From positions 27,263 to 91,262 of the forward strand of contig NW_021832847.1 in assembly GCF_006345805.1 (NCBI RefSeq): 64,000 nucleotides of DNA, in the 5' to 3' direction. The DNA comes from Octopus sinensis (Eukaryota). Positions 1 to 64,000 of the stretch are shown here, piece after piece. The number at the start of each line of letters is the position of its first letter. The stretch's first letter is position 1. The position numbers were made by a program, and so were the translations under genes. The notes under the pieces are model-generated. The model worked only from the letters and a program-made list of their open reading frames with translations. It did not search any database and was not told the origin of the DNA.

Positions 1-733
1 TACTCTGTTAAATGTAATATTTTTTTTATTCAAATTGTTTTGAATTAATCAAGCATTATCTCATAGCTTTGAGGTTTCAATGATGTGATTGTTTATTTTT
101 AGAATGGCATTGTCGGTTAGGTGTGAAAGGCTAGATATTGCCAGTTTGAATATAAAACATAGAATATGTAGTGACGTCATTTTCCAGTGTGCGCACACGC
201 AACGTCATTCTTCAGTGTGCGTGTGCAGAACGTCATTCTTCAGTGTGCGAGTGCGGGGCTGGAACCTTCTGGAAAGGCATAAGGAAGTTCCCTCATGCAC
301 ATGCGCTAGAGACTGGGGAAGAAAATTCTATCGCATTCCTTGTTAGCGTCGTTGACTTGAGACATGGCTATTGAAGATAAAGGACGTGTTAAACGTGTGA
401 TCAGCCTATTCTCCTGTCCCAGACGCTTGGGATTTGACCTGCTCTGTTGCTGCTAAATTTGTTGTGAGGTTTATCTTACAAGTGTTAAAATTCAGCCTTG
501 CTATATCGAACCAAGTGGATACCAATATACCAATGTACTGCTTTAGTAAATAAGAAAATAAAGAATCATATATATTTTAAGGTTGCGTTTTGTTCCTGAC
601 TGGTAGTTTCTGGGAACAAAAAGAAAGGAAATTGTGTTGCACCCAAGTTGCACCCAAAAGGTGTAAAGAATCAACCAGTTCCCTTTACAAATGTTTGGGC
701 CAGATATGGCCGGTTTAAACACTAAAGGGTTAA
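1..733. mobile_element. piggyBac-like MITE (right part), interrupted by about 0.5 kb of other sequence
   Basis: Ends ACTAAAGGG+TTAA (721-733). Bases 1-165 and 690-733 resemble the interior of the 9909-10135 element. Confidence 0.55.
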
Positions 734-828
734 TAATGACAAAAAGTTAATTAAAACGAAGGTAAGGCATTTCAACAGATATACAGTAATGAAAAGGTTG
801 AAGGGAAACAAAGAAATATTATATGTAC

Positions 829-920
829 CGTACAGCTCTTTGTCCGGTTACATATCTCCCTGGGACTCGTCAGACCGGAATTATTAGCCAGATTCTCGCC
901 CCAGACATAGTTTTCATCAT
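829..920 (-). CDS. PANK4: PANK4 coding exon 9 (DENYVWGENLANNSGLTSPREICNRTKSCT); gene continues beyond the left edge
   Basis: Y.WGEN.A..SGL linker is characteristic of PANK4 and absent from PANK1-3. TCTCAG acceptor; GTACAT donor chosen for phase 0 (donor less certain). Confidence 0.88.
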
Positions 921-999
921 CTGAGAAAGAACGAAAAGATTAGAGATTTTAATTAGGGTTAGTAATTTATCTTCATTTTTGCATTTGGTTTACAGAGAC

Positions 1000-1585
1000 C
1001 TATTGAGTCGAGTACATCAACATCAAAATAAAAATCAAATTGAAATTGTAGTTATGATACCTGTGCTGGTGGCACATAAAAAGCACCATCTGAATGTGGC
1101 CGATGCCAGCGCCGCCTTGACTGGCTTCTGTGCTGGTGGCACGTAAAAAGCACCAACCAATCGTGACCGATGCCAGTGCCACCTAGACTGGCTTCTGTGC
1201 CGGTGGCACATAAAAAGTCCCATCCGAACGTGGCTGATGCCAGTTCCGCTTAAACTGGCTTCTGTGCCGGTGGCACGTAAAAAGCACCATCTGAACGTGG
1301 CCAATGCCAGTGCCGCCTTGACTGGCTTCTGTGCCGGTGGCACGTAAAAAGCACCAACTGATCGTGGCCGCTGCCAGCCTCCCCTGGCACCTGTGCTGGT
1401 GGCATGTAAAAAGCACCCACTACACTCATGGAGTGGTTGGCATTAGGAAGGGCATCCAGCTGTAGAAACACTGCCAGATCAGACTGGAGCTTGGTGCAGC
1501 CTCCTGGCTTCCCAGATCCCGGTCGAACCATCCAACCCATGCTAGCATGGAAAATGGACATTAAATGATGATGATGATGATGATA
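1000..1585 (+). mobile_element. SINE-like repeat with an internal tandem module (GGCACGTAAAAAGCACC) and (GAT)n tail
   Basis: The same body (AGGAAGGGCATCCAGC..CCAACCCATGCTAGCATGG..(GAT)n) recurs at about 2805-3220(+), 6110-6410(-), 10500-12035(+), 15470-16105(+) and 24620-25000(-). Confidence 0.8.
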
Positions 1586-2526
1586 CTTGATGTGAATTCA
1601 GGTGATGAAACAATTTCATTATGTCTAGGGAAAGTCGTTAAGCCAATGACAAAGGAGCTCTGACTAACAAACAACAGATTGATTGTTAAAACAAACACAT
1701 TAAACAAATGATTGATAAATTAGTTGGATGGATATTTAAGCAATTGACAAGCTATAAAGTAGAACTGGACCAGTGCACGTTTTTATTGGCGTAATGACCC
1801 ACCCAAGACACAACAAAAGTTGGTTATTTCTGTGTATGAAAAATATAGTAGGAACAGACAAACAATGGAAACACTTGGGTCTTGAGATGGGGGGGTGAGG
1901 GGCGGGGTTAGTGTGTGTATGTGCATATACATATGTTTGTGTGTGTGTGTTTAAATGAGTGTGTATATGTGTATGGATTTGTGCAAGTGTGTGTATGCAG
2001 GAGTGTATCAGTGTGTGTATTTGTGTGTGGGTGTGTGTGTATGTGTGTGTAAATGGGTGTGTGTGTGTACATGTGTGCATGCATGTATTTGTGTGTGTGT
2101 GTGTGTGTACCTAGACAGAATGTACTTGTTACACCTGAACTATCATAATAAGACCCTGTTGACAAGAACCAGTCGAGTGCCCTACCCCCAGCTTTGGACC
2201 CGTTGAGTGCCCTACCCCCAGCTTTGGACCCGTTGAGTGCTGCGAGTCAGCAGAATGAAAACACATCATAATGAAAATGCCTTGTGGTATTTAATTCCAA
2301 CTTTTCACATCCTGAATTCAAATCCCACCATGGGCCACTGCTGGAGAGGTAAACTTAATCCACAGCTCGGTTTAACAGCCTTTAGTAGGGGAGCCAACTC
2401 TGTTGCAAGAATTCAAGCCAAGTCTCCAGTTTAGCATTCAGATTATCAAATCATCATCATCATGATCACCACCACCACCACCACCATCACCATCATCATC
2501 ATCATGATCACCACCACCATCGTCAT

Positions 2527-2614
<88 letters not shown>

Positions 2615-3452
2615 TGTTTTAAATCCTGGTTTTGTCCCTGTTAATGGAAGTGGTCGGATCTACCTCAATACCATAGCAACTGAGGCAGCCAGGTGCAGCC
2701 CACCCCAACCTTTGGGCTGGCTGGTGCTTATTCTCCCTTGTTGTCCTAAGGCGTTTTTGGAGCTGGATTTCCTACGGGGATCATGCCCTTGCTTACCCCC
2801 AACCTCAGTTTCTAGACAGCCGCCCCGACTGGCCTCTGTGCCGGTGGCACGTAAAAGTACCATCCGTTCGTGTCCGTTGCCAGCCTCGCCTGGCCCCCAT
2901 GCTGGTGGCACGTAAAAGCACCATCCGTTCGTGTTCGTTGCCAGCCTCGCCTGGCCCCCATGCCGGTGGCACGTAAAAGCACCATCTGTTCGTGGCCGTT
3001 TGCCAGCACCGTCTGGCACCTGTGCGGGTGGCACGTAAAAAGCACCCACTATACTCGCGGAGTGGTTGGCGTTAGGAAGGGCATCCAGCCGTAGAAACAC
3101 TGCCAGATCAGACTGGAGCCTGGTGCAGCCTCCTGGCTTCCCAGACCCCAGTTAAACCGTCCAACCCATGCTAGCATGGAAAACGGACGCTAAATGATGA
3201 TGATGATGATGATGATGATGAGTGATCCCGAGACCAAGGCCTCTCTACTACGATTTTTAAGGAATGTGGTGGAAAGCTAGCTCAAGGAGGCAGGGACCTA
3301 CAATGTGAATTTTCTGATTGCCAATGAGAAAGGGCAATCAGAAAATTTATCCCAATAAATTTTATACAACCCATGGAAACATGGATGTCATGATGATGAT
3401 GATGATGATGATAATGATGATCTCAACATATAAACAATCAGATCTGACTTAC

Positions 3453-3534
3453 CATCTTCTTCTGCACCAATGAGGAAAGATCCGACGGCACCAAGGTAAC
3501 CTTCGTGTCGAAGAAACAACGCTTCAGTCTTTGT
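3453..3534 (-). CDS. PANK4: PANK4 coding exon 8 ([27 protein letters not shown])
   Basis: [13 protein letters not shown] hallmark motif. CTAG acceptor, GTAAGT donor; 82 nt. Confidence 0.96.
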
Positions 3535-3902
3535 CTAGAAAATGGTAAAATTCAAGAAAAAAAGAGGAAAAAGTGAATACCATAAGAACAAGTTGGGTGA
3601 CAGTAAGAAGAATATTTTAATTAACCCTTTAATTAACATATTTCTCGTAAAATAATTAAGTTTGAGAAATATGAAGAATTTAGTAAAATAACTGTCATTA
3701 TTCGGCCAATGTTTGGAATATAAACTGACATAGAATTTTGGTGGAAAGCTTTAATTTGGATCACTTTTATAGCAACCACATGGTTCTGGGTTCAGTCCCT
3801 CTGCATGACACCTTGGGCAAGTGTCTTCTACTATAGCCTTGGGCTGACCAAAGCCTTCTGAGTGGATTTGGTAGACGGAAACTGAAAGAAGCCCATCATT
3901 TA

Positions 3903-4500
3903 TACAGGAGTTGGACAAAATAATGAAAATATAGTATCATAATTTTGAAATCTCTATAAAAACCATCAAAAGCTTGTTTATTTTTATGTTTTTTGATTTA
4001 TTATTAGTGTTCCTTAATGTTTTGCTAAAATTGCTGTTTCTTTTCAGATATCATCAGAAAAAGGTAATTAAACTTCATTAGTTAGACAGATCTATCGGAC
4101 TTTCAAAGAGGTCAAATTGTTGGTGCTCGTATGGTAGGTGCTAGCATTACGAAAACAGCCAAAATGTTTGGTGTATCAAGAAGTACTGTCTCAAAAGTAA
4201 TGACAGGCTTTGAAAAAGAGAGAAAAACTTTGTCGAAACAAAACTCTGGAAGAAAACCAAAACTTTCAGATCGGGATTGTCGGACTCTTATGTGAATTGT
4301 TAGAAAGGATCTTGTACAGCTCCCAAAATTACTGCAGAGCTTAATGACAACCTCAAGAACCCAGTTTCCACAAAAACTGTTTGCCGGGAGCTGCACAAAT
4401 CTGAATTTCATGGGAGGGCTGCAACCAGAAAACCACTACTTTCAAAAACAAACGTTGCAAAGCGTTTAGAGTGGAGTAAAATCCTACAGAATTGGTCCCT
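3903..4500 (+). mobile_element. Truncated, pseudogenised Tc1/mariner transposon (left end and HTH region of the transposase)
   Basis: TA|CAGGAGTTGGACAAAATAATG terminus. Manual translation: FQRGQIVGARMVGASITKTAKMFGVSRSTVSKV...SGRKPKLSDRD...TAPKITAELN...VSTKTVCRELHK..FHGR...KPLLSKTNVAKRLEW, with a stop and a frameshift. Confidence 0.85.
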
Positions 4501-4527
4501 AGCAGCAATAATAGATAGTCCAGTTGT

Positions 4528-5187
4528 AATAAAGAAATAGGTATTTCGTCTGCCGCTACGTTCTGAGTTCAAATTCTGCCAAGGTTGACTTTGCCTTTCA
4601 TCCTTTTGGGGTCGATTAAATAGGTTCCAGTTACGCACTGGAGTTGATGTAATCAACTTAATACATTTATCTGTCCTTGTTTGTCCCCTCTAAGTTTAAC
4701 CCCTAGTGGGTAATAAAGAAATAGGTATTTCGTCTGCCGTTACGTTCTGAGTTCAAATTCCGCTGAGGTCGACTTTGCCTTTCATCCTTTCGGGGGTCGA
4801 TTAAATAAGTACCAGTTATGCACTGGAGTTGATGTAATCAACTTAATACATTTATCTGTCCTTGTTTGTCCCCTCTAAGTTTAACCCCTAGTGGGTAATA
4901 AAGAAATAGTATTTCGTCTGCCGTTACGTTCTGAGTTCAATTCCGCTGAGGTCGACTTTGCCTTTCATCCTTTCGGGGGTCGATTAAATAAGTACCAGTT
5001 ATGCACTGGAGTTGATGTAATCACTTAATACATTATCTGTCCTTGTTTGTCCCCTCTAAGTTTAACCCCTAGTGGGTAATAAAGAAATAGGTATTTCGTC
5101 TGCCGTTACGTTCTGAGTTCAAATTCCGCTGAGGTCGACTTTGCCTTTCATCCTTTCGGGGGTCGATTAAATAAGTACCAGTTACGT
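4528..5187 (+). repeat. Tandem multimer (about 3.6 x 183 bp) of a SINE 3' part
   Basis: AATAAAGAAATAG junctions at 4528, 4712, 4897 and 5078. The unit contains GACTTTGCCTTTCATCCTTTCGGGGTCGAT. Confidence 0.85.
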
Positions 5188-5403
5188 ACAAACACTGACC
5201 CGCACCACACCACCAAGCTATGCTCAGTATCACTGACCATCACCACCACCACCACCATCATTATCATCACTATTGGCTACTAGCATGTTATAGTCAGTCT
5301 TACAGCCACTCCACTACTGACCTGTGGTCACTATTCCCACCACTACCCCTACAACTGACCGACAGCCAAACTAAGAACCAAAGCCACTCACTCACTCACT
5401 CAC

Positions 5404-5594
5404 CTTGGACCAATATTTGATGGAACCGCTGAGTATGTGCATGGTCAGCGGGTTGCTGCGGATGAATCCGCCACCAAAGTAGATCTTATTGCAGTGATGT
5501 AGTTCTGCATAGAGGGATGAAATCTGTCCGATGTCGTTGCAGATAAGAAAGAGGAGGCTGGAGATTGCATCGGCCGACTTGTAATTTGCATCAT
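5404..5594 (-). CDS. PANK4: PANK4 coding exon 7 (DANYKSADAISSLLFLICNDIGQISSLYAELHHCNKIYFGGGFIRSNPLTMHILSGSIKYWSK)
   Basis: NDIGQ and YFGG.FIR..P.TM motifs. CTAG acceptor, GTGAGT donor; 191 nt, phase 1 to 0. Confidence 0.95.
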
Positions 5595-7035
5595 CTAGAC
5601 AAAGTAGACCAAAATTGTGAGAGATTACATTTGGGAGTCAGGTACAGGGTTTCCTTATACATTTTTAAAGGAAGTGGAGTGACCGGGGTCAGTTTTATTG
5701 ACACTTAAAACTCTGGCATTTAAACTAGTCAATGTGTTTTACCCGTTTTATGTCCAAAATGGCTAGATCTGACCTCTTACACGTACCCTACAATGCCATT
5801 CTAAAAATACACAATCACATTATCGACATCTCAAAGCTATGAGATAAAGCATGATTAATTAAAAACGTGTGATTAAATAAGCTTAACATTTGAGGGAGTA
5901 ATCTGAATGCTAAGGGTCAAGCCAACCATGTCCAGCCCAAATTTTCCACCCGTTTTATCTCCAAACTGACCATATCCAATACATCACACCTACCCTACAA
6001 TGTCGTTCTAAAAATAAACAATAGCATCGTTCAAATCTCAAAGTTATGAAATAATGTATGATTAACTCAAAACAATGTGTGCATGTGTGTGTGTAGGTGC
6101 AAATATCATCATCATCATCATCATTTAGCGTCCGTTTTCCATGCTAGCATGGGTTGGACAGTTCAACTGGGGTCTGGGAAGCCAGAAGGCTGCACCAGGC
6201 CCAGTCTGATCTGGCAGTGTTTCTACAGATGGATGCCCTTCCTAATGCCAACCACTCCGTGAGTGTAGTGGGTGCTTTTTATGTGTCACCGGCACAGAGG
6301 CCAGGCAAGGCTGGCAACGGCCACGATCGGATGGTGCTTTTTACGTGCCACTGGCATGGAAGCCAGTCGGGGCGGCGCTGGCAATGGCCACGTCACTGGC
6401 AACGGCAAATATACACATACATATTTCGGTTTTGGATTTGGTTTGCAAAATTCTTTTTATGAGTTTGTGTGTTGAAGCATATTCTGTTGTGTCTGTGGAG
6501 AGTCATTTTCTTCTTGTGCCTTATAATATAACACACTCACCGGTAAAATTTCCACAACGAAAATTTTAGGAAAATGAAAATAAGAAATAAGTGGAAATTT
6601 TACCAGTGAAGTCCCACTGCGTGGCACTTTGAGCAGGTGTCTTCTACTGTAGCCCCGAGCCAACCGAAGCTTTGTGATTGAATTCGGTAGGCGGAAGTTA
6701 CTGCCGTGTGTGTATGTGTGCATATAGCTGCTCAGTGAATCTCCAAAAGAGAGAGTGTTAAATTATAAGGCACAAAAAGAAAATGACTCTCCCCAGACAC
6801 AACAGAATACACATACATACACACACACATAAATACATGCACACATAAATACACACACACATAAATACACACATATACACTTGTCTTCGCAATCACACAC
6901 AATATATATATATGTATGTATGTATATATACAAATCTTCATAATCACATACACACACAACTTCACAGACACAGATACACACACCTAACCACTCATGTACA
7001 TAACTGACAGATCTACACACATCGGTGGAACTCAC

Positions 7036-7198
7036 CTGTTATGTCGTGTCTCAGGTAAGGGGCTTTACCAAAGCTACTAGCCAGAAGTTCGGCAGGTAAG
7101 TTAAGGGCTGTGGTATTCAATCCATAGATGTCCTTCACCAACATATCCACATTTTGGCTGTTGCCCTCTTCAGCCAGAAGCAGCAACTCATTAAAGCT
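7036..7198 (-). CDS. PANK4: PANK4 coding exon 6 (SFNELLLLAEEGNSQNVDMLVKDIYG...LLASSFGKAPYLRHDIT)
   Basis: NVDMLV.D.YG and ASSFGK motifs. GTGAGT donor; weak AAG acceptor; 163 nt. Confidence 0.93.
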
Positions 7199-7994
7199 CT
7201 TTGCAGGTCACATTTCACAATTGGTACAAGTGTAGATGTATATGTGTGTGTGTGTGTGAGTTTGTTGTGTAGGGAGGTTGTTCATATGTATATGTAGTGT
7301 GTGTGTGTGTATATGTATGCATGTGGTTGTGAGTGTGTGTTTTCAATAAAGAAAGAGAGAAGATCAAATATCAATATCAATCAAAACAACAACAAAATAA
7401 TTACAACATAATAATAATAATAATAATAATAATAAATGCCCAGATGCAGTACCAGGCAATGGCTCTCATGGCTTCTGATCTTAACTGATTGGAAGTGTTA
7501 TCATGTACATTGTTCTGTCTTGGTATAAAAGATGGGTTACAGCAAATATTCTGCTCAATACCACAGATTTGCTTGTCAGTTGTTTGACCTTAACCAGTTG
7601 AGCATGTCCCTTGGTGGCTGATGATATGTGCATCTCTGATCACGAGCAGAAGTAGTGGGGGAGCATCATAGCCATGTGTTGAGAGGGATTCTTTGGAGTT
7701 TGAATAATTCACCTCTGGAAACATAGGTGTTTCGTTCAACATCCTTAAACAATCCTTATTGAGGGATGGGCCACTTGACCAGAAGAAATTTCTAACTGGG
7801 CCCCACCTGCAAGGTTATGCACTGTTTATCTTGATATGAAATCACCATGTCGCACACATTTGGTTGTGATGCATGTGCCTGGTATCAGACGGGTAATCAT
7901 GATGGGTATACTGGGCTTCGTATATTTTACCCCAGTGTCACTTTGATGGCATGCACTGCTCTCTCACTAAATAATAATAATAATAATAATAAAA

Positions 7995-8212
7995 AGGGAG
8001 AATTTGGAGAATGAGAGCAAATTTGAAATAGAAAGAATTTGGAGCATGAAAACGGTGAAGGCTATGCCTATAATAATTGGTGTGTTTGGAACTGTAAGCA
8101 AAGATGCAGACAAATGGCTGAAGAAGATTGGAATTGAATGCCTGGTAGAGCCTAACAGAAAGTTTGTCTCTTAGAGATAGCAAGGATTATCAGGAGGGTT
8201 CAACACACTTGA
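7995..8212 (+). mobile_element. 3' fragment of an RLE-type (R4/Dong/NeSL-like) non-LTR retrotransposon ORF
   Basis: Manual translation FEIERIWSMKTVKAMPIIIGVFGTVSKDADKWLKKIGI /frameshift/ QKVCLLEIARIIRRV* resembles the C-terminus of restriction-like endonuclease LINEs. Confidence 0.7.
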
Positions 8213-8364
8213 ATGTTTGTTTTTTCTTATTCCTCTCTGCTGAAGAGCGTACGCTCAAAACATAAAAGACTTTCTCATTTTACCCGAGCGTCAAAATACA
8301 CCTACATGTTGTTTATACACTTGTCTTCATCTTTTGTTTTTCTGCAAATTTCTATTACATAAAG

Positions 8365-8698
8365 ACCCCCTTCGGTCATGAATGACCATGGGATTGCACC
8401 TAGAAAGTTACCCTCCTAGACACAAGTCCGGGCAAGGTTGTTTATGGAAGACCAGCAGTCGCCCATGCATACCGGCCTACCCTCTCCACGCCACCAGTGT
8501 TATCCAAGGGAAAGACAAAGGTCGATACAGCTTGGCACCTGTGACGTCGCAACTCATTTCTACAGCTGAGTGAACTGGAGCAACGTGAAATAAAGTGCTT
8601 TGCTCAAGAACACGACACGCAGCCCGGTCCGGGATTCGAGCTCACAACCTCACGATCGTAAGCTCGATGCTCTAACCACTGAGCCATGCGCCTTCACT
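8365..8698 (-). mobile_element. tRNA-derived SINE
   Basis: Minus strand has A-box-like TGGCTCAGTGG and B-box-like GCTCGAATCC, then GTTCTTGAGCAAAGCACTT...CAGCTGTAGAAATGAG. Confidence 0.75.
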
Positions 8699-9044
8699 TC
8701 TATTACATACATACATATACAAGTACATAAACATGTGCCAAGCAGGAGCACAACTGATGCTATATTCCTAGCCTTGAATATAGCATGTCCCCCCTGTCAT
8801 ACAAGTAAGGTTATTCATTTCCAGTCCTCCATGAAATTTTGTGAAAGCAACATGTCTTACCATGGAGAAATACTACCATGTATGGATACAAGTGAGGGCT
8901 GGTAACGGGAATGCCTCAATGTGTTCTGGGGTCCATCCACCCCCATCAAAGCATGGAAAGGGGACATTAAAATCACCACCATCGTCAACATCACCATTAT
9001 CATCTTCCACTCACTTTGTACACAAGCATGGCTTGGACAGGTTG

Positions 9045-9465
9045 TCATGGCAGCGAGCTGGCGGAAACGTTAGCACGCCGGGCGAAATGCTTAGCGGTAT
9101 CTCGTCTGCCGTTACATTGTGAGTTCAAATTCCGCCGGGGTCGACTTTGCCTTTCATCCTTTCGGGGTCGATAAATTAAGTACCAGTTACGCACTGGGGT
9201 CAATGTAATCGACTTAATACCTATGTCTGTCCTTGTTTGTCCCCTCAATGTTTAGCCCCTTGTGGGCAGTAAAGAAATAGGTATTTTGTCTGCCGTTACG
9301 TTCTGAGTTCAATTTCCACTGAGGTCGACTTTGCCTTTCATCCTTTCGGGGTCGATAAATTAAGTACCAGTTACACACTGGGGTCGATGTAATCAACTTA
9401 ATACCTATGTCTGTCCTTGTTTGTCCCCTCTATGTTTAGCCCCTTGTGGGTAATAAAGAAATAGG
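9045..9465 (+). mobile_element. SINE with head plus two tandem ~184-bp bodies (same family as 4528-5187)
   Basis: Head TGGCAGCGAGCTGGCGGAAACGTTAGC, then repeated GGTAT..GTCTGCCGTTAC units at about 9096 and 9281. Confidence 0.8.
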
Positions 9466-9683
9466 TTGTCATGGTCTGAAGTACTTTTTATTCAGAATTG
9501 CTGCCCTTCCAGACAATTCCGAGGACTGCATCTTACTCGTGCATTCCAATTTCAAACATAGTTCTATAGCTAAATGCTCTTCCTTACATTGACCACTTTA
9601 CAGTGAGCAATAGGTGTATTTTACTGTGGCACCAACACTAGGAGGGTGCCATGAACAGCAAACAAAAACAAACCAATCATTAC

Positions 9684-9776
9684 CTTTCCTTTGGTAAGTA
9701 ATGAACCAAGACCCCAAAAAGTGGCGCCGCCAGTGGCTGTTCCTCCGACCCATTCGTATTTATTCTCGGATTCAAC
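9684..9776 (-). CDS. PANK4: PANK4 coding exon 5 (VESENKYEWVGGTATGGATFWGLGSLLTKGK)
   Basis: GG.TFWGLG.LLTK motif. Polypyrimidine CTAG acceptor, GTAATG donor; 93 nt. Confidence 0.95.
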
Positions 9777-9908
9777 CTAGGGATAAAAAAAAGAGAGAAA
9801 TTACAAGAAATAACACAATTAAAGCAGGGTATTACAAAAGTTTAACAAGTTCCTTAAAATATTGGGCACAAAAGATTACTACATAAATAATCATTCTCAA
9901 GGACATGC

Positions 9909-10135
9909 TTAACCCTTTAGTGTTCAGATTATTCAATCAAACATAATGCTTATTGATTCCCATTGATTTGAATTAATCATGCATTATCTCATATCTTCAA
10001 GATCTTGATGGTGTAATTACTTAATGTAGAATAACATTGTAGGGTAGGTGTGAGAGCCTGGATCTGGTCAGTTTGAACATAAAACAGATTAAATATTTTG
10101 GCCGGATATGGCCGGTTTAAATACTAAAGGGTTAA
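9909..10135. mobile_element. piggyBac-like MITE
   Basis: TTAA|CCCTTTAGT ... ACTAAAGGG|TTAA: TIRs with CCC termini and a TTAA target duplication. A diverged reverse copy lies near 5705-5920. Confidence 0.75.
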
Positions 10136-10544
10136 GATAGTTTCCAGAAGGAATTATTAAACAGTTCAGTGGGATATTGGTATTGGTATTGTATCTGTAT
10201 ATTCAAACCAATATCCCAGTGAACTGTTTAATAATTCCTTCTGGAAACTATTCCTTCCAATATTTTAAGTATTTATAGGCATGAGGTTAGAAAGGAAAGC
10301 TATGTGGGTGGGACGTTTGTTTTTGGAACCCAGTGCCTTACTGCATGTCTGTCGGTAAGCTAATATCTTGTGAGTGAAAATGGTAGATGAAAACCGAAGT
10401 TCATCAGGTGTGTGTTTGTATGTATATATGTATGTATGTATATGTATGAGGGGTCACTGAAAAGTTCCTGGCTTTTGGTAACAGAAAATACAGGAGGATC
10501 AGTTAATTGTGATTTTATTCACAAAAATCAATGGAAATTGTAGT

Positions 10545-11810
10545 TGTGATCCCTGTGCAGGTAGCACGTAAAAAGCACCATCTGAACGTGGCCGTTGCCA
10601 GCCTTCTCTGGCCCCTGTGCCGGTAGCACATAAAAAGCACCATCTGAACGTGGCCAATGCCAGCACCGCCTTGACTGGCTTCCGTGCCGGTAGCACATAA
10701 AAAGCACCATCTGAACGTGGCCGTTGCCAGCCTTCTCTGGCCCCTGTGCCGGTAGCACGTAAAAAGCACCATCTGAACGTGGCCAATGCCAGCCTTCTCT
10801 GGCCCCTGTGCCAGTAGCACATAAAAAGCACCATCTGAACGTGGCCAATGCCAGCCTTCTCTGGCCCCTGTGCCAGTAGCACATAAAAAGCACCATCTGA
10901 ACGTGGCTGTTGCCAGCCTTCTCTGGCCCCTGTGCCGGTAGCACATAAAAAGCACCATCTGAACATGGCCGATGCCAGCCTTCTCTGGCCCCTGTGCCGG
11001 TAGCACATAAAAAGCACCATCTGAACGTGGCCGATGCCAGCCTTCTCTGGCCCCTGTGCCGGTAGCACATAAGAAGCACCAGCTGAACGTGGCCGTTGCC
11101 AGCCTTCTCTGGCCCCTGTGCCGGTAGCACATAAAAAGCACCATCTGAACATGGCCGATGCCAGCCTTCTCTGGGCCCTGTGCCGGTAGCACATAAAAAG
11201 CACCATCTGAACGTGGCCAATGCCAGCCTTCTCTGGCCCCTGTGCCGGTAGCACATAAAAAGCACCATCTGAACATGGCCGATGCCAGCCTTCTCTGGGC
11301 TCTGTGCCGGTAGCACATAAAAAGCACCATCTGGACGTGGCCGATGCCAGCCTTCTCTGGCCCCTGTGCCGGTAGCACATAAAAAGCACCAGCTGAACGT
11401 GGCCAATGCCAGCCTTCTCTGGCCCCTGTGCCAGTAGCACATAAAAAGCACCATCTGAACGTGGCCAATGCCAGCCTTCTCTGGCCCCTGTGCCAGTAGC
11501 ACATAAAAAGCACCATCTGAACGTGGCCAATGCCAGCCTTCTCTGGCCCCTGTGCCGGTAGCACATAAAAAGCACCATCTGAACGTGGCCAATGCCAGCC
11601 TTCTCTGTCCCCTGTGCCAGTAGCACATAAAAAGCACCATCTGAACGTGGCCAATGCCAGCCTTCTCTGGCCCCTGTGCCAGTAGCACATAAAAAGCACC
11701 ATCTGAACGTGGCCAATGCCAGCCTTCTCTGGCCCCTGTGCCGGTAGCACATAAAAAGCACCATCTGAACGTGGCCGATGCCAGTGCCGCCTTGACAGGC
11801 TTCTGTGCCA
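10545..11810. repeat. 62-bp minisatellite, about 20 copies, inside the SINE-like element
   Basis: Unit GTAGCACATAAAAAGCACCATCTGAACGTGGCCAATGCCAGCCTTCTCTGGCCCCTGTGCCG. The 62-aa periodicity in all three minus-strand frames equals 3 units. Confidence 0.92.
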
Positions 11811-12229
11811 GTGGCACGTAAAAAGCACCAACCGATCATAGCTGTTGCCAGCCTCGCCTGGCACGTAAAAAGCACCCACTACACTCATGGAGTGGTTGGC
11901 GTTAGGAAGGGCATCCAGCCGTAGAAACACTGCCAGATCAGACTGGAGCCTGGTGCAGCCTCCTGGCTTCCCAGACCCCGGTCGAACTGTCCAACCCATG
12001 CTAGCATGGAAAACGGACGTTAAACAATGATGATGTTGACACTTCCCTCTCAGATTCACATCCAGAAACTGGTTACCAATGTATTCACTTTAAAACAAAT
12101 AAATTTTTGGCTAAATATCAGTGTTTTTTTCGGTCTTTTTCCTGCCTGTCTCAAAGAGGCATTCACACATGACATAAGAGGGTAGAGGGCAGGACAGTTA
12201 GATTGAGAGCAGAGGTGTGGTATGGTGGA

Positions 12230-13310
12230 AGAAGTGGGGTAGAGTGGTGGGCAGAGGAATTATGCTGTGGGCAGAGTCATGTGGTGGGATAGCGTGAAGA
12301 GCAGAGGAGTCACATAGTAGGCAAATATGCCATGTGATGGGTAGAGGAGTCATATAGTGGACAGAGGAGTCGTGTAGTGGGCAAATATGCCATGTGATGG
12401 GTAGAGGAGTCATATAGTGGGTAGGGCAGAGGAGTCATGTAGTGGACAGAGGAGTCGTGTAGTGAGCAAATATGCCATGTGATGGGTAGAGGAGTCATAT
12501 AGTGGGTAGGGCAGAGGAGTCATGTAGTGGACAGAGGAGTCATGTAGTGGGTAGAGGAGTCGTGTAGTGGGCAAATATGCCATGTGATGGGTAGAGGAGT
12601 CATATAGTGGGTAGGGAAGAGGAGTCATGTAGTGGACAGTGGAGTCATGTAGTGGGTAGAGGAGTCATGTAGTGGGCAAATATGCCATGTGATGGGTAGA
12701 GGAGTCATAGTGGGTAGGGCAGAGGAGTCATGTAGTGGACAGAGGAGTCGTGTAGTGGGCAAATATGCCATGTGATGGGTAGAGGAGTCATGTAGTGGGT
12801 AGGGCAGAGGAGTCATGTAGTGGACAGAGGAGTCATGTAGTGGGTAGAGGAGTCATGTAGTGGGCAAATATGCCATGTGATGGGTAGAGGAGTCATATAG
12901 TGGGTAGGGCAGAGGAGTCATGTAGTGGACAGAGGAGTCGTGTAGTGGGCAAATATGCCATGTGGTGGGTAGAGGAGTCATATAGTGGGTAGGGCAGAGG
13001 AGTCATGTAGTGGACAGAGGAGTCGTGTAGTGGGCAAATATGCCATGTGATGGGTAGAGGAGTCATATAGTGGGTAGGGAAGAGGAGTCATGTAGTGGAC
13101 AGAGGAGTCGTGTAGTGGGCAAATATGCCATGTGATGGGTAGAGGAGTCATAGTGGGTAGGGCAGAGGAGTCATGTAGTGGACAGAGGAGTCGTGTAGTG
13201 GGCAAATATGCCATGTGATGGGTAGAGGAGTCATGTAGTGGGTAGGGCAGAGGAGTCATGTAGTGGACAGAGGAGTCATGTAGTGGGTAGAGGAGTCATG
13301 TGATGAGCAG
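12230..13310. repeat. Modular purine-rich minisatellite
   Basis: Shuffled modules AGAGGAGTCATGTAGTGG, GCAAATATGCCATGTGATGGGT and GGGTAGGGC. Confidence 0.9.
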
Positions 13311-13372
13311 AGGAGGTGTGTGGTGACCAGTGGGGTAGTGTGACATCAACAAAAAAAAACTCTGAAACTGAC

Positions 13373-13556
13373 CTTGGTAATAATTACACCGGAGCCAATG
13401 TTGACCAGCAAGAAAGGATAAAGGATCGAGTCGACTCCTTGGAACTTACACTCAGGATCTTGGTATCTTTGGAAAATAAAGGCCTCATCTGGAATGTTCT
13501 TCAACAGGAAATTACAGCCCTTAATTAGGCAATTCACTTCATTTTCCATTAAAAGT
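13373..13556 (-). CDS. PANK4: PANK4 coding exon 4 ([26 protein letters not shown]...[16 protein letters not shown])
   Basis: CLIKGCNF and [10 protein letters not shown] motifs. TACAG acceptor, GTCAGT donor; 184 nt, phase 2 to 0. Confidence 0.95.
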
Positions 13557-14342
13557 CTGTAACAAAGCAAATATTCAAGGTTTCAATAAACCAAATGTCT
13601 TAATCAAGGGACTGGAGACATATTCTTGAAAAAGGGAATGGAAGTCCAAGCATGGCCATCATTTTGAAGGCAGTCTTTCAAAGATTGAAAAGGGTTATTT
13701 AGGAAGGTTACCCATTGTGCAGCAAATTGAGTAAGTGTCTTCCACTATAGCACCACACCAGCCAAAGCCTTGTGAGGGGATTTGGTAGATGGAAACTGAA
13801 AGAAGCCCATGGTGTGTGTGTGTGTGTGTGTGCGTGCGTGCGTGTATGTCTTCTTTCTGCTATAAGAGCATTTTCCTTCAAAAACTGAAGAAAACAATCT
13901 CCTTGCTGTTTCTGAAATAATTCCACTCTCGGTGAAGACATATCGAATATAATATTCTTTTCTACTCTAGACACAGAGCCCGAAATTTTGGGGGAGGGTT
14001 CAGTCGATTAGATCAATCCCAATACGCACTGGTACTTCATTTATCGACCCCGAAATGATGAAAGGCAAAGTCAACCTAAGTGAAATTTGAACTCAGAACA
14101 TAAAAACAGATGAAATACCACTAAGCACTATTCACCTTGCTTGTGCTTGTGCCACGAAAAAAGCACTACGTCCACTCTGCTGAGTGGTTGGTGTCAGGAA
14201 AGGCATCCAGCTGTAAAAATCCTGCCGAAACAGTTACAGGAGTCTGGTGCAGGCTTCAGCCTGGCCAGCTCTTGTGAAACCGTCCCACCCATGCTAGCAT
14301 AGAAGGCAGAGGTTAAACGATGATGATGATATATATATATAT

Positions 14343-14508
14343 AGGCGCAGGAGAGGCTGTGTGGTAAGTAGCTTGTTTACCAACCACATAGTTCCAGGTT
14401 CAGTCCCACTGCGTGGTACCTTGGGCAAGTGTCTTCTACTATAGCCTCGGGCCGACCAAAGCCTTGTGAGTGGATTTGGTAGACAGAAACTGAAAGAAGC
14501 CCGTCGTA

Positions 14509-14554
<46 letters not shown>

Positions 14555-14775
14555 CATGTTTCGGTTTGTGTGTCTGTGTTTGTCCCCCTAGCATCACTTT
14601 ACAACCAATGCTGGTGTGTTTATGTCCCCGTTACTTAGCAGTTCGGCAAATGAGACCGATAGAATAAGTACTGGGCTTACAAAAAGAATAAGTCCCGGGG
14701 TCGAGTTGCTCGATTAAAGGCGGTGCTCCAGCATGGCCGCAGTCAAATGACTGAAACAAGTAAAAGAGTAAAAGA
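14343..14775 (+). mobile_element. ~430-bp tRNA-derived SINE with central (TA)n/(GT)n
   Basis: GGCTGTGTGGTAAG...GGTTCAGTCCC head and ...GACTGAAACAAGTAAAAGAG tail. Confidence 0.85.
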
Positions 14776-15218
14776 GATATATATACATACATACATAAAT
14801 ATATGCATAAATATATACATATATATGCATGTGTGTGTATACACATACACACACATATAGATACTATTTTATTAAAGCCCAAAAACACTTAGTGTTACTC
14901 ATGAGTCTTATGTTACCATTCATCAAACAGGTTTGATAATACAGACTAACCTGTCTTTGTGTTTGTATTGTGTGTGTCCTCTATTACCACTTAACATGTG
15001 TTGGTTTGTTTACATCCCCAGAGCTTACCAATTCAGCAAAAGAGACCAATAAAATAAGTGGCAGGCTTAAAAACAAAAATTAGTACTGGGGTTGATTTGT
15101 TTCACTAAACCCGTCAACTTTGTGCCCCAGTATGGCCACATTCTGAAACAATTGACTGAAACAATTAAAAGAACAGAGATAAATACAGGGAGAGAGTTTA
15201 AACTAAAGAAACACTTAC

Positions 15219-15430
15219 TCTAGACCTAATTTCTTCTCAATAAGATCCTTGTGCTTCCAGGAACCCCCACCTGTAGCCTTAATACTTTTGGTCTTCAGGG
15301 CATTGGTACTCTTGAGAAGATTCTCTTGTATGTAATCAATGCAGGTTTCGATATATTTTGTTTCAAATTGAATGAAATATAGACGTGGGACATACTCATC
15401 GGTTTCTGAGACTTCATAGATACTGGTGGA
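15219..15430 (-). CDS. PANK4: PANK4 coding exon 3 (STSIYEVSETDEYVPRLYFIQFETKYIETCIDYIQENLL...IKATGGGSWKHKDLIEKKLGL)
   Basis: Manual translation (not in the ORF track) shows RL.FI.FE..YIE.C and ATGGG motifs of type II PanK. TACAG acceptor, GTAAGT donor; 212 nt, phase 0 to 2. Confidence 0.93.
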
Positions 15431-16164
15431 CTGTAAAATAAGCAGAAATTAATACAATAAGATAAGAATTTATGATTCGAAATTGAACCAATCCTATGAC
15501 TGGCACCCGGCAGATGCCAGGACCCCTGGACTGGAGATATGTAAAAAGCACTATCCGAATCGTGGCCGATGCCAGCGCCGCCTCGACTGGCTTCCGTGTC
15601 GGTGGCACGTAAAAAGCACCATCCGAATCGTGGCCGAAGCCAGTGTCGCCTCGACTGGCTTCCGTGTCGGTGGCACGTAAAAAGCACCATCCGAATCGTG
15701 GCCGAAGCCAGTGCCGCCTCGACTGGCTTCCGTGTCGGTGGCACGTAAAAAGCACCATCCGAATTGTGGCCGAAGCCAGTGCCGGTGGCACGTAAAAAGC
15801 ACCATCCGAATCGTGGCCGAAGCCAGTACCGCCTCGACTGGCTTCCGTGTCGGTGGCACATAAAATGCACCAATCCGACCGTGGCCGATGCCAGCCTCGC
15901 CTGGCACCAGTGCAGGTGGCACGTAAAAAGCACCCACTACACTCACGGAGTGGTTGGCGTTAGGAAGGGCATCCAGCTGTAGAAACATTGCCAGATAAGA
16001 CCGGAGCCTGGTGCAGCCTTCTGGCTTCCCAGATCCCCGGTCGAACCGTCCAACCCATGCTAGCATGGAGAATGGACGTTAAACGATGATGATGATGATG
16101 ATGAAATACAGTTGTGTATTCAAAGCGATGAGGAATTATTCAAAAAATACCTTAGGAATGAGAA

Positions 16165-16780
16165 TCCATAAGCGGAAAGTGTAACCTCTTGAAAGAGCTG
16201 TTCTTCACTCCTGCTCTAGAGTGTCAGCTGCGGGATCACTCCGAAAAGCTCTATCTGCGACGATTTCATCTCAATCGAAAGAGAGGGCCTTCTCCGTCCA
16301 GGTTGCGGATCCATGGAATAAGCTGCCGGACGAGATAGTGAAGATGCCGACGACCACTCGGTTCAAAGTCTCTCTTGACCAGAAATGGCCTGAACTCTTT
16401 GCATGAACACCCTCCCTGTACATAACTCCCTGTCCCCCTACATGGCCTCACAACATCATAAGCGGAAAGTATAACCTCTCGAAAGAGCTGTTCTTCACTC
16501 CTGCTTCAGAGCGTCGGCTGCGGGGTCACTCCGAAAAGCTCTATCTACGACGATTTCATCTCAATCGAAGGAGAGGGGCTTTCTCCGTCCAGGTTGCGGA
16601 TCCGTGGAATAAGCTGCCGGACGAGATAGTGAAGATGCCGACGACCACTCGGTTCAAAGTCTGTCTTGACCAGAAATGGCCTGAACTCTTTGCATGAACA
16701 CCCTCCCTGTACATAACTCCATGTCCCCCTACATGGCCTTGCTTTTTGCTTTTTGAGCCAAAAAATTAACTTAAATTAAC
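16165..16780 (+). mobile_element. Tandem duplicate (291-bp period) of a CR1-like LINE 3' end
   Basis: Copy 2 (16521-16697) encodes RGHSEKLYLRRFHLNRRRGAFSVQVADPWNKLPDEIVKMPTTTRFKVCLDQKWPELFA*, matching the CR1 ORF2 tail pattern (RGH..K...FS.RV...WN.LP...FK..LD). Copy 1 is frameshifted. Confidence 0.8.
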
Positions 16781-16802
16781 CCAGGTTCGAAATTTCACCC
16801 AA

Positions 16803-16848
16803 GACACCTGATGAAGGCTGGAGAGTATATCAGCCGAAACGTTGTGTT
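16803..16848 (+). ncRNA. Predicted minimal type I hammerhead ribozyme in a SINE body
   Basis: GACAC-CTGATGA-A-GGCTG(10 nt)CAGCC-GAAA-CGTT-GTGTT: conserved core, 5-bp stems I and II, palindromic ACGU stem III. Confidence 0.6.
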
Positions 16849-17992
16849 AAAAACAAACAAGATGAGGACAAATATCCATCAAATGTAAATAATGTAAATA
16901 ATGTGCATTTATGAAATTCAGAAATTTTGTGTTTGTGTCCAGCATGCAAGAAGACCACTGGAAGAGAGGCACTCCTCAGCTTTTACATTATTTACATGCA
17001 ACGGATATTTGTCCTCATCTTCTTTGTTGTTATACCCTCCAGCCTTCTCCAGGTGTCTTGGGGAAATTTCAAACCTGGGTTCTCATTCCTAAGATATTTT
17101 TTGATGTTATTATTATTATTATATTATTATTATTATTGTTCAGGTCACTGCTTGGAATCGAACTCGGAATCTTGGGGTTAGAGCGCGGGCTACTAACCCC
17201 AAGATTCCGAGTTTGATTCCAAGCAGTGACTTAAACAATAACAATAATAATAATATGAAGTATATTTGCCACTTAAATGTGGCTAACCACTAAGGGTGAA
17301 TGCTACTGTAGCTTGTAGCCCCAGGAGAACATCTTCTCCAGCTGGCTTTAGACACACACTTTCTGTGCCCTATCAGTATTTGCAAAGGGAAGCCATCCTT
17401 CCCATTGTCGACTTGACATGATATGCATGACCTGGGTTTCTGGGTATTTACCTGTTGTCAGTGCACAACAATCACCCATCTTCGATGCGAAGGGGTCTCA
17501 ATGCAAATACATATATCCTTTTTCCAGTGACAAATAATAATAATAATAACATCGAAAAATACCTTAGGAATTTCCCAAAGACACCTGATGAAGGCTGGAG
17601 GGTACATCAGCTGAAACGTTGAGTTAACAACATACAAGATGAGGACAAATATCTCTCGAATGTAAATAATGTAAATAATGTACATAATTCCTCATCACTT
17701 AAATATAGAACTGTATCCTCAGCTTTCATTAAAGCATCTTTTTAGGAGAAGGTCACTTTGATATAAAACCAGACATACAAGAAATGGCATTTGACATTTT
17801 GGAGATCTTTCGCTTGAGCTTCAGATTATGGCACTTCCACAATCTTGAGTCTGTGACCAATATTGGCACTGAATATCTTGCCCCCAGCTTGTCTCTGGAT
17901 TATGTCAATGGGATGGAGAGGGTCTCAGGTGCTGGGCAAGCCTTATTGCTAACATTTCGCATGGGTAATGGTCAGTTCCCCCTCCATGGACA

Positions 17993-18640
17993 GTGAGGCT
18001 CACCAATGGAGAGGTTCTTAAGCAGATCAGGCCAAAAATGTCGCTAGAAGCTAGGATCACCAAGCATATATTGGCATATTTCGGTCATATTATGCGGAGA
18101 AAATCCCTGGAGAAGGACATCATGCTCGGAATGGTCAGCGGCAGGAGTAGAAGAGGCCGACCAATGGAGAAGTTCTTAAGCAGATCAGGCCGAAAATGTC
18201 GCTAGAAGCTAGGATCACCAAGCATAGATTGGCATATTTCGGTCATATTATGCAGAGAAAATCCCTGGAGAAGGACATCATGCTCGGAATGGTCAGTGGC
18301 AAGAGATGAAGAGGCCGACCAAGAAGCCACTGGCTTGACACCATCAAGAGTAGATACCGGAATGGACATGGACAATCTGAAAGTGGCCCAGGATAGAACT
18401 GACTGGAGGACACTGATCCAACAAGTAACCGAGAGTCGACTTCGACTGAGTGGATAGATAGATAGATGGAGCTCGGAATGGTCAGTGGCAAGAGAGGAAG
18501 AGGCCGACCAAGAACCCGCTGGCTTGACACCATCAAGAGTGATACCGGAATGGACATAGCCAATCTGAAACTGACTGGAGGACACTGATCCAACGAGTGA
18601 CCGAGAGTCGACTTCAACTGAGCGGATAGAGAGAGAGAGA
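17993..18640 (+). mobile_element. Three overlapping or tandem 3' fragments of an RTE-clade LINE
   Basis: SLEARITKHILAYFGHIMRRKSLEKDIMLGMVSGRSRRGRP...LDTIK..DRTDWRTLIQQVTESRLRLSG* resembles the RTE/BovB ORF C-terminus; (GATA)n and (GA)n tails. Confidence 0.8.
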
Positions 18641-18859
18641 ATGGTCAGTTATAAGGTTAAATGCCTTATAGCAGTGTTTCTCAAACTGTTTTTTTATAAT
18701 GATGCCAATATTGGTCACAGGCTCAAGATTGTGGAAGTGCCATAATCTGAAGTTCAAGCGAAAGATCTCCAAAATGTCAAATGCCATTTCTTGTATGTCT
18801 GGTTTTATATCAAAGTGACCTTCTCCCAGAAACATGCTTTAACGAAAGCTGAGGATACA

Positions 18860-19135
18860 GTTCTATATTTAAGAGATGAGGAATTATGTACATTATTTAC
18901 ATTATTTACATTCGAGAGATATTTGTCCTCATCTTGTTTGTTGCTAACACAACCTTTCGGCTGATATACCCTCCAGCCTTCTTCAGGTGTCTTGAGGAAA
19001 TTTCGAACCTGGGTTCTCATTCCTAAGGTATTTTTCGATGTTATTATTATTATTATTATTGTTCAGGTCACTGCTTGGAATCGAACTCGGAATCTTGGGG
19101 TTAGTAGCTCACGCTCTTAACCACTATGCCCGTGA
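18860..19135 (-). mobile_element. Near full-length copy of the tRNA-headed, hammerhead-bearing SINE
   Basis: Minus strand: GGCATAGTGGTTAAGAGCG..GAGTTCGATTCC head, (AAT)n, body with CTGAAGAAGGCTG..CAGCCGAAAG, and (TAAATAATG)n tail. Other pieces lie at 16130-16905, 16990-17260 and 17520-17700. Confidence 0.75.
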
Positions 19136-19415
19136 GCATATGGCGTAGTGGTCAAGAGCGTGGGCTACTAACCCCAAGATTCTGAGTTCGAGTCCAAGCA
19201 GTAATCTGAACAATTGATTGATTGATTGATTCTAGTTTCAGCTCATGAGCTGTGGCCATGCTGGGGCACCGCCATTTAATAATAATAATAATAATAATAA
19301 TGATAATAATAATAAAATTTATGTGACAGAAGGAGTGAAGTACTGGTTTAAACCCTAATGGTAATCAACCTGCCTGGGTTAGGTGCATCAGGTCATCGCA
19401 GACGTGGTCACTCAC

Positions 19416-19495
19416 CTTGTTGGGCACTTCCTCGGATACTAAGAATGATTTCTGATGAACCAGAGAACAGTAAGCAATTTTGGCTAAAGAACCTC
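19416..19495 (-). CDS. PANK4: PANK4 coding exon 2 (GGSLAKIAYCSLVHQKSFLVSEEVPNK)
   Basis: T-rich TGCAG acceptor and GTGAGT donor. Completes the DIGGS..K phosphate-binding loop across the junction; 80 nt. Confidence 0.92.
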
Positions 19496-19559
19496 CTGCA
19501 AAAAAAAAATGAAATAAAAATATAAAAATAAAGAAAGCAATAAATATGATATCACACAC

Positions 19560-19858
19560 GCATGTGTGTGTGTGTGTGGTGTGTGTGTGTGAGTGTGTGT
19601 AAGCCTCTAAGTGTATATGTGAGGCACATATACACTTATATACATATATACTCTAAGTGTATATGTGTGAGTGTAAATGCTTCTTTGTGTGTATATGTGC
19701 CTATGTGTGTTTATGTGTGTGGCTGTGTGTGTGTGTATGCCTGTTTGTGTGCATGCACATACACATGTGCATATGTGAGAAACTCGTGTGTGTGTGTGTG
19801 TGTGTGCATCTGTATATGTGCATTTGTGTGTGTGTGTGTGTGCATCTGTGTATGTGCA

Positions 19859-19889
<31 letters not shown>

Positions 19890-20630
19890 ATGTTTGGGTG
19901 TGTTTCTGTGTGTGTGTGCATGTGTGTGTGTATGTTTCTCAGTGTGTGTGTATGTGTGTGTGTGTGCATGTTTGGGTGTGTTTCTGTGTGTGTGTATGTG
20001 TGTGTGCATGTTTGGGTGTGTTTCTGTGTGTGTGTATGTGTGTGTGTATGTTTGGGTGTGTTTCTGTGTGTGTGTGTGTGTGTGTGTGCATGTTTGGGTG
20101 TGTTTCTGTGTGTGTGTATGTGTGTGTGTGCATGTTTGGGTGTGTTTCTGTGTGTGTGTATGTGTGTGTGCATGTTTGGGTGTGTTTCTGTGTGTGTGTA
20201 TGTGTGTGTGTGCATGTTTGGGTGTGTTTCTGTGTGTGTGTATGTGTGTGTGTGCATGTTTGGGTGTGTTTCTGTGTGTGTGTATGTGTGTGTGTGCATG
20301 TTTGGGTGTGTTTCTGTGTGTGTGTATGTGTGTGTGTGTATGTTTGGGTGTAAGTTTCTCAGTGTGTGTGTGCACGCCTGCATGCACGTGTATGTGAGTA
20401 GATGTGTATGCATATATGTGTGTGTGCATGTATGTACGTGTGAAAAACGTCTGTGTATGTGTGTGTGTGTGCCTCTCTATGTGAATGTGTGTGTATGCCT
20501 CTGTGTGTATGTGCTTGTGTGTGTGTGTATCTACGTGAGAAAATTATGTGCATGTATGTGTGAGCACCTTGTGTGTAAGTGTGCACATGTGTGTGAGCAT
20601 GTGTGTGTGTGTGTGTATGTGTGTGTGTAC
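19560..20630. repeat. GT-rich compound microsatellite with a ~38-40-bp internal period
   Basis: Repeated GTGTGTGCATGTTTGGGTGTGTTTCTGTGTGTGTGTAT. Confidence 0.95.
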
Positions 20631-20869
20631 CCCCCCTGTCTGCCCCAGCTACAAATGTAAACATTATTACCATTTCCCCTGTAAACAAATCATCCAATGA
20701 TGACATCACACCTTTGAAGGTCTGTGCCATATGTGAGTAAGAGATCCCTAACTTGAAGAGGTAAGGGTTAGAGACAGGAAAAGTACCCTGGCTGTAAAAT
20801 AGTGTCTCAATAACACACTGGTGTAGGACATGGCATTATGGCAAATCAAACATGTATTTGCACTTCTCA

Positions 20870-20999
20870 CGCACACACAAACATGCATACGCCTTCTCTC
20901 ACACGCATAGACAAAGCACTCCCTCACATAGATACACATACACACACATACATACAACTATCACACATACAGAGATATAAATACATACATACACATATT

Positions 21000-21036
<37 letters not shown>

Positions 21037-21052
21037 TATATATATATATATA

Positions 21053-21111
<59 letters not shown>

Positions 21112-21775
21112 TCTCACAGATAAACAAACATACACACACATATAGATACATACTTATACATACATACTTATACACTTATACACTTATACATACTTATACA
21201 TACACAAATATACGCACACTTTCACACATACAGACATACCCACACATACTCTCACATATACACAAGACGTTCCCTCACAAATACAAATACATACGCAGGC
21301 ACACACAAACAGACACACGGACAGACAGACAGTCACGTGTACACAGACACAGATGCATACACATACGTACACTCAAACATAGATATACACTCACTTACAC
21401 ATACTCACAGACACACGCATACACATATACACCACACAAGATATTCTCTCGCAAACACACGCACACACTTACACACACACAGTTACACAGACACACACAC
21501 TTCCACACATACATACACACACACTTCCAAACACACACACACTTCCACACACACACACTTCCACACACACACACTTCCTCACACACAAACTTCCTCACAC
21601 ACACAAACACTTACACACACACACACACACACACTTCCACAAACACACGCACACATTTTCACACACTTACACACACACACACATACACACACTTACACAC
21701 TTTCATACACACACACTTTCACACACTTACACACAGTTACACACACACACACACTTCCACACACACAAATCCCCC
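20870..21775. repeat. CA-rich compound microsatellite with a (TA)n core
   Basis: Seen directly in the sequence. Confidence 0.95.
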
Positions 21776-21818
21776 TCTGATACAAAATATAAACCTATAA
21801 TAACCATCCTCCACTTAC

Positions 21819-22008
21819 CAATATCTATGGCAATGCGCTGCGCATTCTTCAGATTCTTGAAGACTTTCTCGGATGGCAACTCAATTGGTTTGGTTTGTAC
21901 GGATTCTTCCTGTCTTTGCAACCATGACGACGATGACGACGTTGATGATGCTACTGATGATGATGATGATTCTGCGTTCCCATTGTTATCCTTTTCGTTA
22001 GCTGACAT
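21819..22008 (-). CDS. PANK4: Pantothenate kinase 4, first coding exon (MSANEK...NLKNAQRIAIDI/G)
   Basis: ATG at 22008. The translation matches the PANK4 N-terminus (IELPSEKVFKNLKNAQRIAIDIG vs [21 protein letters not shown]). GTAAGT donor at 21818-21813; 190 nt, phase 1. Confidence 0.93.
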
Positions 22009-22036
22009 CTTCGTAGATGACTGAAGAGAAAAAGGA
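22009..22036 (-). other. Splice acceptor and 12-nt 5'UTR upstream of the PANK4 ATG
   Basis: The minus strand reads tcctttttctcttcag|tcatctacgaagATG, implying an upstream non-coding exon. Confidence 0.7.
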
Positions 22037-22049
22037 TTTTAGTGTGTGT

Positions 22050-23375
22050 GTGTATATATATATATTACTCTTTTACTTGTTTCAGTCATTTGCCTATGGC
22101 CATGCTGGAGCACCACCTTTAGTCGAGCATATCAACCCTGGGACTTATTCTTTGAAAGCCCAGTACTTATTCTATCAGTCTCTTTTGCCAAACCGCTAAG
22201 TAACGGGGACATAAACACACCAGCATCGGTTGTCAAGCAATGCTAGGGGGACAAACACAGACACACAAACACATACACACACACACATATATATATATAT
22301 ACATATATACAACAGGCTTCTTTCAGTTTCCGTCTACCAAATCCACTCACAAGGCATTGGTCGGCCCGGGGCTATAGCAGAAGACACTTGCCAAAGATGC
22401 CACACAGTGGGACTGAACCCGGAACCATGTGGTTGGTTAGCAAGCTACTTACCACACAGCCACTCCTGCGCCTATATCTATATATATATATATATGTAGG
22501 ATAAAATTTTTTCGAAAAAATTCTTTTCCAAAAAAATTTTATCAATGGCCAGCATATTAAAAAATACCTTTAAAGGTTAAAATTATAAACAATTCATAAA
22601 TAAGGGCAAACGAAAAAATTTCTAATGCCAAATATGCCGAAAAATTAACCATATAACTTTTTCACAATACGCACACTATTCGATAAAAGGTGGACAGAAA
22701 TTTCTAAAAAATTCCATTATTACCATATCGAACCGATTTCAGGGCTAGCTTATAACAGCCCTCCCTTCATCAGTGATACATGTGGCAAAAGAAATAAATG
22801 AGATACTTACTCATACCCATGGAAGAAGCAAACACTAAGTCATGAGCACAATTAAGTACCCCAAATATATCCAAAATAGAAATACTCTAGCCCATTCGAG
22901 ATACGTGCGATTTGAACTGATGCTCTCTCACAGAGTGAAAGAGTCCGGAAGTGAACGCTTAAATTTATATCTAATGTAGGATAAAATTTTTTCGAAAAAA
23001 ATTCTTTTCCAAAAAAATTTTATCAATGGCCAGCATATTAAAAAATACCTTTAAAGGTTAAAATTATAAGCACTTCATAAATAAGGGCAAACGAAAAAAT
23101 TTTTAATGCCAAATATGCCGAAAAATTGGACATATTGTCCATTAACCATGGGTATGAGTACGTAACTCATTTATTTCTTTTGCCACATGTATCACTGACG
23201 AAGGGAGGGCTGTTATAAGCTAACCCTGAAATCGGTCCGATATGGCAATAATGGAATTTTAGAAATTTTTTCGAGTAGCGTGCGTATTGTGAAAAAATTA
23301 TATGATTAATGGACAATATGTCCAATTTTTCGGCATATTTGGCATTGGAAATTTTTTCCTTTGCCCTCATTTATG

Positions 23376-23411
<36 letters not shown>

Positions 23412-25814
23412 ATAATAACAAAGGGTAAAATTAATTAATTAAGAAGTAATCAATAATTTCACCGAGTAGAATTCGGCATGAAATAAGGACCATTTCATGG
23501 TAAACTTAAGTAATATTTAATAATTAGGGTTCAGCAAAGATTTGCTTTACCACATACCGAAGTTTAGAAATAGCAGCCAAAAAACGTTAGCTATTTCTTC
23601 TACTTTAAAAAGGGACCCCCAGAAAAATGAAAACTATATATATATATATATATATACTCTCTCTTTTTTACTCTTTTACTTGTTTTAGTCATTTGACTGC
23701 GGCCATGCTGGACCACCACCTTTAGTTGAGCAAATCGACCCCAGGACTTATTTTTTTGTAAGCCCAGTACTTATTCTATCGGTCTCTTTTGCCGAACCGC
23801 TAAGTGACAGGGACATAAACACACCAGCATCGGTTGTCAAGCAATGCTAGGGGAACAAACACAGACACACAAACACACACACACATATATATATATACAT
23901 ATATACGACAGGCTTCTTTCAGTTTCTGTCTACCAAATCCACTCACAAGGCTTTGGTTGGCCCGAGGCTATAGTAGAAGACAATTGCCCAAGGTGTCATG
24001 CAGTGGGACTGAACCCGGAACCATGTGGTTGGTAAGCAAGCTACTTACCACACAGCCACTCCTGCGCCTATATGCACACAGCCACTCCTATGCTTATAGG
24101 CACACAGCCACTCCTATGCTTATAGGCACACAGCCACTCCTATGCCTATATCTACATGTATAGATAGATACACACACACATATATGAATTTGTTTTTTGT
24201 AATCTCAGTTGCTCTAAACAAAGCTATTTAATCATCATGTGTGCACAGTGACTTGACAGGTAGTGAAAGCAATGACTTTAGATTTGATAATTCAACAATC
24301 AACGATCATTGACCCTGAAAACATTACATCAAGAAAACGTAGAATATTTAATAAGGAGTGGCTGTGTGGTAAGTAGCTTGCTAACCAACCACATGGTTCC
24401 GGGTTCAGATATATATATATACATATATACGACGGGCTTCTTTCAGTTTAAGTCTACCAAATCCACTCACAAGGCATTGGTCGGCCCGGGACTATAGCAG
24501 AAGACACTTGCCCAAGATGTCACGCAGTGGGACTGAACCTGGAACCACACAGCCACTCTTGCACCTGTTCTGTTTTTCTTTCAATTAATTTTAAATATAA
24601 CAAAGAATTTAGTAAAATAACTTCATCATCAACATCATCATCGCTTAACATCCGCTTTCCATGCTGGCATGGGTTGGACGATTGAACTATTGAACCAGAT
24701 GGCTGCACCAGGCTCCAATCTGATCTGGCAGAGTTTCTACAGCTGGATGCCCTTCCTAATGCTAACCACTCCGAGAGTGTAGTGGGTGCTTTTACGTGCC
24801 ACTGGCACAAGGGCCAGTTAGGTGATACTGGCAACGGTCACGTTCAAATGGTGCTTTTTATGTGCCACCTGCACAGGAGCCAGTCCAGTGGCACTGGCAA
24901 TGACCTCACTCGAATGTTTTTTTCACGTGCCACCAGCACAAGTGCTAGTAAGGCGACACAGGTAATGATCACGCTCAAATGGTGTTTTTAACATGCCATA
25001 GGCATGGAGGCCAGCTTGTTGCTCTGGCAACGATCACGCTTGGATGGTGCTCTTAGCGCTCCACTAGCACAGATGCTAGTCATCGAATTTGATTTTGATT
25101 TCACTTGCCTCAACAGGTCTTCACAAGCAGAGTTTAGTGTCCAGCGAAGGAAAGGCAAGCATAAGTGGACTGGTTACACCCCTGGCATAGACCACAAGGT
25201 TCTAATATAGGTCTTTCTATCTATATCATGTGAAGTTTGTGAGGTCTAGTTAAGGCTTCTTGGCTTACTAAATATATAATGAATCTGTTCCCTTAAATCT
25301 TTAAGGGACATTCTAAATTTAAACAATAGAATATATAGCCATATCTTACATCACACAGCCTCTGCTATCACCAACATTACACTTCTAATATTGCAAAAGT
25401 TGGAAGAAAAGTTGCTTAGCATTTTGTCCAGCACAGTAACAATTCCACCAGCTCACAACCTTCAGTTCACTTCCAAATTCTGACACAAGGCCAGCAATTT
25501 CAGGGCAGGGAGTAAATTGATTGCATCAACTCCACATGTCCCGTAGCGTAACTGCAGGGGTGGCACTTCATCAAAAGCAAGAAAGATGAAACTTTAAACG
25601 CTTTACTCTTTTACTTGTTTCAGTCATTTGACTGCGGCCATGCTGGAGCACCACCTTTAGTCGAGCAAATCCACCCCAGGACTTATTCTTTTGTAAGCCC
25701 AGTACTTATTCTATCGGTCTCTTTTGCCGAACCGCTAAGTTACGGGGATGTAAACACACCAGCATCGGTTATCAAGCGATGTTGGTGGGGACAAACACAG
25801 ACACACAAACATAT

Positions 25815-25859
<45 letters not shown>

Positions 25860-27074
25860 CATATACATATATACGACGGGCTTCTTTCATTTTCCGTCTA
25901 CCAAATCCACTCACAAGGCTTTGGTTGGCCCAAGGCTATAATAGAAGACACTTGCCCAAGGTACCACGTAGTGGGACTGAACCCACAACCATGTGGTTCG
26001 TAAGCAAGCTACTTACCACACAGCCACTCCTACACGTATTGTTTTTTGTTTTTTTACTACATCTCATTTCACACATTAGGGTTTTTAATGTTTCGATCAG
26101 GGAAGCTGGGGCATCAGACAGTTTAAATACGGAGGATTCGTGAAAGTAAACATTAAAAAAATACATTTTGAATTACAGGCTTTGTGCGTATTCTTTACCT
26201 TTGCCTAATAATAATATGAGTGTGTATATATTATATCTCTTTACTCTTTAACTTGTTTCAGTCATTTGACTGCGGCCATGCTGGAGCATCGCCTTTAATC
26301 GAGCAACTCGACCCCGGGGCTTATTCTTTTGTAAGCCCAGTACTTATTTTATCGTTCTCTTTTGCCGAACCGCTAAGTAACGGGGATATAAACACACCAG
26401 CATCGGTTGTCAAGCAATGCTAGGGGGACAAATACAGACACACAAACACACACACGCACACATATATACATATATACGACGGGCTTCTTTCAGTTTCCGT
26501 CTACCAAATCCACTCACAAGGCATTGGTCGGCCCAGGGCTATAGCAGAAGACACTTGCCCAAGATGCCACGCAGTGGGACTGAACCCGGAACCATGAGGT
26601 TGGTTAGCAAGCTACTTACCACACACCCACTCCTGCGCCTATATATATATATATATAATCAAAAAAGGGTAATAGCATAGATTACTACCTGTGGCCCAGC
26701 ACAAAAGACGAATTAGTCATTAGACAAAATATCATTCATACAGAAAAATATTATTCATATAGAAATATAATTAAGGGCTCCTAAATAAGGACGCCAAGTG
26801 CTAGGGACACAAAAAAGGGATAAATTCATCGAGAGTGAAAATCAAAAACATTTACCATTAACGATATATCCCGGACTGATCAGTTTCTACCTCTTTCTAG
26901 CAAAACAGACAGAATATGTTTGCTAGGGGGACAAACACAGACACACACAAACACATACACACATATATATATACATACATATATACGATAGGCTTCTTTC
27001 AGTTTCCGTCTACCAAATCCACTCACAAGGCATTGGTCGGCCCGGGCTATAGCAGAAGACACTTGCCCAAGATG

Positions 27075-27075
<1 letters not shown>
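22050..27075 (-). mobile_element. Cluster of copies of the same ~430-bp SINE, minus orientation
   Basis: Full copies at about 22055-22475, 23660-24072, 25600-26032 and 26236-26640, and a partial copy at 26920-27075. All are reverse complements of 14343-14775. Confidence 0.85.
22495..23380. repeat. Direct plus inverted (fold-back) repeat cassette
   Basis: 22495-22648 repeats at 22975-23128. 23146-23380 is the reverse complement of about 22590-22822. Confidence 0.8.
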
Positions 27076-27129
<54 letters not shown>

Positions 27130-27152
27130 ATATATTATATAATATATATATA

Positions 27153-27190
<38 letters not shown>

Positions 27191-27276
27191 ATATATATAT
27201 ATATATATATGTTATATATGTATATATATATATATTATATATATGTATATATGTATATATATATATATATATTGTA

Positions 27277-27327
<51 letters not shown>

Positions 27328-27401
27328 CTATATATATATATATGTATATATTATATATATGTATATATATATATATATAATATATATTATATATATATAT
27401 A

Positions 27402-27548
27402 CCAATTAAGGACTGCACACGAAAAGTGGACAGTCAACATGCTAGATATAGACGTCAAATCGCCATTCTCCACAAAAAGTTATATATCTAGCATAGTTGT
27501 ATATCTAGCATGTTGACTGTCCACTTTTCGTGTGCAGTCCTTAATTGG
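27402..27548. mobile_element. 147-bp palindromic MITE-like element flanked by TA
   Basis: Perfect 50-bp inverted arms at 27401-27450 and 27500-27549. Confidence 0.7.
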
Positions 27549-27635
27549 TATATATAAATATTTTAATCTTCGGATTCTTTTTTAATATGCTAGACCACTG
27601 GTTCTAATTGATAAATATCAATTTTTACCCTAAAT

Positions 27636-27668
<33 letters not shown>

Positions 27669-28609
27669 AAGTTAATCCAAACAAGAAAACACAGAAAAAA
27701 AACAGCAACGCGAGGACGAGGAACAATTAAAGTATTATTTGAAGCTCAGGAAAGAAGGGAAGGAGGGTTTAACGTTTCGACGAAGAGCTCTTCGTCGGAA
27801 ACAAGGAGAAGGAAAGATCCCAAGAAGGGAAGACAGAGGAAAAAAAATATTTTTGCTGGTGGTGCTCAAGAGATCACATTAATAATGTGTGTGTGTACAA
27901 CGGGCTTCTTTCGGTTTCCATCTACGAAATCTACTCACACACAGCCATGCCTATCTGTGTTAAGCATGTATTTACTACTACGTGTATGTATGTGTTTATC
28001 TATAGCTATGCGTATGTATGTGTCTGAACACGCATATGAACGTGTGCGAATATCTTAATGGGTATATTTATCGTATAAACATTATACAACGTTGACCATT
28101 GCGTATTTTATCTCTTCTAAGCCTATGAATATGCATCGGTATCGTTGTTGCGTATGTATATATGTCTGTTAGTAGGTCGTTAAGTGTTTATTTATAACTG
28201 CGCATGTACATGTATGAATATGTGTTCGTCTCATTATGTATTTATCTATCTAAAAAAATGTCTATACACATAGACATTAATCTGCTACAATAACTATGCC
28301 TAATGCCATGCTGGAGCACCGTTCGCATATCTCAGAATTACAGTCGTAGTCCAGTAACTCGAACAAAAGATTTGGAGAGTAAACAGCATTCATTCATATC
28401 TAGTCTAGCACCCTTCCTGTTTATTCAAAGAATAAATTCAAATTACTCAAGATTATAAATTGCTATTCTTTATTTTTCTATTTAGTAACCTTCCGTTTTA
28501 TCTATGTATCGTTCTATCTTGCTCTCATTTCCTCTACCTGTCCGTAGTTCTAGTTATCGCTGACCACCTCTACCTTTGGTTTTGTAAAGACATCCTATTG
28601 TTCTGTCCG

Positions 28610-29226
28610 TCTATCTATCTATCTACCTACCTATCTACGTACCTACCTATCTATCTACCTACGTATCTATCTATCTACCTATTTCTTTACTACCCACAAT
28701 GGGCTAAACATAGAGGGGACAAACAAGGACAGACAAAGGAATTAAGTCGATTACATCGACCCCAGTGCGTAACTGGTACCTAATTTATCGACCCCGAAAG
28801 GATGAAAGGCAAAGTCGACCTCGGGTTCTACCTATTTACCTACCTACCTATCTATCTATCTATCTATCTACCTATCTATCTATCTACCTACCTACCTACC
28901 TATCTAGCTATCTACCTACCTATCTTTCTATCTATCTATCTATATACCTACCTACCTATCTACCTATCTATCTATCTGTTTATCTATCAACCTACGTACA
29001 CACCTATCAATTTATGAATCTATCGTTCTAACAGTTTACCCCTCGATCTATATATCGGTCCACCATCAACCTATCCACCCAAATATCAATCTTTCTATAA
29101 ATATTAAGCCATCTCCTAGTTTATCTTTACCAAAACCTTGTCAGCTGGTGCGTGCACATACTCACACATGCATTATAAAACCTAGATGCACCTAAGTCCA
29201 TGCATACATCAACCTCAAAAACCAAC

Positions 29227-29261
<35 letters not shown>

Positions 29262-29986
29262 AACGTAGCAATTATTAACAACACAGGGTGGATGGCCTTA
29301 CCTGCTGGTGTAGGCGAGGTCACTGTTACGTTAAGACATGCTGGGTGGCCAAAACATCTCCTCGACACATACCGCAACAAGGATAACAGTTGGGGTAGAT
29401 ATGATGCTTGATGATAATGTTGACGATCGGTGTTGATGGTTGGTGTTGCTATTAATGTTGGTGGTGGTGGTCGTTCCGTTCCTCGAAAGGGCAGCAGAAT
29501 CGAAAGTAAAGTGTAAATATATATAAGTATATATATATGTGTGTTTGTGCGTGTGTGAATGTTACGTATATGTAAATGTATATATAAGTGTCAGTCGCCG
29601 TTAATAGTAATAATGGTAGTAAAGACTCATCAGAAGTGCTATGGTCCTGCAGTGACGACGGTACAAAGGCGAGGAAGCAGATAAATAAATAGAGAAGGAG
29701 AAAACAACAAGATGCGATCGGAGAGATGAATGGAGGTTAAATAGAGAGGAAAAAAAGTCAACGGATATTAAAAGCGAGGCTGGGTTATTCTACGGATGAC
29801 AAGCTAGGCTATAAAATGTTGATTATCAGCTTTGGATTACTCTCTCTATCTATCTAATTATCTCTCTCTCTCTCTATCTATCTCTTTATTACTCTCTCAC
29901 TCTTTCTTTCTTTCTCTCTCTCTCTGTCTCTCTCTCTATCTCTTTATTACTCTCTCCCTCTTTCTTTCTATCACTCTCTCTCACTA

Positions 29987-30017
<31 letters not shown>

Positions 30018-30078
30018 CTATCTCTGTCTCTATCTATCTCTTTATCACTCTCTCCCTCTTTCTATCACACTCTCTCTC

Positions 30079-30121
<43 letters not shown>

Positions 30122-30153
30122 CTTTATTACTCCTCCCTCTTTCTTTCTATCTC

Positions 30154-30188
<35 letters not shown>

Positions 30189-30219
30189 CTTTATTACTCC
30201 TCCCTCTTTCTTTCTATCA

Positions 30220-30252
<33 letters not shown>

Positions 30253-30420
30253 TATCTCTGTCTCTATCTATCTCTTTATCTCTCTCTCCCTCTTTCTTTC
30301 TATCACTCTCTCTATCTATCTATCTATCTATCTCTATCTCTATCTATTTCTTTATCACTCTCTCCCTCTTTCTTTCTATCTCTCTTCCTCTTCATCTCCT
30401 TCTTTCTGTTATTCTCTCTC
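28610..30420. repeat. (CTAT/CTAC)n and (CT)n microsatellite tracts
   Basis: Tracts at 28610-29010 and 29840-30420. Confidence 0.9.
29302..29800 (-). promoter_or_regulatory. Candidate PANK4 non-coding first exon and promoter region
   Basis: CAG|GTAAGG donor at 29302/29301 on the minus strand, in unique, relatively CpG-rich sequence. The frame joining to the ATG exon has a stop. Right boundary is a guess. Confidence 0.35.
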
Positions 30421-30804
30421 CCTTTCTCTTTATCATTCTTTTTCCCCTTTATTTTTTCTCTTCATCTTCTTCTTTACTTGTTTCGGTCAGTGAACTGTGG
30501 CCGTGCTGGGCCACTCCCTTGAAATCGATACCCAATAAATATTTTCTTTCTTTTATTTCAAAAGTCTGATACATATCCAATTAGTTTCTTTTCTACCAAA
30601 CTGCTAAATTACAAGGGACGTAAACAAATCACCACCGGTTGTCAGTTGCGTAAACTAACACAAATAAAAGCATGCACGTACACACACACACACACACACA
30701 CACACATACTATACATATACATACATTCATATATCGTCATCTTCATTTCAATGTCCCCTTTTTCATGCTTGCATGGAATGTAAGCAATTAAAAGAAAACC
30801 TCAC

Positions 30805-31423
30805 GGATCTTTACCTTTTGACCGACAGATTTAGAAAATAATTTTTTGTAACTAAACACTTTCAAACTTCGTATACTGGTAGAATGTGTCATATAAAACA
30901 TCTTTTACTCTTAGCGTTTTTGAGAAAACTTTATATTTACGAAGTTATTTCATGTTAAAGTTGTCGTATTTCGGTAATTTCAACCAATCAATGACGTGTA
31001 TTCAGCTGAATAAAATTACTGACGTTGTTTGTCAACAACAACTATCGGTGGTGTATATTTCATTTGTCACTGTTATTTATGACATTGTTTGTACTGGTTT
31101 TGGATCTTTTCTTTTTGAAAGCCAGATTTTCCTAGTTAACTAAACAATTTGAAACTTCGTATACTGGTAGAATGTGTCAAAAGAAAACATTATTGTAAAC
31201 CAAAATGAAAACGGAATTGTAATTTCTAAGTTTAACGTTGTTTAATAATTCGAATTTTAACCAATGATATTCTTTCTTTCGGCCTCATATTATTTGCTGC
31301 CTCTCAAAATATTGTTACTGTGGCGTAAACAGCTATTTTGTGACGTAGTTAACGTAAACATGTAAATAGCTAACTAAAATAGCTAACTAGATCCTAAATA
31401 GCTACACACACATGTATACAAAC

Positions 31424-31468
<45 letters not shown>

Positions 31469-32265
31469 ATTATATATATATATATATATTATATATATAT
31501 ATATACACCTATACACACATATTCTAATGCATATGCATATATGTGTATATATTTATAATGTGTGTGTATTATAGATGCATACATTATATATATATATATA
31601 TTATATATATATAGATATATATATATATATAAAAGATGTTTACATACAATATATATATGTTATATACATCTACATGTATATGTATGTATGAATATATAAG
31701 AACCACAGAATTTGAATCAAACTGTTTTGATCCAAACATACACACACACACACACCAACACTACAATCCATGAGACATCCTAACATAATCAATGCTACTA
31801 CTACTACTATCATCATCATTATCATCATCATCCACTGCCGCCACCACCACCACCACCTCTACAAAAACACCAACACTATAATTGCTGCCATCATACACAT
31901 CCACTGTCACCACTACCACCACTGCCATGATAACCACATCTACCACAGCTGTTTGCTTACTGCTTACCCACTCACAAAATAGCTATCTACGTCACATTAA
32001 CACTATGTAGCTAATAATTTCAAATGAAAACAGACAATATGATTGGCTAAGGATAGAATAAGTACTGGGCTTACAAAAAGAATAAGTCCCGGGGTCGAGT
32101 TGCTCGATTAAAGGCGATGCTCCAGCATGACCGCGGTCAAGAGTAACATTAAAAGTAAAATATGTTTTATATGACACATTAGGGTTAGGGTTAGTGTCCG
32201 AAGGTTGAAAGTGTTTAGTTACAAAAAATATATTTCTCGATCTGCCGTTGAAAGGGTAAAGATCC
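30805..32265. mobile_element. Non-autonomous element with ~110-bp imperfect inverted termini, filled with simple repeats and a SINE piece
   Basis: GGATCTTTACC...GTAACTAAACACTTTCAA...ATGTGTCATATAAAACAT (30805-30915) is inverted at 32145-32265; a partial direct copy lies near 31125-31190. Confidence 0.55.
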
Positions 32266-32518
32266 CTTATATTATTTATTTAAACCCTTTACAAACTAGA
32301 AGGGTTATGGGTCAAGAGGAAAATACATCAATCAAATATTGGGAAGGCCATCGGTTGAATAAAACAACATTGTTCCTCAACAGAACAATAAGGCTCTATA
32401 GTTAGGGGAAATTTACCCATTCAGTTTCAAAACACAGGTGGAGCCAAAAGAGGTCTCTACACATACATACGTATACACACACACACATACATACATACAT
32501 ATATCCAGACAACTTCAG

Positions 32519-32562
<44 letters not shown>

Positions 32563-32592
32563 ATATATATATATATATTATATATATATGTA

Positions 32593-33814
32593 CTAGCAGA
32601 ATTGCCCGGCGTTGTTCGGGGCTGAATTGCTTGAAAGTACTGTTAATGATTGCACTGAATTATGATGATTATTTAGGCAAATATTGATATAAGTTTACGG
32701 TGGGAGATAAGGACTTAACGATCAAACGTGTGCCATTGCATTGTTTTGCGGGAACCAAATTTCTGATGAGCATTATAGTGGCACCAACTTTAAGTGTGAG
32801 AAGTGTGGTGGTAGTTCGGGGTGCTCAAAGGAATTGAGTACCTCTATTGGATAGTTGATGACGTCCTCTGGGTCAGGAGTTGTATCGATAGACTGATATA
32901 CATAGACTTCCCCAGGAATGAGTTTTAGCATTTCATCATTAATATGGTGAACAGTTTTATTCCTCGGGGCCAGTATAGCCTTTTTGCCAATCCAATCCAT
33001 ATTCTGATAATTAGCTTGTAGATCTGGGAACACTGTATCTCTGAGATCAGGAGGCGTCTTAACAATGGTACAAATGGAATCGATGGCAATATTACCATTT
33101 TCATCCCCTGGTATTTTGCCTTCGCCAAGTGCAAGGAGGGTGTGAGGAAATGCTGCTGATGTGATATTACGTCGCATATGAGCACGCATATTGGTGTGAA
33201 GTTTGAGTGTTACTTCCCTTTTATTAAAAAAAATATGCATTAAAATGGAAAAAAATGATGGTAAATTATTTGTAAAATCGTAGACTCATCATAGACGCGC
33301 GCTAATACCCAGAAGGGCTCGATATGAATCACGACTATAAGATACCCGGTTTTGGTTAAACTGCATCGCAAAATGTGGGAGTAGTTAGGAATCTAAATCG
33401 GAGTAGACAGACACACAACCTTTCTTTTATATATAAAGATTTTCGTCCGTCCTAAAAAACTTTGTGCGGAGTGAATGGTTACCTCTATGGAAATATATAC
33501 ACACACATTATACATACATGTGTGTATAGATGAATATATAAATACATTTAAATATCTATATACACTTTTGGGCGATCTTTCTGCTACTTGGATATACTTT
33601 AGATCTTATATTCGTCCAATTCGTCCTAAATAACTTTGTATGGAGTGAATGGTTACATCTATGGAAATATATACACACACATTATACATACATGTGTGTG
33701 TCTATATACACTTTTGGACGACTGCTACTTAGAGATAACTTTAGAAGTTAGGTGATCTAGCAAAAAGGATGACCAGTTTGACTTGCTCATCCCTGTCACA
33801 CACTCACACACACG

Positions 33815-33849
<35 letters not shown>

Positions 33850-34551
33850 CCTCACACACACACAGACGCACACACAGACGCACACACACACACACACACT
33901 CACACACACGCACACACACACACACACGTTAGCTTACAATTTTATTTATATATTTGCGTGTCTATGTGTGTAAAGAGGAAGTGGGAGTAATATGCAGAGT
34001 GAAATGTTAAAATATTGAGTTTTCTCGAATTTTGTCTTAATTGGTGGTAAAATTGAAAGAAATTTTGTATGGCATGACCCAATGGAAGTACTTTGAAAAA
34101 TCATGGGTAAACTCTAATTGAAGAAATTGTGTGAGGAGTAAATCGTTATGTATTTATTTGTTTCTGTTTGCTGTGTTTTTTTTAGTAGTGGTTTAAGGTA
34201 CACTTCTCTCGTTTTATAGAAATAGTTTCACTTTAATCGTTGCACACTTGCAAAGAGAGAGGAGTAGAAATTAGAGTGATAGCGTGAGTGAATCAGATCG
34301 CTCCGTTTTTGTGTGTGTGTGTGTGCGTGTGCTCTAGCCCACAATAAGAAAAGCACTTGGCTTACACACCACAATGTGAGTTTTCTCTAAATTTTGCTTA
34401 ATTGGGGTTGAAATTTTAAAAACTGGACCTGGCATGACCCGATGCATTCTACTCTTAAAAATGCTAGGTAAATTGTAATTGAAGAAATCCTATATTGTAG
34501 ATTTCTATAAGAGACAAAGAGAGGCAGATAAAATCTGCCTTTTATAATAAG

Positions 34552-34552
<1 letters not shown>
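32593..34552 (-). mobile_element. Helitron H1 (type A, with a PIF1-like helicase fragment)
   Basis: Minus strand: 5' TC ... CCCG-hairpin-CGGG ... CTAG 3'. ORF pieces contain AILAPRNKTV..IN and LK.KVG.P.ML.RNL...CNGTRL helicase motifs (frameshifted). Confidence 0.88.
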
Positions 34553-34609
<57 letters not shown>

Positions 34610-34612
34610 ATA

Positions 34613-36260
34613 CTAGCAGTATCGCCCGGCGTTGCTCGGGTTGTAAGGGAAATAACTATATAAGCATTTTAGAGAGTTATAGCCAAAAAATAGCAAAAAA
34701 TGCATTAAAAATTGAAAAAAAATTAAGGTAGATTTTTTTTAAATCGTTGACACATCGTAGATATTTTTAGAGAGTTACTTCCCTTATATAAAAGCGAAAA
34801 AAGGCATTAAAATGGAAAAATATGATGGTAATTTTTTTTTAAATCGTAGACTCATCGTAGACGCGCGCTAATACCCAGAAGGGCTCGATATGAATCACGA
34901 CTATAAGATACCCGCTTTTGGTTAAACTGCACCGCAAAATGTGGGAGTAGTACGAATCTAAATCGTAGGAGACAGACACACAACTTCACTCTTATATAAA
35001 GATGCTTTTTTTTTCAGTCATAGAGTTAGATTTATGAAGGTCTTCAGTAGAAAATCCTTCGAATTCTGACTCGCTGCTTGATATAATGAAATTCGTATCC
35101 ATTTTTTGTCAGAATTACAAATTTTGAAAACACAATAGGAACAAATTTCGGAAAAAGATCTCCATAATTCACGGAATTAAAATTACACTTCGATTTTTGT
35201 ACAAAACTGTATTTGAAGTGTTTACGAAGTATAATACGTGTTTTCACGAATGTACTAAAGAGATTTACTCTGATATTCTCATTTAAATATGAATAGGTAA
35301 ATTCGGGCGGTTGGTAACGAAAGGGTTAAACGGATGCATACATTTATTAATAACTATATATAAGTGTCGTCTGTTTATACATAAACACTGTTTCATACTG
35401 CAATTATATATACATATAGCTATATATAATATTATATAATAAAATATATACAGAGTAAAATAAAAACCAATTTACCTTTTCTGTATTGTTATAGCAATTC
35501 GACCGTCCGTGTGTCTTTGCAAATGTGTTGGAATGATAAGTGAGTTGTGTTTTGGCGCCTTTTTTACTAATAACAAACACACACGTGTTTGTGTATGTAG
35601 TGTGTTTGAAACGTTTGTGTTTGTCACTGTCATATATGTATGTGTATGCGTGTGTGTGTGAGGAATGACACACACACACTCACGCACGCACACATGTACA
35701 TCAATGCTTTCGGAGTGTAATGTTAAAATATTGAGTTTTCTCGAATTTTGTCTTAATTGGTGGTAAAATGAAAGAAAATTTTTTATGGCATCACCACTGG
35801 AAGTACTCAAAAATCATGGGTACACTCTAATTGAAGAAATTGTGTGGGGAGTAAATCGTTATGTATTTATTTGTTTCTGATTGCTGTTTTTTTTTTTTAG
35901 TAGTGGTTTAAGGTACACTTCTCTCGTTTTATCGAATTAGTTTCACTTTAATCGCTGCAAACTTGCAAAGAGAAAGTCGTAGAAATGAGTGATAGCGTGA
36001 GTGAATGAGATCGCTCCCTTTTTGTGTGTGTGTGTGTGCGAGTGCTGTAGCCCACATTAAGAGAAGCATTTGACTCATACACCACAATGTGAGTTTTCTC
36101 TAAATTTTGCTTATTGGGTTGAAATTTTAAAAACTGGACCTGGCAGACCCGATGCATTCTACTCTTAAAAATGCTAGGTAAATTGTAATTGAAGAAATCC
36201 TATATTGTAAATTTCTATAAGTGACAAAGGAGGCAGATAAAATTTGCCTTTTATAAAAGA
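34613..36260 (-). mobile_element. Helitron H2 (type B, non-autonomous, composite)
   Basis: 3' end CTAGCAGTATCGCCCGGCGTTGCTCGGG on the plus strand; 5' TC at 36260; internal second 5' end near 35002. Confidence 0.82.
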
Positions 36261-37383
36261 CTAGCAGTATCGCCCGGCGTTGCTCGGGTTGTAAGGGAAA
36301 TAACTATATAAGCATTTTTAGAGAGTTATAGCCAAAAAGTAGCAAAAAAATGCATTAAAATTGAAAAAAAATTAAGGTAAATTTTTCTTTAAATCGTTGA
36401 CACATCGTAGATATTTTTAGAGAGTTACTTCCCTTATATAAAGCGAAAAATGCATTAAAATGGAAAAATATGATGGTAATTTTTTTTTAAATCGTAGACT
36501 CATCGTAGACGCGCGCTAATACCCAGAAGGGCTCGTTTGTTATTCTGGGTAACTTTCTGTAAAATTATTAAAATTTTGTTCAACATCGCTATAGAAAATG
36601 GGTTATTAGCTAATATTCAATTGGGTATACACAAAATTTTACGATAGAATTTTTTATTCTGGGTAACTTTCTGTAAAATTATTAAAATTTTGTTCAAACA
36701 TCGCTATAGAAAATGGGTTTTAGCTAATATTCAATTGGTTATACAACAAAATTTTACAATAGAATTTGTTATTCTGGGTAACTTTCTGATACCCATAATA
36801 ATATTTATGGCAAAATAGGCCTTAATTTCATTTAAGATTGTGGGAATAACAAACTATCCTTTCTTTCGGTTTGTTTACGTTTAGCGTAATGATTTCAAAT
36901 AGGCTCATTCGAAAAAGTAAATAGAAATAGTCTAAGCTTTACTCTTCTGGAAAGTCTGTGGCTTGGTCCAGTTTCTTCAGAAAACTCACCGAAAGAAACA
37001 GTTTTTAAATTTTCACTCCATTCAGGTACCAATTCGTTTTCTTTATCGCTGTCGGATTCACTGTTTTCACTTTATAGCTGCAAACTTGCAAAGACAAAGG
37101 AGGAGAAGGGTGATAGCGTCAGTGAAACAATTCGCTCCCTTTGTGTGTGTGTGCGTTTGCGTGTGGTGTAAACAGACTAAGAAAAGCATTTGACACACAC
37201 ACCAGAATGTGAGTTTTCTGTAAATTTTGCTTAATGGAGTTTAAATTTTAAAAACTGGACCTGGCATGACGCGATGCATTGTACTCTTAAAATTGCTAGG
37301 TAATTGTAATTGAGAAATCCTATATTGTAGATTTGTATAACTCCCAAAGGGAGGCAGATAAAATCTGCCTTTATAATAAGAGA
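36261..37383 (-). mobile_element. Helitron H3 (type B)
   Basis: Abuts H2 and H4 with no spacer; near-identical to H5. Confidence 0.85.
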
Positions 37384-39633
37384 CTAGCAGAATTGCCCGG
37401 CGTTGCTCGGGGCTGAATTGCTTGAAAGTACTGTTAATGATTGCACTGAATTATGATGATTATTCAGGCAAATATTGATATAAGCTTACGGTGGGAGATA
37501 AGGACTTAACGATCAAACGTGTGCCATTGCATTGTTTTGGGGGAACCAAATTTCTGATGAGCATTATAGGGGCACCAACTTTAAGTTTGAGAAAGTGTGG
37601 TGGTAGTTCGGGGTGCTCAAAGGAATTGAGTACCTCTATTGGATAGTTGATGACGTCCTCTGGGTCAGGAGTTGTATCGATAGACTGATATACATAGACT
37701 TTCCCAGGAATAGATTTTAGCATTTCATCATTAATATGGTGAACAGTTTTTATTCCTCGGGGCCAGTATAGCCTTTTTGCCAATCCAATCCATATTCTGA
37801 TAATTAGCTTGTAGATCTGGGAACACTGCATCTCTGAGATCAGAAGGCGTCTAACAATGGTACAAATGGAATCGATGGCAATATTACCATTTTCATCCCC
37901 TGGTATTTTGCCTTCGCCAAGTGCAAGGAGGGTGTGAGGAAATGCTGCTGATGTATATTACGTCGCATATGAGCACGCATATTGGTGTGAAGTTTGAGAG
38001 TTACTTCCGTTTATTTTAAAATATGCATTAAAATGGAAAAAAATGATGGTAAATTATTTGTAAAATCATAGACTCATCGTAGACGCGCGCTAATACCCAG
38101 AAGGGCTCGATATGAATCACGACTATAAGGTACCCGGTTTTGGTTAAACTGCATCGCAAAATGTGGGAGTAGTTAGGAATCTAAATCGGAGTAGACAGAC
38201 ACACAACCTTTCTTTTATTATAAATATTTTCGTCCTAAAAAACTTTGTATGGATTGAATGGTTACCTCTATGGAAATATACACGCACATTATACATACAT
38301 GTGTGTATAGATGAATATATAAATACATTTAAATATCTATATACACTTTTGGGCGATCTTTGTTTCTTAGAGATAACTTTAGATCTTATTTTCGTCCTAA
38401 AAAACTTTGTATGGAGTGAATGGTTACCTCTATGGAAATATATACACACACGTTATACATACATGTGTGCATAGATGAATATATAAATACATTTATATAT
38501 CTACATACACTTTTGGGCGATCTCTGTGCTACTTAGAGATAACTTTAGATCTTATTTTCGTCCTAAAAAACTTTGTGCGGAGTGAATGGTTACGTGTATG
38601 GAAATATATACACACACATTATACATACATCTGTGTATAGATGAATATATAAATACATTTAAATATCTATATACACTTTTGGGCGATCTTTCTGCTACTT
38701 GGATATAGGGGTGATGTTTCGCTTGTCGTAGCACACGTTTCCGTCGATTTGCGTAAAAAATGTAAACACTGAATCGGCCATACATACATACATACACACA
38801 CACATACATACACACACACACACATACATGCATACATACATATACACATAAACCGAGTAAAAATTTCAGTTATCTCTCTCTTTCACACATTACTCTCTCT
38901 GTCTCTTCACACACACTAACAGAAGCACTTCACTTACACAGCATACGGTCTGTCTCCCACACTCCATCAAACACACACACACACACACATGTACATCAAT
39001 GCGTCCCATGCACGGTAACTTCAAAAGAACTTCCCTCGTCATACAATCGCTTTCTCTTAGTCTCTTTCGCTCTCATTACTTATGTAAAAAATAAAAGTTT
39101 TTTACGGAAATCGACGGAAACCTGTGCTACGACAAGCGAAACATCGCCGATATAGGTCTTATATTCGTCCTAAAAAACTTTCCTGTCACCCTCACGCACA
39201 CGCACACAACACACACCACACACACAACACACACACGCACCCTCACACACACGCACACACACACTCACACACACGCAACCGCGCTTACAATTTTATTTAT
39301 ATATTTGCGTGTCTATGTGTGTAAAGAGGAAGTGGAAGACTGAAGAGTCACTCACTACCAAAGGTGAATTACTTTCATTTTTTTCTTTGCACACTTTGTG
39401 TGTGCGTGTGCGTGTGGTGTAAACCACATTAAGAAAAGCATTTGACATACACACCAGAATGTGAGTTTTCTGTAATTTGCTTAATTGGAGTTTAAATTTT
39501 AAAAAGTGGACCTGGCAAAAACCGATGCATTCTACTCTTAAAAATGCTAAGTAAATTGTAATTGAAGAAATCCTATTGTAGATTTCTATAACTGACAAAG
39601 GGAGGCAGATAAAATCTGCCTTTTATAATAAGA
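37384..39633 (-). mobile_element. Helitron H4 (type A, helicase fragment 37460-37990, internal ~165-bp tandem repeats)
   Basis: Same termini and helicase fragment as H1 and H7. Confidence 0.88.
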
Positions 39634-40760
39634 CTAGCAGTATCGCCCGGCGTTGCTCGGGTTGTAAGGGAAATAACTATATAAGCATTTTTAGAGAGTT
39701 ATAGCCAAAAAATAGCAAAAAAATGCATTAAAAATTGAAAAAATTAAGGTAAATTTTTCTTTAAATCGTTGACACATCGTAGATATTTTTAGAGAGTTAC
39801 TTCCCTTATATAAAAGCGAAAAAATGCATTAAAATGGAAAAATATGATGGTAATTTTTTTTTAAATCGTAGACTCATCGTAGACGCGCGCTAATACCCAG
39901 AAGGGCTCGTTTGTTATTCTGGGTAACTTTCTGTAAAATATTAAAATTTTGTTCAAACATCGCTATAGAAAATGGGTTATTAGCTAATATTCAATTGGGT
40001 ATACACAAAATTTTACAATAGAATTTGTTATTTCTGGTAACTTTCTGTAAAATTATTAAAATTTTGTTCAAACAAATCGCTATAGAAAATGGGTTATTAG
40101 CTAATATTCAATTGGGTATACAACAAAATTTTACATGAATTTGTTATTCTGGGTAACTTTCTGATACCCATAATAATATTATGGCAAAATAGGCCTTAAT
40201 TTCATTTAAGGTGTGGGAAATACAAAACTATCCTTTCTTTCGGTTTGTTTACGTTTAGCGTAATGATTTCAAATAGGCTCATTCGAAAAGTAAATAGAAA
40301 TAGTCTAAGGCTTTACTCTTCTGGGAAAGTCTGTGGCTTGGTCCAGTTTCTTCACAAAACTCACCGAAAGAAACAGTTTTTAAATTTTCACTCCATTCAG
40401 GTACCAATTCGTTTTCTTTATCGCTGTCGGATTCACTGTTTTCACTTTAATAGCTGCAAACTTGCAAAGACAAAGGAGGAGAAGGTGATAGCGTCAGTGA
40501 AACAATTCGCTCCCTTTGTGTGTGTGTGCGTTTGCGTGTGGTGTAAACCAACTAAGAAAAGCATTTGACACACACACCAGAATGTGAGTTTTCTGTAAAT
40601 TTTGCTTAATTGGAGTTTAAATTTTAAAAACTGGACCTGGCATGACGCGATGCATTGTACTCTTAAAAATGCTAGGTAATTGTAATTGAAGAAATCCTAT
40701 ATTGTAGATTTGTATAACTCCCAAAGGGAGGCAGATAAAATCTGCCTTTTATAATAGAGA
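39634..40760 (-). mobile_element. Helitron H5 (type B)
   Basis: Termini as in H3; followed by (TA)n. Confidence 0.85.
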
Positions 40761-41850
40761 TATATATATATATACCGCTTGGATCGCTTTCAATGCCACT
40801 ACGTCCCGTCCGATTCGCTCCAAAATTTACAGGTCATGTAGAAATAGGTGACGAAGCTCGTGGGCTACCTTAGAAATCCCTATCTTAAAAGGGTGGGTTG
40901 CTAGGGGCCATCTTCCTCACTCACGCTATTTCCTCCAGTACCCTCTCACATCCCCTTAATATATAACTTTGATAGGTCCACTACCGTTATTTAAAGTATC
41001 TGTCACTCTCGCTATTTCCTCTCTTTTTCACTCATTTCACTCTCTGTGTCTTACCTTCCCATTACATCGCGTTCTTTTACGAATCTGTCTGTCACAACAA
41101 CACACGAGCATGAGAACAAATATTATGAATCAGATATTCTTGCGTTCATTTATATGTATTGTGTGTGTGTGTTCTATATATAAATATGTATATATAATGT
41201 ATGTGTTGTTCTATATATGAATATGTATATATAATGTATGTGTGTGTGTGTGTTCTATATATAAATATGTATATATAATGTGTGTGTGTGTGTGTGTGTG
41301 TTCTATATATAAATATGTATATATAATGTATATATACAAAGTGTATATATCTGTAGTTATGTATATTAAACTTTCTCATACTTTTTCATAGTTATATATA
41401 TATTTTTAAACAAATTATAAATATAATTTAATAATTTTTATTTTCAATTTAATTTAAATTTTTCAATTTTATATTTTCTATATTATATTTTTTTTTTATG
41501 TTTTGTTTTTGGTTTTTCACTGTTTGATTTGCCTAAAAATTCCATTTTTCACTTTTATGATTATACCCAGAGTGCTCTAATCGAATATGAACTGTCTTCC
41601 CATTGGCGGACGTTTGTCTTTTTTATTTTTGAAACGAACACATTGCCTCTTTCGTTTTAAAACAATAAAACAATACTACATTAATACATTGGTCCAACAA
41701 AAAAAACATCACCCACCCTCATTCTTTTATGTATCTGAGAATGTGTGTCTGTCTGTCAGTGTGTTTCCCTAAAACTTGAGAACTACACAACCAATTTCAT
41801 TCAAATTTTACACATGACTTACTTAGGGTATAAGGAGTGTGTTGAGCTGG

Positions 41851-42274
41851 GCTCTGGGCGCCATTGGGCTTACTGTCCACGGCTACGAGACCACAGCGAG
41901 CGCTATGGCGACCAGAGCTCGCTCTGGGCGCCATTGGGCTCACTGTCCACGGCTACGAGACCACAGCGAGCGCTATGGCGACCAGAGCTCGCTCTGGGCG
42001 CCATTGGGCTCACTGTCCACGACTACGAGACCACAGCGAGCGCTATGGCGACCAGAGCTCGCTCTGGGCGCCATTGGGCTCCTGTCCACGGCTACGAGAC
42101 CACGCGAGCGCTATGGCGACCAGAGCTCGCTCTGGGCGCCATTGGGCTCACTGTCCACGACTACGAGACCACAGTGAGCGCTATGGCGACCAGAGCTCGC
42201 TCTGGGCGCCATTGGGCTCACTGTCCACGGCTACGAGACCACAGTGAGCGCTATGGCGACCAAGCTCGCTCTGG
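41851..42274. repeat. GC-rich 70-bp tandem repeat, about 6 copies
   Basis: GCTCTGGGCG unit starts at 41851, 41921, 41991, 42061, 42129 and 42199. Confidence 0.92.
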
Positions 42275-42369
42275 TCGCACACAGCTTCACGAGGGAGGGA
42301 AGAAGGGGGAGAAGCAACACAGGTGCAGGCGTGACCATGGACGCCAACTCCGCCGCCATCGACACACGA

Positions 42370-42584
42370 AAAAATATGCGTTAAAATGGAAATAAATGAT
42401 GTTAAATTAATTTTAAAATCGTAGACTCATCGTAGACGCGCGCTAATACCCAGACGGGCTCGATATGAATCACGACTATAAGATACTCGAATTTGGTTAA
42501 ACTGCACCGCAAAATGTGGGAGTAGTTAGGAATCTAAATCGTAGGAGACAGACACTCACACAACTACAGTTTTATATATATAGA
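42370..42584 (-). mobile_element. Helitron 5'-part fragment
   Basis: Contains the shared GTAGACTCATCGTAGACGCGCGCTAATACCCAG block and ends TCTATATATATAAAAC on the minus strand. Confidence 0.7.
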
Positions 42585-42927
42585 TATGTATATATAATGT
42601 ATGTGTGTGTTCTATATATAAATATGTATATATAATGTATATATACAAAGTGTATATATCTTTATTTATGTATATTAAATTTTTCATACTTTTTCATAGT
42701 TGTATATATTTTTACACAAATTATAAATATAATTTAATAATTTTTATTTTCAATTTAAATAATTTAAATTTTTCAATTTTATATTTTATATATTTTCTAT
42801 ATTATATTTTTTTTATGTTTTTGTGTTTAGTTTTTCACTGTTTGATTTGCCTATTAGTGGTTTTATCTCTAATTTAATTTATACAGATATATATCTCATT
42901 TGTATACATTTGTATATATAATGCGTG

Positions 42928-42961
<34 letters not shown>

Positions 42962-43867
42962 CACATATATATATATATATATATATAATGTGTGCATTAC
43001 GTAGTCGGTAGATTCAGCTGAAAATATACATACCTATGTTAAAAGTGCTGGCAAGTTTGCATGACAACTATTTTTTTCCTCAAATGAAAGGTGTCACCTC
43101 TAGGACAAAATTCCTCATCTTATAAAATGTGGCCCCAGTAGACCCGAATGAAATCGGGTTATGTTAACCAAAATGTGAAAAGGGGTCTAAATGGGGCTGG
43201 AATGGATTAAAATTTAAAGGAGCGGGTGTTTAGGAATTCTCTGTTACATCAAGCTAAAATTTGCGCCGGCCTTTTATCGTCATGTGTTACCGTCCATGAT
43301 AAAGAGTCCATGATAAAGTCCATGGTGAGTCTACTGTCGTGAGAAAGAATCACTTCAAAACTTGGTGTTTACGAATTTTCTTTTACATCAAGTTCAAAAT
43401 TTTACGCCAGTCGTTAAACTGTCACTACGTTGCTGTCCGTCGTTAAGAAATGCCAGCCATGGTGACTCTACTATCCTCAGATTCTATCCCTTCAAACTTT
43501 GGTTTCCAATATTTTATTATTTTTCTTCAGCTCGCAAGTCCGTCTGTCCCTTTTAAATGTTAGCATTTTGCTGTCTGCCTTAAAGCAGACTTTTCCATTA
43601 TCACTGCCTCATATTTCTGATTGATCTTTCTGAATATTTTATTTCTCAACTTACTCAAGATCTTCTGTTGTTTACAAATGGGAGAGAGATAGATGGAGAT
43701 AGAGAGTAAGAGAAAGCGAGGAAGAGTCCGAAAGATAAGAAAACTAAGAGAGTGGGAAAGTGAGAGAGAAAGGAGAGAGAAACAAATACGGAGAATCATC
43801 ATCATCATCATCGTTACACGTCCGTTTTCCGTGCTAGCAAGGGTTGGACAGTGTATACATTGTATAC

Positions 43868-43919
<52 letters not shown>

Positions 43920-44029
43920 ATATATATATATATATAAATATAAAATATATAATTTTATACATTTATATAAAATATATCAAAATATATATATGTATATATA
44001 TATATCTATATATATAATAAATATATATA

Positions 44030-47000
44030 ATTGTATACATTTATATATATATATAAAATGTATATATATATGTATATATATATAAATATATATAATTTGT
44101 ATACATTATATATATATAATATATATAATTTGTATACATTTAATATATATACATATATATAATTTGTATACATTTATATACATATATATAATTTGTATAC
44201 ATTTATATACATATATATAATTTGTATGCATTTATATACATATATAAAATTTGTATACGTTTATATACATATATATAATTTCTATACATTTCAATACATA
44301 TATATAATTTGTATACGTTTACATACATATATATAATTTGTATAAGTTTATATACATATATATAATTTGTATACGTTTATATACATATATATAATTTGTA
44401 TACATTTATATACATATATATAATTTGTATATATTTATATACATATATATAATTTGTATACATATATATAATTTGTATATATTTGTATACATATATATAA
44501 TTTGTATATATTTGTATACACATATATAATTTGTATATATTTGTATACATATATATAATTTGTATACATATATATAATTTGTATATATTTGTATACATAT
44601 ATATAATTTGTATATATTTATGTAGATATATATAATTTCTATATATTTATATACATATATATAATTTGTATATATTTGTATACGTAAATATAATCTGTAT
44701 ATATTCGTATACGTATATATAATTTGTATACATTTATATACATATATATAATTTGTATACATTTATATACATATATATAATTTGTATACATTTATATACA
44801 TATATATAATTTGTAAACATTTATATACATATATATAAATTGTATACATTTATATACATATATATAATTTGTATACACTTATATACATATATATAATTTG
44901 TATACATATGTATAATTTGTATATATTTATATACATATATATAATGTGTATATATTTGTATACATATATATAATTTGTATATATTTGTGTACATATATAT
45001 AATTTGTATATATTTGTGTACATATATATAATTTGTATATATTTGTGTACATATATATAATTTGTATATATTTGTGTAAATATATATAATTTGTATATAT
45101 TTACGTACATGTATATAATTTCTGTATATTTATATACATATATTTAATTTGTATATATTTATATACATATATATAATTTGTATAGATTTATATACATATA
45201 TATAATTAGTATATATTTATATACATATATATAATTAGTATATATTTATATACATATATATAATTTGTATATATTCATATCCATATATATAATTTGTATA
45301 TATTCATATACATATATATAATTTGTATATATTCATATACATATATATAATTTGTATATGTTCATATACATATATATAATTTGTATATATTCATATACAT
45401 ATATATAAATTGTATATATTCATATACATATATATAATTTGTATATATTCATATACATATATATCATTTGTATATATTCATATACATGTATATAATTTGT
45501 ATATATTCCTATACATATATATAATTTGTATATATTCCTATACATATAAATAATTTGTATATATTCATATACATATATAAAATTTGTATATATTCATATA
45601 CATATATATAATTTGTATGTGTTCATATACATATATAAAATTTGTATATATTCATATACATGAATATAATTTGTATATATTCATATACATATATACAATT
45701 TGTATATATACATATACATATATATAATTTGTATATATTCATATACATATATATAATATGTATATATTTATATATATAATCTGTATATATTCAGATACAT
45801 AATTGGTATATATTCATATACATATATATAATCTGTATATGTATTCATATACATATATATAATTTGTATATATTCATATACATATATATAATTTGTATAT
45901 ATTCATATACATATATATAATTTGTATATATTCATATACATATATATAATTTGTATATATTCATATACATGATCGGTATATATTCATATACATATATATA
46001 ATCTGTATACGTATTCATATACATATATATAATTTGTATATATTCATATAAATATATATAATTTGTATATATTCATATAAATATATATAATTTGTATATA
46101 TTCATATACATATATATAATCTGTATATGTTCATATACATAATCGGTATATATTCATATACATATATATAATCTGTAATTGTATTCATATACATATATAT
46201 AATTTGTATATATTCATATACATATATATAATTTGTATATATTCATATACAAATATATAATTTGTATATATTTATATACATATATATAATTTGTATATAT
46301 TTATATATATGTGTATAAATATATACAAATTATATATATAATTATATATAATTTGTATACATTTATATACAAATATATAATTTGCATACGTTTATATACA
46401 AATATATAATTTGTATACGTTTATATACATATATATAATTTGCATACGTTTATATACATATATATAATTTGTATACGTTTCTATACATATATATAATTTG
46501 TATACGTTTATATACATATATATAATTTGTGTACGTTTATATACATATACATAATTTATATACATATATATAATTTGTATACATATATATAATCTATATA
46601 TGTTTGTATACGTATATATAATTTGTATATATTTGTATGCATATATATAATTTGTAATTATTTGTATGCATATATATAAATTGTATATATTTATATGCAT
46701 ATATATAATTTGTATATATTCATATACATATATATAATTTGTATATCTTCATATACAGATATATAATTTGTATATCTTCATATACAGATATATAATTTGT
46801 ATATATACATATACATATATGTAATTTGTATATATTCATATACATATATGTAATTTGTACATCTTCATATACATATATGTAATTTGTATATCTTCATATA
46901 CATATATATAATTTGTATGTATTCATATACATATAAATAATTTGTATATCTTCATATACATATATATAATTTGTATGTATTCATATACATATATATAATT

Positions 47001-50000
47001 TGTATATATACATATACATATATGTAATTTGTATATATTCATATACATATATGTAATTTGTATATCTTCATATACATATATGTAATTTGTATATCTTCAT
47101 ATACATATATGTAATTTGTATATATTCATATACATATATGTAATTTGTATATATTCATATACATATATATAATTTGTATATATTCATATACATATATATA
47201 ATTTGCATATAAACATATACATATATATAATTTGTATATATTCATATACATATATATACTTTGTATATATTCATATACATATATATAATTTGTATATATT
47301 CATATACATATATATAATTTATATATATTCATATACATATATATAATCTGTATATATTCATATACATATATATAATCTGTATATATTCATATACATATAT
47401 ATAATCTGTATATCTTCATATACATACATATAATCTCTATATATTCAAATATATAATCTGTATATATTCATATACATAATCGGTATATATTCATATACAT
47501 ATATATAATCTGTATATATATTCATATACATATATATAATTTGTATATATTCATATACATATATATAATTTGTATATATTCATATACATATATATAATTT
47601 GTATATATTCATATACATATATATAATTTGTATATATTCATATACATATATATAATTTGTATATATTCATATACAAATATATAATTTGTATATATTCATA
47701 CACATATATATAATTTGTATATATTTATATATATGTATATAAATATATACAAATTATATATATAATTATATATAATTTGTATACATTTATATACAAGTAT
47801 ATAATTTGTATACGTTTATATACAAATATATAATTTGTATATGTTTATATACATATATATAATTTTATACGTTTATATACAAATATATAATTTGTATACA
47901 TTTATATACATATATATAATTTGTATACGTTTATATACATACTAGCAGAATTGCCCGGCGTTGTTCGGGGCTGAATTGCTTGAAAGTACTGTTAATGATT
48001 GCACTGAATTATGATGATTATTCAGGCAAATATTGATATAAGCTTACGGTGGGTGATAAGGACTTAACGATCAAACGTGTGCCATTGCATTGTTTTGGGG
48101 GAACCAAATTTCTGATGAGCATTATAGGGGCACCAACTTTAAGTTTGAGAAAGTCTGGATGTAGTCCGGGGTGCTCAAAGGAATTGAGTGCCTCTATTGG
48201 ATAGTTGATGACGTCCTCTGGGTCAGGAGTTGTATCGATAGACTGACATACATAGACTTCCCTAGGAATGAGTTTTAGCATTTCATCATTAATATGGTGA
48301 ACAGTTTTATTCCTCAGGGCCAGTATAGCCTTTTTGCCAATCCAATCCATATTCTGATAATTAGCTTGTAGATCTGGGAACACTGCATCTCTGAGATCAG
48401 AAGGCGTCTTAACAATGGTACAAATGGAATCGATGGCAATATTACCATTTTCATCCCCTGGTATTTTGCCTTCGCCAAGTGCAAGGAGGGTGTGAGGAAA
48501 TGCTGCTGATGTGATATTACGTCGCATATGAGCACGCATATTGGTGTGAAGTTTGAGAGTTACTTCCGTTTATTTTAAAAATATGCATTAAAATGGAAAA
48601 AAATGATGGTAAATTATTTGTAAAATCATAGACTCATCGTAGACGCGCGCTAATACCCAGAAGGGCTCGATATGAATCACGACTATAAGATACCCGGTTT
48701 TAGTTAAACTGCATCGCAAAATGTGGGAGTAGTTAGGAATCTAAATCGGAGTAGACAGACACACAACCTTTCTTTTATATATAAATATTTTCGTCCTAAA
48801 AAACTTTGTATGGATTGAATGGTTACCTCTATGGAAATATATACACGCACATTATACATACATGTGTGTATAGATGAATATATAAATACATTTAAATATC
48901 TATATACACTTTTGGGCGATCTTTCTGTTTCTTAGAGATAACTTTAGATCTTATTTTCGTCCTAAAAAACTTTGTATGGAGTGAATGGTTACCTCTATGG
49001 AAATATATACACACACGTTATACATACATGTGTGCATAGATGAATATATAAATACATTTATATATCTATATACACTTTTGGGCGATCTCTGTGCTACTTA
49101 GAGATAACTTTAGATCTTATTTTATGTCCTAAACAACTTTGTGCGGAGAGAATGGTTACGTGTATGGAAATATATACACACACATTATACATACATCTGT
49201 GTATAGATGAATATATAAATACATTTAAATATCTATATACACTTTTGGGCGATCTTTCTGCTACTTCGATAAAGGGGCGATGTTTCGCTTGTCGTAGCAC
49301 ACGTTTCCGTCGATTTGCGTAAAAAATGTAAACACTGAATCGGCCATACATACATACATACACACACACATACATACACACACACACACACATACATGCA
49401 TACATACATATACACATAAACCGAGTAAAAAATTTCAGTTATCTCTCTCTTTCACACATTACTCTCTCTGTCTCTTCACACACACTAACAGAAGCACTTC
49501 ACTTACACAACATACTGTCTGTCTCCCACACTCCATCAAACACACACACACACACACACATGTACATCAATGCGTCCCATGCACGGTAACTTCAAAAGAA
49601 CTTCCCTCGTCATACAATCGCTTTCTCTTAGTCTCTTTCGCTCTCATTACTTATGTAAAAAATAAAAGTTTTTTACGGAAATCGACGGAAACCTGTGCTA
49701 CGACAAGCGAAACATCGCCGATATAGGTCTTATATTCGTCCTAAAAAACTTTCCTGTCACACACTCACGCACACGCACACACACACACACACACACAAAC
49801 ACACACACGCACCCTCACACACACGCACACACACACTCACACACACGCACGTTAGCTTACAATTTTATTTATATATTTGCGTGTCTATGTGTGTAAAGAG
49901 GAAGTGGAAGACTGAAAGAGTCACTCACTACAAAAGGTGAATTACTTTCATTTTATTCTTTGCACACTGTGTGTGTGCGTGTGCGTGTGGTGTAAACCAC

Positions 50001-53000
50001 ATTAAGAAAAGCATTTGACATACACAGCGGAATGTGAGCTTTCTGTAAATTTTGCTTAATTGGAGTTTAAATTTTAAAAAGTGGACCTGGCAAAACCCGA
50101 TGCATTCTACTCTTAAAAATGCTAAGTAAATTGTAATTGAAGAAATCCTATATTGTAGATTTCTATAACTGACAAAGGGAGGCAGATAAAATCTGCCTTT
50201 TATAATAAGAGATATATAATTTGTATACGTTTATATACATATATATAATTTATATACTTATATATAATTTGTATATATTTGTATAGATATATATAATTTG
50301 TATGTATTTGTATGCATATATATAATTTGTATATTTGTATGCATATATATAATTTGTATATATACATATGCATAGATATATTTTGTATATATTTATATGC
50401 ATATATATAATTTGTATATATTCAAATACATATATATAATTTGTATATATTTATATGCATATATATAATTTGTATATATTTGTATGCATATATATAATTT
50501 GTATATATTTATATGCATATATATCATTTGCATATATTTATATGCATATATATAATTTGTATATTTTTATATGCATATATATAATTTGTATATATTTATA
50601 TGCATATATATAATTTGCATATATTAATATGCATATATATAAATTGTATATATTCATATACATATATATAATTTGTATATATTCATATACGTATATATAA
50701 TTTGTATATCTTCATATACATATATATAATTTGTATATCTACATATACATATATATAATTTGTATATCTTCCTATACGTATATATAATTTGTATATATTT
50801 GTATACATATATATAATTTGTATATCTTAATATACATATATGTAATCTGTGTATCCTCATATACATATATATAATTTGTATATCTTCCTATACATATATA
50901 TAATTTGTATATATTCATATACATATATATAATTTGTATATATTCATATACATATATGTACTTTGTATATCATCATATTCATATATGTAATTTGTATATC
51001 TTCATATACCTATATGTAATTTGTATATTTTCATATACATATATGTAATTTGTATATATTCATATACATATATGTAATTTGTATATCTTCATATACATAT
51101 ATGTAAGTTGTATATCTTCATATACATATATATAATTTGTATATCTTCATATACCTATATGTAATTTGTATATCTTCATATACATATATGTAATTTGTAT
51201 ATCTTCATATACATATATGTAATTTGTATATCTTCATATACATATATGTAATTTGTATATCTTCATATACATATATGTAATTTGTATATATTCATATACA
51301 TATATGTAATTTGTATATATTCATATACATATCTGTAATTTGTATATATTCATATACATATATGTAATTTGGATATATTCATATACATATATGTAATTTG
51401 TATATATTCATATACATATATGATTTGTATATTTTCATATACATATATGTAATCTGTATATATTCATATATATATATATATAATCTGTATATATTCATAT
51501 ACATATATATAATCTGTATATATTCATATACATATATATAATCTGTATATATTCATATACATATATATAATCTGTATATATTGATATACATATATATAAT
51601 CTGTATATATTCATATACATATATATAATTTGTATATATTCATATACATATATATATGTATATATTCATATACATATAATTTGTATATAAACATATACAT
51701 ATATATAATTTGTATATATACATATACATATATAATTTGTATATTTTCATATGCATATATATAATTTGTGTATGTACATATACATATATAGAATTTGTAT
51801 ATATTCATATACATATATATAATTTGTATATATTCCTATACATATATATAATTTGTATATATACATATACATATATATAATTTGTATATATTCATATACA
51901 TATATATAATTTGTATATATACATATACATATATATAATTTGTATATATTCATATACATATATATAATCTCTATATATTCATATACACATATATATTCTG
52001 TATATATTCATATACGTATATATAATTTGTATATATTCATATACATACATATAATCTCTATAAATTCATATATATAATCTGTATATAATCATATACATAT
52101 ATATAATCTCTATATATATTCATATACATATATATAATATGTATATATTCATATACATATATATAATTTGTATATATTCATATACATATATATATTTTGT
52201 ATATATTCATATACGTATATATAATTTGTATATATTTATATATATATGTATATAAATATATACAAATTATATATATAATTATATATAATTTGTATACGTT
52301 TATATACAAATATATAATTTGTATACGTTTATATACATATATATAATTTTATACGTTTATATACAAATATATAATTTGTATACATTTATATACATATATA
52401 TAATTTGTATACGTTTATATACATATATATATAATTTGTATACGTTTATATACATATATATAATTTATATACATATATATAATTTGTATATATTTATATA
52501 CATATATATAATTTGTATGTATTTGTATGCATATATATAATTTATATATATTTCTATGCATATATATAATTTATATATATTTATAGGCATATATATATCT
52601 TGTATATATTTATATGCATTTATATAATTTGTATATATACGATTGCATATATATAATTTGTATATATTTATATGCATATATATAATTTGTATATATTTGT
52701 ATGCATATATATAATTTGTATATATTTATATGCATATATATAATTTGTATATATTCATATACATATATATAAGTTGTATATATTCACATACGTATATATA
52801 AGTTGTATATATTCATATACATATATATAATTTGTATATATTCATATACACATATATAATTTGTATATCTTCATATACATATATATTATGTACATATTCA
52901 TATACATATATATAACTTGTATATTTCATATACATATATATAATTTCTATATATTCATATACATATATGTACTTTGTATATTTTCATATACATATATGTA

Positions 53001-56000
53001 ATTTGTATATCTTCATATACATATATGTAATTTGTATATATTCATATACATATATGAAATTTGTATATATACATATACATATATGTAATTTGTACATCTT
53101 CATATACATATATATAAGTTGTATATATTCATATACATATATGTAATTTGTATATATTCATATACATATATGTAATTTATATATCTTCATATGCATATAT
53201 ATAATTTGTATATCTTCATATACATTTATGTAATTTGTATATCTTCATATACATATATGTAATTTGTATATCTTCATATACATATAAGTAATTTGTATAT
53301 CTTCATATACATATATATACTTTCTATGTCTTCATATACATATATGTAATTTGTATATGTTCATATACATATATGTAATTTGTATATATTCATATACATA
53401 TATATAATCTCTTTATATCCATATACACATATATAATCTGTACATATTCATATACATATATATAATCTGTATATATTCATATACATATATATAATCTGTA
53501 TATATTCATATACATATATATAATCTGTATATATTCATATACAAATATATAATCTGTATATATTCATATGCATATATATAATCTGTATATATTCATATAC
53601 ATATATATAATCTGTGTATATTCATATACATATATATAATCTATATATATTCATATACGTATATATAATATGTATATATTCATATACATATATATAATCT
53701 GTATATATTCATATACATATATATAATCTATATTCATATACATATATATAATCTGTATATATTCATATACGTATAAATAATCTGTATATATTCATATACA
53801 TACATATATTCTCTATAAATTCATATATATAATCTGTATATAATCATATACATATATATAATCTGTATATATATTAATATACATATATATAATATGTATA
53901 TATTCATATACATATATATAACTTGAATATATTCATATACATATATATAATTTGTATATATTCATATACGTATATATAATTTGTATATATTTATATATAT
54001 GTATATAAATATATACAAATTATATATATAATTATATATAATTTGTATACATTTATATACAAATATGTAATTTGTATACGTTTATATACAAATATATAAT
54101 TTGTATACGTTTATATACATATATATAATTTTATACGTTCATATACAAATATATAATTTGTATACATTTATATACATATATATAATTTGTATACGTTTAT
54201 ATACATATATATAATTTATATACATGTCTATAATTTGTATATATTTATATACATATATATAATTTGTATGTATTTGTATGCATATGTATAATTTATATAT
54301 ATTTGTATGCATATATATAATTTGTATATATTTATAGGCATATATATATTTTGTATATATTTATATGCAGTTATATAATTTGTATATATTCAAATGCATA
54401 TATATAATTTATATATATTTGTATGCATATATATAATTTGTATATATTTATAGGCATATATATATATTGTATATATTTATATACATTTATGTAATTTGTA
54501 TATATTCAAATGCATATATATAATTAGTATATATTTATATGCATATATATAATTTGTATATATTTGTATGCATATATATAATTTGTAAATTTTTTTATGC
54601 ATATATATAATTTGCATATATTTATATGCATATATACAATTTGCATATATTTATATGTATATGTAACATTTGTATATATTTATATGCATCTATATAATTT
54701 GTATATGTTCATATGCATATATGTAATTTGTATATATTCATATACATATATATAAGTTGTATATATTCACATACATATATATAAGTTGTATATATTCACA
54801 TACATATATATAATTTGTATATATTCATATACGTATATATAATCTATATATATTCATAAACATACATATATGTATATGAAAATATGCAAATTACATATAT
54901 GTATAAGAAAATATGCAAATTACATATATGTATATGAAAATATACAAATTATATATATGTATATGAAAATATGCAAATTATATATATGTATATGAAAATA
55001 TGCAAATTACATATATGTATATGAAAATATGCAAATTATATATATGTATATGAAAATATGCAAATTACATATATGTATATGAAAATATGCAAATTATATA
55101 TATGTATATGAAAATATGCAAATTATATGTATGTATATGAAAAGATGCAAGTTACATATATGTATATGAAACTATGCAAATTATATATATGTATATGAAA
55201 ATATGCAAATTATATATATGTATATGAAAATATGGAATTCATATATATGCATACAAATTATATATATGTATATAAATGTATACAAATTATATATATGTAT
55301 ATGAAATTATGCAAAGTACATATATGTATATGAAAATATGCAAATTATATATATGTATATGAAAATATGCAACTTATATATATGTATATGAAAATATGCA
55401 AATTACATATATGTATATGAAAATATGCAAATTATATATATGTATATGAAAATATGCAAATTATATGTATGTATAATAAAATATGCAAATTATATATATG
55501 TATATGAAAATATGCAATTTATATATATGCATACAAATTATATATATGTACATAAATGTATACAAATTATATATATGTATATGAAAATATGCAACTTATA
55601 TATATGTATATGAAGATAACCAATTCATATATATGCATACAAATTATATATATGTATATAAATGTATACAAATTATATATATGTATATAAACGTATACAA
55701 ATTATATATATGTATATACACGTATACAAATTAAATATATGTATATAAACGTATACACATTGTATATTTGTATATAAATATATACAAAATATATATAATT
55801 ATATATACAATTGTATATATTTATATACATATATATAATATATACAAATATATATAGTATAATAAATATATACAAATATATATATGTATATAAATATAAA
55901 CAAATTATATATTTGTACGAATATATACAAGTTATATATATGTATATGGATATATACAAATTATATATATGTATATGGATATATACAAATTATCTATATG

Positions 56001-59000
56001 TATATGATAATATACAAGTTATATATATGTATATGAATATATACAAATTATTGATATGTATATGAATATATACAGATTATATATATGTATATGAATATAT
56101 ACAGATTATATATATGTATATGAATATATACAGATTATATATATGTATATGTATATACACAGATTATATATATGTATATGAATATATACAGATTATATAT
56201 ATGTATATGAATATATACAGATTATATATATGTATATGAATATATACAAATTATATATATGTATATGAATATATACATATTATATATATGTATATGAATA
56301 TATACAGTTTATATATATGTATATGAAGATATACAGATTATATATATGCATACAAATTATATATATGTATATAAATGTATACAAATTATATATATGTATA
56401 TAAACGTATACAAATTATATATATGTATATAAACGTATACAAATTGTATATTTGTGTATAAATATATACAAAGTATATATAATTATATTTATAATTTGTA
56501 TATATTTATATACACACATATAAATATATACAAATTATATATATGTATATAAATATATACAAATTATATATATGCATATAAATATATACAAATTATATAT
56601 TTGTATATAAATATATACAAATTATATATTTGTATATAAATATATACAAATTATATATATGTATATGAATATATACAAGTTACATATATGTATATGAATA
56701 TATACAAGTTATATATATGTATATGAATATATGCAAGTTATATATATGTATATGAATATATACAAATTACGTATATAAATATATACAAATTACTTATGTG
56801 TATATGAATATATACAAATTACATATATGTATATGAATATATACAAATTACATATATGTATATGAAAATATGGAAATTACAAATATGTATATGAAAATAT
56901 GCAAATTATATATATGTATATGAAAATATGCAAATTATATATATGTATATGAAAATATGCAAATTACATATATGTATATGAAAATATGCAAATTACATAT
57001 ATGTATATGAAAATATGCAAATTATATATATGTATATGAAAATATGCAAATTATATATATGTATATGAAAATATGCAAATTATATATATGTATATGAAAA
57101 TATGCAAATTACATATATGTATATGAAAATATGCAAATTATATATATGTATATGAAAATATGCAAATTATATAATTTGTATATATTTATATACATATATA
57201 TAATTTGTATATATTTATATATATGTATATAAATATATACAAATTGTATATATAATTATATATATTTTGTATATATTTATATACAAATATACAATGTGTA
57301 TACGTTTATATACATATATTTAATTTGTATACGTTTATATACATATATAATTTGTATACGTTTATATACATATATAATATTGTAATATTTATATACATAT
57401 ATATAATTTGTATACATTTATTACATATATATATGTATATATTGAATTGGCATATATATATATAATTGCATATTTCATATATAATTTGTATGCATTTATA
57501 GACATATATATAATTTCTATGCATATATATGAATTGCATATCTTCATATACATATATATAATTTGCATATTTTCATATACATATATTTAATTTGCATATT
57601 TTCATATACATATTTGTAATTTGCATTTTTTCATATACATATATATAATTTGTATACATTTATATACATATATATAATTTGTATGCATATATATGAATTG
57701 CATATTTTCATATACATATATATAATTTGCATATTTTCATATACATATATATAATTTGCATATTTTCATATACATATATGTAATTTGCATATTTTCATAT
57801 ACATATATATAATTTGCATATTTTCATATACATATATATAATTTGCATATTTTCATATTCATATATGTAATTTGCATATTTTCATATACATATATATAAT
57901 TTGCATATTTTCATATACATATATGTAATTTGCATATTTTCATATACATATATATAATTTGCATATATTCATATACATATATGTAATTTGTATATATTCA
58001 TATACATATAAGTAATTTGTATATATTTATATACATAATTTGTATATATTCATATACATATATATAACTTGTATATATTCATATACATATATATAACTTG
58101 TATATATTCATATACATATATATAATTTGTATATATTTATATACAAATATATAATTTGTATATATTTATATGCATATATATAATTTGTATATATTTATAT
58201 ACATATATATAATTTGTATATATTTATATATATGTATATAAATATATACAAATTATATATATAATTATATATATTTTGTATATATTTATACACAAATATA
58301 CAATTTGTATACGTTTATATACATATATATAATTTGTATACGTTTATATACATATATATAATTTGTATACATTTATATACATATATATAATTTGTATGCA
58401 TATATATAATTTGTATATCTTCATATACATATATATAATTTGCATATTTTCATATACATATATGTAATTTGCATATTTTCATATGCATATATGTCATTTG
58501 TATATATTCATATACATATATGTAATTTGTATATATTCATATACATATATGTAATTTGTATATATTCATATACATATATGTAATTTGTATATATTCATAT
58601 ACATATATGTAATTTGTATATATTCATATACATATAAGTAATTTGTATATATTTATATACATAATTTGTATATATACATATATATAACTTGCATATATTC
58701 ATATACATATATATAACTCGTATATATTCATATACATATATATAACTTGTATATATTCATATACATATATATAATTTGTATATATATTCAAATACATATA
58801 TATAATTTGTATATATTCATACACATATATATAATTTGTATATATTCATATACATATATATAATTTGTATATATTTATATACAAATATATAATTTGTATA
58901 TATTTATATACAAATATATAATTTGTATATATTTATATGCATATATATAATTTGTATATATTTATATACATATATATAATTTGTATATATTTATATACAT

Positions 59001-62000
59001 GTATATATATATACAAATTATATATATATAATTATATATACTTTGTATATATTTATACACAAATATACAATTTGTATACGTTTATATACATATATATAAT
59101 TTGTAAACGTTTATATACATATATATAATTTGTATACGTTTATATACACATATATAATTTGTATACATTTATATACATATATATAATTTGTATGCATTTA
59201 CATACATATATATAATTTGTATGCATACATATAATTTGCATATTTTCATATACATATATATAATTTGCATATTTTCATATACATATATGTAATTTGTATA
59301 TCTTCATATACATATATGTAATTTGTATATCTTCATATACATATATGTAATTTGTATATATTCATATACATATATGTACTTTGTATATATTCATATACAT
59401 ATATATAATCTGTATATATTCATATACATATATATAATCTGTATATATTCATATACATATATATAATCTGTATATATTCATATACATATATATAATCTGT
59501 ATATATTCATATACATATATATAATTTGTATATTATCATATACATATAGATAATTTGTATACATTCATATACATATAGATAATTTGTATATATCCATATA
59601 CATATATATAATTTGTATATATCCATATACATATATCTAACTTGTATATATTCATATACATATATATAATTTGTATATATATTCATTTACATATATATAA
59701 TTTGTATATATTCATACACATATATATAATTTGTATATATTTAAAAATACAAATATATAATTTGTTAATATTTATATACATACATATAATTTGTATATAT
59801 TTATATACATATATATAATTTGTATATATTTATATATATGTATATAAATATATACAGAATATATATATAATTATATATATTTTGTATATATTTATATACA
59901 AATATACAATGTGTATACGTTTATATACATATATTTAATTTCTATACTTTTATATACATATATAATTTGTATACGTTTATATACATATATATAATTTGTA
60001 TACATTTATATACATATATATAATTTGTATACATTTATATACATATATATAATTTGTGTGCATATATATAACTTGCATATCTTCATATACATATATATAA
60101 TTTGCATATTTCCATATACATATATGTAATTTGCATAGTTTCATATACACATATTTCATTTGTATATATTCATATACATATATGTAATTTGTATATATTC
60201 ATATACATATATGTAATTTGTATAAATTCATATACATATATGTAATTTGTATATATTCATATACATATATGTAATTTGTATATATTCATATACATATAAG
60301 TAATTTGTATATATTTATATACATAATTTGTATATATTCATATACATATATATAACTTTCATATATTCATATACATATATATAACTTGTATATATTCATA
60401 TACATATATAAAACTTGTATATATTCATATACATATATATAATTTGTATATATTTATATACAAAAATATAATTTGTATATATATTATACAAATATATAAT
60501 TTGTATATATTTATCTGCATATATAAAATTTGTATTTATTTATATACATATATATAATTTGTATATATTTATATATATGTATATAAATATATGCAAATTA
60601 TATATATTATTATATATACTTTGTATATATTTATACACGAATATAGAATTTGTATACGTTTATATACATATATATAATTTGTATACATTTATATACATAT
60701 ATATAATTTGTATGCATATATATAATTTGTATATCTTCATATACATATATATAATTTGCATCTTTTCATATACATATATATAATTTGCATGTTTTCATAT
60801 ACATATATGTAATTTGTATATCTTCATATACATATAAGTAATTTGTATATCTTCATATACATATATGTAATTTGTATATCTTCATATACATATATGTAAT
60901 TTGTATATCTTCATATACATATATGTAATTTGTATATCTTCATATACATATATGTAATTTGTATATATTCACATACATATATGTACTTTGTATATATTCA
61001 TATACATATATATAATCTGTATATATTCATATACATATATATAATCTGTATATATTCATATACATATATATATAATCTGTATATATTCATATACATATAT
61101 ATAATCTGTATATATTCATATACATATATATAATCTGTATATATTCATATACATATATATAATCTGTATATATTCATATACATATATATAATCTGTATAT
61201 ATTCATATACATATATATAATCTGTATATATTCATATACATATATATAATCTGTATATATTCATATACATATATATAATCTGTTTATATTCATATACATA
61301 TATATTATCTGTATATATTCATATACATATATATAATTTGTATATTATCATATACATATAGATAACTTGTATATATCCATAAACATATATATAAATTGTA
61401 TATATTCATATACATATATATAACTTGTATATATTCATATACATATATATAACTTGTATATATTCATATACATATATATAATTTGTATAAATATTGAAAT
61501 ACATATATATAATTTGTATATATTCATACACATATATATAATTTGTATATATTCATGTGCAAATATATAATTTGTATATATTTATATACAAATATATAAT
61601 TTGTATATATTTATATACAAATATATAATTTGTATATATTTATATATATGTATATAAATATATACAAATTATATATATAATTATATATTCTTTGTATATA
61701 TCTATCTACAAATATACAATTTGTATACGTTTATATACATATATATAATTTGTATACGTTTATATACATAAATATAATTTGTATACGTTTATATACATAT
61801 ATATAATTTGTATACGTTTATATCCATATATATAATTTGTATACATTTATATACATATATATAATTTGTATACATTTATATACATATATATAATTTGTAT
61901 ACATTTATATACATATATATAATTTGTATACATTTATATACATATATATGATTTGTATACATTTATAACATATATATAATTTGTATACATTTATTACATA

Positions 62001-64000
62001 TATATAATTTGTATACATTTATAACATATATATAATTTGTATACCTTTATATACATATATATAATTTGTATACATTTATACATATATCTAATTTGTATAC
62101 ATTTATATACATATATATATTTTGTATACCTTTATATACATATATATAATTTGTAACATATATATAATTTGTATACATATATATAATTTTTATACATATA
62201 TATATTTGTATATATTTTCATTTACATATATATAATTTGTATATATTCATACACATATATATAATTTGTATAATTTAAAAATACAAATATATAATTTGTT
62301 AATATTTATATACATACATATAATTTGTATATATTTATATACATATATATAATTTGTATATATTTATATATATGTATATAAATATATACAGAATATATAT
62401 ATAATTATATATATTTTGTATATATTTATATACAAATATACAATGTGTATACGTTTATATACATATATTTAATTTGTATACTTTTATATACATATATATA
62501 ATTTGTATACGTTTATATACATATATATAATTTGTATACATTTATATACATATATATAATTTGTATACATTTATATACATATATATAATTTGTGTGCATA
62601 TATATAACTTGCATATCTTCATATACATATATATAATTTGCATATTTCCATATACATATATGTAATTTGCATAGTTTCATATACACATATTTCATTTGTA
62701 TATATTCATATACATATATGTAATTTGTATATATTCATATACATATATGTAATTTGTATAAATTCATATACATATATGTAATTTGTATATATTCATATAC
62801 ATATATGTAATTTGTATATATTCATATACATATAAGTAATTTGTATATATTTATATACATAATTTGTATATATTCATATACATATATATAACTTTCATAT
62901 ATTCATATACATATATATAACTTGTATATATTCATATACATATATAAAACTTGTATATATTCATATACATATATATAATTTGTATATATTTATATACAAA
63001 AATATAATTTGTATATATATTATACAAATATATAATTTGTATATATTTATCTGCATATATAAAATTGGATTTTTTATATAAATATATATAATTTGTATAT
63101 ATTTATATATATGTATATAAATATATGCAAATTATATATATTATTATATAACTTGTATATATTTATACACGAATATAGAATTGTATACGTTTATATACAT
63201 ATATAATTTGTATACATTTATATACATATATATAATTGTATGCATATATATAATTTGTATATCTTCATATACATATATATAATTTTTTGATCTTTTATTA
63301 ACATATATATAATTTGCATGTTTTCATATACATATATGTAATTGTATATCTTCATATACATATAAGTAATTTGTATATCTTCATATACATATATGTAATT
63401 TGTATATCTTCATATACATATATGTAATTTGTATATCTTCATATACATATATGTAATTTGTATATCTTCATATACATATATGTAATTTGTATATTTCATC
63501 ATACATATATGTACTTTGTATATATTCATATACATATATAATCTGTATATATTCACTACATATATATAATCTGTATATATTCATATACATATATATATAA
63601 TCTGTATATATTCATATACATATTATAATCTGTATATATTCATATACATATATTAATCTGTATATTTCATATACATATATATATCTGTATATATTCATAT
63701 ACATATATATAATCTGTATATATTCATATACATAATATAATCTGTATATATTCAATACATATATATAATCTGTATATATTCATATACATATATATAATCT
63801 GTTATATTCATATACATATATATTATCTGTATATCTTCATATACATATATATAATTTGTATATTATCATATACATATAGATAACTTGTATATATCCATAA
63901 ACATATATATAATTGTATATATTCATATATAATATAAACTTGTATATATTCATATACATATATATAACTTGTATATATTCATATACATATATATAATTTG
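44030..64000. repeat. AT-rich satellite, 29-bp monomer TTTGTATATATTCATATACATATATATAA and variants
   Basis: The 29-bp period is countable at 47601/47630; the array runs to the window end. Confidence 0.95.
47942..50212 (-). mobile_element. Helitron H7 (type A) inserted in the satellite; longest helicase fragment (48018-48539)
   Basis: TC...CTAG termini at an A|T site with no TSD; 173-aa PIF1-like fragment. Confidence 0.9.

What the first reader, a model, noticed from the sequence alone, without database searches (positions are those of the whole stretch)
9735..9755. PANK4 has Trp at the catalytic Arg site but keeps the catalytic Glu: possible independent pseudokinase origin
Seen: exon 5 encodes KYEWVGGTATGGATFW (TGG at 9752-9750) and exon 4 encodes MENEVNC (GAA at 13540-13538). 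Established: active type II PanKs need a Glu (PANK3 E138, ..DELDC) and an Arg (PANK3 R207, YKRVTGTSLGGG). Human PANK4 has Val and Trp at these sites, is kinase-dead, and acts through its C-terminal phosphatase domain; that loss is regarded as amniote-specific. Inference: this invertebrate gene has the same Arg-to-Trp change (CGG to TGG, a CpG transition) plus a GGG to GGA loop change. This suggests convergent inactivation, caught with the Glu still present. A-to-I editing cannot restore Arg.
Basis: partly seen in the sequence, partly recalled or inferred. Interest (0 to 1): 0.75.

Follow-up and report, generated by a model that had tools for sequence, protein, structure and literature searches.

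The report
Second, independent dead-kinase PANK4
A cephalopod-like PANK4 gene carries the same Arg-to-Trp change that helped kill the kinase half of human PANK4, plus several other active-site losses, so this enzyme domain seems to have been switched off twice in animal evolution.

Summary
Nine canonical GT-AG exons on the minus strand (22008 to about 829) encode the PanK-like N-terminal half of a PANK4 orthologue. TGG at 9752-9750 aligns to PANK3 Arg207, and GAA at 13540-13538 aligns to Glu138.

Among the 120 best PANK4 homologues, every amniote has Val+Trp. Every non-amniote has Glu+Arg: six molluscs, insects, a spider, a crinoid, a coral, fishes, amphibians, sharks. Only the window has Glu+Trp, so the Trp is derived and arose independently of amniotes.

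It is not an isolated change. The window also has Ser195Ile, Tyr258Thr, Gly256Leu, Gly216Ala and Asp137Asn. It deviates at 15 of 119 near-invariant columns, against 0-3 for most good gene models and 2-6 for amniotes. Its lineage also carries about twice as many unique changes as other molluscs. ATP-binding glycine motifs, Glu138 and Tyr254 are kept.

The best reading is an old, independently evolved pseudo-pantothenate kinase.

Not supported: the CGG-to-TGG CpG route (relatives use AGA or CGT) and the idea that the loss was "caught" early.

Not testable here: read support, fixation across cephalopods, the DUF89 half (outside the window), and enzyme activity.

The parts
21819..22008 (-). Exon 1: ATG, Ser-rich N-terminal extension, start of the PanK-like domain (...RIAIDIG)
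   Evidence: ORF and GT donor; tblastn with Haliotis and Mactra PANK4
19416..19495 (-). Exon 2: GSLAKIAY... (phosphate-binding DIGGSLxK motif completed across the splice junction)
15219..15430 (-). Exon 3: ...KATGGGSWKHKDLIEKKLGLE (ATGGG motif kept)
13373..13556 (-). Exon 4: MENEVNC...[13 protein letters not shown]. Asn166 (AAT 13543-13541, at PANK3 Asp137), Glu167 (GAA 13540-13538, at Glu138), Ile219 (ATT 13384-13382, at Ser195)
9684..9776 (-). Exon 5: VESENKYEWVGGTATGGATFWGLGSLLTKGK. Trp231 (TGG 9752-9750, at Arg207), Ala240 (GCC 9725-9723, at Gly216). The intron position in front of this exon is the same in Elysia, Mercenaria, Mytilus and Gryllus.
7036..7198 (-). Exon 6: ...VKDIYGLNTTALNLPAELLASSFGK... 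Tyr278 (at Tyr254, kept), Leu280 (TTG 7120-7118, at Gly256), Thr282 (ACC 7114-7112, at Tyr258), Leu292/Ala293 (at Val268/Ala269)
5404..5594 (-). Exon 7: ...NDIGQISSLYAELHHCNKIYFGGGFIRSNPLTMHILSGSIKYWSK. Gly350 sits where other PANK4s have Tyr/Phe.
3453..3534 (-). Exon 8: end of the PanK-like domain ([16 protein letters not shown]...)
829..920 (-). Exon 9: PANK4-type linker (DDENYVWGENLANNSGL...). The 3' boundary is uncertain (weak GTACAT donor). The DUF89 exons lie beyond window coordinate 1.

Best explanation
The window holds the 5' half of the PANK4 orthologue (4'-phosphopantetheine phosphatase with an N-terminal type II PanK-like domain) of a cephalopod-like mollusc. In this lineage the PanK-like domain lost the pantothenate-binding and catalytic constellation independently of amniotes. 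Arg207 became Trp, Ser195 became Ile, and the Asp137-Tyr258' pair was lost on both sides (Asn, Thr). Gly256 became Leu and Gly216 became Ala. The fold, the ATP-binding glycine motifs, Glu138 and its partner Tyr254 were kept. The domain is therefore most likely a pseudo-pantothenate kinase. It would serve as a structural, dimerising or regulatory module for the C-terminal DUF89 phosphatase, as in human PANK4, while real pantothenate phosphorylation is done by a PANK1-3/fumble-type enzyme encoded elsewhere. Shown: gene model, residue identities, their derived state, accelerated divergence. Inferred: loss of kinase activity, phosphatase-centred function, presence of DUF89 and of another PanK in the genome.
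For: The gene model has nine canonical exons and an open frame. The Pfam Fumble match covers the full profile (388 bits, positions 2-333 of 334). The AF2 model (pLDDT 78) matches yeast CAB1 and human PANK1-3 structures at E about 1e-25 to 1e-29. Almost all of the best 120 homologues are named PANK4 or are PanK+DUF89 fusions; one is a plant PanK. The exon-5 intron position and the linker motif are conserved. Amniotes all have Val/Trp, all other animals have Glu/Arg, and the window has Glu/Trp. Trp is otherwise unique to amniote PANK4 among 150 cluster representatives. Literature lists Glu138, Ser195 and Arg207, plus Val268'/Ala269', as the pantothenate contacts, and Asp137-Tyr258' and Glu138-Tyr254' as stabilising pairs. 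The window has lost Ser195, Arg207, Tyr258 and Asp137. It deviates at 15 of 119 near-invariant columns, against 0-3 for most good models and 2-6 for amniotes. Three of the 6 conserved pantothenate-site residues are lost, against 12 of 113 other conserved columns (Fisher p=0.026). Tajima relative-rate tests give 55 versus 26 unique changes against Haliotis (p=0.001), similar to human versus Xenopus at 25 versus 9. Glu138Val and Arg207Trp are the accepted cause of PANK4 kinase inactivity in amniotes.
Against: The catalytic base Glu138 and all ATP-site glycine motifs remain, so phosphotransfer is not formally excluded. No close relative (cephalopod PANK4) could be retrieved, so fixation of Trp and of the other changes in the lineage is unverified. 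No reads or RNA-seq were available. The DUF89 half is outside the window. The faster rate could partly reflect lineage-wide rates rather than relaxed constraint on this domain.
Confidence: 0.7

Rival explanations
1. The domain is still a working kinase, either on pantothenate through compensating residues or on a different substrate without a carboxylate (for example pantetheine or a related metabolite). The reshaped, more hydrophobic pocket (Trp, Ile, Leu, Thr) would then be a change of specificity rather than decay.
For: Glu138, Tyr254, DIGGSLxK, ATGGG and NIGSG are all retained. 104 of 119 near-invariant columns are kept. The changes are concentrated in the substrate pocket rather than the ATP site.
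Against: The same Arg-to-Trp change is one of the two substitutions held responsible for dead human PANK4. Ser195 and Tyr258, which are conserved even in most amniote pseudokinases, are also lost. No positive evidence exists for any alternative substrate.
Confidence: 0.15
2. The TGG codon is an assembly or sequencing error, or a rare allele of the sequenced individual, and the species' PANK4 normally has Arg.
For: No reads, transcripts or sister-species sequences could be examined.
Against: From the Arg codons seen in relatives (AGA, CGT), TGG needs two base changes. The codon sits among 14 other deviations at near-invariant positions spread over five exons, including Ser195Ile, Gly256Leu and Tyr258Thr. 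A single-base error cannot explain these.
Confidence: 0.07
3. The locus is a decaying or redundant PANK4 duplicate (unitary pseudogene in the making), and a second copy with an intact Arg exists elsewhere in the genome.
For: It has the longest branch of all animal PANK4s in the NJ tree (root-to-tip 0.93 against 0.71-0.81). Short teleost PANK4-like paralogues with a lost Arg207 show that such duplicates exist.
Against: The reading frame is open through nine exons, with GT-AG at the eight splice junctions whose two sides lie in the window. Most conserved columns are retained. There is no second exon-5 copy in the window. The whole genome cannot be checked here.
Confidence: 0.08

Closest known systems
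Amniote (human) PANK4, the pseudo-pantothenate kinase / 4'-phosphopantetheine phosphatase
   Same: It is an orthologous gene family (about 54% identity in the domain). It has the identical Arg207-to-Trp replacement in the same ...FEW[IV]GG... context. It shows accelerated evolution of the PanK-like domain. Tyr258 has also decayed in mammals (His) and in one bird (Cys).
   Different: Amniotes also have Glu138Val, whereas the window keeps Glu. The window additionally lost Ser195, Gly256, Gly216 and Asp137, which amniotes keep. The origin is independent, because all intervening lineages have Arg.
Invertebrate and anamniote PANK4 with an intact catalytic constellation (e.g. Haliotis, Mactra, Elysia, Gryllus, Xenopus, fish)
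   Same: Same domain architecture as far as the window shows, same exon-5 intron position and linker motif, and 54-60% identity.
   Different: All of them have Asp137 (two invertebrates Asn), Glu138, Ser195 (one invertebrate Asn), Arg207 and Tyr258 (one invertebrate Cys), and 0-3 deviations at near-invariant columns.
Drosophila dPANK4 (CG5828)
   Same: Another protostome lineage in which PANK4 gave up the kinase part while keeping the phosphatase function (PMC13276073).
   Different: The fly lost the whole PanK-like domain. The window keeps a full-length, well-folded domain with a degraded substrate site.
Human PANK3 / yeast CAB1 (active type II pantothenate kinases)
   Same: Same fold and ATP-binding motifs. 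Best solved-structure matches by sequence (E 1e-48 to 1e-57) and by fold.
   Different: These are active enzymes with Glu138, Ser195, Arg207 and Tyr258 intact and no DUF89 fusion.
Short teleost PANK4-like paralogues (P0126 Boleophthalmus, P0132 Periophthalmus, P0137 Aulostomus)
   Same: They keep Glu138 but replaced Arg207 and altered the GGG loop. This is the same 'Glu kept, Arg lost' pattern.
   Different: The replacement is Cys, His or Ser, not Trp. They are kinase-domain-only proteins of 343-367 aa, and they are vertebrate duplicates rather than the main orthologue.

Membership tests
Type II pantothenate kinase fold (Pfam Fumble, PF03630) | Full-length match to the family profile above the curated cut-off | tested here: met
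   388.4 bits against a cut-off of 28.5, profile positions 2-333 of 334
Type II pantothenate kinase fold (Pfam Fumble, PF03630) | Three-dimensional similarity to solved type II PanKs | tested here: met
   AF2 model with pLDDT 77.9. Foldseek top hits are CAB1, PANK1, PANK2 and PANK3, E 1e-24 to 5e-29, TM about 0.65-0.77.
Catalytically active type II PanK | Catalytic base Glu138 (PANK3 numbering) | tested here: met
   Glu167, GAA 13540-13538
Catalytically active type II PanK | Arg207 contacting pantothenate | tested here: not met
   Trp231, TGG 9752-9750
Catalytically active type II PanK | Ser195 contacting pantothenate | tested here: not met
   Ile219, ATT 13384-13382. Ser in 19 of 20 invertebrate PANK4s and in all 22 vertebrate PANK4s tabulated.
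Catalytically active type II PanK | Asp137-Tyr258' active-site stabilising pair | tested here: not met
   Asn166 and Thr282. Roles of these residues are taken from the literature passage.
Catalytically active type II PanK | ATP/phosphate-binding glycine motifs (DIGGxLxK, ATGGG, NIGSG) | tested here: met
   DIGGSLAK, ATGGG and NIGSG are present
Catalytically active type II PanK | Measured pantothenate kinase activity | not testable with these tools
   Needs a recombinant enzyme assay or complementation
PANK4 (PanK-like domain fused to a DUF89 phosphatase) | Closest relatives are PANK4 orthologues rather than PANK1-3/fumble | tested here: met
   Nearly all of the best 120 hits are named PANK4 or 4'-phosphopantetheine phosphatase; many carry PF03630+PF01937
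PANK4 (PanK-like domain fused to a DUF89 phosphatase) | PANK4-type linker after the kinase domain (Y[SV]WGEN..SSGL) and shared intron positions | tested here: met
   Exon 9 reads DDENYVWGENLANNSGL. The exon-5 acceptor sits at the same codon in four relatives.
PANK4 (PanK-like domain fused to a DUF89 phosphatase) | C-terminal DUF89/ARMT1-like phosphatase domain with metal-binding Asp residues | not testable with these tools
   The gene runs off the window at coordinate 1. tblastn finds no DUF89 exons in the window.
Amniote-type pseudo-PanK signature | Arg207Trp | tested here: met
Amniote-type pseudo-PanK signature | Glu138Val | tested here: not met
   Glu is retained

The most novel reading that the evidence does not exclude
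The domain is not dead but re-tooled. It keeps the catalytic Glu and the ATP site while replacing the carboxylate-binding Arg/Ser with hydrophobic residues. It could therefore phosphorylate or sense a different pantothenate-related metabolite lacking the carboxylate (such as pantetheine). Alternatively, the recurrent Arg-to-Trp choice in amniotes and this lineage could reflect selection for a Trp-filled pocket that locks the pseudokinase in one conformation to control the DUF89 phosphatase.
Probability: 0.12. Interest if true: 0.75.

Novelty: new variant of a known kind. Interest (0 to 1): 0.5.

Why it matters
Loss of PANK4 kinase activity is described in the literature as an amniote event (Dibble et al. 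2022, PMC9352595). A second, independent loss that uses the very same Arg-to-Trp substitution but a different companion set (Ser195Ile, Tyr258Thr, Gly256Leu; Glu kept) would have three consequences. First, it would show that the PanK-like half of PANK4 is repeatedly dispensable as an enzyme yet retained as a domain. This fits with the fly having deleted it and with the preprint report that C. elegans pnk-4 knockouts are viable with unchanged CoA levels. Second, it gives a natural experiment for asking what the pseudokinase domain does for the phosphatase. Third, it helps separate which residues matter for catalysis (lost) from those that matter for structure or regulation (Glu138-Tyr254 pair and ATP motifs, kept).

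Tried and rejected
**Search for close relatives.**
The best PANK4 hit is only 58% identical (Haliotis), and no cephalopod PANK4 was returned.
- Metagenome scans with the protein and with a degenerate exon-5 DNA pattern found nothing. Fixation of the Trp in the lineage therefore stays untested.

**Primary paper.** Yao et al. 2019 (10.1002/pro.3611, PMC6511746) is not held. Its claims are cited through Dibble 2022, Munshi 2022 and two preprints.

**Organism identity.**
- ARAGORN and Rfam gave no hits.
- An NJ tree of the domain puts the window on a long protostome branch, with only 12 of 200 bootstraps joining it to molluscs (a first attempt timed out).
- The cephalopod assignment rests on Helitron/Pif1 fragments, whose best named hits are Octopus sinensis, O. 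bimaculoides and Acanthosepion.

**Alternative exon.** An alternative, mutually exclusive exon 5 carrying Arg is rejected for this window: tblastn at E<=10 finds no second copy.

**CpG-transition route.** This cannot be supported. Relatives use AGA (three) or CGT (one) at the codon. DNA for Haliotis, Pomacea, Mactra and Oculina could not be fetched.

**Numbering error.** A first PANK3 numbering run with --keeplength shifted positions (first table). It was redone.

Full report
**Observation.**
- Read on the minus strand, 9776-9684 encodes VESENKYEWVGGTATGGATFWGLGSLLTKGK, with TGG at 9752-9750.
- 13556-13373 encodes ...[18 protein letters not shown]...[13 protein letters not shown], with GAA at 13540-13538.
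- Both are flanked by AG and GT.
- phmmer against all PDB chains aligns the protein to yeast CAB1 (E 8e-57) and human PANK3 (E 1e-48). In the PANK3 alignment the Trp lies on the Arg of ...NYKRVTGTSLGGG... and the Glu on the Glu of ...LDELDC....
- Counting along the PANK3 chain and re-aligning confirms these as Arg207 and Glu138.

**Gene model.**
- Nine exons on the minus strand give an open frame of 429 codons that continues beyond the window. They are 22008-21819, 19495-19416, 15430-15219, 13556-13373, 9776-9684, 7198-7036, 5594-5404, 3534-3453 and 920 to about 829. All eight acceptors are AG. Eight donors are strong GT sites; the ninth, after exon 9, is a weak GTACAT and its position is uncertain.
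- tblastn with Haliotis and Mactra PANK4 recovers exactly these nine pieces. It finds no second copy of exon 5 and no DUF89 exons.
- Exon 9 encodes the PANK4-type linker (DDENYVWGENLANNSGL). The phosphatase half must lie beyond coordinate 1.
- Pfam scores the protein as Fumble over the whole profile (388 bits).
- An AlphaFold2 model (pLDDT 78, pTM 0.75) matches CAB1 and PANK1-3 structures at E 1e-24 to 5e-29.
- The only low-confidence stretch is protein residues about 272-310. In PANK3 this is the loop that completes the partner subunit's pantothenate site.

**Whose gene.**
- The window is AT-rich (32% G+C) and full of tandem arrays and a 29-bp satellite.
- Three Helitron/Pif1-like fragments have their best named matches in Octopus sinensis, O. 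bimaculoides and Acanthosepion pharaonis (50-72% identity).
- The best PANK4 matches are molluscs (Haliotis 58%).
- An NJ tree places the sequence on a long branch among protostomes without resolving its sister group.
- I therefore call it cephalopod-like, with moderate confidence.

**Is the Trp ancestral or derived?**
- I aligned the 120 best homologues.
- All 36 amniote sequences (lizards, snakes, birds, mammals including human) have Val at 138 and Trp at 207.
- All other animal sequences have Glu and Arg. These include six molluscs (Haliotis, Mactra, Elysia, Mercenaria, Mytilus, Pomacea), seven arthropods, a crinoid, a coral, and many teleosts, amphibians, sharks and rays.
- The window alone is Glu+Trp.
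- This reproduces the published statement that the PANK4 kinase domain was inactivated in amniotes (PMC9352595; residues named in PMC8861153). It also shows that the window's Trp is an independent, derived change.
- An exhaustive HMMER search of 1.84 billion cluster representatives returned 150 diverse type II PanKs. I aligned 141 new representatives together with twelve sequences fetched earlier and the window. Of these, 141 have Glu+Arg, and Trp occurs only in the two amniote PANK4 sequences added for comparison and in the window.
- Other replacements of Arg207 do exist: Thr, Phe and Ile in three representatives, and Cys, His or Ser in short teleost PANK4-like paralogues that also keep Glu138. 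Losing Arg while keeping Glu is therefore not unique, but Trp outside amniotes is.

**Is it only one residue?** No.
- The residue roles come from a passage quoted. Pantothenate contacts are Glu138, Ser195, Arg207, Val268' and Ala269'. Stabilising pairs are Asp137-Tyr258' and Glu138-Tyr254'.
- Against these the window reads as follows:
  - Asp137 to Asn.
  - Glu138 kept.
  - Ser195 to Ile. Ser is present in 19 of 20 invertebrate PANK4s and in all 22 vertebrate PANK4s tabulated, amniotes included.
  - Arg207 to Trp.
  - Gly216 to Ala.
  - Tyr254 kept.
  - Gly256 to Leu. Gly is present in 41 of the 42 sequences compared.
  - Tyr258 to Thr.
  - Val268 to Leu.
  - Ala269 kept.
- The site that is Tyr/Phe in other PANK4s (PANK3 Asn322) is Gly.
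- I took 119 columns that are at least 94% conserved in 20 invertebrate plus 12 anamniote PANK4s. The window deviates at 15 of them.
- In a leave-one-out control most sequences deviate at 0-3. The few high values (Anneissia 15, Mytilus 9, Ladona 8, Acipenser 8) may come from faulty gene models. For Mytilus I confirmed a frameshift in the model.
- Amniote pseudokinases deviate at only 2-6.
- Three of the six conserved pantothenate-site residues are lost, against 12 of 113 other conserved columns (Fisher p=0.026).
- The ATP-side motifs DIGGSLAK, ATGGG and NIGSG are intact.
- Tajima relative-rate tests give the window lineage about twice the unique changes of any other mollusc. Against Haliotis with a coral outgroup the count is 55 versus 26 (p=0.001). 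All 15 comparisons point the same way.
- The excess is similar to that of human, gecko or bird over Xenopus (19-25 versus 6-9). Two ordinary molluscs do not differ from each other.

**Interpretation.**
- The simplest reading is that this lineage long ago stopped using the PANK4 N-terminal domain as a pantothenate kinase.
- Selection kept the fold, the nucleotide-binding motifs and the Glu138-Tyr254 pair, but no longer kept the substrate pocket.
- That is the state described for human PANK4, reached by a partly different route.
- It fits a wider pattern. Drosophila PANK4 has lost the domain altogether (PMC13276073). A 2026 preprint argues that C. elegans pnk-4 does not act as a pantothenate kinase in vivo.
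- Mammalian PANK4 has also lost Tyr258 (His), and so has one bird (Cys). The same secondary site therefore decays after the primary loss in both lineages.

- The proposed CGG-to-TGG CpG transition is only a guess. At the orthologous codon Elysia, Mytilus and Gryllus use AGA and Mercenaria uses CGT. From these, TGG is two steps away.
- The loss does not look as if it was caught early. The number of co-occurring changes and the long branch argue for an old event.
- Glu138 is probably retained for a structural or regulatory reason rather than by accident of timing.
- Gly-Gly-Ala also occurs in a dragonfly PANK4 that keeps Arg, so it is not evidence of inactivation by itself.
- The editing remark is correct: TGG has no adenosine.

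**Limits.**
- I could not obtain any cephalopod PANK4, reads or transcripts.
- I cannot say whether the allele is fixed, whether a second copy exists, or whether the gene is expressed.
- A single-base error at the Trp codon would not change the conclusion, because the other substitutions are spread over exons 4, 5, 6 and 7.
- Kinase inactivity and the phosphatase function are inferred, not shown.

**Verdict.** The feature is real. It is a new, independently evolved variant of a known pseudoenzyme. It is of moderate interest for CoA-metabolism and pseudoenzyme evolution, and it is worth a small comparative and biochemical follow-up.

Noticed in passing
window 43860-47941 and 50212-64000: A 29-bp AT-rich satellite (TTGTATATATTTATATACATATATATAAT, about 140 and about 480 copies) fills roughly 18 kb of the window. 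A Helitron-like fragment interrupts it.
   Followed up: no
window 48021-48569(-), 37463-37957(-), 32776-33285(-): Three related Helitron/Pif1-helicase fragments. Two score as Pif1 2B domain in Pfam, and the best named relatives are Octopus and Acanthosepion proteins. This was the only clue to the source organism.
   Followed up: partly
window 10551-11784, 12301-13315 (intron 4); 1061-1417, 2839-3046, 15541-15894; 4526-5184, 9096-9466: PANK4 introns carry large tandem arrays: a 62-bp unit x20, a 20/85/105-bp array of about 1 kb, related 61-68-bp arrays, and 183-bp SINE-like repeats.
   Followed up: no
proteins P0126, P0132, P0137, P0139: Short (343-367 aa) teleost PANK4-like proteins (mudskippers, trumpetfish) lack DUF89 and keep Glu138. 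They have Cys, His or Ser at Arg207 and SGR/GGR instead of GGG. This looks like a further, apparently undescribed, loss of the catalytic Arg.
   Followed up: partly
proteins P0296, P0287, P0354: Three unnamed representatives of distant type II PanK clusters have Phe, Thr or Ile at Arg207. P0296 also lacks Asp137, Tyr254 and Tyr258. They may be additional pseudo-PanKs.
   Followed up: no
amniote PANK4 sequences, PANK3 position 258: Mammalian PANK4 has His, and one bird has Cys, at Tyr258. The window has Thr at the same position. This site seems to decay repeatedly once the kinase is dead.
   Followed up: partly
L003 8912-8995 (Mytilus coruscus PANK4 locus): The deposited Mytilus gene model (P0059) goes out of frame right after the GGG loop (GGG GAC ATT CTG GGG ACT TGG). 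This is probably a one-base assembly or annotation error, and it explains the model's many apparent deviations.
   Followed up: partly
window 13543-13541: The Asn codon at the Asp137 site is AAT. A-to-I editing of its first base would read as GAT (Asp). If the source is a coleoid cephalopod, this position could in principle be recoded, unlike the Trp codon. Pure speculation.
   Followed up: no
window 22008-21900 (exon 1): A Ser-rich, low-complexity N-terminal extension (MSANEKDNNGNAESSSSSVASSTSSSSSW...) precedes the PanK-like domain. Haliotis and Mactra PANK4 give no tblastn match to this part of exon 1 (their matches start at 21891).
   Followed up: no
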